From Methylococcales bacterium (GTDB taxonomy: Bacteria > Pseudomonadota > Gammaproteobacteria > Methylococcales > Methylomonadaceae), in the NCBI GenBank assembly GCA_028713145.1, contig JAQTOT010000001.1:1-52413 (forward strand): a stretch of DNA of 52,413 bases, written 5' to 3'. Below are positions 1 through 52,413 of this stretch, piece after piece. Both the position numbers and the translations under genes were made by a program. Numbering within the stretch: position 1 is the first letter of the stretch; the number at the start of each line of letters is the position of its first letter. The notes below the pieces were generated by a model that was not told the origin of the DNA, did not search any database, and was given only the letters and a program-made list of their open reading frames with translations.

Positions 1-1
1 A

Positions 2-388
2 TTTAGTATTTTAGCGGTCGCTTTTATCGCTCTTTTGCTCGCTGTGATTTGGCTAAGTCGCTTAGTTTTGGCAAGCAAACGTGAATGCGCTAATTTAGCG
101 GCGATTGTGGATAGCAACAAAAACGATCTTTTCGGTTTATGTTCAGCGGCAATTACAGTAAATGAAACAACCGCTAAAACACATGAACAATTACATGAAT
201 TAAAGCAACAGCTTTCACACGTTGTTGATAAAGTTACCGAATTAGAACGCACGGATTTTGTGAACAGTGCTTATAACGTCGATATTCGCAAAATTCGTGA
301 CGGCGCAAATGCCGAAGATTTAATGAAACAATCCGAATTAAGTTATGACGAAGCGGCGTTACTCATTCGTTTGCACGGCAAAGCCTAA
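2..388 (+). CDS. DUF2802-like small membrane-anchored protein, 5' end probably at or beyond the window edge
   Basis: Frame is open to the window start. N-terminal hydrophobic helix (FSILAVAFIALLLAVIWL), a central coiled segment, and a C-terminal tail ...SYDEAALLIRLHGKA resembling the DUF2802 family as I remember it. Confidence 0.45.
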   Translation, partial: FSILAVAFIALLLAVIWLSRLVLASKRECANLAAIVDSNKNDLFGLCSAAITVNETTAKTHEQLHELKQQLSHVVDKVTELERTDFVNSAYNVDIRKIRDGANAEDLMKQSELSYDEAALLIRLHGKA

Positions 389-421
389 TTTCAAATAACC
401 TACTAACACAGAGAAATTATT

Positions 422-1465
422 GTGAATCAAGAAAACAAAAACGGTTTAAATTACAAAGACGCAGGCGTTGATATTGAAGCAGGAAACGCACTTGTTGAAC
501 GCATCAAACCGATTGCAGCAAAAACACGCATTCCAGGTGTAATGGCTGGTTTAGGCGGTTTTGGTTCTTTGTTTGAATTGCCGCTTGATAAATATAAAAA
601 TCCCGTTTTAGTTTCTGGTACGGATGGGGTTGGTACAAAACTGAAACTAGCGATTGATTCGGGGATTCATAACACCGTTGGCATTGATTTAGTGGCAATG
701 TGTGTGAACGATATTATTGTCCAAGGTGCAGAACCATTATTTTTCTTGGATTATTTTGCAACGGGAAAATTAGACGTAAATACAGCGGCTGCCGTGATTG
801 AAGGTATTGGCAAAGGTTGTGAACTCGCAGGCGCAGCGTTAGTGGGCGGTGAAACCGCAGAAATGCCAAATATGTATGCGGATGGCGATTACGATTTAGC
901 GGGTTTTTGCGTTGGGATTGTAGAAAAATCACAAATGCTCGATGGCAGTAAAGTGAAAGCGGGTGACAAACTTATCGGTTTAGCGTCATCAGGCGCACAT
1001 TCAAACGGTTATTCGTTGATTCGTAAAATTTTAGAACGCAGTGAATTGACCTTAGACGAACCTTTTGACGGTAAAACGCTCGGCGAAGCTTTACTTGCAC
1101 CGACCAAAATTTACGTTAAATCACTTTTAGCATTGTTGAAAAAAATAGACATTCATGCACTCGCTCACATTACAGGCGGTGGTTTAACAGAAAATTTACC
1201 GCGCGTTATCCCCGAAAATTTAAATGCTCAAATCAATTTGAAAGCGTGGCAATTCCCTGCAATTTTTGACTGGCTGCAAAGTAACGGTAACGTGTCACAA
1301 GCGGATATGTTAATTACGTTTAATTGCGGCGTTGGTATGGTCGTTTGCGTTGCGCCTGAAGATGAAGCGCAAACATTAAGTTTGCTTGCTGAATTAGGTG
1401 AAACGGCGTTTGTGATGGGCGAAATTGTTAGCGGTGAAGGTAAAGCAGAAGTTCGTTATAACTAA
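422..1465 (+). CDS. purM: phosphoribosylformylglycinamidine cyclo-ligase (AIR synthetase)
   Basis: 347 aa with a GTG start. Full-length PurM-like sequence ([37 protein letters not shown]). Confidence 0.95.
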
Positions 1466-1503
1466 AATTCTCCGTCGCATTACAAATTGTTGAGGAGTAA
1501 ATC

Positions 1504-2205
1504 ATGATTCCCATTCGAGACACCGCGCCTTGTAATCATCGCCCGATAATAACGTGGTCGATTATCGTCCTTTGCAGTGTCATTTTTGTGGCGATGTGGT
1601 TTGCTCCTGATAACCTCAGTTATCGTCTCATCAATCAATTTGGCATGGTGCCTATTCGTTCTTCAAATCCACAATGGGCAAAAGATTTTGGTTTACCAAA
1701 CGATTACGGCTTTTCTTTTATTAGCAATTTGTTTTTTCATGCGGATTGGCTGCATTTGTTAGCAAATATGTGGTTTTTAGCCATTTTTGGTGACAACATT
1801 GAATCACTGATGGGGCGTTGGCGTTTTTTGTTGTATTACCTTTGCTGCGGTGTGATTGCGACGTTTTTGCAATGGTATTTTACCCCTGATTTAGTGATTC
1901 CTGTTGTGGGTGCATCGGGGGCAATTGCTGGCGTTTTAGCCGCCTATTTCTTTTTATATCCACTTGAAAAAGTTATTTTGTGGATTCCCTTTATTTTTCC
2001 CATTTTATTTCCTGTTCCTGCGATTGCTTTTCTGGGCTTGTGGGTCATTATGCAATTGCACGATGCAACAACCGCCGCTTTTTTCACGCACCAAATGGCA
2101 AAAGTGGCTTGGTGGGCGCATTTAGGCGGCTTTATCGCAGGTTATTTTATTTATCCTTTCTTTTTGCGTGACGAACCTGTTGACGAACGCAATCCTGTTT
2201 TGTGA
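1504..2205 (+). CDS. rhomboid family intramembrane serine protease
   Basis: 233 aa, polytopic. HxxxN-like region (FFHADWLHLLANMWFL), catalytic GASGAIAGV motif and a downstream AHLGG histidine. Confidence 0.85.
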   Translation: MIPIRDTAPCNHRPIITWSIIVLCSVIFVAMWFAPDNLSYRLINQFGMVPIRSSNPQWAKDFGLPNDYGFSFISNLFFHADWLHLLANMWFLAIFGDNIESLMGRWRFLLYYLCCGVIATFLQWYFTPDLVIPVVGASGAIAGVLAAYFFLYPLEKVILWIPFIFPILFPVPAIAFLGLWVIMQLHDATTAAFFTHQMAKVAWWAHLGGFIAGYFIYPFFLRDEPVDERNPVL

Positions 2206-2218
2206 GATTTTTTAACAC

Positions 2219-3538
2219 ATGAATATCACCGTTTTTGGTAGTGGTTACGTTGGTTTAGTAACGGCAGCGTGTTTGGCTGAAGTAGGAAACGACGTTGTTT
2301 GCATGGACATTGACGCGGACAAAATTGCCAAGTTACAACAAGGTATCATTCCGATTTTTGAACATGGCTTAGAAGAAATGGTCAAAGAAAATCAGGCAAT
2401 GGAACGGTTGCGTTTTACCACAGACGTGAAAGAGGCGGTGGCTCACGGTTTATTTCAATTTATCGCTGTTGGCACACCGCCTGATGAAGATGGTTCAGCA
2501 GATTTGCAATACGTTTTAGCTGTCGCAAAAAACATTGCTGAAAACATGGACGATTATCGCGTTATCATTGACAAATCAACGGTTCCCGTTGGTACAGCAG
2601 ACAAAGTCAAAGCGAAAGTTCAAGCAATTTTAAATGAGCGTGGCAGCAATTTAGAATTTGACGTGGTGTCGAATCCTGAGTTTTTAAAAGAAGGGGCAGC
2701 GTTAAATGATTTTATGAAACCTGACCGAATCATTATTGGCACGGACAATCCACGCACAGCTGAATTATTGAAAGCTCTGTACGCGCCATTTAATCGACGT
2801 ACTGATCGTATTATTTCAATGGATGTGCGCTCAGCCGAACTGACAAAATATGCAGCCAATGCCATGTTGGCAACAAAAATCAGTTTTATGAATGAGCTGG
2901 CAAATCTTGCTGAATACTTAGGTGCAGACATTGAACATGTTCGTCATGGAATTGGCTCTGACAGTCGAATTGGCAACAGTTTTATTTATGCAGGTTGTGG
3001 TTATGGCGGTTCGTGTTTTCCAAAAGATGTGAAAGCCTTAGAACGAACTGCTTACGAAATGGGTTACAAAGCAGAATTATTAACTGCTGTTGAAAATGTT
3101 AATAACCGTCAAAAACAACGGTTGTTTGAAAAAATAGTCGCGCATTACAACGGCGAATTGACGGGTAAAGTATTTGCACTTTGGGGGCTTGCGTTTAAAC
3201 CTGAAACTGATGATATGCGCGAAGCTCCAAGTCGCGTGTTAATCAGTGCTTTACTTGAAGCAGGTGCAAGTATTCAAGCCTACGACCCCGAAGCTATGAA
3301 TGAAGCGCGACGTTTGTATGGTGAAAACTCGCACATTCGTTTTTGTGATTCGGCAAAAGAAGCGTTAAATGGCGCGAATGCGTTAGCAATCGTGACCGAA
3401 TGGAAGCAATTTTCAAGTCCAAATTTTGGGCGTATGAGTGAGTTATTACTGGACAGAGTTATTTTCGATGGGCGAAATTTATATGAACCAGCGACCGTAA
3501 AAAGCTACGGTTTAACGTATCATGCAATCGGTCGGTAA
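2219..3538 (+). CDS. ugd: UDP-glucose 6-dehydrogenase
   Basis: 439 aa. N-terminal Rossmann motif [10 protein letters not shown], catalytic-Cys region GGSCFPKD, family-typical length. Confidence 0.9.
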
Positions 3539-3561
3539 TTCTTACAAAAAAGGAATCAAAA

Positions 3562-4089
3562 ATGATGAAAACTAAAATTGCTCTTTTCGTTTTGCTGACA
3601 GGTTTAACAACTGCTTGTTTTGCCCAAATTTTTTACAGCAAAACGGAAGCCTTAGAACTCGCTTTTGGCAAAGCAACTATCGAAAATTTATCGCTTTTCC
3701 CCGATGAAGCACAATCGGCAAAAATTCAACAACTTGCCAAAACGAAGTTGGAATCGGGCTTATTTACGTTTTATGTCGGTAAAGAAAATGGCAAAGTTTT
3801 AGGTTACGCCGCAATTGAAAGTGAAACGGTACGAACAAAACCCGAAACAGTGATGATTTTGCTTACGCCTGAAGGCGAATTAAAAAGCGTCACGATTTTG
3901 GCATTTCATGAACCGCCTGAATATATGCCACCTGCACGCTGGTTTGAATCACTTGCAAAACGGTCGCTTGAGGAAATGGATTTTTCCAAAGGTGTTGATG
4001 GTGTTTCAGGCGCAACGTTAAGCACTCGTTCAGCGTTAAATAGCACGCGAAAAGTGATGGCAATTTATCAAGTGATGGTCAAAAAATAA
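3562..4089 (+). CDS. exported FMN-binding domain protein with a putative covalent flavinylation site
   Basis: 175 aa with SD AAGGAA upstream. N-terminal signal or lipoprotein-like peptide. C-terminal VDGVSGATLSTRS matches the D-G-x-S-G-A-T motif flavinylated in NqrC/RnfG-type FMN_bind domains. Confidence 0.7.
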   Translation: MMKTKIALFVLLTGLTTACFAQIFYSKTEALELAFGKATIENLSLFPDEAQSAKIQQLAKTKLESGLFTFYVGKENGKVLGYAAIESETVRTKPETVMILLTPEGELKSVTILAFHEPPEYMPPARWFESLAKRSLEEMDFSKGVDGVSGATLSTRSALNSTRKVMAIYQVMVKK

Positions 4090-4586
4090 TGCGTTATTTT
4101 GCAAGTGGTGAGCAACAACGAAAACTGTTACTCAATGCGCTAGTTTTAATGTTTTTGGCGTATATGCTTTTGCAATGTGTGAGCAATGCGCTGATGTATT
4201 TTCACCGCATGGATTTAACATTTGATTCGGTTGTAACGTATTACAACGGCAACGAAGAACAATTTATTCCTGCTAAAAGTTACGACGGAATGCTTGAAGT
4301 GTTGCATTTTCATTTGTTTTCGATGGGAATGCTTGCGGTCACACTGACGCATTTAATGCTCATGACTGACTTTTCTGTTCGTTTAAAAATTTGGCTCAGT
4401 TCCCTCACTTATTTTTCTGCCATTGCCGAAGAACTCGCAGGTTGGTTAGTTCGGTTTGTTCATCCGCAATTTGCCTATTTTAAAATTGCGACTTTTCTCA
4501 CTTTAGAATTGTCATTATTTGCGTTAATCGTTACAGTGTCATGGTCGCTTGTTAAAGCTCGAATCAATATGAAAAAAACGGCTTAA
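4089..4586 (+). CDS. 4-TM membrane protein of unknown function, translationally coupled to the FMN-binding protein
   Basis: 165 aa. TAATG stop/start overlap with the upstream gene. Four hydrophobic helices with conserved-looking His residues (YFHRM, LHFHLFSMG, LTHLM). Confidence 0.6.
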   Translation: MRYFASGEQQRKLLLNALVLMFLAYMLLQCVSNALMYFHRMDLTFDSVVTYYNGNEEQFIPAKSYDGMLEVLHFHLFSMGMLAVTLTHLMLMTDFSVRLKIWLSSLTYFSAIAEELAGWLVRFVHPQFAYFKIATFLTLELSLFALIVTVSWSLVKARINMKKTA

Positions 4587-4595
4587 CTTCGGTTT

Positions 4596-4615
4596 ATTAC
4601 TCTCGATTACTCTCG
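4596..4615. repeat. tandem 2 x 10 bp direct repeat (attactctcg attactctcg) in an intergenic spacer
   Basis: Read directly from the sequence. Confidence 0.9.
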
Positions 4616-4631
4616 CTTGTAGGTTCAAATT

Positions 4632-5033
4632 ATGAAAACAAAATTAGTGGTTTTTAGCATTGCGTTACTTTTACCTTTTAGCGTAAATGCGGATAGATAT
4701 GGACATCATGGCAATTATCGCGGACATTCAACTCATCATGGGCATGGCAATAGTTGGATTGCACCAGCCATTATTGGCGGTGTGATTGCAGGCACGGCAC
4801 TTTATGGTGCAACGCAAGAGAGAGAACCTGTTGATGACAGATATTATCGTCGTCCATTAACATCGCAAGAAATTCGAGAAGAGCAATTAAGGCAGCGTGA
4901 AATCGAACTTGAACGCCGCGAACATGAACTTTACGAGCGGCAAAGTCGGACGCGAGGTTATGACGACGATAATTGCAAAGAGTATTACCGTGACGATGGG
5001 CATTCGAGTTATTACTCAAGAAATTGCTGGTAG
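4632..5033 (+). CDS. secreted or membrane His-rich protein with a glycine-zipper segment and a charged Arg/Glu helix
   Basis: 133 aa. Signal peptide ending ...SVNA|D, then a His/Gly-rich stretch DRYGHHGNYRGHSTHHGHGN, hydrophobic IAPAIIGGVIAGTALYG, an RE-rich coil and a C-terminal Cys pair. Confidence 0.55.
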   Translation: MKTKLVVFSIALLLPFSVNADRYGHHGNYRGHSTHHGHGNSWIAPAIIGGVIAGTALYGATQEREPVDDRYYRRPLTSQEIREEQLRQREIELERREHELYERQSRTRGYDDDNCKEYYRDDGHSSYYSRNCW

Positions 5034-5037
5034 ACAC

Positions 5038-5078
5038 AAAAAAGGATAACGATTCAGGGGGAAGCGTTATCCTTTTCG
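5038..5078. terminator. bidirectional rho-independent terminator between convergent genes
   Basis: Stem aaggataacg / cgttatcctt of 10 bp, flanked by an A-run and a T-run. Confidence 0.8.
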
Positions 5079-5082
5079 TATT

Positions 5083-5274
5083 TTAGTGTGCGAGTTTTTC
5101 TTTCGCTTTTTCGGCTAAGTCATCAATAACCGAATGTTCATGCTGCGGATGTTCAAAATCCCCAAATGGTTCGCCGTCTTTTTTCATGTAGTTGTAAATA
5201 AAATACCCCAATGGCAGGAATGCCACTGTTGCAATAACCAACATAAAAATCGTAATTTCAATGATTGTACCCAT
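5083..5274 (-). CDS. small single-TM membrane protein with an acidic/His C-terminal tail
   Basis: 63 aa with a strong SD (AAGGAGA, 7 nt before the ATG). TM helix IEITIFMLVIATVAFLPLGYFIY, then a tail FEHPQHEHSVIDD. Confidence 0.6.
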   Translation of the reverse strand: MGTIIEITIFMLVIATVAFLPLGYFIYNYMKKDGEPFGDFEHPQHEHSVIDDLAEKAKEKLAH

Positions 5275-5448
5275 GTTTCATTCTCCTTCTTGTAGAGTAT
5301 TGTTCTTATTTTAGGCAAAGCGATAGTACACGTTTTTTTCGAGAATAAAAATATGAAATATATCCTCATCTATCGTATTAGTTTTCAAAACTAAACAAAG
5401 CTAAACGCGCTTGAATCAGTTAGCGTGAATCCGCCGTAATACGCCCTT

Positions 5449-5495
5449 CGTAACATCAGTTAAAACATATCAATCAGTATTTAACTGATGTTACG
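5449..5495. repeat. perfect 16-bp inverted repeat with a 15-nt loop, in the long lon upstream region
   Basis: cgtaacatcagttaaa ... tttaactgatgttacg. No adjacent T-run on either strand, so it is not a classical terminator. Confidence 0.85.
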
Positions 5496-5761
5496 CAGCC
5501 TGAAGTTTAGTCAATTCAGCATAAGCCATTTGAGTTGTGCGAATAAGTAGCTTTGCTCGCAAGGTAAAATGGTTGCGCTGATGTTTAATTTTCAAACATT
5601 CCAATTTGAAGAATCTATAAATCGACATGAAAACGTGATTGTTTTGTGTTGTCATCGTGTAAATGAGTGATTTGGAGAATCTTCATTTTTTGCCAAATCA
5701 GAATTGTGATTTTATTCACGTCGTTATGAACGTGTAATATCTGTTAATGAATGAAATACGT

Positions 5762-5790
5762 CTTGTTTTTCAGCGAAAATCCCCCCATAG
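5762..5790 (+). promoter_or_regulatory. sigma32 (heat-shock) type promoter for lon
   Basis: CTTGTTT-N14-CCCCATAG, compared with consensus CTTGAAA-N13/14-CCCCATNT. It lies about 55 nt upstream of the lon ATG. Confidence 0.55.
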
Positions 5791-5845
5791 TTTCTCTAAC
5801 TTTTTATTTCACTTTTTTATTTCTATTTCTTAATACGGTAACAAT

Positions 5846-8254
5846 ATGACTGAATCATTAACGCTCATTCCCGTACTGCCATTGCGTGACGTGGTGGTTT
5901 ATCCAAATATGGTCATTCCACTTTTTGTGGGGCGTGATCAATCTATCGACGCGCTTAATAATGCGATTAAAGACAACAATCAAGTGCTACTTGTTGCACA
6001 AAAAACACCTGACGTTGATGCGCCTGAAATCGAAGATTTGTACAAAGTCGGTACGCTTTCAAATATGTTGCAAATGTTAAAACTTCCAGATGGCACGGTA
6101 AAAGTGTTAATGGAAGGCGATCAGCGTTGCATTGTGCGCGGTTACGAGCGGCAAAATGGTTTTTTGTGTGCGCGAATTGAAACGGTCGATGAAACCTACA
6201 AAATGCCGAAAAAGGAAAAAAAGGTTTTAGAAAATACCGCGCTAAATTCTTTTGAAAGTTACGTTAAACACAATAATAAAATTCCGCCTGAAGTGATAAA
6301 TGCGCTCAATGAAATTGATGATGCGAGCCGTTTTGCTGACACGATGGCGGCACACATGAATTTAAAAGTGGCTGATAAACAATCGCTTTTAGAAACTTTC
6401 GATGTTGGCAAGCGTTTAGAATCGCTGCTTGCGTTTATGGAAGGCGAGGTCGATTTGTTTGAGACCGAGAAAAAAATTCGGATTCGCGTCAAAGAACAAA
6501 TGGATAAAAATCAGCGCGAATACTATTTAAATGAACAAATCAAAGCGATTCACAAAGAATTAGGTGAAACGGATGAGACTGAAACAGAAATTGATTTGCT
6601 CACCAAAAAAATTGACGAAGCTCAAATGCCTGAAGAAGCAAAAACGAAAGCATTGGACGAGTTGAAGAAACTCAAGCAAATGTCGCCAATGTCTGCTGAA
6701 TCGGCGGTTGTGCGTAATTATATTGAATGGCTCACAAATGTGCCGTGGTATAAAACAACTGAAGTTCAAAAAGAACTCGCCGCAGCAGAAGCCATTTTGA
6801 ATGAAGAGCATTTTGGTTTAGAAAAAGTCAAAGAACGTATTCTGGAATATCTCGCCGTGCAACAGCGTGTTGATAAATTAAAAGGCGCGATTTTGTGTTT
6901 GGTTGGTCCTCCAGGGGTGGGTAAAACGTCGCTTGGTGAGTCGATTGCACGCGCAACGAATCGTACTTACGTTCGTATGGCGTTAGGTGGTGTGCGTGAT
7001 GAAGCTGAAATTCGTGGACATCGTCGCACTTATATTGGCGCGATGCCTGGGAAAATCATACAAAATTTGTCGAAAGTCAAAGTGAAAAATCCGCTCTTTT
7101 TACTCGATGAAATCGATAAAATGACTACTGATATGCGTGGCGACCCTGCGTCAGCGTTGCTTGAAGTTTTAGACCCTGAGCAAAATAACGCTTTTGTTGA
7201 TCATTATTTAGATGTTGATGTTGATTTGTCAGACGTAATGTTTGTTGCAACGGCAAATAGTATGGATATTCCGCCCGCGTTACTCGACAGAATGGAAGTG
7301 ATTCGTTTAGAGGGTTATACCGAAGACGAAAAAATTAACATTGCCATGCGTTATTTGATTCCAAAACAAATCAAAGAAAACGGCTTGAAAGCAAAAGAAA
7401 TCGACATTGCCGAAGACGCTGTGCGCGATATGATTCGTTACTATTCGCGCGAAGCAGGCGTGCGAAATTTAGAGCGTGACGTATCGAAAATTTGCCGTAA
7501 AGTGGTGAAAGATTTACTACTTAAACCGCGTAAAACCAAAGTCAAAATCACGACGAAAAATTTGAGCGATTATTTAGGTGTGCGTCGTTACAGTTACGGT
7601 TTAGCAGAAGAAAAAGACCAAATTGGTTGTGTGACTGGCTTGGCTTGGACTTCGGTCGGCGGTGAATTGCTCACGATTGAAACGGCGGTCATCAACGGAA
7701 AAGGGAAATACTCAACGACAGGGAAGTTAGGTGACGTGATGAAAGAATCGATTGCCGCAGCGATGACGGTGGTTCGTAGTCGCGCTGAAGTTTTCGGTAT
7801 TGAAGATGAAGCCTTCCAAAACAAAGATATTCACATTCACGTTCCAGAAGGTGCTACGCCAAAAGATGGCCCGAGCGCGGGAATTGGAATGTGTACCGCG
7901 ATTATGTCAGCACTTACAAAAATTCCTGTGAAAGCGTCAGTTGCGATGACAGGGGAAATCACATTGCGTGGCGAAGTTTTAGCGATTGGTGGCTTAAAAG
8001 AGAAGTTACTTGCGGCGCATCGTGGCGGAATTACGACCGTGATTATTCCTAAAGAGAACGAAAAAGATTTAGTCGAAATTCCTGATAACATTAAACAAAA
8101 TTTAACGATTAAGCCTGTACGCTGGATTGATGAAGTGTTAGAAATTGCGTTGCAATATCAACCCGTTCCGCGCCAACCGATTGAAATTGATTTGACCGAT
8201 AAACCCAAAATTGAATCGTCGAAAAAAAATTCACCGCGTGTAACGGCACATTAA
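5846..8254 (+). CDS. lon: ATP-dependent Lon protease
   Basis: 802 aa. LON N-terminal domain, Walker [10 protein letters not shown], catalytic PKDGPSAG serine motif. Confidence 0.97.
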
Positions 8255-8300
8255 AATCCGTGCAGGCTAGATAATTCAAAGTCTGTAACGGCTTTATTCC

Positions 8301-8329
8301 TTGACAGGGTTAGCGCGGCGTTTTATAAA
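8301..8329 (+). promoter_or_regulatory. sigma70-type promoter for hupB
   Basis: TTGACA-N17-TATAAA. Confidence 0.55.
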
Positions 8330-8416
8330 TATGCCGCGTTTCAAGTGGTTAGAAACGAGTAAATACGGCATTTTGCTAACTATAAATTTAAAAATAAAAC
8401 TTCCTTAGGGGGAATG

Positions 8417-8689
8417 ATGAATAAATCGGAATTGATCAGTGAAATCGCAGAATCTGCAAAATTAACAAAAGCGGACGCTGGACGTGCATTAGATGGCTTT
8501 ATTGCGGCAGTGACAAAAGCATTATCGGCAAACGATGCGGTCGCTTTAGTCGGTTTTGGCACCTTTTCTGTGAAAGAAAGAGCAGAGCGCAAAGGGCGTA
8601 ATCCGCAGTCTGGAGAGGAAATTACGATTAAAGCAGCAAAAACTCCAACATTTAAAGCTGGTAAATCGTTAAAAGATGCTGTAAACTAG
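8417..8689 (+). CDS. hupB: DNA-binding protein HU-beta
   Basis: 90 aa from the second ATG (MNKSELI...); an ATG 3 nt upstream (8414) is an alternative start. [24 protein letters not shown] arm region typical of HU. Confidence 0.93.
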
Positions 8690-8702
8690 TTTCTATCAAG
8701 TC

Positions 8703-8778
8703 GGGTGCTTAGCTCAGCTGGTAGAGCATCGCCCTTACAAGGCGAGGGTCGGGGGTTCGAACCCCTCAGCACCCACCA
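8703..8778 (+). tRNA. tRNA-Val (anticodon TAC)
   Basis: 76 nt. I folded the cloverleaf by hand: acceptor GGGTGCT/AGCACCC, anticodon loop CTTACAA, T-loop GGTTCGAAC, encoded CCA. Confidence 0.92.
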
Positions 8779-8785
8779 CGACTTT

Positions 8786-8862
8786 GGAGTGGTAGTTCAG
8801 TTGGTTAGAATACCGGCCTGTCACGCCGGTGGTCGCGGGTTCGAGTCCCGTCCGCTTCGCCA
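8786..8862 (+). tRNA. tRNA-Asp (anticodon GTC)
   Basis: 77 nt. GGAGTGGTAGTTCAG...CCTGTCACG...GGTTCGAGTCCCG...GCCA, near identical to canonical gammaproteobacterial tRNA-Asp. Confidence 0.92.
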
Positions 8863-8871
8863 ATATCTAAA

Positions 8872-8905
8872 AAACCTCGAACCTTTGGGTTCGAGGTTTT
8901 TTTTT
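8872..8905 (+). terminator. rho-independent terminator after the hupB-tRNA unit
   Basis: cctcgaacc-ttt-gggttcgagg stem followed by a T9 run. Confidence 0.85.
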
Positions 8906-8941
8906 GCTTACTAACAATGCGTTTTTTGAGGTAGCCCTTTT

Positions 8942-10816
8942 ATGTTGACAAAAATTAGAGAAAAATCCCAAGGTGCTTTTGCAGGCGTGATTTTAACCGT
9001 CATTTGTGTCCCATTTGTTTTATGGGGAATTAACAACTACATCAACGATGGACAAGAATCCCCCGTTGCCTCTGTTGGCAAAAAAGATTTTTATCAACAC
9101 GATGTCACCAAAGCTGTCGAAAAGTACCGCCAAAGTTTAGGTGGTTTAGCCATCGACGAAGCCTCAATGAAATCACAAGCTCTAAGCAAACTCATCAAAG
9201 ACGAAGTGTTATTACAATACGTTCATCACAAAGGTTTAACCATCAGTGACGATGCAATTCGTGATTTTATTCATACGCTGCCTTATTTCCAAACTGATGG
9301 AAAATTCGATGAAGCCAAATATAAATCGATGCTCTCGTCGCAACGCATGTCTTCGCCTGAATTTGTCAGCCAAATTAAAAATGCGCTAGTCATGGAACAA
9401 TTCCAAAAAAGCGTTTTAGAAAGTAGTTTTGCCACGCCCTACGATTTAGAGCGTGTATTTAAAATCCAAAATCAACAACGTGATGTTGAATACGTTACCG
9501 TTCCTGTTGCAGCTTCAACGCAAACACCAAGCGATGATGCTATCAAAACATATTACGACGCACATCAAACGCAATTCCAAGTTCCAGAACAAATGTCCGT
9601 GGAATATATCGAATTGACGCTTGAAGATTTAGCGAAAACAGTTGAAGTCACTGACGAAAAAGTCAAAGCCTTTTATGAAGAGCAAAAAGCGCAATACTCA
9701 ACACCTGAACGTCGCAGAGTTGCTCACATTTTGTTTGAAATCAATGACAAACAAGACGAGAAAACAGCGTTAGAAAAAGCGACTAAAACTAAAGCCGATT
9801 TAGCGAGCAAAGATTTTGCAACACTTGCAAAAGAATTGTCTGACGACAAAGTCACAGGCAAAGACGGCGGCGATTTAGGTTTATTTAGCGCGGGCGTAAT
9901 GGAAAAAGATTTCGATAACGCCGCCATCGCGTTAAAACAAGGTGAAATTTCTGCACCTGTCAAATCACAATTTGGTTATCACTTAATTAAAGTAATCGAA
10001 TTAACGCCTGAACAAATCAAACCGTTTGAAAGTGTAAAAGCCGAAGTCACAAAGGCATATCAAAAATCGCAAGCTGAAAATTTGTTTTATCAACAAGGCG
10101 AAGTGTTGACCGAATCGGCTTATCAAAATTCGGACAATCTGCAAGCTAGCGCGTCGCAACTTAATTTAACGATTAAAAAAACAGGTCTTTTCACTAAAAT
10201 GCAAGGCGAAGGCATTGCTGCCGAAGAAAAAATTCGCAATGCAGCGTTTAGCGATGAAGTTTTAAATGGTACGAACAGCACGCCAATTGAAGTGAGCAAT
10301 GACCATTTAGTTGTTTTACGAATGCTTGAACACAAAGCGGCAGAAAATAAACCACTTGAACAAGTCAAACCTGAAATTGTGAAAGCGGTGCAACTCGAAC
10401 AAGCGCAGCAAAAAGCGATTGAAACAGCGAAAGAAATTAAAACAAAGTTACTCGCAGGTGAAACGTTGACAAAAGTTGCGGCTGATTACAAATTGCCTGT
10501 GAAAAAAGAAGTCGGTTTAACACGCATGAAAAAAGATTTTAATGTCTTTTTAAATGAAGCGATTTTTAAAGCGGCAAAACCTGTGAGTGATAAACCGAGT
10601 ATTTTCACCGTCGGTTTAGCTTCGCATGAACAAGTTGTTGTCAGTTTAACCAAAGTGCAAGAAGGCACTATGACTGAAGATGACAAGAAAAAAATAGAAT
10701 TGGCAAAGAAGAACATCTCAAAAGCGGTTGGGGACAGCGAATTCAACTCGCTAATTAACACGCTCGAAGATGACGCTGATGTTGAAATCAATCTGCCTGC
10801 AACCGCCGCACAATAA
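8942..10816 (+). CDS. ppiD: periplasmic chaperone / peptidyl-prolyl isomerase PpiD
   Basis: 624 aa. N-terminal TM anchor, central parvulin domain (GGDLGLFSAGVMEKDFDNAA...FGYHLIKV), and the conserved lon-hupB-ppiD synteny. Confidence 0.9.
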   Translation: MLTKIREKSQGAFAGVILTVICVPFVLWGINNYINDGQESPVASVGKKDFYQHDVTKAVEKYRQSLGGLAIDEASMKSQALSKLIKDEVLLQYVHHKGLTISDDAIRDFIHTLPYFQTDGKFDEAKYKSMLSSQRMSSPEFVSQIKNALVMEQFQKSVLESSFATPYDLERVFKIQNQQRDVEYVTVPVAASTQTPSDDAIKTYYDAHQTQFQVPEQMSVEYIELTLEDLAKTVEVTDEKVKAFYEEQKAQYSTPERRRVAHILFEINDKQDEKTALEKATKTKADLASKDFATLAKELSDDKVTGKDGGDLGLFSAGVMEKDFDNAAIALKQGEISAPVKSQFGYHLIKVIELTPEQIKPFESVKAEVTKAYQKSQAENLFYQQGEVLTESAYQNSDNLQASASQLNLTIKKTGLFTKMQGEGIAAEEKIRNAAFSDEVLNGTNSTPIEVSNDHLVVLRMLEHKAAENKPLEQVKPEIVKAVQLEQAQQKAIETAKEIKTKLLAGETLTKVAADYKLPVKKEVGLTRMKKDFNVFLNEAIFKAAKPVSDKPSIFTVGLASHEQVVVSLTKVQEGTMTEDDKKKIELAKKNISKAVGDSEFNSLINTLEDDADVEINLPATAAQ

Positions 10817-10831
10817 CTGTTGATTTTTTAG

Positions 10832-12088
10832 GTGAGTGTTTTGAATCTCAATAAAAACGTTACCCTCGAAATCAAACCGTTTTTGCGCTGGTGGGCGCGT
10901 GAATTGACGTTTTTGGTGCCAACTAAAATTCGCCAATTTTTTCACTCGCCGCAAGCGGCAATTATTGTGCGTTCAAATGGCGAGCAATTCGAACTCCGCT
11001 ATGAAATCAACGGAGAGCAAAAACATTTAGCTACCGTTGCGCGAGATATTTCAAAAGCGGCGGCTGTAAAAAATTTGCTTGCTGACGAACGATTTAAAAA
11101 TGCCATTTTTGTGTTGCGCTTATCGAATGCAGACGCGCTTTCAAAAACGGTCAATTTGCCGCTTGCCGCGCAAGCGAATGTGGCGCAAGTGGTCAGTTAT
11201 GAACTTGACCGTTACAGTCCGTTTAAAGCCGAACAAGTGTATTTTGCGACGCGCATTGAACGCATCGATACCGAAGCCGCGCAAATTGTTGTTCAACTGC
11301 TTCTCACTCCGAAAAAAATTCTTGAAAATCTTTATAGCGATTGCCAATTGTTAGGCATTACGCCGTCTGTTGTTGATGTCGAAAATTCCTCAAATGATTT
11401 GCAAAATCTGCATTCTGCTTACAACCTCCTTCCTTCTCATTTACAGCCCAAAGTCAAAAATACCTCGCGCTGGATAATTGGCGGATTATTGACGCTACTG
11501 ATTTTGCTAAGTCTTTCAAGTTTAATTTTGCCTGTATGGCTCGAATATCAAGCTGTTGAAGAGCTGCAAAACAAAATTTCAAAAATCGACAAAGAAGTCA
11601 AAGCTGTCAAAAACCTACAAGCAGAAATGGATTCGTTGCGCGAAGAAACGCAATTACTGATTAACGAAAAAACCGCCGCACCATCTGTTGTCGTAATACT
11701 CAATGAAATCAGCGCGTTAATGCAAGATGATAGCTGGCTTTCCTATTTGCAATACAGCGATGGGCAAGTGCAATTACAAGGCGAATCACAAGCGGCATCT
11801 AATTTGCTAGCAGACTTGGAAGCGTCAGATTATTTTGCCAAAGTCAGTTTTGCCTCGCCTGTGACGCAAGACAAAGCAAGCGGCTTGGAGCGTTTTCAAA
11901 TTACAGCTGAAATAACCAAACCAGATAATCCTGAAAACAGTGACGCGATAACCGACACAACTGCGGAGTCAACAAGTGAATCTAGTAAAGAGGTTAGCGA
12001 CGATTCGCCTGTTGAAACGACAGTTGAAGACGTAACAACTGAAGAAGTGGTGACTGAAAATGGTACTCCAGAAGAACAACCAAAATGA
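10832..12088 (+). CDS. gspL: GspL/PilM-PilN-like type II secretion assembly protein
   Basis: 418 aa. Cytoplasmic actin-like part (VVSYELDRYSPF), one TM (WIIGGLLTLLILLSLSSLILPVW), a periplasmic PilN-like ferredoxin fold region and an acidic S/T/E tail. The start is uncertain: GTG 10832, or TTG 10841, which follows SD AGGTGA. Confidence 0.65.
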   Translation: MSVLNLNKNVTLEIKPFLRWWARELTFLVPTKIRQFFHSPQAAIIVRSNGEQFELRYEINGEQKHLATVARDISKAAAVKNLLADERFKNAIFVLRLSNADALSKTVNLPLAAQANVAQVVSYELDRYSPFKAEQVYFATRIERIDTEAAQIVVQLLLTPKKILENLYSDCQLLGITPSVVDVENSSNDLQNLHSAYNLLPSHLQPKVKNTSRWIIGGLLTLLILLSLSSLILPVWLEYQAVEELQNKISKIDKEVKAVKNLQAEMDSLREETQLLINEKTAAPSVVVILNEISALMQDDSWLSYLQYSDGQVQLQGESQAASNLLADLEASDYFAKVSFASPVTQDKASGLERFQITAEITKPDNPENSDAITDTTAESTSESSKEVSDDSPVETTVEDVTTEEVVTENGTPEEQPK

Positions 12089-12647
12089 TCGCTTTTTAGC
12101 GGTCGGTTTATTGCTTGGTGTGATTGGATTTATTAGTTTTGTAATTATTATGCCGTTGGTAAATCAAGGACTTGCGTTGAATGAAGAAAAAAATGCGCTA
12201 GGTTTTCGTTTTGAACAATACGAGCGTATTTTGTCGCGCAAACAAAGCGTGATTGATGAAATGGAAAATCTGAAATCGCAAATTGCCGAGCAAAATTATT
12301 TAAGCACTCAAAATACGACTGCGTTAGCGTCTGCTGAGTTGCAGGAAATGATTAAGCAAGCGATTAACGATGCTGGTGGACAGCTTAGCAGTACGCAAGG
12401 TTTGCCTGTTGTGACAAAAAATAATTTTCAACGCATCCCCATTAACGTTCGCATGACGGGAAATAGCGAAGTTTTACGCGCCGTTTTGCATAAAATTGAA
12501 ACGTCCGCCCCGCTTGTTGTGATTGAACAAATCGATATTCGTCCGATGCGCGGTGTGCGAAATAAAGTCACGCATCAAATCGACCCGAGCAATGAACTAA
12601 GCGTGAATTTTCAAGCGGTTAGTTTTATGAAAAAACCTGCGGCATGA
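12060..12647 (+). CDS. gspM: GspM-like type II secretion protein
   Basis: 195 aa. N-terminal TM, then a coiled region plus a ferredoxin-like periplasmic domain (IPINVRMTGNSEVLRAVLHKIETS). Overlaps the gspL end by 29 nt. Confidence 0.6.
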   Translation: MVLQKNNQNDRFLAVGLLLGVIGFISFVIIMPLVNQGLALNEEKNALGFRFEQYERILSRKQSVIDEMENLKSQIAEQNYLSTQNTTALASAELQEMIKQAINDAGGQLSSTQGLPVVTKNNFQRIPINVRMTGNSEVLRAVLHKIETSAPLVVIEQIDIRPMRGVRNKVTHQIDPSNELSVNFQAVSFMKKPAA

Positions 12648-13327
12648 ATCGACCAACACTTTTTGCATTGATTGTTTTAAACGCGCTACTCGTTTTTGTT
12701 TTAGCGGGCGAGTGGTTTGCAGGCAATGAAACAACTGATGCTGTGCAATCCGAAGTAAAAACCGTTGAAACACAAGACGAAGAATTGCCAAGTTTGGATT
12801 TAGAAGCGAAAAGCGAAGAGGAATACAGCGATTTAGTGGAGCGTCCATTGTTTATCAAAGGTCGCAAACCTGTCGCAGAGCCTGAAGCGGAAAACGCACC
12901 TGTTGCTGAAGTTAAAAGGAATGAAGCGTTTGTGTGGAATTTGACAGGTGTTTTTTCAACGCCCAAAGGCGTAACGGCATTTTTTAGCCGCATCAATGGC
13001 AAAGTCGAAAAAGACAATTACCGCAAACTTAAATTAGGTGATGCACTTGATGGCTGGAAATTAACTGAAATTTATCCCGATAAAGTCACCTTCACGCAAA
13101 CAGGTGAAACGAAAAATTTGTCGTTGCGAAAAGCCAAACCTAAAAATTTACCTCCAACGCCTGCTGTTCCTGTTGCTAGCGCAAATCAGCGTCAGCCCCC
13201 GCGTCCAGAAGTTGCTCAACTCGCCGTTCCAGCGCAAGGAATGCCTGCACCCGTTTTGCAAACGCCAGAAACTGTGCAGCTGCCTGAGCAACCTGTCGAT
13301 GAAACAGAGACAGCCGCGCAGCAATAA
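12644..13327 (+). CDS. GspC/XpsN/PilP-like secretin-interacting protein with a Pro-rich tail
   Basis: 227 aa. ATGA overlap with gspM, N-terminal TM, ERPLFIKGRKP motif, a beta-rich HR-like domain (WNLTGVF...GWKLTEIYPDKVTF) and a P/Q-rich C-terminus. Confidence 0.5.
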   Translation: MNRPTLFALIVLNALLVFVLAGEWFAGNETTDAVQSEVKTVETQDEELPSLDLEAKSEEEYSDLVERPLFIKGRKPVAEPEAENAPVAEVKRNEAFVWNLTGVFSTPKGVTAFFSRINGKVEKDNYRKLKLGDALDGWKLTEIYPDKVTFTQTGETKNLSLRKAKPKNLPPTPAVPVASANQRQPPRPEVAQLAVPAQGMPAPVLQTPETVQLPEQPVDETETAAQQ

Positions 13328-13362
13328 AACCATTTAGTTGAACCTAAAGACAGAAAAATACA

Positions 13363-15534
13363 ATGAATTCCACTCAAAATACACTTGCATTAACTGCTGC
13401 AATTTTAAGTTTAGCGACCTTATCAGGTTGCGAATTGCTCAATCCGCAACGTCCGAAATTGCCGATTACGTCACACTTGCTAATGCCAAGCGAAACGATA
13501 CCGCAATTGCAAAATAAACCGACGGGAAATGAAGCACAAAAGCCGAAAAGTGAGTTGTATCCCAGTTCGGATTACGCCGTACCTGCTGCACATGAACAAG
13601 CCATGCAAAATGCCAGGCCGCGTGGTAAAGGCGAATTTAGTTTGAATTTTGACGAAGCCGATTTGGGCGAAGTGGCTAAAGTTGTTTTGAGTGATATTTT
13701 GGGACAAAACTATGTTCTTAGCCCAAAAGTGGCAGGAAAAGTGACGTTGCAAACCACCCATGCGTTGAGTAAAGAAGAATTATTGCCGACGCTTGAAATG
13801 GTATTGAGTATGAATAATGCAGCACTCGTGAAAGATGGCGATATTTATCACATTGAACCATTAAATGAAGCGTTATATAGCGCGAATTTTAGTGGTAATC
13901 GTGGTGGCAAAGCGGGTTATCAAATGCGCGTGATTCCTGTTAAAAATGTTGCCGCAGACAATGTGGCTGAGTTAATCAAACCGTTGTTGCAAGATAAAAC
14001 ATTGCTGACCGTTGACGGGAAACGTAATTTACTGGTCGTTTCAGGGGCGGCAGATGAACTTGCACGAATCATGGATATGGTAAATACCTTCGACGTGGAT
14101 ATTTTAAAAGGTCGGTCATTTGCGCTTTTTCCACTTGCTCACGTTGATGCGGAAACATTGATTAAAGAACTCAACGAAGTTTTTTTGAAAAAAGCCAAAA
14201 ATGATGAAGAACAATTTTTCCGTTTTATTCCGATTGAACGTTTGAATGCCGTGTTAGCGATTACGCATCAAGCGCGTTATTTGCGCGATATTGAACAATG
14301 GGTAACACGTTTAGACAAAGCCAACTCGACAACAGGCGGTGGTGTAAATGTATATAAAGTCCAACATGTTGATGCGCTTGAATTAGCTGATACCTTAAAT
14401 GATATTTTTGGCAACGGCAGTAATTCACAAAATCGTAATCGTTCGCCTCGATTAGCAGGCGGTAGAAAGGCAGGCGAAACGACCAATAAAACAAACGACA
14501 AGTTAAATAATAAACCGACAACGGCTACAACAAATCAAAATCAACAACACCCAAACACCACAGGAAATACGGGCGATGCAAAGGTTTCTAATGTAGGCGA
14601 TGTGCGAATTATTGCCGATGAAGCGAATAATTCAGTCATTATCGTGGCGACAGCGCAAGAATATGAAATTATTCGCCCAGTGATTTCACAATTAGACGTA
14701 ATGCCGTTGCAGGTTTTAGTTGATGCAACAATTGTCGAAGTGACTCTGACGGATTCTTTAAAATACGGATTGCAATGGTATTTTAATCACAGCAACGGTG
14801 GTTCAAATTCTCTCAATAGCAATGCGTTGGGTACACTTTCAACGGAAACAATTGCCAATGCGGCTGTTGAAGCTGCAAAAGGGGGCTTTGGTTATTCCTT
14901 TTTGAGTAATTCGAGTGATATTGGCGCGATTTTAAACGCTCAAGCAAGCAATAATAATGTGAATGTCATTTCATCACCGTCGCTCATGGTTTTGAATAAT
15001 CAAGAAGCGAGCATTCAAGTTGGGGAAGAGATTTCGTTATCAACAGGCACGTTTGGGGTTGCTGGTGTCACGAATGGTGTTGGAAATAGCACTACGCCAT
15101 TGACGCAAAATCAGCAACGCAAAACGGGGGTGAAACTGAAAATTAAACCGCGTGTTAATGCAAATGGTTTGGTAACGATGGATGTTACTCAAAGTGTTGA
15201 AGATGTTGCGGATAGCATTAAAAACGGTGAAGTTAATCCACGCATTTCAACACGCGAAATTGAAAGCTCAATCGTGATTCAAAGTGGTGAATCCATTGTT
15301 TTGGGTGGTTTGATTAAAGATAAAAATACCGATGGCGCAGGCGGTATTCCCGTTTTGCACGAAATTCCCGTTTTAGGACCTTTATTTGGCAATAAAACAA
15401 AAGAAGGTAATAAAATCGAACTCGTCGTGTTAATCACGCCGCGCGTCGTAAAAAGTCGCCAAGATGCAAGTTTAATTACCAATGAATTTAAACGTAAATT
15501 AAGTGGTATTTATGAAGATTTACCTTTGAATTAA
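13363..15534 (+). CDS. gspD: type II secretion secretin (GspD/XpsD-like), lipoprotein form
   Basis: 723 aa. Lipobox LATLSGC, N0-N3 domain repeats (VIPVKNVAADNVAELIKPLL, YKVQHVDALELADTLNDIF, VRIIADEANNSVIIVA) and a C-terminal secretin domain (GIPVLHEIPVLGPLFG). Confidence 0.88.
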   Translation: MNSTQNTLALTAAILSLATLSGCELLNPQRPKLPITSHLLMPSETIPQLQNKPTGNEAQKPKSELYPSSDYAVPAAHEQAMQNARPRGKGEFSLNFDEADLGEVAKVVLSDILGQNYVLSPKVAGKVTLQTTHALSKEELLPTLEMVLSMNNAALVKDGDIYHIEPLNEALYSANFSGNRGGKAGYQMRVIPVKNVAADNVAELIKPLLQDKTLLTVDGKRNLLVVSGAADELARIMDMVNTFDVDILKGRSFALFPLAHVDAETLIKELNEVFLKKAKNDEEQFFRFIPIERLNAVLAITHQARYLRDIEQWVTRLDKANSTTGGGVNVYKVQHVDALELADTLNDIFGNGSNSQNRNRSPRLAGGRKAGETTNKTNDKLNNKPTTATTNQNQQHPNTTGNTGDAKVSNVGDVRIIADEANNSVIIVATAQEYEIIRPVISQLDVMPLQVLVDATIVEVTLTDSLKYGLQWYFNHSNGGSNSLNSNALGTLSTETIANAAVEAAKGGFGYSFLSNSSDIGAILNAQASNNNVNVISSPSLMVLNNQEASIQVGEEISLSTGTFGVAGVTNGVGNSTTPLTQNQQRKTGVKLKIKPRVNANGLVTMDVTQSVEDVADSIKNGEVNPRISTREIESSIVIQSGESIVLGGLIKDKNTDGAGGIPVLHEIPVLGPLFGNKTKEGNKIELVVLITPRVVKSRQDASLITNEFKRKLSGIYEDLPLN

Positions 15535-15544
15535 AACGTTTCGC

Positions 15545-15591
15545 AAAAAAAAGCCACGAACCGCATTGCAATCGTGGCTTTTAACTTTTTT
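15545..15591. terminator. bidirectional rho-independent terminator (gspD and the convergent small gene)
   Basis: agccacga / tcgtggct stem flanked by A8 and a T-rich run. Confidence 0.8.
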
Positions 15592-15600
15592 AACAATGAG

Positions 15601-15789
15601 TTACGCCGTCGTATCAATCGAACCACTTGTGCCACCACCAACGCTACCTGCTGATGGAATAGAAACGGCTGCAGCGGCTGAATTTGCGTCAACATCTGCC
15701 GAACCAATCTGAATGTTTGGCACTTGTGGTTGATTGATAGACTGAAGAACTTGTGCAATCGATGGGATTGCGGGGAGTATTCCAACCAT
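15601..15789 (-). CDS. stand-alone small protein (62 aa), hydrophobic N-terminus and Gly/Ser/Ala-rich C-terminus
   Basis: ATG at 15789 preceded by SD AGGTGA, 5 nt away. Terminators on both sides define a monocistronic unit. Sequence MVGILPAIPSIAQVL...SAGSVGGGTSGSIDTTA matches no family I recognise. Confidence 0.45.
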   Translation of the reverse strand: MVGILPAIPSIAQVLQSINQPQVPNIQIGSADVDANSAAAAVSIPSAGSVGGGTSGSIDTTA

Positions 15790-15906
15790 TTTATTCACCT
15801 TTGGGTTTTGTTTAGAACAAATCGATAACGCACTTTTCAAAATCACGCTTCACATTGTTTTTCGACAGCATTAAAGAATTCTGAAATTTTTCTCAATTTT
15901 CACGAA

Positions 15907-15944
15907 GAAAAAGCCCCATTTGAAAAGTTCAAACGGGGCTTTTT
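15907..15944. terminator. bidirectional rho-independent terminator downstream of the DUF29 gene
   Basis: agccccatttg / caaacggggct stem with one mismatch, flanked by an A-run and a T-run. Confidence 0.75.
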
Positions 15945-15968
15945 GTTTTCGAGGAGTACGAAAGATTT

Positions 15969-16415
15969 TTAGTTTTGCGGATAAAAATCCTTATCAAACA
16001 ATTGCTCTACCGAATATGGACAATTTGTTGGAAATACGGCGGATTTCAATCCCGTTTCTTCGATAGCCCATTCTCGTGCTTTGCTATAAATTTTATTCGC
16101 AGAATCATCAACCGTTCGTTTCAAACTTGGCGAATCATCTAATAAAAAAGAGAGTTGGGTTCGTTGTTCAATAATTGAAGATTTCCAACTATTGCTGCGC
16201 TGGTCGCTTTGAAATTGCCATTTTAGTAAATGGGCAATTAATGTTGTTAATCGACTTTTTAATTCGCGTGTATCACTTTTTCCCATGTCTTCTAGTTCCT
16301 CTATTAGGTGCGTATTGTCGATTTCATTTACTCGACCTGCTTTTAATAGAAAAATATGTTGTTGAATCCATGAATTAAAATCAGTGTTATAAAGGGCTTG
16401 TAATGTCGTATTCAT
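15969..16415 (-). CDS. DUF29 domain protein
   Basis: 148 aa. LYNTDFNSWIQQHIFLLKAGRVNEIDNTHLIEELEDMGKSDTRELKSRLTTLIAHLLKWQFQ matches the DUF29 family pattern as I recall it. Confidence 0.7.
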   Translation of the reverse strand: MNTTLQALYNTDFNSWIQQHIFLLKAGRVNEIDNTHLIEELEDMGKSDTRELKSRLTTLIAHLLKWQFQSDQRSNSWKSSIIEQRTQLSFLLDDSPSLKRTVDDSANKIYSKAREWAIEETGLKSAVFPTNCPYSVEQLFDKDFYPQN

Positions 16416-16483
16416 TTAAAAACATTTCTTTATGACAGGTTAAAAATTAAATGCTCTCAATACCTGTTTGTTCAATTTGAAAT

Positions 16484-16520
16484 TTCCACGCCTTATTTTT
16501 AGCAAAAATAAAGCGTGGAA
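16484..16520 (-). terminator. rho-independent terminator after dnaK
   Basis: Long hairpin ttccacgccttattttt-agc-aaaaataaagcgtggaa, 14 nt downstream of the dnaK stop. Confidence 0.65.
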
Positions 16521-16533
16521 AAATTTACGAATC

Positions 16534-18444
16534 TTACTTTTTCACCTCTTCAAAATCCGCATCAATCACGCCATCATCCGCAGGTTTTGCACTTTCAGCG
16601 TGTGCATGCCCCGCTTCTTCGCCACCTTCTTGAGCATAAGCACGTTCAGCTAATTTGCCAAACACTTCGCTTAATGCTTCAGATTTTGCTTCGATTGTCG
16701 CTTTATCATCGCCTTTCAATGCCTCTTTGACGGCTTCAATAGCTTTTTCAATGTCTACTTTTTCGTCAGCATGAACTTTTTCGCCTAAATCTTTTAACGA
16801 TTTTTCGGTCGCATGAACCAAACCATCTGCGTGATTTCTCGCCTGAACTAATTCCACCAATTTTTTGTCTTCTTCAGCATGTGCTTCGGCATCTTTTACC
16901 ATGCGTTCAACTTCTTCATCCGACAAACCACTTGATGCTTTAATCACAATCGATTGTTTTTTACCTGTCGCTTTGTCTTTTGCTGACACGTTCAAAATAC
17001 CGTTTGCGTCGATGTCGAAAGAAACTTCGATTTGTGGCACACCGCGTGGAGCTGGTGGAATATCACTTAAATCAAAGCGACCGAGTGATTTATTCGCATT
17101 CGCTTTTTCACGTTCACCTTGCAACACATGAATCGTTACTGCCGTTTGATTATCATCAGCCGTTGAGAAAACTTGCGATTTTTGCGTTGGAATCGTGGTG
17201 TTTTTCTCAATCAATTTGGTCAAAATCCCGCCCATTGTTTCGATACCGAGTGACAATGGAATTACGTCAAGTAATAAAACGTCTTTTACGTCGCCACCCA
17301 AAACGCCCGCTTGAATCGCTGCACCTAACGCAACGGCTTCGTCAGGATTTACGTCTTTGCGTGGTTCTTTGCCAAAAATATTTTTTACCATTTCTTGCAC
17401 TTTTGGCATACGGGTTTGACCGCCAACCAAAATGACATCGTTAATTTCAGCAGCCGAAACGCCTGCGTCTTTTAACGCCATTTCGCAAGGTGCTTTGGTG
17501 CGTAAAATCAATTCTTCAACTAGCGATTCTAATTTTGCGCGAGTTAATTTTACGTTTAAATGTTTTGGCCCTGTTGCATCAGCGGTGATGTAAGGCAAAT
17601 TCACGTCAGTTTGTTGGCTAGACGATAATTCGATTTTTGCTTTTTCAGCCGCTTCTTTTAAACGTTGCAATGCTAATGGGTCGTTGTGAACGTCAACGCC
17701 TGTGTCTTTTTTGAATTCTTCTGCTAAAAATTCAATGACGCGCGAATCGAAATCTTCACCACCTAAGAAAGTGTCACCGTTTGTCGCCAAAACTTCAAAT
17801 TGGTGTTCGCCGTCGATTTCTGCGATTTCGATAATTGAAATATCGAATGTACCACCACCTAAATCATAAACCGCGATTTTGGTGTCGCCTTTTGGTTTGT
17901 CCATGCCGAACGCTAACGCTGCCGCCGTTGGCTCGTTGATGATACGCAAAACCTCTAAACCTGCGATACGTCCTGCATCTTTTGTTGCTTGGCGTTGTGA
18001 GTCGTTGAAATACGCAGGAACGGTGATAACCGCTTGCGTGACTTCTTCACCTAAATACGCTTCAGCATCTTTTTTCATTTTCATCAAAACGCGAGCTGAA
18101 ATTTCAGGAGCCGCCATTTTTTTGCCATGAACATCCACCCAAGCGTCTCCATTATTCGCTTCAACGATTGAATAAGGCACCATTTTGATGTCTTTTTGTA
18201 CGGCTTCTTCTTTGAATTTACGACCAATTAAACGTTTAATCGCAAATAATGTATTTTTAGGGTTTGTAACAGCTTGACGTTTTGCTGATTGACCTACCAA
18301 CACTTCGTCGTCACTGCTGAACGCGATAATTGACGGGGTTGTTCTCGCGCCTTCGCTGTTTTCAATTACTTTAACTGCGCCATTTTCTAAAACAGCCACA
18401 CATGAATTGGTTGTACCTAAATCGATACCGATAATTTTTGCCAT
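16534..18444 (-). CDS. dnaK: molecular chaperone DnaK (Hsp70)
   Basis: 636 aa. [21 protein letters not shown], the full-length Hsp70 pattern and a C-terminal [10 protein letters not shown]. Confidence 0.98.
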
Positions 18445-18486
18445 GAGGTTTTTACTCCAAAATAATTTTTTAAAAAGATGTTACAA

Positions 18487-18516
18487 ATGTAGGGTAGTTT
18501 TTTGTGATTTCAAGGG
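18487..18516 (-). promoter_or_regulatory. sigma32-type promoter for dnaK in the grpE-dnaK spacer
   Basis: Minus strand reads CCCTTGAAA-N13-CCCTACAT. Confidence 0.55.
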
Positions 18517-18517
18517 C

Positions 18518-19084
18518 TTATTCAGCAGCTTTTGCAACAACAACCATTGCAGGGCGTAGTAATCTCCCGTTCAACATATAACCTTTTTGGAATACATTGA
18601 CGATGGTGTTAGGTTCTGCACCTTCGACAAACATCATGCTGACAGCGTTATGTTGTTCAGGATTTAAAGGCAAACCGAGTGGGTCAATCGTGACAACATT
18701 ATTTTTTTCAAATGCCGCTTCAAATTGTTTAATTGTAAGTTCTGCGCCTTCGCGGAATTTTTTAACTTCGTCACTGTCGCCTGTGGCGAGTTGCAACCCC
18801 ATGAATAAGCTGTCTAAAACAGGCAATAATTCTTTTGCGAAACCTGAAACGGCATATTTACGCGCATCGTCAATGTCTTTGGTTGTGCGACGTTTTAAAT
18901 TTTCCATTTCAGCAAGCGTGCGTAACATTTTGTCATTTGCTTCTTCGGCGACCTTTTTGGTTTCAGCAAGTTCGGCTTTTAATTCGTCAAGCGTGTATTC
19001 GTGTTCGCCAACTTCGGTGTGCGTGGCGTGTAAATCAATTTCTTCTGCTTCTGGCGTTGCCAAATTTTCTTCTGCGTTACTCAT
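18518..19084 (-). CDS. grpE: nucleotide exchange factor GrpE
   Basis: 188 aa from ATG 19084 (MSNAEENL...). GrpE core (LRTLAEMENLKRRTTKD, GYMLNGRLLRPAMVVV). The longer ORF extension would run over the sigma32 promoter and into fbaA. Confidence 0.9.
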   Translation of the reverse strand: MSNAEENLATPEAEEIDLHATHTEVGEHEYTLDELKAELAETKKVAEEANDKMLRTLAEMENLKRRTTKDIDDARKYAVSGFAKELLPVLDSLFMGLQLATGDSDEVKKFREGAELTIKQFEAAFEKNNVVTIDPLGLPLNPEQHNAVSMMFVEGAEPNTIVNVFQKGYMLNGRLLRPAMVVVAKAAE

Positions 19085-19130
19085 GTAGAATTTTTTCCTG
19101 TTAATGTTTAAAAATAACGATGATTCCAAA

Positions 19131-19157
19131 GTGGGGGATGAATTTTTAACTTTCAAG
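19131..19157 (-). promoter_or_regulatory. sigma32-type promoter for grpE
   Basis: Minus strand reads CTTGAAA-N13-CCCCCACTT. Confidence 0.6.
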
Positions 19158-19234
19158 GATTTTGGCAAAATTTTATTTTGCCGCTTGTAGTAGAATGCGC
19201 GAAACGTACTTTTTTCATTTTTTAGGAGATTCAA

Positions 19235-20314
19235 ATGGCTCAAAAATTATCAGAAATCGTGAGTGCTGGCGTTGTAACGGGCGACGATGTACAAAAAATT
19301 TTCGCATTTTGTAAAGAACACAAAATGGCATTACCTGCGGTGAATGTCGTCAATAGCGATTCAATTAACGCAGTATTAGAAGCGGCGGCAAAATCACAAT
19401 CAGCTGTCATCGTGCAATTTTCAAACGGTGGCGCACAATTTGTCGCAGGCAAAGGGCTGAAATTAGAAGGGCAGGGCGCACAAATTTTAGGTGCAATTTC
19501 AGGCGCACAACATGTTCACGCTGTGGCAAAACATTACGGCGTGCCTGTGATTTTGCACACTGACCATGCCGCAAAAAAATTATTGCCGTGGATTGACGGT
19601 TTGCTTGATGCAGGTGAAGAGCATTTTGCAAAAACAGGCAAACCGCTTTTCAGTTCGCACATGCTCGATTTGTCAGAAGAATCGTTGCATGAAAACATCG
19701 AAATTTCAGCGCGTTATTTAGAGCGCATGAGCAAAATCGGCATGACCCTTGAAATCGAACTCGGTTGCACAGGCGGTGAAGAAGATGGCGTTGATAACAG
19801 CCATTTGCATCAAGACGCGCTTTATACACAACCTGAAGATGTCGCGTATGCGTACGAACAACTGATTAAAATCAGTCCTCGTTTCACGATTGCCGCGTCA
19901 TTTGGCAATGTTCACGGCGTTTATAAACCTGGGAATGTGAAACTCACACCGACGATTTTGCGTGATTCACAAACGCACGTTTCTGAAAAATTTGGTTTGC
20001 CACACAATGCCTTAGATTTTGTATTCCACGGTGGTTCGGGTTCGTCTGCGGCGGAAATTGCCGAAGCAATCAGTTACGGCGTAATCAAAATGAACATCGA
20101 TACCGATACGCAATGGGCGACATGGGCGGGTGTGAAAGCGTATTACGAAACAAACAAAGGCTACTTGCAAGGGCAAATCGGCAATCCTGACGGCGAGGAT
20201 AAACCAAACAAAAAATACTACGACCCCCGCGTTTGGTTACGCGCGTCACAAGTCAGCATGGTGGCGCGAATTGAACAAGCCTTTTCCGAATTGAACGCGG
20301 TGAATTCGCTCTAA
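19235..20314 (+). CDS. fbaA: class II fructose-bisphosphate aldolase
   Basis: 359 aa. Colinear with E. coli FbaA from memory (GVVTGDDVQKIF, ALPAVNVVNSDSINAVLEAAAK, VIVQFSNGGA, HTDH). Confidence 0.95.
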   Translation: MAQKLSEIVSAGVVTGDDVQKIFAFCKEHKMALPAVNVVNSDSINAVLEAAAKSQSAVIVQFSNGGAQFVAGKGLKLEGQGAQILGAISGAQHVHAVAKHYGVPVILHTDHAAKKLLPWIDGLLDAGEEHFAKTGKPLFSSHMLDLSEESLHENIEISARYLERMSKIGMTLEIELGCTGGEEDGVDNSHLHQDALYTQPEDVAYAYEQLIKISPRFTIAASFGNVHGVYKPGNVKLTPTILRDSQTHVSEKFGLPHNALDFVFHGGSGSSAAEIAEAISYGVIKMNIDTDTQWATWAGVKAYYETNKGYLQGQIGNPDGEDKPNKKYYDPRVWLRASQVSMVARIEQAFSELNAVNSL

Positions 20315-20860
20315 ATGCGAGTCGTAAAATTAGGTGGCAGTTTGCTCGAATCGGGCAAACTGTTTGCCTGTTTAAAATATATTGCCACACAAAATAAAAA
20401 CACCGTCGTTGTTTGTGGCGGCGGTGTTTTTGCCGATACGGTTCGCAACGCACAAAAAAAATGGCATTTTGACGATGTCGCCGCACACGAAATGGCAATT
20501 TTAGGAATGCAACAAACCGCGATTTTGTGTCAAAACTTGCAACCCGAGTTTGCGCTGGCTTCAAAAATTTCAGAATTGGAAAATCATCCGCTAGCGATTT
20601 GGTCGCCAGATTTAGCTGAATTGAATGCAGCTGAAATTAAACCTTCGTGGAATGTCACATCTGACAGTTTAGCGGCGTGGCTGGCTAAAAAATTAAAAGC
20701 TGACGAATTGGTGATTGTGAAATCGTGCGACATTGATTCGGCATTAAACGTGGCAGAATTAACGGAGCAATTCATTGTCGATGGCGAATTTTTTAATTTT
20801 GTGGCAAAAGCAAAATTTGAGTTAAAAGTTATTTCAGCAACAGGATTTTTAACTTCATGA
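20315..20860 (+). CDS. small amino-acid-kinase-family protein, possibly MfnE-like (methanofuran/methylofuran biosynthesis kinase)
   Basis: 181 aa. N-terminal VVKLGGSLL nucleotide-binding motif, VVCGGGVFAD, VIVKS. The MfnE assignment is tentative, made from memory of homologues in methylotrophs. Confidence 0.5.
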   Translation: MRVVKLGGSLLESGKLFACLKYIATQNKNTVVVCGGGVFADTVRNAQKKWHFDDVAAHEMAILGMQQTAILCQNLQPEFALASKISELENHPLAIWSPDLAELNAAEIKPSWNVTSDSLAAWLAKKLKADELVIVKSCDIDSALNVAELTEQFIVDGEFFNFVAKAKFELKVISATGFLTS

Positions 20861-21516
20861 AACGTGCTTATTTTGTTACAGGTACAGACACGAATGTCGG
20901 CAAAACGTGGGCAACGTTGGCATTGATGACTCATTTTAAACAGCAAAATTTGTCTGTATTAGGCATGAAACCTGTTGCGTCGGGTTGTGAAAAAAACTGC
21001 GGTGAATGGAAAAATGACGATGCACTGGCAATTCAAGAAAACGGCTCGTTTGTTGTTGATTACAAAATCATCAATCCATTTGCTTACGAATTATCGATTT
21101 CGCCACATTTGGCGGGTAAAGAAAATCCCGCAAACTTCGACATAATTTTGGCAAATTTTCAAACGTTGCAAAATTTGGCAGATGTCGTCATTGTCGAAGG
21201 GGCAGGGGGATGGTACGCACCACTCAATGAAACGGAAACGATTGCAAATTTAGCGAAAAAATTAAATTTACCGATTATTTTGGTTGTTGGGATTCGATTA
21301 GGTTGCATCAATCACGCACTGCTAACGGCGGAGGCGATTAAAAATGCAGGTTTGAATTGCGTGGGTTGGCTAGCCGTTTGCAATGATACAAAGTTTGATT
21401 GTGTAGATTTGACGATTGAGAGTTTAAAAGAACGATTGGAGATACCTTTGTTGGCTATTTTTCCTTATTCGACAGAGGCAGAACGTGACAATGTTTTTAT
21501 TTCAGAGATTGTGTAA
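20857..21516 (+). CDS. bioD: dethiobiotin synthase
   Basis: 219 aa. FVTGTDTNVGKT P-loop, VEGAGGW motif, and an ATGA overlap with the upstream gene. Confidence 0.9.
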   Translation: MKRAYFVTGTDTNVGKTWATLALMTHFKQQNLSVLGMKPVASGCEKNCGEWKNDDALAIQENGSFVVDYKIINPFAYELSISPHLAGKENPANFDIILANFQTLQNLADVVIVEGAGGWYAPLNETETIANLAKKLNLPIILVVGIRLGCINHALLTAEAIKNAGLNCVGWLAVCNDTKFDCVDLTIESLKERLEIPLLAIFPYSTEAERDNVFISEIV

Positions 21517-21517
21517 C

Positions 21518-21550
21518 AAAAAAAAAGCCCCGATTTTACGGGGCTTTTTA
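21518..21550. terminator. bidirectional rho-independent terminator (bioD / ybiT)
   Basis: A9-gccccg-atttta-cggggc-T5. Confidence 0.85.
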
Positions 21551-21560
21551 TTGTCAATTT

Positions 21561-23147
21561 CTAGCCTTGGCTTTCCAAATACTCTTCGTAAGTTCCATTA
21601 AAGTCGATAATTTTGTCGGCTTTGATTTCAATCACGCGCGTTGCTAAGGAGGATACAAACTCGCGGTCATGACTGACGAAAATCAACGTACCAGGATATT
21701 GTTCAAGGGCTGTATTTAGCGATTCAATTGATTCCATGTCTAAATGATTAGTTGGCTCATCCATCACCATGATATTGGCTTTTTGCAACATCAACTTCCC
21801 AAATAACAAACGTCCTTGTTCACCACCCGAAACCACTTTCACTGATTTTTTGATTTCGTCTTGTGAAAATAATAATCGTCCTAATGTCGCACGAATGGTT
21901 TGCTCATCATCACTTTCTTTTTTCCATTGGCTCATCCAATCAAATAGCGTTGCATCTTCGGCAAAATCGTCGGCGTGATCTTGGGCAAAATAGCCAATTT
22001 CAGAGTTTTCCGACCATTTCACTTCGCCCGAATCTGGGGTTAATTCACCGACCAATGTTTTGAGCAATGTTGATTTACCTATCCCGTTTGCGCCAATCAC
22101 CGCCACTCTATCACCAGCCGCAATCATTAAATTCAGATTTTTAAACAGCGGTTCTGCGCCGTAGCCTTTGCTCAAATTTTCAACTTCCAATGCTAAACGA
22201 TGCAATTTTTTCGTTTGATCAAAACGAATAAACGGATTCACACGACTTGAAGGTTTGACTTCATCGAGTTTAATTTTTTCTAATTGTTTTGCGCGAGAAG
22301 TTGCTTGTTTTGCTTTCGACGCATTCGCAGAAAAACGACTTACGAACGTTTGCAATTCTGCAATTTGCGTTTTCTTTTTCGCGTTGCTGGCGAGTAATTG
22401 CTCACGAACTTGCGTTGAGGCAATCATGTAGTCGTCATAATTACCAGGATAAACACGCAATTCACCGTAATCCATATCGGCAATGTGCGTGCAAACGCTG
22501 TTTAAAAAGTGACGATCATGCGAAATAATCACCATTGTGCAGTTACGGTCGTTCAAAATGTCTTCTAACCAACGAATGGTGTTGATGTCCAAGTTGTTCG
22601 TCGGTTCGTCGAGCAACATGATGTCAGGATTTGCAAACAACGCTTGTGCAAGCAAAACGCGTAATTTCCAACCTGGTGCAACCGCGCTCATCAAGCCAAA
22701 ATGTTGCTCAACGGGAATATCTAAACCGAGCAATAATTCTCCAGCGCGAGATTCAGCGGTGTAGCCGTTATATTCAGCAAACACAGTTTCGAGTTCAGCG
22801 GCGTGCATATAGTCGTCTTCGGTGGCTTCTAAATTCGCGTAAATGGCATCGCGTTCAGACATTGCCGCCCACATTTCTTTGTGTCCCATCAGCACAACAT
22901 CGATAACGCGATAATCTTCAAAGGCAAATTGGTCTTGGCGCAAATTTCCCAAACGCTCATTCGGCGTAATGCTGACATTTCCCGCCGTTGGCTCTAAATC
23001 GCCGCTGAGAATTTTCATAAATGTGGATTTGCCACAGCCGTTTGCGCCAATTAAACCGTAGCGATTACCGTCGCCAAATTTAACAGAAATGTTTTCAAAT
23101 AATGGCTTTGCGCCAAATTGCATGGTGATATTTGCGGTAGAAATCAA
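21561..23147 (-). CDS. ybiT: ABC-F family ATPase YbiT
   Basis: 528 aa with two ABC cassettes. Colinear with E. coli YbiT as I remember it ([41 protein letters not shown]). Confidence 0.88.
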
Positions 23148-23189
23148 AGTTTTTTCCTAAAAATCGAATTGAAGTGAGAGGATTGAAAA

Positions 23190-23498
23190 TTAAACGAAGG
23201 AGCAAATGTAATCGGTTGGCGTGTGAACGCGCATTTTAAACTGTGAATTTTCAGGCACGTTGAACGCTTCACCGCCTTTTACAGGTTTCCAATCTTCATT
23301 TGGTAACAAAACGTCTAATTCGCCGCTTTGAATTTCCATAATTTCAGGTACACCAACGTTAAAAATATATTCGCCTGCTTGCATAAAACCTAACGTTTTG
23401 GTTGAACCGTCGGCAAATTTCACCGTGCGACTAATTACATTGCCATCGAAATAGACGTTGGCTTTTTTAACAACTGAAACATTTGTAAATTCTGACAT
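23190..23498 (-). CDS. ppnP: pyrimidine/purine nucleoside phosphorylase PpnP (DUF1255)
   Basis: 102 aa. ANVYFDGNVISR...GEYIFNVGVPEIMEI..GEL pattern of the YaiE/PpnP cupin family. Confidence 0.8.
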   Translation of the reverse strand: MSEFTNVSVVKKANVYFDGNVISRTVKFADGSTKTLGFMQAGEYIFNVGVPEIMEIQSGELDVLLPNEDWKPVKGGEAFNVPENSQFKMRVHTPTDYICSFV

Positions 23499-23519
23499 GA
23501 GTTTTTCCTTTTTTGATTT

Positions 23520-24299
23520 TTAAGATTGAGATTCTGCTGGCGCATAAATAATTTTTTGTCCAGGATAAGTTGAACGAATGCTATCGAGTTTGTGTTGCGT
23601 AAGTTCTGCACCTTGCTTGACCAAAATTGCGCCATATTGGTCACACAAATCGCCTGATTCTAATTTACCTGGTACCAAATAAACGAGTTTATACAGATTT
23701 AATTCATTGTTTTTTATAGGCAAATAAAATACTGGGTTACGTTGCAAAATCCCTAAAAAGACAGTGACCAATGCAGGGTCAAGTTCTGTGCCGCTCGATT
23801 CAGCGGTTAAATGATGAGTAATATCTTCGGGAATGGAGCGTTCTTCTCCGAACATTTCACCAATCATCATGGCATCATATAAATCGGCAACCGCTAAAAT
23901 TCGAGCGGCAAGCGAAATTTCATCACCTTTCAAACCGTCAGGATAACCTTCGCCGTTGAACTTTTCATGATGATGTTTTACAACATCTAATACTTCGGGG
24001 TCAGCAATAATTTTTGAAAGCAAATGCACGCCTTCAGTGACGTGGCGGTGAATTAAATCCGCATCAGTGTGCAACGTCATATCGCGCGAAATTTGACTGA
24101 AATCAACATCGAGTTTTAAAAAACCAATGTCGTGAACCAAGCCACTTAAAAAAATACGTTTTTGGAAATCGGCTGATTGCCCTAATTCTTTTGCTAATTC
24201 ACGAGCATAACAAGCAACACGTTTGCTATGCCAGCCGAGTTTTACGTCAGCTTTGTGTTGAGCTAAAAGCAAAATTTCTAATAATCCACTGTTTATCAT
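23520..24299 (-). CDS. HD-GYP domain phosphodiesterase (stand-alone, no receiver domain)
   Basis: 259 aa. HSKRV...LVHDIGF (HD) and HHHEKFNGEGYPDGLKG (GYP), followed by about 70 aa of extra C-terminal sequence. Confidence 0.85.
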   Translation of the reverse strand: MINSGLLEILLLAQHKADVKLGWHSKRVACYARELAKELGQSADFQKRIFLSGLVHDIGFLKLDVDFSQISRDMTLHTDADLIHRHVTEGVHLLSKIIADPEVLDVVKHHHEKFNGEGYPDGLKGDEISLAARILAVADLYDAMMIGEMFGEERSIPEDITHHLTAESSGTELDPALVTVFLGILQRNPVFYLPIKNNELNLYKLVYLVPGKLESGDLCDQYGAILVKQGAELTQHKLDSIRSTYPGQKIIYAPAESQS

Positions 24300-24320
24300 A
24301 ATTGCATCTCAAAATAATTT

Positions 24321-24803
24321 TTAAACGCGAACAAATGAATGGTTGTGGCATGTTGGACATTCGGGAATACGGCTTGTCGTTTTAAATGCGATGTGTTTTT
24401 TACAATCCTCACATTCAAATGTTCCCGCAATCGTAATATCACCGCTGTTGTATTTGTGCGTGATGGCATGTTGTTCAATTTCAGCCAATTCAACGCGCGT
24501 TTTATCCGCAACACTTAAAAAAGCGTCCCACGTTAAATTTTCAATCAATTCAATATCAAATTTTAACCATTCGGTCAGTGAATCGTTGTCGTGAGCAGGC
24601 AAGTTTTGTGCAGCGTGGTGTACATCTCGATGAACTTGACTTGAAACGTGTTCGAGTTCTTGATCGCTTAACTGATGATCTGCCCCGATTTTTTCTTTTG
24701 ACGTTTCAAACGCATCGGTAAAAGAGTTGAGAGTGTCTTCCATCGTTTCATGCAAATGGTGCATGAAATCACTGTATGCGGTAATCAATTTCTGGGTATT
24801 CAT
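24321..24803 (-). CDS. zinc-ribbon-containing protein (DUF1451-like)
   Basis: 160 aa. Helical N-terminal part and a C-terminal CEDC...CPTC ribbon. Confidence 0.65.
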   Translation of the reverse strand: MNTQKLITAYSDFMHHLHETMEDTLNSFTDAFETSKEKIGADHQLSDQELEHVSSQVHRDVHHAAQNLPAHDNDSLTEWLKFDIELIENLTWDAFLSVADKTRVELAEIEQHAITHKYNSGDITIAGTFECEDCKKHIAFKTTSRIPECPTCHNHSFVRV

Positions 24804-24997
24804 AAAAAGTCCTCAAGTGGAAAAATTAACATTGCGACTATTCTAACTGGTTTGCATGAAAAAATAGCGATACCGAAAATTTTTCTTTTTATAAAATTTC
24901 AAGGAGATCTATTCTGAAGATGGCACGCTTTCTGCCTTGTTAGCTTTTTAAGATTCCTTTACCATGATTCAACTTTTTTATTTCGAATTCAAACATT

Positions 24998-26659
24998 ATG
25001 CAAACTCCTGAAACTGTTTTACCCACGAATTTTATTCGTCAAATTGTGGCGAGTGATTTAGCCGCAAATAAAAATAATGGCAAAGTTACCACCCGTTTTC
25101 CACCCGAACCAAATGGCTATTTGCACATTGGTCATGCAAAATCGATTTGTTTGAACTTTGGCACAGCGTTAGAAAATAACGGCACTTGTAATTTGCGTTT
25201 CGACGATACGAATCCTGAAAAAGAAAGCGTCGAATACATGGATTCCATTAAACGTGATGTGGCTTGGCTAGGTTTTAAATGGACAGAATTGCATCATGCG
25301 TCAGATTATTTTGAGCAACTTTATCAATATGCCGTGGAATTGATTAAGAAAAATTTAGCGTATGTGGACAGTTTATCGGCTGATGAAATTCGTGCGTATC
25401 GTGGCACATTGACACAAGCAGGCAAAGAAAGTCCTGACCGTAATCGCAGCATCGAAGAAAATTTAGACTTGTTTGCTCGAATGCGGGCGGGCGAATTTGC
25501 TGATGGACAATATGTGTTGCGAGCGAAAATCGATATGGCTTCGCCAAATATGAATATGCGCGATCCGACAATTTATCGTATTCGTCGCGTTCATCATCAC
25601 AGCACGGGCGATGCGTGGTGCATTTACCCGATGTACGATTACACGCATTGCATTTCCGACGCGCTGGAAAATATCACTCATTCACTTTGTACCTTAGAAT
25701 TTGCTGATCACCGTCCGCTTTATGATTGGGTTTTAGACCAACTCGATGTGCCTTGTCATCCGCAACAAATTGAATTCGCCCGCTTGCAACTTGAATACAC
25801 GATTGTGAGCAAACGCAAATTGAATCAATTGGTCACGGAAAAACACGTTTCTGGTTGGGATGATCCACGAATGCCAACGATTGCGGGTTTGCGCCGTGCG
25901 GGTTTTACGCCGCAATCAATTAAAGACTTCTGCGAACGCATTGGTATTACGAAACAAAATTCGTGGATTGAAATGGGTGTTTTGGAATACTGCATCCGTG
26001 AAGATTTAAATACAAATGCGTTTCGAGCAATGGCAGTTTTAGAACCTTTGCGCGTTGTTATTACCAATTACCCAGAGGATAAAATTGAGCATTTAGACGT
26101 TTCAAATCATCCGCAACGTGAAGAGTTTGGTAAACGAGTTGTGCCATTTTCAAAAACACTTTTCATTGAACGAGATGATTTTTCTGAAAATCCGCCACCA
26201 AAATATAAGCGTTTAAGTTTAGGTGAAGAAGTGCGTTTGCGTGGTTCGTATGTGATTCGTTGCGACGAGGTGATTAAAAATGCAGACGGCGAAATTATCG
26301 AGTTACGTTGCAGTTATGACGAAAATACACTCGGTAAAAATCCTGAAGGACGCAAAGCAGAAGGGGTCATTCATTGGGTAGACGAAGTAAGTTCACATGC
26401 AGCGGAAATTCGTTTATATGACCGTTTATTCACCGTTCCACAACCTGATAATGAAGAAAACTTTTTAGATGTTGTGAATCCAGATTCGTTGCAAATTTTA
26501 AAAAATTGCCGAGTTGAAGCGAGTTTAAAAAATGCAACGCTTGAAAATCGTTACCAATTTGAACGTACGGGTTATTTTTGTTTAGATACTGACAGTTCAC
26601 TTGATAAATTAGTGTTCAATCGCACTGTAACATTGCGGGATAACGGGCAAAAGGATTAG
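24998..26659 (+). CDS. glnS: glutamine--tRNA ligase
   Basis: 553 aa. HIGH motif ([14 protein letters not shown]) and VSKRK (KMSKS-type) motif. Confidence 0.96.
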
Positions 26660-26672
26660 GGCGTATTTTGCA

Positions 26673-26700
26673 TTGACACGCCCACCCCTTGTACTTTAAA
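26673..26700 (+). promoter_or_regulatory. strong sigma70-type promoter for hps-phi
   Basis: TTGACA-N16-TTTAAA, about 65 nt upstream of the hps ATG. Confidence 0.55.
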
Positions 26701-26765
26701 GTTAGCTCCGCATAAATTAGCGTAACAATTTTAACTATAACTATAACTTTTTTGGAGTGTACATC

Positions 26766-27407
26766 ATGGCAAAACCATTGATTCAAATGGCATTAGATTC
26801 ATTAGATTTCGACGCAACTATCTCATTAGCAAAACAAGTTGCTCCTTTTGTTGATATTTTCGAAATCGGCACACCTTGCATTAAACACAACGGTATTAAC
26901 TTAGTTAAAGCGTTGCGTGCAGAATTCCCTGATAAATTGTTGTTAGTTGACTTAAAAACGATGGACGCAGGCGAATACGAAGCGACCCCTTTCTATGCAG
27001 CTGGCGCAGACATCGTGACCGTTTTAGGTGTTTCAGGTTTAGCAACTTGCAAAGGTGTCATCAAAGCAGCTAACGCACACGCAGCTGAAGCACAAATTGA
27101 CTTAATCAATGTTGACGACAAAGCAGCTTGCGCTCGCGCAACCGTTGCAGCTGGCGCACAAATCGTTGGCGTTCACACAGGTTTAGATGCACAAGCAGCG
27201 GGTCACACACCATTTGCTGATTTGAGCTTAATTTCTGACTTAGGTTTGAACGTTCGTATTTCAGTTGCTGGCGGTATCAATACTAAAACTGTTCAAGACG
27301 TGGTTCGTGCAGGCGCAAGCATCATCGTTGTTGGCGCAGCTATCTATGGCGCACCATCACCAGCTGAAGCAGCTCGTGAAATCCGTGAATTAGTTGACGC
27401 TGTTTAA
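26766..27407 (+). CDS. hps: 3-hexulose-6-phosphate synthase
   Basis: 213 aa from ATG 26766 (SD GGAG 8 nt upstream). MAKPLIQMALDSLD...VDIFEIGTP...LLLVDLKTMDAGEYEA...VAGGI, highly similar to the Methylomonas Hps (RmpA) I recall. Confidence 0.95.
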   Translation: MAKPLIQMALDSLDFDATISLAKQVAPFVDIFEIGTPCIKHNGINLVKALRAEFPDKLLLVDLKTMDAGEYEATPFYAAGADIVTVLGVSGLATCKGVIKAANAHAAEAQIDLINVDDKAACARATVAAGAQIVGVHTGLDAQAAGHTPFADLSLISDLGLNVRISVAGGINTKTVQDVVRAGASIIVVGAAIYGAPSPAEAAREIRELVDAV

Positions 27408-27421
27408 TTAAAGGAAGCCTT

Positions 27422-27955
27422 ATGCACCAACAACTTATCTTAGATAAAATCACAGGTATCCTCGAAGCAACGGAGGAGGCGTATGATGAAAAACTCACTG
27501 CTATGCTCGACGACGCGGGTCGCATTTTTATTGCGGGGGCGGGACGTTCAAAACTAGTTGGCAATTTCTTTGCGATGCGGTTGGTGCATGGTGGTTACAA
27601 CGTAAATGTTGTCGGCGAAATCGTTACTCCAAGTATTAAAAATGGCGATTTACTAATCGTTATTTCAGGTTCTGGTGAAACTGAACAGTTGGTTGCCTTT
27701 ACAAAAAGCGCGAAAAAGGTTGGCGCGAAAATTATGTTGATTTCGTCAAGAGCAACATCAACAATCGGTGACATGGCAGATGGCGTTTTCCAAATCGGTC
27801 GTGAAGACTTGTATGGTAAAGTTGTTGGTATGCCAATGGGAACGGTTTTCGAGTTATCAACATTGCTTTTCTTGGAATCCACAATTTCTCATATTATTCA
27901 TGAGAAGGGCATTCCTGAAGAGATTATGCGCGAAAGACACGCAAATTTAGAATAA
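27422..27955 (+). CDS. phi: 6-phospho-3-hexuloisomerase
   Basis: 177 aa SIS-domain protein (RIFIAGAGRSKLV, LLIVISGSGET), directly downstream of hps. Confidence 0.92.
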   Translation: MHQQLILDKITGILEATEEAYDEKLTAMLDDAGRIFIAGAGRSKLVGNFFAMRLVHGGYNVNVVGEIVTPSIKNGDLLIVISGSGETEQLVAFTKSAKKVGAKIMLISSRATSTIGDMADGVFQIGREDLYGKVVGMPMGTVFELSTLLFLESTISHIIHEKGIPEEIMRERHANLE

Positions 27956-28012
27956 TAATCAAATTGAAGACGAGTGATTGTTCATTCGTGATTTCAGAAC
28001 AGAATACATAGG

Positions 28013-28050
28013 TTGCACTATTGAATAAAATTTAGTAGTGCAATTTTTTT
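28013..28050 (+). terminator. intra-cluster rho-independent terminator or attenuator between phi and tkt
   Basis: ttgcacta / tagtgcaa stem (8 bp, 15-nt loop) followed by T7. Confidence 0.6.
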
Positions 28051-28075
28051 AACAGATACCATAAAAGGAGAGAAG

Positions 28076-30061
28076 ATGACTTCGCGTAGAGAATTAGCAA
28101 ACGCTATTCGCGCTTTGAGCATGGATGCTGTACAAAAAGCAAATTCAGGACACCCAGGTGCGCCAATGGGTATGGCGGACATCGCCGAAGTGTTGTGGAA
28201 TGACCATTTAAAACATAATCCAACAAATCCACATTGGGCTGATCGTGACCGTTTCATTTTGTCAAATGGTCATGGCTCTATGTTGATTTACTCGTTATTG
28301 CATCTTTCAGGCTATGATTTGCCAATGAAAGAATTGCAATCGTTCCGTCAATTGCATTCTAAATGCCCTGGTCATCCAGAATACGGTTATGCACCTGGTG
28401 TTGAAACAACAACAGGTCCTTTAGGTCAAGGTATTACCAACGCGGTTGGTTTTGCAATGGCAGAAAAATTATTAGCGTATCAATTCAACAAACCAGGTCA
28501 TGAAATCGTTGATCATTACACTTATACTTTCTTAGGTGATGGTTGCATGATGGAAGGCGTGTCACACGAAGCATGTGCGCTCGCTGGAACTTGGGGCTTA
28601 GGCAAATTAGTTGCGTTCTGGGACGATAACAACATTTCTATCGACGGTCACATTGATGGCTGGTACACCGATGATACTGTAAAACGTTTTGAAGCCTACG
28701 GTTGGCACGTTCAATCAGTTGACGGTCATAATGCCGACCAAATCAACGATGCAATTAAAGCTGCAAAAGCGATTACAGATAAACCATCTTTAATTTGCTG
28801 CAAAACAATCATCGGATTCGGTTCACCAAATAAAAGCGGTAGCCATGATTGTCACGGTTCTGCATTAGGTGACGCGGAAGTTGCATTGACTCGTAAAGAA
28901 TTAGGTTGGACACACGAACCATTTGTGATTCCTACTGACATTTATGCTGGTTGGGATGCAAAAGCAAAAGGTGCTACAGCTGAAAAAGCATGGGACGAAA
29001 AATTTGCAGCTTACGCGGCAGCTTTCCCAGCAGAAGCAGCTGAATTCAAACGCCGCATGGCAGGTGATTTACCAGCGAACTGGAAAGAATTTACCGACGC
29101 ATTCATCAAAGCAACCAATGAAAAAGGCGAAAACTTAGCATCTCGCCAAGCGTCACAAAAAACAATTGCTGGTTTGGCTGAAATTTTACCTGAGTTTTTA
29201 GGTGGTTCTGCGGATTTGACAGGTTCAAACTTAACGAGTTGTTCAAGTTTCAAACACGTTAGTGGCAAAGAGCCAGGTAACTACATTTCTTATGGTGTAC
29301 GCGAATTCGGTATGTTTGCCATTATGAATGGTATGGCATTGCACGGTGGTTTATTGCCATTCGGCGGCACATTCCACATGTTCTCTGACTACGCGAAAAG
29401 CGCGTTGCGTATGGCTGCGTTGATGAAACAACGCACTATCGCCGTATTAACGCACGATTCAATCGGTCAAGGCGAAGATGGTCCAACGCATCAACCAATC
29501 GAAAATACATCTGGCTTACGTTATATTCCAAACATGGACGTATGGAGACCAGCTGATTCAACCGAAACTGCGGTTGCGTGGGTTTATGCTGTTGAACGTA
29601 AAAATGGACCAACTAGTTTGGTGTTGAGCCGTCAAGGTATTCCAGCTATTGCACATGATGATGCACAAATTGCTGCAATGCGTAAAGGTGCTTACGTCGT
29701 TTCAGAAGCAGCTGGTACAGCCAATGTGATTTTGATTGCAACAGGCTCAGAAGTCACATTAGCAATGAAATCACAAGCAGCATTAGCAGCTGAAGGTATC
29801 AATGCTCGCGTCGTTTCTATGCCATCGACTAATGTTTTTGATCGTCAAGATCAAGCCTACAAAGACAGCATTTTGATTCCTGGCGTTAAACGTGTAGCAA
29901 TCGAAGCGGGTGTTAGTGATTTCTGGCGTAAATATGTTGGTTTAGAAGGCGGTGTTGTTGGTATTGATACCTTCGGCGAATCAGCACCAGGCAACGTGTT
30001 ATTTGAACATTTCGGTTTCACGCCTGAAAACGTGGTCAAACACGTTAAAGCGGTGCTTTAA
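28076..30061 (+). CDS. tkt: transketolase
   Basis: 661 aa with [23 protein letters not shown], the GDGCMMEG ThDP motif and the full-length pattern. Confidence 0.97.
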
Positions 30062-30075
30062 TTTTTAGCACGAAT

Positions 30076-30106
30076 CCTCGATTAGTCTAACTAGTCGAGG
30101 TTTTTT
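30076..30106 (+). terminator. rho-independent terminator after tkt
   Basis: cctcgattag / ctagtcgagg stem with one mismatch, followed by T6. Confidence 0.65.
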
Positions 30107-30140
30107 GACTTTATATAACTACAAAAAAATAGGTGTCAAT

Positions 30141-30800
30141 GTGAAAAAAAATAATTTACTTCAAGGTGCAATCGTTGCGTTGTTAGTCGCTAGTCCATTT
30201 GCGGCTTATGCGGACTCACAATATCCGGCAACAGATTTTGAACCAAAAGTTTTATATCAAGACGAATCCATTAAATCTTCTGCTCCAGCAGTAAAAGCAG
30301 CTCCAGCGGCAGCAGCACCTGTTGCAGCAGCGTCGGCTGATGATTCGCAATATCCAGCAACCAATTTTCAACCAAAAGTGTTGTTTAGCGATGCTAATTA
30401 CAAGCACGATAAATCGGCGCCTTCAATTGCACCAACGTCTGCTCCTGAATTCACAACTAGCGCAGGTGCTGTCATTATGGAACAAGCCGCAGAAAAAAAA
30501 GCGGCAAAAGAAGATGACAACAGCTTATTTCTCATTTTAGGTGCATTAGCCGTAGCAGGTTTTGCGGCATCAAGATGTCCTAAATTTGCAGGTATTTTTG
30601 GCGGAAACTCGATGGCTGAAACGGAAGTTAATGCTAACCGCGAAACAGGTGTGGCACGTTATTTAAATGCTCGTGTACCTAAAGTTTCAGGTGTAACGAA
30701 ATACTTAGAACGCAACGTCAGACCAACCAATGTTGCACGATATATTGCTAAACAAAACATTGCTCAAAAAGCGGCTCAAAACGATACAGATCGGGGGTAG
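30141..30800 (+). CDS. bitopic membrane protein with 2 periplasmic DSQYPATxFxPKVL repeats and a cytoplasmic tail bearing 3 V-x-[KR]-Y-[LI] motifs
   Basis: 219 aa from GTG 30141 (SD AGGTG 5 nt upstream). Signal peptide ...SPFAAYA|DS, Ala/Pro linker, TM LFLILGALAVAGFAA, tail motifs TGVARYL, SGVTKYL, TNVARYI. No domain I recognise. Confidence 0.6.
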   Translation: MKKNNLLQGAIVALLVASPFAAYADSQYPATDFEPKVLYQDESIKSSAPAVKAAPAAAAPVAAASADDSQYPATNFQPKVLFSDANYKHDKSAPSIAPTSAPEFTTSAGAVIMEQAAEKKAAKEDDNSLFLILGALAVAGFAASRCPKFAGIFGGNSMAETEVNANRETGVARYLNARVPKVSGVTKYLERNVRPTNVARYIAKQNIAQKAAQNDTDRG

Positions 30801-30802
30801 TC

Positions 30803-31420
30803 ATGGGCTTTTTCTCAAGTCTTTTCGGGGCGCGTTCAGAGGACGCTTACAGCACCACAACTCGCAATGCGATTGTATCGGTGGCTGATTCGTCAAATGG
30901 ACAGACAGGCGTTAGTCGCTATTTGGAAAATCAGCCTGCTGGGTTAAGCAGTGTTGAAAAATATCTCAAAGCACAAGAACAAACTCAACCAAGCGGCGTA
31001 GCAAAGTATTTAGCACGTCAAGCCATCGCAGAGCGTAACAAACCTGTTGTAATCTTGTCAGGTGTTGAGAAATACTTGAAAAATAACAAAGATAGTGTGT
31101 CTGTTGTTGTGAAGAAAACAGGTGTTGAGAAGTATTTAGCAACACAAGACAAAACGCCTATGAGTCGTGTTGCAAAATATGCGTTGCAAAAAGCAATTGA
31201 AGAACGTAATGCGCCTGCAAAACCGAAAGCGACGCGCGTTGAAAGCTATTTACAAAGTCTTCCTGAAACGACCACGAGCAGTGTTAGCAAGTATTTGGCA
31301 AAACAAGCCTTAAATGTTGCTCTTCAAACAAAAGAAGAAGTTGCGGCAGTTGTCGATTCCATCGTAAGCGATGTAGCGTTGACAGGCGTTGAAAAGTATT
31401 TAAAAGCGCAACACAGCTAA
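30803..31420 (+). CDS. soluble low-complexity protein carrying 9 copies of a [ST]-x-V-x-[KRS]-Y-[LA] motif
   Basis: 205 aa. The ATG lies 2 nt after the upstream stop. Motifs at V37, V51, V66, V88, V108, V123, V145, V161 and V196. The N-terminus GFFSSLFGA resembles FAGIFGG in the upstream protein's tail. Confidence 0.6.
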   Translation: MGFFSSLFGARSEDAYSTTTRNAIVSVADSSNGQTGVSRYLENQPAGLSSVEKYLKAQEQTQPSGVAKYLARQAIAERNKPVVILSGVEKYLKNNKDSVSVVVKKTGVEKYLATQDKTPMSRVAKYALQKAIEERNAPAKPKATRVESYLQSLPETTTSSVSKYLAKQALNVALQTKEEVAAVVDSIVSDVALTGVEKYLKAQHS

Positions 31421-31454
31421 ACATTTTTTTAACTTTTAAAATCAGGTGTTCCTA

Positions 31455-32465
31455 ATGAGTCAATCTTTACTCGAACAATTAAAACAATACACAGTCGTTG
31501 TTGCCGACACAGGCGATATTGGTGCGATTGAAAAATTTACACCGCGTGATGCTACGACAAATCCGTCGTTAATTACGGCTGCTGCTCAAATGCCTAAGTA
31601 TCAAAGCATTGTCGATGATACGTTAAAAGGCGCGCGTGAAACTAAAGGCGCAAGTGCGTCAGCGGCTGATGTTGTGAGCCTTGCGTTTGATCGTTTAGCG
31701 GTTTCATTCGGATTGGAAATTTTAAAAATTATTCCAGGTCGTGTTTCAACTGAAGTTGATGCACGTTTATCTTTTGACACCGATGCGACTATTGCAAAAG
31801 GTCGTGACTTGATTGCTCAATATGAAGCAGCAGGTATTGATCGCAAACGCGTTTTAATCAAAGTTGCCGCAACATGGGAAGGTATTCAAGCTGCTGCCGC
31901 TTTAGAAAAAGAAGGTATTCACTGTAACTTAACATTGATTTTCGGTTTGCATCAGGCGATTGCCTGCGCTGAAAATGGTATCACGTTAATTTCGCCATTC
32001 GTTGGTCGTATTTTGGATTGGTACAAAAAAGATACAGGCAAAGAGGATTATGCACCAGCTGAAGATCCAGGTGTATTGTCAGTGACTGAAATTTACAACT
32101 ATTACAAAAAATTTGGTTACAACACCGAAGTGATGGGCGCAAGTTTCCGTAACATTGGTGAAATTATCGAACTGGCTGGTTGCGATTTATTGACTATTTC
32201 GCCTTCATTGCTTACAGAGCTTGATGAAGTCGCATTGTTGGATGCAGAACATGCAGATGGAAAATTGCCACGCAAGTTAAACGCTGAAGCCGCTGCGGCT
32301 TCTTCAATTGAAAAAATCAATGTTGATAAAGCAACATTCGACAAAATGCACGCAGCTGATCGTATGGCAACTGACAAGTTGGCTGAAGGTATCGACGGTT
32401 TTGCGAAAGCACTTGTTGTTTTAGAAACTTTGTTAGCAGATCGTTTAGCGGTTTTAGAAGCGTAA
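31455..32465 (+). CDS. tal: transaldolase
   Basis: 336 aa from ATG 31455 (SD AGGTG). [15 protein letters not shown], and [10 protein letters not shown] containing the Schiff-base Lys region. Confidence 0.95.
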
Positions 32466-32476
32466 TTTTCTGCTTT

Positions 32477-32515
32477 AAAAAAACCACGTTGAAATTATTT
32501 TCAACGTGGTTTTTT
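32477..32515. terminator. bidirectional rho-independent terminator (tal / convergent small-gene operon)
   Basis: A7-ccacgttgaaa-ttat-tttcaacgtgg-T6. Confidence 0.88.
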
Positions 32516-32532
32516 GTTGCCTGTAGAAAGTG

Positions 32533-33153
32533 TTATTTTGGACGGCGAGAACGAATCAGCAAAAAGAACATATAAAACGTAGCTAGCCATTCATAGCGGT
32601 ATCTAAACGGATTGAGTAGCCACAATTTTGTAATATGATCCCAATGAGTACGAATCAAAAACAGCACCAAAATATCGTTTAAAAAATCAATAATCGCTTT
32701 TTCTGGATCTTTAATCAGGGCATTAGGTTTTTTTAGCGTCAATTTTGTAATGATTTTAGCGGCTTGTAGCGTTTCTTTTACCTCAATCGTTTTCGCTTTC
32801 AACCAGCGTGTCGTTGCAAAATTATCGGCTTTTTCACTCACTTTCGTGCCAAATTTCGCCATTGCACTGGGTTTCTTTTCGACGTGAATCACTAACGCGC
32901 CTGACTTTTCAAGCTCGCTAACTAGTTCAAATACTTGTTTTACGAGTTGCGTGAAATCACACACTATCTCTTGAAAACGAATCGAAACCTTACCTTGCCG
33001 TGTGTAAAAACTGACTCGATAAACACCGTCAATTGCTTTTATTTTTGAGGCAAAATTTTCAGCAACGCCTTTTTGACATAATTGCGCGGGTAATTGAAAA
33101 CGGACGTGACCTTCAGCTCTATGGCGCAATACACATTGTTTTTGAATAGACAT
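32533..33153 (-). CDS. hypothetical protein: Cys-less HMA/ferredoxin-like N-domain plus a hydrophobic, Trp-rich C-terminal segment
   Basis: 206 aa. The N-terminal roughly 65 aa have a beta-alpha-beta-beta-alpha-beta-like pattern (HVRFQLP...IKAIDGVYRVSFYTRQGKVSIRF). C-terminus FLIRTHWDHITKLWLLNPFRYRYEWLATFYMFFLLIRSRRPK. Weak SD. Confidence 0.5.
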   Translation of the reverse strand: MSIQKQCVLRHRAEGHVRFQLPAQLCQKGVAENFASKIKAIDGVYRVSFYTRQGKVSIRFQEIVCDFTQLVKQVFELVSELEKSGALVIHVEKKPSAMAKFGTKVSEKADNFATTRWLKAKTIEVKETLQAAKIITKLTLKKPNALIKDPEKAIIDFLNDILVLFLIRTHWDHITKLWLLNPFRYRYEWLATFYMFFLLIRSRRPK

Positions 33154-33171
33154 AATTTCGATGAAATCAGT

Positions 33172-33217
33172 AGAAAAACAAAACGGGCTTTTCCAGCCTG
33201 CGCGAGAAAAACCCGTT
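33172..33217 (-). terminator. possible internal rho-independent terminator or attenuator
   Basis: Minus strand reads AACGGGTTTTT...AAAAGCCCGTT stem (one mismatch), followed by TTGTTTTTCT. Confidence 0.45.
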
Positions 33218-33239
33218 CATTGAATTTGATATAAAAAAC

Positions 33240-33527
33240 TTAGCTTTCTTTGGTTTCTGCTACTAAATCTTCTAAATTTTCTTTTTGTTGCAACACAAAA
33301 TCTTTACCTGCATCAACAACTTTTGTTGTGCTAGCAATAATGTCTTTACGATATTTGTGAATTAAAAATCCACTAACTAAACCTAAACCAAATACTACGA
33401 CTGGATTTTTAACTGCGATACTCATAACTTTACTCCCACTGTAAACGATTGCTGAGGCGATTGAACCTTTAAAAACTTCTTTGGGTAACGAATCACCGTT
33501 GTGTGTATTTTTGACGGCTTTTCCCAT
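33240..33527 (-). CDS. small membrane protein with a C-terminal amphipathic charged helix
   Basis: 95 aa. Central TM VVVFGLGLVSGFLIHKY, C-terminus KDFVLQQKENLEDLVAETKES. Lies 14 nt downstream of the preceding gene. Confidence 0.5.
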   Translation of the reverse strand: MGKAVKNTHNGDSLPKEVFKGSIASAIVYSGSKVMSIAVKNPVVVFGLGLVSGFLIHKYRKDIIASTTKVVDAGKDFVLQQKENLEDLVAETKES

Positions 33528-33541
33528 AAATACCTCTAAAA

Positions 33542-33700
33542 TTATTCTGGTAACACTTTATCTTCGTTCAACATCTGATAAATGCCCTTGCAACCTTCAC
33601 AGCAAAAAACTTTTTCTTCTCCTGTTTTCAATTTCAGCGTAAATCCAGAAACCTCAACAGTCAGATTGCACAAATCGCAAGTCTTTTTTCCTTCACTCAT
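33542..33700 (-). CDS. stand-alone 52-aa Cys-rich metal-binding domain, like the N-terminal domain of FixI/CcoI-type P1B ATPases
   Basis: Absent from the supplied ORF track (under 60 aa); I translated it by hand: MSEGKKTCDLCNLTVEVSGFTLKLKTGEEKVFCCEGCKGIYQMLNEDKVLPE. The CxxC...FCCxGCxxxY pattern matches the putative ATPase metal-binding domain (ATPase-cat_bd) from memory. Confidence 0.55.
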   Translation of the reverse strand: MSEGKKTCDLCNLTVEVSGFTLKLKTGEEKVFCCEGCKGIYQMLNEDKVLPE

Positions 33701-33776
33701 CACATTTACCTAACTAGCTGTTTAACTTGAGCAACATAGTAGCAAAAGTTACGATTTGTCACAATCTAAGAGCATT

Positions 33777-33983
33777 TTAGCAATTTGCTTTTTCTTGAAT
33801 AAATTGTGCTTGTGCTGCTTTATTTGAGGCTTTCATTAACGCGATGCGTAATGCGCCTGTTAAACTCGCTCCCAAACCTAAACGCATCGCAAAGGCGGGC
33901 AAAATAATCATTGACGTAACAGCAAGCCCCGCACCTAGAAGTAATGCGGTGTTGTCGTGTTTTTTAGCAGATTGTGAAGCCAT
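33777..33983 (-). CDS. small two-helix membrane protein (68 aa)
   Basis: Start at ATG 33983 (SD GAGAGG 8 nt upstream), not the longer ORF. Gly/Ala-rich hydrophobic segments ALLLGAGLAVTSMIILPAFAMRLGLGASLTGAL. Confidence 0.5.
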   Translation of the reverse strand: MASQSAKKHDNTALLLGAGLAVTSMIILPAFAMRLGLGASLTGALRIALMKASNKAAQAQFIQEKANC

Positions 33984-34059
33984 GATGAAAACCTCTCGCA
34001 AAAAAGAAAATATAAATCTGTTTACCATATGAAGCATGCTATATGCCATAAAATAAATC

Positions 34060-34087
34060 ATTATATTTCAAGTAATTAGCTTGACAA
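34060..34087 (-). promoter_or_regulatory. sigma70-type promoter of the small-gene operon
   Basis: Minus strand reads TTGTCA-N16-TATAAT. Confidence 0.6.
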
Positions 34088-34096
34088 AAAAGATGT

Positions 34097-34127
34097 AAAA
34101 ATTAAAAACTGTGTGATATGACACAGT
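34097..34127 (-). terminator. rho-independent terminator of the ppx operon
   Basis: Minus strand reads actgtgt-catatc-acacagt followed by TTTTTAATTTTT, about 25 nt after the stop of the 406-aa gene. Confidence 0.6.
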
Positions 34128-34151
34128 GTAACTAAGTGATTTACCGCAGCT

Positions 34152-35372
34152 TTAAGGATTTTGATACAACGGAATTGCAGCAATGCGTTTATCAATTAAG
34201 TTTGCAAGTCGCAAATATGTAGGACTTTGAGTTGATTCAAAAAGTTTTTTAAATACGTTTTCGCTCATGTGTTCAGGTAAATCACGCGGGTCGGGCATAA
34301 AATCACGATAATCATGAATTTCTGCGGTGAGTTTTTGAATGCGTAACGCCGATTCAGGCGATAAAACCGCTAATTCACCAAACCGACTGCCTGCTTTATC
34401 TGCCGCTAAATCAATAAAACTAAAACCACTGCCACCCGTTTGCGCGTCACTGAGTTCTTTTACTTCACCAAGCGCATTAGCAACGCGACTATTCATCGAT
34501 GCTGTCAACGCCGCCGCGCCTGTGAAATGTTGCGCTAAATCAGCGCGTTTGTATAAAAAAGGTTTCAACTGCGGATCTTCAATGGAATTTACATAATCGT
34601 TAAGTGCGAAAATGGCACTGCGATTTTCCTCAATTGCATTTTCAGTCGTTGAACGCTGTAAGGCTAATTCAAAAATGGGTTTTAATAAATCGGCCAGCGA
34701 CAAACGAAATTTCGGATTATGTTGCGCGATAATTTCAGCAATTTTTTGCTGATAAATTTCACGGCTTTCCACATTGGTTAAGCGATTTGGGGAATTCGTT
34801 TCATAAAAAAGCGTTACTGCCGTATCAGAGATTTCCACGCGCTGTATTGGCGAGGTTGCCAAAATAAAATACTCATTCAAAAATGAATAGCGAATCGCTA
34901 AATCTAGCACCCAGCCTGCGAATTTTGCAGGTAACAACAATTTCCCCACTTTAAATTTTGCAATGCGTGGCAAGGTTTCATCGCTTTCACTGCCTAAGCG
35001 AAAACTGACGTTAAAATAATTGGCAAGCGCATTTTTAGGGAGCTTTACCGACATATTGCAACGCACTTTTTGATTTACTAATTCGATTTGAATCGCGCTT
35101 TGAAAATAACGATTGAGCAAATAATTCGCTGCTAAATTTAAATCCGCTTGCGTGAGCGTAATAGCAGCAAGATTATCGGGTTTAGTTTTCGTGCCTTCGT
35201 AGAGAATTTTTCGCGCCTGGGTGATATTTTCAAGCGTTAATTTTGGCGATTGCGGCACATCAGTTTGTGAACTCAAACCATTTGCCACAATGCCCACGCA
35301 CAGCAAAAAAATAATGCCTAGAAAATACGCAAAAATGCGTGCAACGAAAAAAAAGTGAAACTGGGGAATCAT
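34152..35372 (-). CDS. conserved-looking hypothetical protein with an N-terminal membrane anchor, translationally coupled to ppx
   Basis: 406 aa. ATGA overlap with the ppx stop, N-terminal TM FAYFLGIIFLLCVGIVA, and no recognisable catalytic motif. The C-terminal region contains GGSGFSFIDLAADKAGSRFGE. Confidence 0.55.
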   Translation of the reverse strand: MIPQFHFFFVARIFAYFLGIIFLLCVGIVANGLSSQTDVPQSPKLTLENITQARKILYEGTKTKPDNLAAITLTQADLNLAANYLLNRYFQSAIQIELVNQKVRCNMSVKLPKNALANYFNVSFRLGSESDETLPRIAKFKVGKLLLPAKFAGWVLDLAIRYSFLNEYFILATSPIQRVEISDTAVTLFYETNSPNRLTNVESREIYQQKIAEIIAQHNPKFRLSLADLLKPIFELALQRSTTENAIEENRSAIFALNDYVNSIEDPQLKPFLYKRADLAQHFTGAAALTASMNSRVANALGEVKELSDAQTGGSGFSFIDLAADKAGSRFGELAVLSPESALRIQKLTAEIHDYRDFMPDPRDLPEHMSENVFKKLFESTQSPTYLRLANLIDKRIAAIPLYQNP

Positions 35373-36868
35373 GCAAATTCGAGTTTGAGTCCAGCGGTTT
35401 TTAAATTTTCAGCTTCTGTGAATAAATCAGCGCGAGTGAGTGGCGCAGAATTGAGCCAATTTTGTGGAAAGCGTAATTTTACTTTTGACTTTTCTGATTT
35501 AAATTTGAATTGCGGCACTTCGTAATCTTGACGACTGCGATGCAATAACACCGACAAACGCAGCAATAACGCGAGTTTTGGCGCATCATCATTCCACGGT
35601 GCGGGTAAATCAGCAAAATTTCTTAACGCAAATTTCCGTCGATGCGCCCGAACAATCGTTGCGAGTACAAATTGTTCTTGGCGGGAAAAACCCGCGAAAT
35701 CACCGTTTTCAATCACATACGCGCTGTGCTTGTGATATTGGCTGTGAGCAATATCATGTCCGAGTTCGTGTAATTGCGCCGCCCAATGCAAAAATTGTCG
35801 TGCGTTTTCAATATCGATTTGAAAAAAATCAGGCTTTAACTGTGATAACAAATAATCAAGCGTTTTTTGTACGCGCAAAGCGTGCTGCATATCGACATGA
35901 TAACGTTCTGCAACTTGGCGTACCGTTGCCGAGCGAATATCGTGATCGTAAATTCGTCCTAGCAAATCGTGAATCAACCCTTCGCGCAATGCCCCGTCTG
36001 AAACAGTCATTTGCGTGATGCCTAAACTTTTAAACGTTGCATACACAATTGCTACGCCGCCGACAAAAACAGGCAAACGTTCTGCATCCAAATCGGGCAA
36101 ATTCAGCAAATGAATCGTCGGACAAGTGTGAATATGTTGTACCAGTTGTTCTAAACCGTCGCGCGTGATGCCGTTGTTGCTCCAATTTTTAGCCAATAAC
36201 ACTTTATCAATGGCTTTCAAACTGCCCGATGCACCAATGGCTTCGTCCCAATTTTTACGTTGAAATTTTTGTTGAAATGGCTCTAAACGTTGCTGCGCGA
36301 AAAGCACGGCTCGATTGAACGCAGCTTTTGATAATTTGCCATCTTTGAAAAACGCGGTGCTGGTTGTCACGCAACCCATCGGCAAACTTTCTTTATCAAG
36401 CGGCGTATCGCCTGTGCCGATAATAAATTCCGTGCTACCACCGCCAATGTCCATGACAAGACGTAAATTTGCATTACTGCTCAAACTGTTCGCTACGCCT
36501 TGATAAATTAAACGTGCTTCTTCAATTCCCGAAATAACGTGTATTGGGTGATTTAGCGCGAGTTCGGCTTTTTTTAAAAATTCTTCCGCATTTTTTGCAG
36601 TTCGCAAGGTACTTGTACCCACAATGTGAACGCTTTCAGGAGGAAAATGCCCAATGCGTTGTCCGAAACGTTCTAAACAGGCTAACGCGCGTTGTTGGGT
36701 TTCAAGGTTGAGGTAATTTTTCTTATCCAGTCCTGATGCAAGGCGCACCATTTCTTTTAAACGATCAACGGTTTGTAATTTGCCGTCTGTTAAACTACAA
36801 ACAATCATGTGAAAACTGTTTGAACCTAAATCAACAGCCGCAACACAACTTGGTGGTTTTTTTAACAC
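35369..36868 (-). CDS. ppx: exopolyphosphatase / pppGpp phosphohydrolase family (Ppx/GppA)
   Basis: AAVDLGSNSFHM and DIGGGSTE actin-fold motifs plus a C-terminal HD-like domain (LHELGHDIAHSQYHKHSAY). I chose start GTG 36868 (SD GAGG 8 nt upstream, 499 aa). The ORF stays open to a TTG at 36964. Confidence 0.88.
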   Translation of the reverse strand: MLKKPPSCVAAVDLGSNSFHMIVCSLTDGKLQTVDRLKEMVRLASGLDKKNYLNLETQQRALACLERFGQRIGHFPPESVHIVGTSTLRTAKNAEEFLKKAELALNHPIHVISGIEEARLIYQGVANSLSSNANLRLVMDIGGGSTEFIIGTGDTPLDKESLPMGCVTTSTAFFKDGKLSKAAFNRAVLFAQQRLEPFQQKFQRKNWDEAIGASGSLKAIDKVLLAKNWSNNGITRDGLEQLVQHIHTCPTIHLLNLPDLDAERLPVFVGGVAIVYATFKSLGITQMTVSDGALREGLIHDLLGRIYDHDIRSATVRQVAERYHVDMQHALRVQKTLDYLLSQLKPDFFQIDIENARQFLHWAAQLHELGHDIAHSQYHKHSAYVIENGDFAGFSRQEQFVLATIVRAHRRKFALRNFADLPAPWNDDAPKLALLLRLSVLLHRSRQDYEVPQFKFKSEKSKVKLRFPQNWLNSAPLTRADLFTEAENLKTAGLKLEFA

Positions 36869-37018
36869 AGAAAAGACCTCGTTTTTTTTAAGTAAATGAC
36901 GATTTGCGCGGTATTGTACAACGATAGTGGTGGCATGGTTTAGAATGGCGTGAACGTAATGCAAAACACCTGTTAAGAATTCGTTTGTTTTGCTCTTTTT
37001 TTATTTTATGAGTCAATT

Positions 37019-38404
37019 ATGCAACATCTTAAATTTTCAAATGCCAACCTTTCCGCACCACTTCGCCAAAGCCTTGAAATACTCGGTTATAGCGAAATGA
37101 CTCCAATTCAAGCGAAAAGTTTGCCGTTTATTTTGAATGGCGACGATATTATTGCCAAAGCCAAAACGGGCAGCGGTAAAACGGTTGCATTTGGTTTGGG
37201 ATTACTCTCAAAACTCGACGTAAATCTATACGAAACACAAGCGTTAGTTTTATGTCCCACGCGCGAACTTGCTGATCAAGTTAGCAAAGCGATTCGTGCG
37301 TTGGCGCGTTTTACCCCGAATGTAAAATTACTCACGCTTTGTGGCGGTGTGCCACAAGGTCATCAAATTGCCTCGTTAGACCAACACGCGCCACACATCG
37401 TGGTTGGTACACCTGGGCGTGTTCAAGACCATTTAAAACGTCAAAGTTTGAGTTTAAAAAAATTGCGCGTATTGGTTTTAGACGAAGCAGACAGAATGCT
37501 TGATATGGGTTTTGAAGCGCAAATTTCATTTGTGGTGAGACAAACATCGAAAACGAAACAAACGCTCTTATTTTCGGCAACGTATCCTGATTCGATTTTA
37601 GATATGAGCGCACATATTCAAAATGCGCCTGTTGAAATTAGCATTGATGAAACGCACGACGATGGACAAATTGAGCAACTTTTTTTCAAAGCCGAAGAGT
37701 TGCAAAAACCATTAGCGGTCAGCGCGTTGCTTGCAAAATATCAACCTGAATCAACCGTCATTTTTTGCAACACGAAATACACTTGCCAAGTCATGGAAAA
37801 TTGGCTCGGTCAAGAAGGCTATTCCGCGCTTTCACTCACGGGCGATTTAGATCAACGTGAACGTGATCAAACGTTGTTACGTTTTGCCAACAAAAGCTGC
37901 TCCATTTTAGTGGCTACCGATGTCGCGGCGCGAGGGCTGGATATTAAAGATTTATCAGCGGTGATTGTGTTTGACTTATCGCCCGATCCTGAAGTGCATA
38001 TTCATCGAATTGGTCGCACGGGCAGGGCAGGGCAAAAAGGGTTGGCGTTAAGTTTGTGTGCTGAAAATGAATTAGAACGCGCCAAAGCGATTGAAACCTA
38101 TCAAAACAAGCCGATTCAATGGGGAAAATATCCCGCAGGAAAAACACCGAAAAATACAACCTTGCGCCCGTCAATGGTGACGTTAGTGATTGATGGCGGA
38201 CGCAAAAGTAAAATTCGTGCGGCAGATATTTTAGGTGCATTGACTGGTGAAGCAGGTTTGGCAGGCAACGAAGTGGGCAAAATCGATATTTTCGATGTGC
38301 GAACTTACGTTGCAATCAAACGCACCAGCGCAAATGTCGCGCTGTCACGGCTGCAAAATGGCAAAATTAAAGGTCGCAAATTGCGGGTTAGATCGTTGGG
38401 GTAA
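37019..38404 (+). CDS. dbpA: ATP-dependent RNA helicase DbpA
   Basis: 461 aa. Q-motif, AKTGSGKT, DEAD, SAT, HRIGRTGRAG, and a C-terminal DbpA RNA-binding domain (IRAADILGALTGEAGL...GKIDI). Confidence 0.9.
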   Translation: MQHLKFSNANLSAPLRQSLEILGYSEMTPIQAKSLPFILNGDDIIAKAKTGSGKTVAFGLGLLSKLDVNLYETQALVLCPTRELADQVSKAIRALARFTPNVKLLTLCGGVPQGHQIASLDQHAPHIVVGTPGRVQDHLKRQSLSLKKLRVLVLDEADRMLDMGFEAQISFVVRQTSKTKQTLLFSATYPDSILDMSAHIQNAPVEISIDETHDDGQIEQLFFKAEELQKPLAVSALLAKYQPESTVIFCNTKYTCQVMENWLGQEGYSALSLTGDLDQRERDQTLLRFANKSCSILVATDVAARGLDIKDLSAVIVFDLSPDPEVHIHRIGRTGRAGQKGLALSLCAENELERAKAIETYQNKPIQWGKYPAGKTPKNTTLRPSMVTLVIDGGRKSKIRAADILGALTGEAGLAGNEVGKIDIFDVRTYVAIKRTSANVALSRLQNGKIKGRKLRVRSLG

Positions 38405-38409
38405 AAAGT

Positions 38410-39174
38410 ATGAATGCAATTTTAAAAAGAAAATCATTGATTAGCGTGTTGCTAATGTCGCTACTTTTAACAGGCTGTATTTATTGGCTTCGCGCGGGGC
38501 AGGTTTATTTGCAAATGAGCGAATTCGACAAGTATTTTGAAATTGTCGTGACGGATGAATTTACGCTCAAATTTAAAGAGCCAATTTTATACAGCAAAGA
38601 TTTTGTTTCGCTTTCAAGGTTGCAACCGAGCGATGATTCTCCGCATGGTGAGGGTCGAAAATGGCGGTATTGGTTTCGAAAAATCGACGCAGATGGCAAC
38701 ATTATCAAACCTGAAATTAAGTTTTATTCTGACCTGTATTTCAACAAAGAACAAAAACTTACAGCGTGGTCGTTTTCATCGTTATTTTTGGAAATTGCTC
38801 CCCCTAAATTTTTAGAAGTTTCTTTGCGTTCCATTGGTGGCGCGGAAATCGATAAAGAGAAAAAACAGCTCAAAGCCAATAGCGCGTTGCTAGAAAAAAT
38901 TTCGGACGATTTGCCTAAAAAAGCAGCTGTCGTTAAAAAATTAGGTGAACCACTCGAAATTAAAGATGAGCCTGAACAAGAAATTTACATTTATCACTTT
39001 TTGCTTGAAACGCATGAAATTGAAAAAGGTTACGAAGACCGCGCTTTGAATGAAGTCAAAATTACGTTTGATAAAAAAACGCAAGAATTAACCCGCATGG
39101 CAGGGCGTTTTGCTGGGTTAAAAGTGTCAATAAACTATAAAAAGTTTTTAGCGCAACCCTCTGAAGCCGACTAG
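38410..39174 (+). CDS. hypothetical lipoprotein
   Basis: 254 aa with lipobox LLLTGC, starting 5 nt after dbpA. No recognisable domain. Confidence 0.55.
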   Translation: MNAILKRKSLISVLLMSLLLTGCIYWLRAGQVYLQMSEFDKYFEIVVTDEFTLKFKEPILYSKDFVSLSRLQPSDDSPHGEGRKWRYWFRKIDADGNIIKPEIKFYSDLYFNKEQKLTAWSFSSLFLEIAPPKFLEVSLRSIGGAEIDKEKKQLKANSALLEKISDDLPKKAAVVKKLGEPLEIKDEPEQEIYIYHFLLETHEIEKGYEDRALNEVKITFDKKTQELTRMAGRFAGLKVSINYKKFLAQPSEAD

Positions 39175-39182
39175 AAATCGTT

Positions 39183-39986
39183 ATGAAAATAAGCCTCTTC
39201 ATTTTTTGCGCGTTATTTCTTTTGCTCACAGGCAACGTTGCTTTCGGCAAGCCAGTGATTTTGAAAGCAAACGAAAGTTTGCCTTATTGGTCAAAAACGT
39301 TGCCGCATAACGGTTTGGGTGGGGAATTGATTGAAGCTATTTCGCGTTCGGGGGGCGTTGAATCGATAATTGAATTCGTTCCCCTTAAACGCATGATTGA
39401 AGATTCAACCGACAACAACTTGGGTAATCCCGTTTTTTATATGGACAACCAAGATTTTGCCGCAATTATTCCGATTGCGATTACGCAAGTGGGGTTGTAT
39501 TACTACAATCCTTTGCATGATAAAAAAGTGATATTTAAGTCACTGAGCGATTTGAAAGGTTTTCGTGTTGGCGCATTATCGGGAACAATGGCTAATCGAA
39601 CCATTTTTGAAAAAGCAGGTATTCTTTTTGAAACCAGTTATTCGCAAGAGTCGTTGTTTAAAAAGTTACATCATGGACGTTTAGATTTTGTGTTGGAACT
39701 CGATTTAGTCGGTCAACAAACGATTGCGAAACTTTTTCCCACGGAAAGTAAAAATTTTGAGGTCATTGCGCTGCCAAAATCTGTTTCGCCGATTGCCATT
39801 TTGCTCGATAAAAATTACCCAAATGTTGAAAATGTTGCTAATCGCTATCGACAAGGATTAGCCAAAATCATAAAAGATGGCAGTTACAACGAAATTATCA
39901 GTTCTTATTACGAATCACATCAGTTGCCCTCGTTGTGGTTAAAAGAACTTGAGCGTTTTTCACGTCTTTATCAAACAACGCCTTGA
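39183..39986 (+). CDS. periplasmic substrate-binding protein (family 3 SBP-like)
   Basis: 267 aa. Signal peptide and the two-lobe SBP_bac_3-like pattern (GFRVGALSGT...). Immediately upstream of the sensor kinase. Confidence 0.6.
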   Translation: MKISLFIFCALFLLLTGNVAFGKPVILKANESLPYWSKTLPHNGLGGELIEAISRSGGVESIIEFVPLKRMIEDSTDNNLGNPVFYMDNQDFAAIIPIAITQVGLYYYNPLHDKKVIFKSLSDLKGFRVGALSGTMANRTIFEKAGILFETSYSQESLFKKLHHGRLDFVLELDLVGQQTIAKLFPTESKNFEVIALPKSVSPIAILLDKNYPNVENVANRYRQGLAKIIKDGSYNEIISSYYESHQLPSLWLKELERFSRLYQTTP

Positions 39987-39992
39987 ACATTT

Positions 39993-42200
39993 ATGCGAAG
40001 CATTAAAATCAAAATTATTTTCTCATTGCTGATTGTCGTAATTAGCGTGTTGAGTCTTTATGAAATCAAGAGCTATTTAAGCACGCAAGAACGCCTTTAC
40101 CTTGAATTAAATGAAAATGCAGACAGGCAAATTAAGCGATTGAAAGAAGGGTTGATTTTGCCGCTTTGGGAAATGGATGAAGCGTGGCAACTTAAAGTCA
40201 TTGACATTGAAATGGCGAAAAATGAGGTTTATGCCATTACAGTTACCGATGATAAACAAATTACACACGGTCAAATGCGTGATGCGAATTGGAAACTTAT
40301 TGAGATAAATCAGCCCACTCACGATGAAAACATGGTGATGCGGCAAGCGGATATTTTTCATGGCGATGAAAAAATTGGTTCGGTGAGTCTTTTTTTAAGT
40401 TCACGATTTGTCGAAGAACATTTGCAAAATGAGGCGTTAAATCGATTTTTTTCGCTGATTGCATTAAGTGTAACGATTATTTTTTCGTTGCTAATTATGC
40501 TCGGTCGTATTGTGACTACGCCATTGAGCCAAATTTTACAAGCCGTGAATAAAATTCGGCAGGGGGATTATGACCATAAACTTAGCTTGCACTCGCATGA
40601 TGAAATTGATTTGTTCGCTACGGGTATTATTGATATGGCAAGCGCGATTCAAGAGCGTGAACAAGTCATTTTAGCGTCAGAGCAAAATTATCGGATATTA
40701 AATGAACACCTTGAACAGCGCGTTGCGGATCGCACTGTTGAATTAGAAATAAATAATCAAAATCTGCAAGACCTTAGTGTCGAATTAGAAAAAACCAAAA
40801 ATAAGGCAGAAGCGGCAAATCATGCAAAAAGTGTGTTTTTAGCCAATATGAGTCACGAATTACGCACGCCAATGAATGCCGTATTGGGATTTTCACAATT
40901 ACTGCAAAAAGATCGCTCATTAAGTCCTACACAACGCGAAAATTTAAATATCATCAATAACAGTGGGCGGCATTTACTCGATTTGATTAACGATATTTTA
41001 GACATGGCAAAAATCGAAGCAGGGCGCGTGAAAATTGAAATTAACTGCTTTGATTTAGGTGTTTTATTGCGCGACGTGATTGATATGATGCACGAACGCG
41101 CAGAAGCAAAAGGCTTGGAACTTTTATTTGATCAATCATCGGATTTTCCACGATTTGTTTGCTTAGACGAATCAAAATTGCGCCAAGTATTGTTAAATTT
41201 AATTAGCAACGCGGTGAAATATAGCAAACAAGGTAGAGTGCGTGTGCGTTTGAATGCGAATTTAGAAAGCAATTCGTCTCAATGTGAGTTAATTTTTGTT
41301 ATTGAAGATACAGGGATTGGGATTTCAGAGCAGGATTTGCCGTTAATTTTTGATACCTTTGTGCAAGTGGGCGGTGAATCAGAGCAAAAAGGCACGGGGC
41401 TTGGACTACCAATTACCAAAGAATACATTGAACTGATGGGCGGTTCGATTACTGTGACTAGTGAGTTAAATCAAGGTTCTTGTTTTACGGTGAAATTACC
41501 TGCCATACGGGTGTCATCTGAGCAAGTTCCCGCTACGTCATCTAACGGTAAGTTAAGCGTTATTAGCCTTGAGGAAGGGCAGCCTGTTTATCGGGTTTTG
41601 ATTGTCGAAGACCAAGCGGCAAATCGTTTGTTGCTTAAAAATTTACTCATGTCCGTGGGGTTTGATGTTTATGAAGCAATGAATGGGCAAGAAGGCGTTG
41701 AAAAATTTGCCCAATTACAACCAAGTTTTATTTGGATGGATAGACGTATGCCTGTTATGGATGGCATTGAAGCCACAAGGCAAATTCGCGCTTTGCCAAA
41801 TGGTCATAAGGTGAAAATTGTAGCGGTGACAGCTTCCGTCTTTTTAGAACAGCGACAAGAATTTTTAGCCGCAGGGGTTGACGATATTGTCAATAAACCT
41901 TATCGAGATAACGAAATTTTTGAAAGTATGGCAAAGCATCTTGGGGTGAAATTCAGTTATGAAACGTCTGACGATTCACCTAATGTGAGTGAAAAACGTG
42001 CCGTCGTTAACTTAGACGATTTACAAAAGTTGTCGCCAAACTTGCTCATTGCATTGCAGGCGGCGGTTTCAGAACTGGATATAGAGCGTTGCAATGCGTT
42101 AATTACAGAAATTGAAGCAACAGATTCAGAACTTGCGACACAATTATTTGAACGTGTGCATCAGTTAGACTTTGAAACGCTGGCGCAATGGTTAAATTGA
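39993..42200 (+). CDS. hybrid sensor histidine kinase / response regulator
   Basis: 735 aa. Two TM helices around a roughly 130-aa periplasmic loop, HAMP, HisKA ([10 protein letters not shown]), HATPase (DTGIGI, GTGLGL), a receiver domain (ILIVEDQ...DRRMPVMDG...K) and a roughly 70-aa helical C-terminal extension. Confidence 0.9.
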
Positions 42201-42233
42201 AAAATACACTAGGGAAATGCAAGGGCAAGTACG

Positions 42234-43769
42234 ATGAATCATGACGAAGTGATTTTTTTGGGGAGTGCTTATGTCATTGGTTTGCTTGCAAATCGGTTAT
42301 TTTTGCCGCCCTTAGTCGGCTATTTAATCACGGGTTATATTTTAAACTTTTTTGGCGTTCTTCCCTTTTCTGGATTACATCATTTCGCGGATGTGGGCAT
42401 TGAATTACTGTTATTTACCGTTGGCTTAAAAATCAAACCGCGTTCACTTTTAAAACGTGAAGTGTTAAGCGTTGGAAGTTTGCACTTAATCATCGTAACG
42501 GCTGTTTCTGTACTGCTATTCATTTGGCAAGGCGGACATCTTTCAGGCGGCATTATATTGGGGGCGAGTTTGGCATTTTCGAGTACCGTGCTTGCCATTA
42601 AAGTTCTGGAAGATAACGGTGAGTTATCGACATTTCACGGGCGTGATGTGTTAAGCATTTTGATTTTGCAAGACATTATTGCCATTGGTTTGCTCGCTGT
42701 TGCTAACGGTAAAACGCCTAGTCCTTGGGCATTTGCCTTACTTGCGCTGCCGCTTATTCGCCCTTTAGCGCATCGATTATTATCTGCAACACATAGCGAT
42801 GATTTACGGTTATTGCTAGGTGTTTTCTTTGCATTAGCAGGTTCAGCACTTGCTAATTACGTCGGTATTTCCGCAGACATCGGTGCATTATTGATGGGCG
42901 TTGCCTTATCATCACACGCAAGAACTGAAGATATTGCAGAAAAATTGTGGGGGCTAAAAGAGATTTTATTGGTCGCCTTTTTCTTGCAAATTGGGTTGAG
43001 TGAGTTGCCAACGGTTGAACAAATTCAAGATGCCATCGTTTTACTTTTAGCTCTGCCGCTGCAAGGAGGTTTGTTTTTTTTACTATTTGTCTTAGTTGGA
43101 CTTCGCGCAAGAACGGCGTTTATTTCTTCACTCGCGTTAATGACTTATAGCGAATTTGCACTGATTACGACGGAAGCCGTTGTCAAAGCCGATTTGCTCT
43201 CTTCTCAATGGCAAGCAACGATTAGTTTAGCCGTTGCAGGTTCGCTAGCCATCGCCGCGCCGCTGAATCGTTTTTCACATCGTTTATTTTCAAGATTTGA
43301 ACCTTTTCTAAGTCGCTTTGAACGAAAAAGCGGGCATCCTGACAAATTACCCGAAAGTATCGGTGTGGCGGAATGGCTCATTTTTGGCATGGGACGCACA
43401 GGCACATCGGCGTATTTAGCGTTACACGAAAAAGAACAGCGTGTTGTGGGTTTTGATGCCGATCCGACCATTTTAGAAAACCAACTCAGTCATGGGCGAC
43501 GTGTTATTTATGGTGATGCCGAAGACGTTGAGTTGTTAAACGGTCTGCGTTTAGAGCGCATTAAAGGCATCATTTTAACCATGCCCGATTTTGAAGTGCG
43601 TTGCTCGGCAATTAGGCAATTAAGAAAACGTGGCTATGTAAATTTTATTGGCACGATTTGTTATTTTGAAGAAGAGCGCGAATCGCTCGAAATGTTAGGT
43701 GCAAATTTTGTCATTCATCCATTGACGCAGGCAGGCAATCATTTAGCGAAAAAAATGTTTTTCGCTTGA
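42234..43769 (+). CDS. Kef-type monovalent cation:proton antiporter with a C-terminal TrkA-N (RCK) domain
   Basis: 511 aa. Polytopic CPA2-like N-terminus and a Rossmann motif IFGMGRTG. Confidence 0.8.
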   Translation: MNHDEVIFLGSAYVIGLLANRLFLPPLVGYLITGYILNFFGVLPFSGLHHFADVGIELLLFTVGLKIKPRSLLKREVLSVGSLHLIIVTAVSVLLFIWQGGHLSGGIILGASLAFSSTVLAIKVLEDNGELSTFHGRDVLSILILQDIIAIGLLAVANGKTPSPWAFALLALPLIRPLAHRLLSATHSDDLRLLLGVFFALAGSALANYVGISADIGALLMGVALSSHARTEDIAEKLWGLKEILLVAFFLQIGLSELPTVEQIQDAIVLLLALPLQGGLFFLLFVLVGLRARTAFISSLALMTYSEFALITTEAVVKADLLSSQWQATISLAVAGSLAIAAPLNRFSHRLFSRFEPFLSRFERKSGHPDKLPESIGVAEWLIFGMGRTGTSAYLALHEKEQRVVGFDADPTILENQLSHGRRVIYGDAEDVELLNGLRLERIKGIILTMPDFEVRCSAIRQLRKRGYVNFIGTICYFEEERESLEMLGANFVIHPLTQAGNHLAKKMFFA

Positions 43770-43899
43770 GTTGTAAAAGTTAGGAGGCAAGTTTGCTTCC
43801 CAATGAAAAAAAGTGAACCAATAGCGTCTAAATTCAATAAAATCTATAAGATTTACTTTTAAATTCACCAAAAACTAAAATTACAAAGAGGAATTATCA

Positions 43900-44919
43900 A
43901 TGACCCGATTTCCAGCTGAATGGGAAAAACAAGCCGCCGTTTTAATTGCATGGCCACACGAAACAGGCGATTTTAGTGATCGTTTAGAATCTGTCGAAGA
44001 AACTTACAGCATCATTGCTGACACAATTACGCAATATCAGCCATTGTTAATTGTTTGTCGCGACGAAGTGCATCAAAAACACATTGAAAAATTAGTTGAA
44101 CGCAAAGAAGACATTCAATTTATTCACGCGCCAGTGAATGACATTTGGGTGCGTGATACGACATTTTTAACCGTCGAAAAAGAAGGGGCATTGAAATATC
44201 TTAATTTCCAATTCAATGGTTGGGGTGAAAAATACGACTTTGCTCATGACAACGCGCTTAACCATAAATTAGCGAACGCTAAATTTTTCAAAGGCAAAGC
44301 CCATCATGACATTGATTTTATTTTGGAAGGTGGCAGCGTTGAAAGTGACGGCGAAGGTACGATTTTAACGACCGAGCATTGCTTGTTAAATAAAAACCGC
44401 AACAGCACGTTAAATAAAGCGCAAATCGAAGCGCAATTGAAAACATATTTTGGTGCAGAGCGTGTTTTATGGCTCAAACAAGAAAATTTAGCCGGCGATG
44501 ATACCGACGCACATATCGATACCTTGGCGCGTTTTTGTACACCCACGACGATTGCTTATACCAGTTGCGACAATCCACGCGATCCGCATTTTGAAAGTTT
44601 GTATCGCATGAAATTGCAGCTTGATTTGCTGGTCACACACGAAAATGAACCTTATAACTTAGTGGCATTACCGCTACCAAAACCAATTTTTGACGAAGAC
44701 GATCAACCTTTGCCCGCCAATTATTCAAACTTTTTAATTATCAATCATGCCGTGTTAGTGCCTGTTTATGATGATGAAAATGACAACGTAGCGTTAGAAA
44801 AATTGGCAAAAGTTTTTCCACAACACAAAATTATTCCAATTCCATGCCGTCCATTAGTGCATCAGTACGGTAGTTTACATTGCATGACGATGCAATTTCC
44901 TGAGCAAGCCCGAGGCTAG
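43900..44919 (+). CDS. aguA: agmatine deiminase
   Basis: 339 aa. FPAEWEKQ...IAWPH, WVRDT, EGGS, and the C-terminal GSLHCMT catalytic Cys. Confidence 0.9.
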   Translation: MTRFPAEWEKQAAVLIAWPHETGDFSDRLESVEETYSIIADTITQYQPLLIVCRDEVHQKHIEKLVERKEDIQFIHAPVNDIWVRDTTFLTVEKEGALKYLNFQFNGWGEKYDFAHDNALNHKLANAKFFKGKAHHDIDFILEGGSVESDGEGTILTTEHCLLNKNRNSTLNKAQIEAQLKTYFGAERVLWLKQENLAGDDTDAHIDTLARFCTPTTIAYTSCDNPRDPHFESLYRMKLQLDLLVTHENEPYNLVALPLPKPIFDEDDQPLPANYSNFLIINHAVLVPVYDDENDNVALEKLAKVFPQHKIIPIPCRPLVHQYGSLHCMTMQFPEQARG

Positions 44920-44922
44920 TCA

Positions 44923-45810
44923 ATGGCAAAAAAATTGATTGTTAGCGCAATTCAACAGCCTTGTGGCGATGATGATTACAGCGTGAATTTAGCTTTTTCC
45001 ATTGCCAAAATCCGTGAAGCGGCTGCGGCGGGTTCTGATTTAGTGGTTTTGCCTGAATTACATTTGGGAAAGTATTTTTGCCAAACTGAAGACCATAATG
45101 TTTTTGATTTAGCGCAACCGATTCCGTGTGCTGCAACGGATACACTTTCTGCACTTGCCAAAGAATTAAAAATTGTCATTGTTTCGACAATTTTTGAACG
45201 TCGTGCAGCGGGGCTTTATCACAATACCGCTGTTGTGTTTGATAAAGACGGCAGTATCGCGGGGAAATATCGCAAAATGCACATTCCCGATGACCCTGCG
45301 TTTTACGAAAAATACTATTTCACGCCTGGTGATTTAGGTTTTACGCCAATTCAAACCTCGATTGGCAAATTAGGCGTGTTGATTTGTTGGGATCAATGGT
45401 ATCCCGAAGCAGCGCGTTTAATGGCATTGGCAGGCGCAGATGTGTTGATTTATCCGACGGCAATTGGTTGGGATAAAAACGACACGTCAGAAGAGCAGAG
45501 CAGACAGCTCGATGCGTGGGTTACGGTGCAACGTGGTCATGCGGTGGCAAATGGTTTGCCTGTGATTTCGTGCAACCGAATCGGTTTTGAATTCGCGTCA
45601 CACGGTGAAAGCGGGATTGATTTTTGGGGCAACAGTTTTATCACGGGTTCGCAAGGTGAATTTTTAGCGCGTGCAAATGAATCTGAAACAAAAGTGTTAA
45701 CGGCTGAAATTGATTTGGTTCGCTCTGAAACCGTGCGTCGAATTTGGCCTTTTTTGCGTGACCGTCGAATTGATGCCTTTGGTGATTTAACGAAGCGTTT
45801 TATTGATTAA
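44923..45810 (+). CDS. aguB: N-carbamoylputrescine amidase
   Basis: 295 aa, nitrilase superfamily (PELH..., YRKMHIPD, ICWDQWYPE catalytic Cys), adjacent to aguA. Confidence 0.88.
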   Translation: MAKKLIVSAIQQPCGDDDYSVNLAFSIAKIREAAAAGSDLVVLPELHLGKYFCQTEDHNVFDLAQPIPCAATDTLSALAKELKIVIVSTIFERRAAGLYHNTAVVFDKDGSIAGKYRKMHIPDDPAFYEKYYFTPGDLGFTPIQTSIGKLGVLICWDQWYPEAARLMALAGADVLIYPTAIGWDKNDTSEEQSRQLDAWVTVQRGHAVANGLPVISCNRIGFEFASHGESGIDFWGNSFITGSQGEFLARANESETKVLTAEIDLVRSETVRRIWPFLRDRRIDAFGDLTKRFID

Positions 45811-45935
45811 AAATGTGATATTTTCAACCCATTGTCATGATTAACCGTTATATTCGGTTATAGACAATTCTTTTACGGAATTTAGTCTAAAATTAAGCCT
45901 ATTTTTAAAACTTTCACTTAACACGGTAAAACAAT

Positions 45936-48446
45936 ATGCCTTTTAGAATTTTTAAAACGAGTAAGCCAAGTGCCACCATTACGACCTTGCCTGATTTAGG
46001 CATGGACGAAGAACACATTGAAAACGATTTTAAACGTTATTACGGGCATCGTTTAGGACGTGACGCGAGTTGCCGTTCGCCGCATTATGCGTATGAAGCT
46101 CTTTCGCTTGCGATTAGTGATCGGTTAGTGGAACGCTGGAAACGGACTTATACGACATATAAAGAGCAAGATGTTCGTCGTGCGTCGTATTTGTCGATGG
46201 AGTTTTTAATGGGCAGAGCATTAAGCAATGCCATGTTAAATTTAAATCTCGATCAAGTTGTCGCGGAGGCAATGTATAGCTTAGGTTTAGATTTGGAAGA
46301 GCTTATTGAAAGTGAACCCGATGCAGGGCTTGGTAATGGTGGTTTGGGACGTTTAGCGGCTTGTTTTATTGACAGTTGCGCGACGCTACAATTACCTGTA
46401 ACAGGTTATGGTTTACGTTACGAATACGGTATGTTCTCGCAAGCTATTGTCAATGGTGAACAAGTTGAACGTCCTGATCATTGGCTTAGAAATGGCAATG
46501 TGTGGGAAATTGAACGCGCTGAATATGTACAGCGCGTGAAATTTGGCGGACGCACTGAAATTCGTACGGATGACAATGGCAAACGAAAAGTGGTGTGGGT
46601 TGATACGCACGATATTTTAGCGGTGCCGTTCGATACGCCAGTGCCTGGTTATCAAAATGGTACCGTGAATACATTGCGTTTATGGAAAGCCACCGCAACC
46701 GAAGAATTCGATTTAGAAGAATTCAACGCGGGTGATTACGCAGAATCCGTTGCCGCAAAAAATACCGCTGAAAATATCACAATGGTTTTATATCCAAACG
46801 ACACCAGTGAAAACGGTAAAGCTTTGCGTTTGCGTCAGCAGTATTTACTTGCCTCTGCGAGTTTGCAAGACGTGATTTCAACGTGGGTTGGTCGTCACGG
46901 TAATAATTTTAAAGAATTTGCAGCCAAAAATTGTTTTCAATTAAATGACACGCATCCAAGTATTTCGGTTGCAGAGCTTATGCGTTTGTTGGTTGACGTG
47001 TATGACGTGCCTTGGAACGAGGCGTGGGACATTACCCGCAATACAATGGCATATACCAACCATACGTTATTACCTGAAGCATTAGAGCGTTGGTCAGTTG
47101 GCTTGTTCCGCGAATTATTGCCACGTTTGCTCGAAATTATTTTCGAAATCAATATGCACTTTTTATCGCAAGTATCATCGCGCTGGCCTGGTGATAAAGC
47201 GCGTTTGTCTCGCATGTCAATTATCGAGGAAAGTGAACACGGTCAACACGTTCGCATGGCGTATTTAGCGATTGTGGGTAGTTATTCTGTGAATGGCGTT
47301 GCGGAATTACATTCAAAATTATTGAAAGAAGGGTTATTTCGTGATTTTTACGAATTCACGCCTGCAAAATTTAACAATAAAACAAATGGTGTCACGCCAC
47401 GTCGTTGGCTTGCCGCATGCAATCCAGAACTTGCAGAGTTAATTACAGAAACGATTGGGGAAGGTTGGATTACCGATTTATCACAATTGAAATTGCTTGA
47501 ACCGTATGCGGATGATCCAAAATTCCGTGAAAAATGGCACACCTTAAAACAACATGCTAAACAACGGTTGATTGATTTCAAAAGACTCGAGCATGATGTG
47601 GATTTCAACGTCAATGCGATTTTTGACGTGCAAGTTAAGCGTATTCACGAATACAAACGTCAGTTGCTTAATGTGCTGCATGTGATTCATTTGTACGACA
47701 AAATTAAACGTGGTGATACGGCAAACTGGGTCGATCGTTGTGTGTTAATTGGTGGTAAAGCTGCGCCAGGTTATTACATGGCAAAACGCATTATCAAGTT
47801 GATTAACAATGTCGGTCATGTGGTCAATAACGACCCTGATGTGGGCGGTAAATTAAAATTGGTTTTCTTGCCAAATTATCGCGTTTCAGCAATGGAAAAA
47901 ATTTGTCCAGGTTCGGATTTATCAGAACAAATTTCAACAGCAGGTAAAGAAGCCTCAGGCACTGGCAACATGAAATTCATGATGAACGGGGCAATTACCA
48001 TCGGTACGCTCGATGGTGCAAACATCGAAATTCGTGAAGAAGTGGGCGATGATAATTTCTTCTTGTTTGGTTTAACCGAAGCGGAAGTGCAAGCTCTAAA
48101 CGGGAATTACAACCCGCAAAGTTATATTGATGCCGACGAAGATTTACGTCGCGTGATGAATTTGCTTGAATGTGGTCATTTCAATCAGTTTGAACCGAAC
48201 ATTTTTGATGATGTTATCAATTCGATTAAAAGCGGTAATGACCAATGGAAAACACTCGCCGATTTCCGTAGCTTTATTGACGCGCAACGTCAAGTCGAAA
48301 TCGCGTATCAAGACCAAGATCGTTGGACAAAAATGAGTATTTTAAATACGGCGGCAAGTGGTAAATTCTCGACCGACCGCACGATTACGGATTACAACGA
48401 CGATATTTGGAAATTAACGCCCGTGCAAATCGACAATAATTTCTAA
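45936..48446 (+). CDS. glgP: glycogen/maltodextrin phosphorylase
   Basis: 836 aa. [10 protein letters not shown], and [15 protein letters not shown] with the PLP-lysine motif. Confidence 0.96.
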
Positions 48447-48447
48447 T

Positions 48448-48900
48448 ATGTTTCATATTGCGTTGTTTGAGCCTGAAATTCCCGCGAATACAGGCAATAT
48501 CATTCGATTAAGTGCAAATACAGGGATGCAATTGCACTTGATTAAACCGCTTGGTTTTGATTTGGATGATAAAAAATTGCGTCGTGCAGGGCTGGATTAT
48601 CACGAATGGGCAACTGTGAAATTGCATGAATCGCTCGCTGATTTTTTAGCAAGCGTTGATACGAAGCGGCTGTTTGCCTTAACGACAAAAGGTAAAAAAG
48701 TTTATTCGGATGTTAAATTTCAAGATGGTGACGTGTTTCTATTTGGTTGTGAAACACGCGGTTTGCCAAAAGAAACGCTCGAAATGATTGGTGAAAACTG
48801 TTTGTATTTGCCCATGCAGCCTGAAAGTCGCAGTTTGAATCTATCGAATACCGTAGCCATTATGTTGTATGAAGCATGGCGACAGATTGATTTTGTGTGA
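48448..48900 (+). CDS. trmL: tRNA (cytidine/uridine-2'-O-)-methyltransferase TrmL
   Basis: 150 aa SPOUT protein ([18 protein letters not shown]..., [17 protein letters not shown]). Confidence 0.88.
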
Positions 48901-48913
48901 ATAATTGAGAAAT

Positions 48914-48954
48914 AAAAACCGCCTACTTTGTGAAAAGTTAGGCGGTTTTTTTTT
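48914..48954. terminator. bidirectional rho-independent terminator (trmL / gatB)
   Basis: A5-ccgccta...taggcgg-T9. Confidence 0.85.
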
Positions 48955-48969
48955 ATTGTGTGAGAATTT

Positions 48970-50406
48970 TTAGGCTAATTTTGCTTTCAAAATTTTGTTA
49001 ATTTCAGCAGGATTGCCCTTTCCTTGCATGGCTTTCATGATTTGTCCAACAAAAAAGCCGAGCATTTTTTCATTGCCACCGCGATATTGTTCAACTTGTT
49101 TTGGATTTGCGGCAAGAATTTCATCAACAGCCGCTTCGATTGCGCCTGTGTCCGTGATTTGTTTTAAACCTTTTGCTTCAATAATGTCATCGGCTGTTTC
49201 AGTGCCATTCCACATAAATTCAAACACTTGTTTGGCAATTTTGCCAGAAACCGTATCGTCAGCAAGGCGAGTAATTAAGCCTGCAAAACGTTCTGCATCG
49301 ATGGGGGATTGCGTAATGTCAAGTTCTGCACGATTTAGCGCAGCAGACAATTCCCCTGTGACCCAATTTGCACATAAAACGCTGTCACAATCGGCAATTT
49401 TTACTACCGTTTCAAAGTAATTTGCCAAATCGCGCGAGCTAGTTAAAATCGTTGCCGCTTCGTCGTTCAAGCGATAATCCGTCTTGAAACGTGCTTTTTT
49501 CGCTTCAGGTAATTCGGGTAAATGCGCTCGAATTTCGGTTTTTAATTCTTCGCTCACGAAAACAGGTAATAAATCAGGGTCAGGAAAATAGCGGTAATCG
49601 TTCGCTTCTTCTTTGCTCCGCATTGAGCGTGTTTCGTCTTTCACCGAATCGTACAAACGGGTTTCTTGCACGACTTCACCACCGTTTTCAATCAATTCAA
49701 TTTGGCGTTCAATCTCGTGGTTAATCGCTTTTTCAACAAATTTAAACGAGTTGATATTTTTAATTTCAGCGCGAGTGCCGAATTCAGCTTGACCTTTTGG
49801 ACGAACCGAAACGTTTGCATCGCAACGGAACGAACCTTCTTGCATATTGCCGTCGCAAATTTCTAAATAGCGTACGAGTTCATGCAGTTTTCGCATATAC
49901 GCTACCGCTTCTTTTGCCGTCCGCATATCGGGTTCTGAAACGATTTCCAAAAGTGGCGTGCCAGCACGATTTAAATCAATGCCTGTTGAACCATGAAAAC
50001 TTTCGTGTAGCGATTTACCCGCATCTTCTTCTAAATGCGCTCTCGTGACACCGATTCGTTTCGTTTCGCCATCCACTTCAATATCTAAAAAGCCTTTGCC
50101 AACAATCGGTAATTCAAATTGGCTAATTTGGTAGCCTTTTGGTAAATCAGGATAGAAGTAATTTTTACGAGCAAAAACAGAATAAGGGGCAATTTCTGCG
50201 TTAATCGCCGTGCCGAAAATCACGGCTTTTTTTACCGCATCTTCGTTTAAAACAGGTAAAACACCTGGCATTCCGAGTGAAATGACGCACGCTTGTGTGT
50301 TAGGTTCTGCGCCGTAAGCCGTCGATGCACCAGAGAAAATTTTAGATTTTGTGGCAAGTTGGGTGTGAATTTCTAAGCCGATAACGGCTTCCCATTTTTC
50401 GTTCAT
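48970..50406 (-). CDS. gatB: Asp-tRNA(Asn)/Glu-tRNA(Gln) amidotransferase subunit B
   Basis: 478 aa. [23 protein letters not shown], and a C-terminal YqeY-like domain. Confidence 0.96.
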
Positions 50407-50445
50407 GTTACTTTCCTTCGTGAAAATGTTTGAATTCGTTAGGTT

Positions 50446-50748
50446 TTAATCGATGATTTCGTTTTCAGCAAGTTGTCGTTTTTCGTTAAAAACGAAATAT
50501 AAATTACGGGCATAAATAAATAAACCGCTCGCTTGTCCCAAAATAAAAACGGGGTCTTGGCGATAAATGGCGTACGCAAGCAATGTCACGCCACCGCCAA
50601 TGCTGAAATACCAAAAAGCAACGGGAAAAACGCTTTTTTTTGCTTTTTCGCTTTTGAGCCATTGGACGATAAAACGCGCAGAAAATAAGGCTTGCCCTAA
50701 AAAACCAATGCCTAACCAGAGTGTTTCTTGACTGATATTAACGTTCAA
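50446..50748 (-). CDS. small membrane protein with a lipid-A-biosynthesis N-terminal (LAB_N) domain
   Basis: 100 aa, 3 TM. GQALFSARFIVQWLKSEKAKKSV motif typical of LAB_N. Overlaps the upstream GT2 gene by 11 nt. Confidence 0.7.
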   Translation of the reverse strand: MNVNISQETLWLGIGFLGQALFSARFIVQWLKSEKAKKSVFPVAFWYFSIGGGVTLLAYAIYRQDPVFILGQASGLFIYARNLYFVFNEKRQLAENEIID

Positions 50749-51466
50749 TTTCTTTAACCTCGGTGCGTTTCATGCGGGTTTTGAGCCACATTACGCCCAA
50801 AATATCACTGATGCCAACCCATAAACGATCTAGCGTGCCGTATTTGGAAACCCCGCGTTCTCTTGCACGATGCGAAATAGCAAGGGAAATGACTTGATAA
50901 CCGCCACGCAGCATTAGTGCGGGTAAAAAGCGATGGTAATGGTCAAAAAATGGAAGTTCCAACGCGGCATCACGCAAAAAAACTTTCAAACCACAACCTG
51001 TGTCGGGCGTTGCGTCACCTAATAAAGTAGAACGAATACCGTTGGCAATTTTCGATGAAATCAATCGCCATTGCGTATCGTGACGTTGATTGCGCCAACC
51101 TGCAATCATGGCAAGTTTAGAATTCGCTTCACGTTGTGTTTGCAAATTAGAATATAAATGGCAAATGTCCGCAGGATTATTTTGTCCGTCACCATCAAGC
51201 GTTGCAATGACAGGGAATTTTGCTGCTTTGATGCCTGTGAAAACCGCCGCACTTTGTCCGCAACTTTTTTCATGATGAAAAACACGCAAATTGGGAATTG
51301 TTTGCCTCGCTTTTTTTAAAACGTTTAGCGTGTTATCCGTACTGCCATCGTCGATGTAAATAATTTCGTATTCAGTAAAATCGGTCAGTGCAGCGGTAAT
51401 TTCGTTTAAAAGTGGCTCGATATTTTCGGCTTCATTGTGAACGGGAACAACGACAGAAAGAGACAT
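50738..51466 (-). CDS. family 2 glycosyltransferase (polyprenyl-phosphate sugar synthase, ArnC/DPM1-like)
   Basis: 242 aa. VVVPVHNE, IIYIDDGSTD, DGDGQN (DxD). Confidence 0.82.
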   Translation of the reverse strand: MSLSVVVPVHNEAENIEPLLNEITAALTDFTEYEIIYIDDGSTDNTLNVLKKARQTIPNLRVFHHEKSCGQSAAVFTGIKAAKFPVIATLDGDGQNNPADICHLYSNLQTQREANSKLAMIAGWRNQRHDTQWRLISSKIANGIRSTLLGDATPDTGCGLKVFLRDAALELPFFDHYHRFLPALMLRGGYQVISLAISHRARERGVSKYGTLDRLWVGISDILGVMWLKTRMKRTEVKEIER

Positions 51467-51496
51467 AATAACCTCGTGTTTTTAGAATTGAACCAT

Positions 51497-51529
51497 AAAA
51501 AAAGGGCTACATAAATGCAGCCCTTTTTT
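51497..51529. terminator. rho-independent terminator downstream of rpsI (bidirectional form)
   Basis: A7-gggctaca-taaa-tgcagccc-T6. Confidence 0.75.
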
Positions 51530-51563
51530 GTGCCACGATGCAACAAGCATCGCAGGCTGAGAA

Positions 51564-51956
51564 TTAACGTTTTGAGTATTGTGGACGTTTTCTCGCTTTG
51601 TGCAAGCCGATTTTTTTACGTTCAACTTCACGCGAATCACGAGTTACAAAACCTGCTTTTCTTAATTCAGGACGTAATGTTTCGTCATAAACCATTAACG
51701 CGCGTGTCAAACCGTGACGAATCGCGCCAGCTTGACCAGAAGGACCACTGCCTTTTACGATAACGTTCACATCGAATTTGCCTGCCAATTCAAGCAATTC
51801 AAGTGGTTGGGTTGAAACCATTTGGTCAGTTTTACGACCAAAATAAACGTCTAATGCTTTGTCGTTAACGGTAAATTTACCTGTGCCTGCTGTTGCGTAT
51901 ACGCGAGCAGTAGCACTTTTACGACGACCTGTACCATAGTATTGAGTTGCAGCCAT
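51564..51956 (-). CDS. rpsI: 30S ribosomal protein S9
   Basis: 130 aa, ...[14 protein letters not shown]..., C-terminal [11 protein letters not shown]. Confidence 0.97.
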
Positions 51957-51958
51957 GT

Positions 51959-52399
51959 TTATTTACCTACGAATAATTCTAAAACTTTAGGTTGTTGCGC
52001 TTGATGATCATGTTCTGCACCAGCATACACTTTCAATTTTTTAAACATTGCGCGACCCAATGGGTTGTTTGGCAACATGCCTTTTACAGCTGTTGTTAAA
52101 ATACGGTCAGGGAAAGTTTTTCTCAATTTACCTAAAGACGTAGTTTTTAGATTACCAATATAACCAGTGTGGTGTTGGTAAAGTTTATTTTTTTCTTTTG
52201 TACCTGTAACACCGATTTTTTCAGCGTTCACAACGATGATGTAATCACCTGTGTCAACGTGCGGGGTGTATTCAGGTTTGTGTTTGCCACGAAGACACAA
52301 TGCGATTTCAGAAGCTAAACGACCTAACGTTTTGCCTTCTGCATCAACCACATACCATTCGCGTTTTACTTCTGCAAGTTTTGCTGTAAATGTTTTCAT
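51959..52399 (-). CDS. rplM: 50S ribosomal protein L13
   Basis: 146 aa. [18 protein letters not shown], and the conserved rplM-rpsI pair. Confidence 0.97.
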
Positions 52400-52413
52400 T
52401 GTAATTTTTATCC

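Follow-up and report, generated by a model that had tools for sequence, protein, structure and literature searches.

Two genes located between tkt and tal in the RuMP cluster of a Methylococcales bacterium, here termed gene 1 and gene 2, are real and under purifying selection, as seen from dN/dS ratios of 0.12-0.16 for gene 1 and 0.07-0.12 for gene 2. Both encode non-globular proteins, according to structure prediction, with one short helix at each copy of a seven-residue motif. We propose, as a tentative reading to which we give somewhat less than an even chance, that the pair constitutes a disordered, membrane-attached multivalent adaptor with the RuMP enzymes as its likeliest partners. The handling of formaldehyde by methanotrophs, a toxic compound that is made outside the cytoplasm, fixed inside it and split between assimilation and oxidation, has long been an open question. 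Hexulose phosphate synthase is reported to be membrane-bound in Methylococcus (Ferenci, Strøm and Quayle, Biochem J 1974). A conserved and unannotated gene pair set amid the RuMP genes is a concrete, genetically testable candidate for the spatial organisation of this pathway.

The features of the locus within the window (the whole stretch of 52,413 nucleotides that was analysed) are collected in Table 1. A preliminary description of this DNA had placed the two genes inside an hps-phi-tkt-tal block, with gene 1 starting at a GTG behind the SD sequence AGGTG and only 2 nt separating its stop codon from the ATG of gene 2. The ORF coordinates agree with this arrangement: AGGTG is found at 30131-30135, the stop codon TAG at 30798-30800 and the ATG at 30803. 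An upstream TTG (30105) was disfavoured as the start of gene 1, as all homologues open with MKKNN, corresponding to the GTG at 30141. The gap of 2-3 nt between the two genes is retained in distant loci, and hps is 78-100% identical to its counterparts at related loci (tblastn). The terminator-like hairpin that follows tkt has no counterpart at the same place in loci L001 and L003; in L003, a promoter-like site and a hairpin flank the gene pair. The hairpin in the window and the elements in L003 suggest that the pair can form its own transcription unit.

Table 1 Features of the tkt-tal interval and the neighbouring RuMP genes in the window.
Feature	Position	Strand	Basis or details
hps (3-hexulose-6-phosphate synthase), first gene of the RuMP cluster	26757..27407	+	ORF; Pfam OMPdecase in orthologues at related loci
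phi (6-phospho-3-hexuloisomerase)	27422..27955	+	ORF; Pfam SIS in orthologues
tkt (transketolase), directly 5' of gene 1	28076..30061	+	ORF; orthologues with Transketolase_N, Transket_pyr, Transketolase_C
Terminator-like hairpin between tkt and gene 1	30076..30100	+	11-bp stem, then T6
Gene 1, 219 aa, predicted type I single-pass membrane protein, motifs on both membrane sides	30141..30800	+	ORF, homologues, AlphaFold
Gene 1 predicted signal peptide, aa 1-24, MKKNNLLQGAIVALLVASPFAAYA	30141..30212	+	sequence reading; AlphaFold helix 6-16
Gene 1 periplasmic repeat 1 (predicted location), aa 25-41, DSQYPATDFEPKVLYQD	30213..30263	+	repeat family D3
Gene 1 periplasmic repeat 2 (predicted location), aa 68-84, DSQYPATNFQPKVLFSD	30342..30392	+	repeat family D3
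Gene 1 predicted transmembrane helix, ~aa 128-144	30522..30572	+	top hydropathy window; AlphaFold helix 129-141
Gene 1 cytoplasmic tail motifs (predicted location): TGVARYL 30645-30665, SGVTKYL 30687-30707, TNVARYI 30726-30746	30645..30746	+	motif scan
Gene 2, 205 aa, basic, non-globular (predicted), nine motif helices	30803..31420	+	ORF, homologues, AlphaFold
Gene 2 hydrophobic N-terminal segment GFFSSLFGA, candidate membrane-targeting sequence	30806..30832	+	mean hydrophobicity H = 0.57
Gene 2 nine motifs, [ST]-x-V-x-[KRS]-Y-[LA], 21 nt each	30905..31402	+	motif scan
Gene 2 motif starts	30905, 30947, 30992, 31058, 31118, 31163, 31232, 31277, 31382	+	
tal (transaldolase), directly 3' of gene 2	31446..32465	+	ORF; orthologues with Pfam TAL_FSA

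The elements previously read into gene 1 were all found in the sequence: the putative signal peptide, the pair of periplasmic repeats, the single transmembrane helix and the three tail motifs; their topology is a prediction. A type I single-pass orientation would be in line with the hydropathy peak (LFLILGALAVAGFAA, residues 129-143, is the highest Kyte-Doolittle window), the AxA site at which the signal-like N-terminal segment ends (AYA followed by D) and where it may be cleaved, the AlphaFold helices within both segments, and the basic residues C-terminal to the transmembrane segment, which are present in all homologues. The only helices in the AlphaFold model of gene 1 (pLDDT 56, pTM 0.14) lie in the signal peptide and transmembrane segment and at the three motifs, the motif helices covering residues 170-178, 184-190 and 197-213. 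The repeats predicted to be periplasmic follow the pattern YPAxDFxPKV, with Y28, P29, A30, D32 and P35 invariant in repeat 1 among 52 gene 1 homologues, and D68, P72, A73, P78 and D84 invariant in repeat 2. Altogether 208 homologues of gene 1 were identified. The tail, with a pI of 10.2, is homologous to residues 29-101 of gene 2, the first module of that protein (hhalign 99.5%), and the whole protein holds one Cys.

Gene 2, with 512 homologues, encodes a basic protein (pI 9.5) without Cys. In its AlphaFold model (pLDDT 66, pTM 0.19) nine short helices are seen, each with a motif at its start. The motifs begin at residues 35, 49, 64, 86, 106, 121, 144, 159 and 194, which bears out the nine copies spaced 14-35 aa apart that had been described. 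The same description took the protein to be soluble and free of transmembrane helices; the second part holds, as no transmembrane helix was found, and the first does not sit well with the hydrophobic N-terminus, which in long gene 2 variants is a hydrophobic segment of ~16 residues, GLFFPAVAGLFFFM, in place of GFFSSLFGA. Because of this hydrophobic start in the long variants, the gene 2 product is probably attached peripherally to the membrane rather than simply soluble, and its N-terminus may act in membrane targeting.

The twelve copies of the motif counted earlier across both genes were recovered, with the form [ST]-G-V-x-[KR]-Y-L. When the pattern is restricted to V-x-[KR]-Y-[LI], three copies are present in gene 1 and seven in gene 2, and composition-matched shuffles gave means of 0.006 and 0.014 copies, respectively, with none of 20,000 equalling the observed counts. 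Elsewhere in the window, no stretch of 100 aa or more without a stop codon contains the motif. Among 1,379 motifs from 240 homologues, V was conserved in 100%, Y in 99% and the S/T two residues N-terminal of V in 99%. An alignment of 53 gene 2 homologues contained 23 invariant columns, 22 of which were a motif V, Y, L, K or G and the remaining one the start Met. The mean frequency of the top residue was 0.83 in motif-core columns versus 0.48 elsewhere. Alignment gaps fell nearly all outside the cores, with none in the gene 2 motif cores, and the linkers vary freely. Moreover, dN in the motif cores was 2-15 times below that of the linkers at equal dS, and the dN/dS of hps and tkt (0.06-0.12) was similar to that of the pair. 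At the DNA level the repeat copies share only 62-80% identity, which led us to reject a recent DNA repeat in favour of old repeats that are conserved as peptide, as had been supposed.

The copy number of the motif ranges from 9 to about 27 among gene 2 orthologues; the 120 gene 2 homologues listed hold 6-13 motifs per protein, and variants of 406-631 aa hold about 20-27 and gain coiled-coil-like stretches. The motif helices combine weak amphipathicity with a basic character (HeliQuest-type D 0.0-1.6, mean hydrophobicity H = 0.0-0.4), so that binding to lipids is conceivable. With at least three conserved copies, fast-evolving linkers of variable length and a varying copy number, the family has the attributes of a generic multivalent short-linear-motif scaffold.

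Neither the two proteins nor the 53 members of the gene 2 alignment gave a usable family match in Pfam or NCBIfam, almost all scores being below threshold, and phasin models of Pfam gave no match to any of them. Matches to U1snRNP70_N, DUF6292 and ATP_synth_reg were discarded as low-complexity or single-helix matches, mostly below cut-off; a few U1snRNP70_N scores exceed the whole-protein cut-off, which no single stretch does. Profile searches of the PDB returned an esterase (E = 1.4) and a designed helical repeat (E = 0.01) that aligns solely to the transmembrane and low-complexity region, and Foldseek found no usable match in the PDB (best E-value 5.5). Ten variants of 215-631 aa showed no fusion to a known domain. 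The motif thus lies outside any named domain of Pfam, NCBIfam and the PDB, as first thought, and a nucleic-acid, peptidoglycan or phasin domain was found by none of Pfam, NCBIfam, PDB and Foldseek searches. The literature on the gene pair and on RuMP condensates or metabolons yielded no description of the family, and the transcriptome tables of Methylomonas DH-1 list hps, phi, tkt and fba and not the two genes.

The family is rare, with 536 clusters among 1.84 billion representatives and 123 relatives among 185,579 species genomes. In the best 80 of these 123 relatives (79 loci), every record naming an order, family or genus is assigned to Methylococcales, the remainder being labelled uncultured proteobacteria. 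All named matches among those listed belong to type Ia genera (NCBI Methylococcaceae), and neither a type Ib methanotroph nor a non-methanotroph RuMP methylotroph occurs among the named matches listed (best 80-150). Judged by the matches listed, the pair is therefore no common property of RuMP methylotrophs, and RuMP function would not need it.

Among the matches listed, the homologues were confined to RuMP neighbourhoods of methanotrophs rather than spread among non-methylotrophs, with RuMP genes in 83 of 87 loci, the order tkt-gene 1-gene 2-tal in 66 of the 87, and gene 1 following tkt in every locus that holds both. Even in four rearranged loci (L043, L064, L083 and L084) the pair still adjoins tkt or hps. 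Since this order is conserved within one family, shared ancestry and not functional coupling could explain part of it.

A scaffolding role is suggested by both the anatomy of the proteins and their synteny. According to the proposed mechanism, gene 1 would carry two or three YPAxDFxPKV motifs on an acidic, disordered periplasmic stalk and, as its basic cytoplasmic tail, one four-motif module, which gene 2, after a short hydrophobic N-terminus, would multiply to between 9 and about 27 motifs. An array of [ST]-G-V-x-[KR]-Y-L helices would thereby be displayed on the cytoplasmic face of the membrane. The invariant Val-x-x-Tyr-Leu face of each N-capped helix would dock into a groove on a folded, oligomeric and acidic cytoplasmic partner, and many weak contacts would keep this partner layered or clustered at the membrane. 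We infer both the binding of a protein by the motif and the identity of that protein; the most plausible partners are the enzymes encoded nearby, Hps, Phi, Tkt, Tal and Fba. The pI values of Hps, Phi, Tkt and Tal are 4.8-5.9, as compared to 9.5 for gene 2 and 10.2 for the gene 1 tail, and the range in motif copy number is what is expected of a valency-tuned linker. Formaldehyde capture could in this way be placed beside the membrane where periplasmically made formaldehyde enters. An extended, quite unlikely version makes gene 1 a two-sided tether across the intracytoplasmic membranes of type Ia methanotrophs, in which the periplasmic motifs would hold either pMMO, by its lumenal face, or methanol dehydrogenase as the periplasmic source of formaldehyde, while the tail and gene 2 would condense RuMP enzymes opposite, in a pyrenoid-like manner. 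Formaldehyde would then be produced and fixed in one assembly spanning the membrane. Should the pair act as a scaffold, no earlier organiser of the condensate or tether type would have been described for C1 assimilation beyond CO2 fixation, and a 7-residue helical tag with its receptor could serve as a compact tool for engineering synthetic methylotrophy.

Among known systems, EPYC1, the linker of the Chlamydomonas pyrenoid, is likewise basic and disordered, with repeats that each hold one short helix. Its helices contact a folded, oligomeric and acidic enzyme and their valency drives clustering; gene 2, as judged from sequence and model, is similarly a disordered, basic, tandem-helix protein with nine helices, a resemblance in possible mechanism and not homology. 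EPYC1 differs in that it shares no sequence similarity with the pair, uses another motif, is soluble and binds the small subunit of Rubisco, whereas the pair is predicted to be membrane-attached and belongs to the RuMP context. The carboxysome scaffolds CsoS2 (alpha-type) and CcmM organise the pathway whose operon encodes them; they resemble the pair in this operon setting and in being basic, with variable linkers and many short repeats, which bind enzymes in the scaffolds and may do so in the pair. However, the [VI][TS]G repeats and cysteines of CsoS2 and the SSUL domains of CcmM are absent from the pair, to which neither family gives a Pfam match (nor CsoS2 an NCBIfam match), and carboxysomes have no counterpart of a transmembrane partner bearing periplasmic motifs such as gene 1. 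CsoS2 binds Rubisco and shell proteins and has shell genes as neighbours; around the pair, Rubisco or shell genes were found neither in the window flanks nor in the eight loci with called genes that were read.

Type Ia methanotrophs build stacked intracytoplasmic membranes, and the named hosts of the pair are all of this type. The basic, disordered helices could attach to anionic lipids or to the surfaces of membrane proteins and so hold these stacks together or set their spacing, the periplasmic repeats of gene 1 acting likewise on the lumen side, and the RuMP location would reflect strong constitutive expression only. Predicted membrane attachment, basic charge and lack of a fold in both proteins, together with motifs on both membrane sides in gene 1, are consistent with such a role. 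It would resemble that of myelin basic protein and comparable disordered proteins of membrane adhesion, which are likewise basic and form short amphipathic helices at the membrane surface. Nevertheless, amphipathic helices that bind lipid accept exchanges among hydrophobic residues, so that a strictly invariant V, Y and S/T would be unusual for them, and the low mean hydrophobicity of the motif helices also sets the pair apart from myelin basic protein, as does a RuMP context unrelated to membrane biogenesis. The pair keeps with hps or tkt across rearrangements, pmo or membrane-biogenesis neighbours were never seen in the loci read, and type Ib methanotrophs stack membranes too, yet no type Ib match was named among the matches listed. 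We thus regard a function in membrane organisation as unlikely; should the pair shape intracytoplasmic membranes, it would bear on how the stacks get built, and on either reading the family merits a name and a knockout.

The module common to the gene 1 tail and gene 2 raises the further question of whether the helices bind each other (gene 1 tail to gene 2, or gene 2 to gene 2), forming a membrane mesh to which any clients would be recruited non-specifically by charge. The 2-3 nt between the genes suggest coupled translation and a fixed stoichiometry, B-type helices read from the sequence are hydrophobic on two faces, and the coiled-coil-like stretches of the long variants point the same way. 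However, AlphaFold shows no confident helix packing inside gene 2, and both components are net positive, disfavouring self-association without a polyanion, so that we consider homotypic association very doubtful. CP12, which is small and disordered and acts on sugar-phosphate cycle enzymes by binding them, offers another comparison: the likewise disordered pair, with its repeated short candidate binding motifs inside a sugar-phosphate cycle operon, could under certain conditions bind a single RuMP enzyme, so as to inhibit or sequester it, without spatial organisation. This is highly improbable, as CP12 is about 80 aa long with two redox-active cysteine pairs and a single AWD_VEEL core, whereas the pair is predicted to be membrane-attached, holds 3-27 repeats, lacks cysteine pairs and gives no CP12 match in Pfam; furthermore, a stoichiometric inhibitor needs neither a membrane anchor nor a valency of 9-27. 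Tethering of RNA, DNA or polyphosphate to the membrane by the basic helical repeats is hardly credible despite the pI of 9.5-10.2, as searches of Pfam, NCBIfam and the PDB gave no domain that binds nucleic acids, the RuMP synteny would be left unexplained, and the one weak match, to the helix-turn-helix part of RHH_5 (PF07878; profile positions 19-42 of 43), scored 18.3 bits against a 26-bit cut-off in one of 53 family members and was rejected as a chance match.

Long minus-strand ORFs run over the repeats, and an antisense reading was rejected by dN/dS and by homologue lengths, both of which favour the plus strand. An example is the ORF at 5859-7025 of locus L043, whose 'RYFATPV' repeats are a by-product of the repeat.

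Gene 1 (219 aa) and gene 2 (205 aa) are real genes, and selection acts on the [ST]-G-V-x-[KR]-Y-L motif that they share. Both open reading frames lie on the same strand between tkt and tal, and the start sites first proposed for them were borne out: all gene 1 homologues begin with MKKNN, which favours the GTG over an upstream TTG. The spacing of 2-3 nt between the genes is kept even in loci of only 40-45% identity. Every peptide quoted in the preliminary description was found in place, and the analysis as a whole both confirms and strengthens that observation. The strict form V-x-[KR]-Y-[LI] occurs three times in gene 1 and seven times in gene 2, and the relaxed copies SRVAKYA and TRVESYL bring the total to 12. 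This number is not due to chance: composition-matched shuffles held on average 0.006 (gene 1) and 0.014 (gene 2) copies, the observed counts were not attained in any of 20,000, and elsewhere in the window no stretch of 100 aa or more without a stop contained the strict form. Since at the DNA level the copies share only 62-80% identity, the repeat is old and kept at the peptide level, as had been proposed, rather than a recent DNA repeat.

Features of the gene pair and its surroundings in the window, predicted helices, and related loci with a rearranged gene order
Feature	Position	Strand	Remarks
hps	26757-27407	+	ORF, upstream of gene pair
phi	27422-27955	+	ORF, upstream of gene pair
tkt	28076-30061	+	ORF, 5' neighbour of gene 1
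Terminator-like hairpin, strong	30076-30100		11-bp stem then T6; between tkt and gene 1
Gene 1	30141-30800	+	GTG start; AGGTG at 30131-30135; stop 30798-30800
Gene 2	30803-31420	+	ATG start two bases past gene 1 stop
tal	31446-32465	+	ORF, 3' neighbour of gene 2
206-aa ORF	32533-33153	-	Weak HMA_2 match
53-aa ORF	33542-33703	-	TRASH / ATPase-cat_bd-like metal-binding motif
Gene 1 helices (AlphaFold2)	aa 6-16; 72-75; 129-141; three tail motifs		Signal segment; 4-residue turn in second periplasmic repeat; hydrophobic segment; no others
Gene 2 helices (AlphaFold2)	aa 36-42, 50-59, 65-78, 87-94, 107-115, 122-136, 145-152, 160-189, 196-203
L043			tkt'-g2-hps-phi-tkt-g1-tal (g1, g2: genes 1, 2)
L064 (Methylomonas MAG)	2325-12342		Tandem hps-phi-tkt duplication; 544-aa g2 after first copy, g1 after second
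L083 (gammaproteobacterial MAG)	7563-14845		Fused hps-phi gene, 623-aa g2, then separate hps, phi, tkt, g1
L084	4592-7270		g2 immediately 5' of hps

A collection of 5.8 billion proteins yielded 512 homologues of gene 2 and 208 of gene 1, nearly all unnamed or annotated as 'hypothetical protein'. When 53 gene 2 homologues were aligned, 22 of the 23 invariant columns were V, Y, L, K or G of the motif, the remaining one being the start methionine. Among 1,379 motifs from 240 homologues, V was present in 100%, Y and the S/T two residues before V in 99% each, K/R before Y in 94%, G before V in 69% and Q at +7 in 54%. The mean frequency of the top residue was 0.83 in motif-core columns versus 0.48 elsewhere; alignment gaps fell almost entirely outside the cores, and in gene 2 the cores had none. 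Compared with five relatives, dN/dS was 0.12-0.16 for gene 1, 0.07-0.12 for gene 2 and 0.06-0.12 for the neighbours hps and tkt, and dN was 2-15 times lower in motif cores than in linkers at similar, saturated dS. Copy number per protein is 6-13 among the homologues listed and rises to about 20-27 in long forms.

In the databases and literature that were searched, the family appears to be undescribed. The window proteins gave no Pfam or NCBIfam match above threshold, PDB profile searches and Foldseek returned nothing significant, no fusion to a known domain was seen in the long variants scanned, and a literature search that included the motif strings found neither these proteins nor any RuMP scaffold described. 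Among homologues, the sole Pfam scores above a whole-protein cut-off came from a few long variants that matched U1snRNP70_N through low-complexity sequence, and no single stretch of these was significant; an RHH_5 match (18.3 bits against a 26-bit cut-off, one of 53 members) was attributed to chance. A confident match of the repeat to a known nucleic-acid, peptidoglycan or phasin-type domain, which the preliminary description had also named as evidence against its proposal, did not turn up in these searches.

AlphaFold2 with deep family alignments gave no fold for gene 1 (pLDDT 56, pTM 0.14) or gene 2 (pLDDT 66, pTM 0.19), and in gene 2 a short helix begins at every one of the nine motifs. The nearly invariant S/T with the G behind it fits a helix N-cap, and V-x-x-Y-L may present one small hydrophobic face. 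Two motif flavours alternate, a short A type ([ST]GV[EAS]KYLxxQ) and a longer B type (S[GR]VAKY[LM]A[KR]QAIxE[RK]NxP), and hhalign identified the cytoplasmic tail of gene 1 (164-219) as homologous to gene 2 29-101, an A-A-B-A module (99.5% probability). With a pI of 4.5, the periplasmic portion of gene 1 is acidic; it has two copies of the YPAxDFxPKV repeat (some homologues have three), in which Y, P, A, D and P are invariant. Hydropathy and AlphaFold are the basis of the predicted membrane topology, in which gene 1 would be anchored as put forward earlier. Gene 2, described earlier as soluble, has a hydrophobic N-terminus (GFFSSLFGA), which in longer orthologues is a hydrophobic stretch of about 16 residues, GLFFPAVAGLFFFM; it is therefore probably attached to the membrane peripherally rather than freely soluble.

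Distribution and gene neighbourhood both point to methanotrophs using the RuMP pathway. Among 1.84 billion representative proteins, only 536 clusters were matched by the family profile (gene 1-type 200-270 aa, gene 2-type up to 631 aa), and a scan of 185,579 species, one genome each, gave 123 relatives, from 80 of which (79 loci) taxonomy was read. Each kept record with a name at the level of order, family or genus belongs to Methylococcales (Methylobacter, Methylomonas, Methylomicrobium, Methyloprofundus, Methylomarinum, Methyloglobulus, Methylicorpusculum, and also mussel symbionts), other records carry only labels such as uncultured proteobacteria, and neither type Ib genera nor non-methanotrophs were among the named best matches listed. 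At least one RuMP gene was present in 83 of the 87 loci fetched for comparison, and 66 have the order tkt-g1-g2-tal; the four loci lacking any RuMP gene comprise one 2.8-kb contig and three with the match near one end of the fetched stretch. Wide spread in non-methylotrophs away from RuMP genes, which the preliminary description had named as evidence against its proposal, was thus not what these matches revealed. The linkage persists through rearrangement (L043, L064, L083, L084).

Taken together, five elements make up the anatomy: chains that are disordered and basic, a short helix in many copies with invariant contact residues, variable linkers, a valency that varies between species, and a membrane anchor. 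By analogy, the pair could act as a membrane-anchored multivalent adaptor resembling EPYC1 and CsoS2 in architecture, a likeness in possible working rather than in descent; the features that define the CsoS2 family are lacking. RuMP enzymes would be the likeliest clients because the neighbourhood is conserved through several independent rearrangements, and the basic gene 1 tail (pI 10.2) and gene 2 (pI 9.5) versus the acidic Hps, Phi, Tkt and Tal (pI 4.8-5.9) would fit charge complementarity. We propose such an adaptor for RuMP enzymes tentatively, giving it somewhat less than an even chance. The adaptor reading is consistent with everything that could be tested; its central claim, the binding of these enzymes, is one we infer. 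Adhesion or organisation of intracytoplasmic membrane stacks by the pair is unlikely; the invariance of the motif, the low hydrophobicity of the helices and the RuMP synteny all count against it. A mesh of homotypic stickers seems distinctly improbable, and there is little to expect from a CP12-like regulator, the features defining that family being lacking as well. Polyanion binding is very improbable. The rest of the probability goes to functions outside these five readings. The pair lends itself well to direct experimental testing.

A strong hairpin precedes gene 1 in the window and was not found at the matching place in L001 or L003, two related loci; L003 has a promoter-like site (7241-7268) before gene 1 and a 17-bp hairpin (8693-8729) after gene 2. 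From these signals, the pair may form a separate bicistronic unit, or its expression may be set below that of hps-phi-tkt; a joint transcript with tkt and tal is no more than possible. The Methylomonas DH-1 transcriptome tables have entries for the neighbouring enzymes (about 2,400-4,500 FPKM for hps, about 1,200 for tkt and about 600 for fba), and neither gene 1 nor gene 2 is among them.

Several further features of the loci were observed. When L002, L003, L038, L041, L044, L045 and others are compared with L001 and L004-L037, the tkt beside gene 1 falls into two classes, with about 82-99% or about 64-68% identity to the window Tkt; gene 1 follows either, and this division is not seen in hps, phi or tal. 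The two tkt copies of L064 (3694-5679 and 9540-11525) are identical, and L083 to L087 share an upstream PfkB, Dak2, Dak1 and HAD hydrolase block. Immediately 3' of tal the window has small minus-strand ORFs (32533-33703) where most relatives carry fba. Opposite gene 2, long minus-strand ORFs (L043 5859-7025; L044 6306-6590 and 7182-7487) are packed with 'RYFATPV' or 'KYLATPV' repeats; they arise only as a consequence of the motif repeat, and an annotation might mistake them for genes. Long gene 2 variants (L044 6220-7440; L064 5828-7462; proteins P0290, P0294, P0310, P0373) of 406-631 aa with about 20-27 motifs have three features absent from the window protein: a coiled-coil-like stretch at their centre, rich in Ala, Glu and Lys; a peptide, 'LEGEFIPA', that is conserved; and another motif that recurs, 'A-x-I-[IV]-A-[RK]-Y-L-E-E'. 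Finally, the secreted-looking protein P0379 (215 aa, 1.5-kb contig) has four periplasmic repeats (EKYPAANFEPxVVY) but lacks the GVxKYL motif, which shows that the periplasmic repeat can stand by itself.
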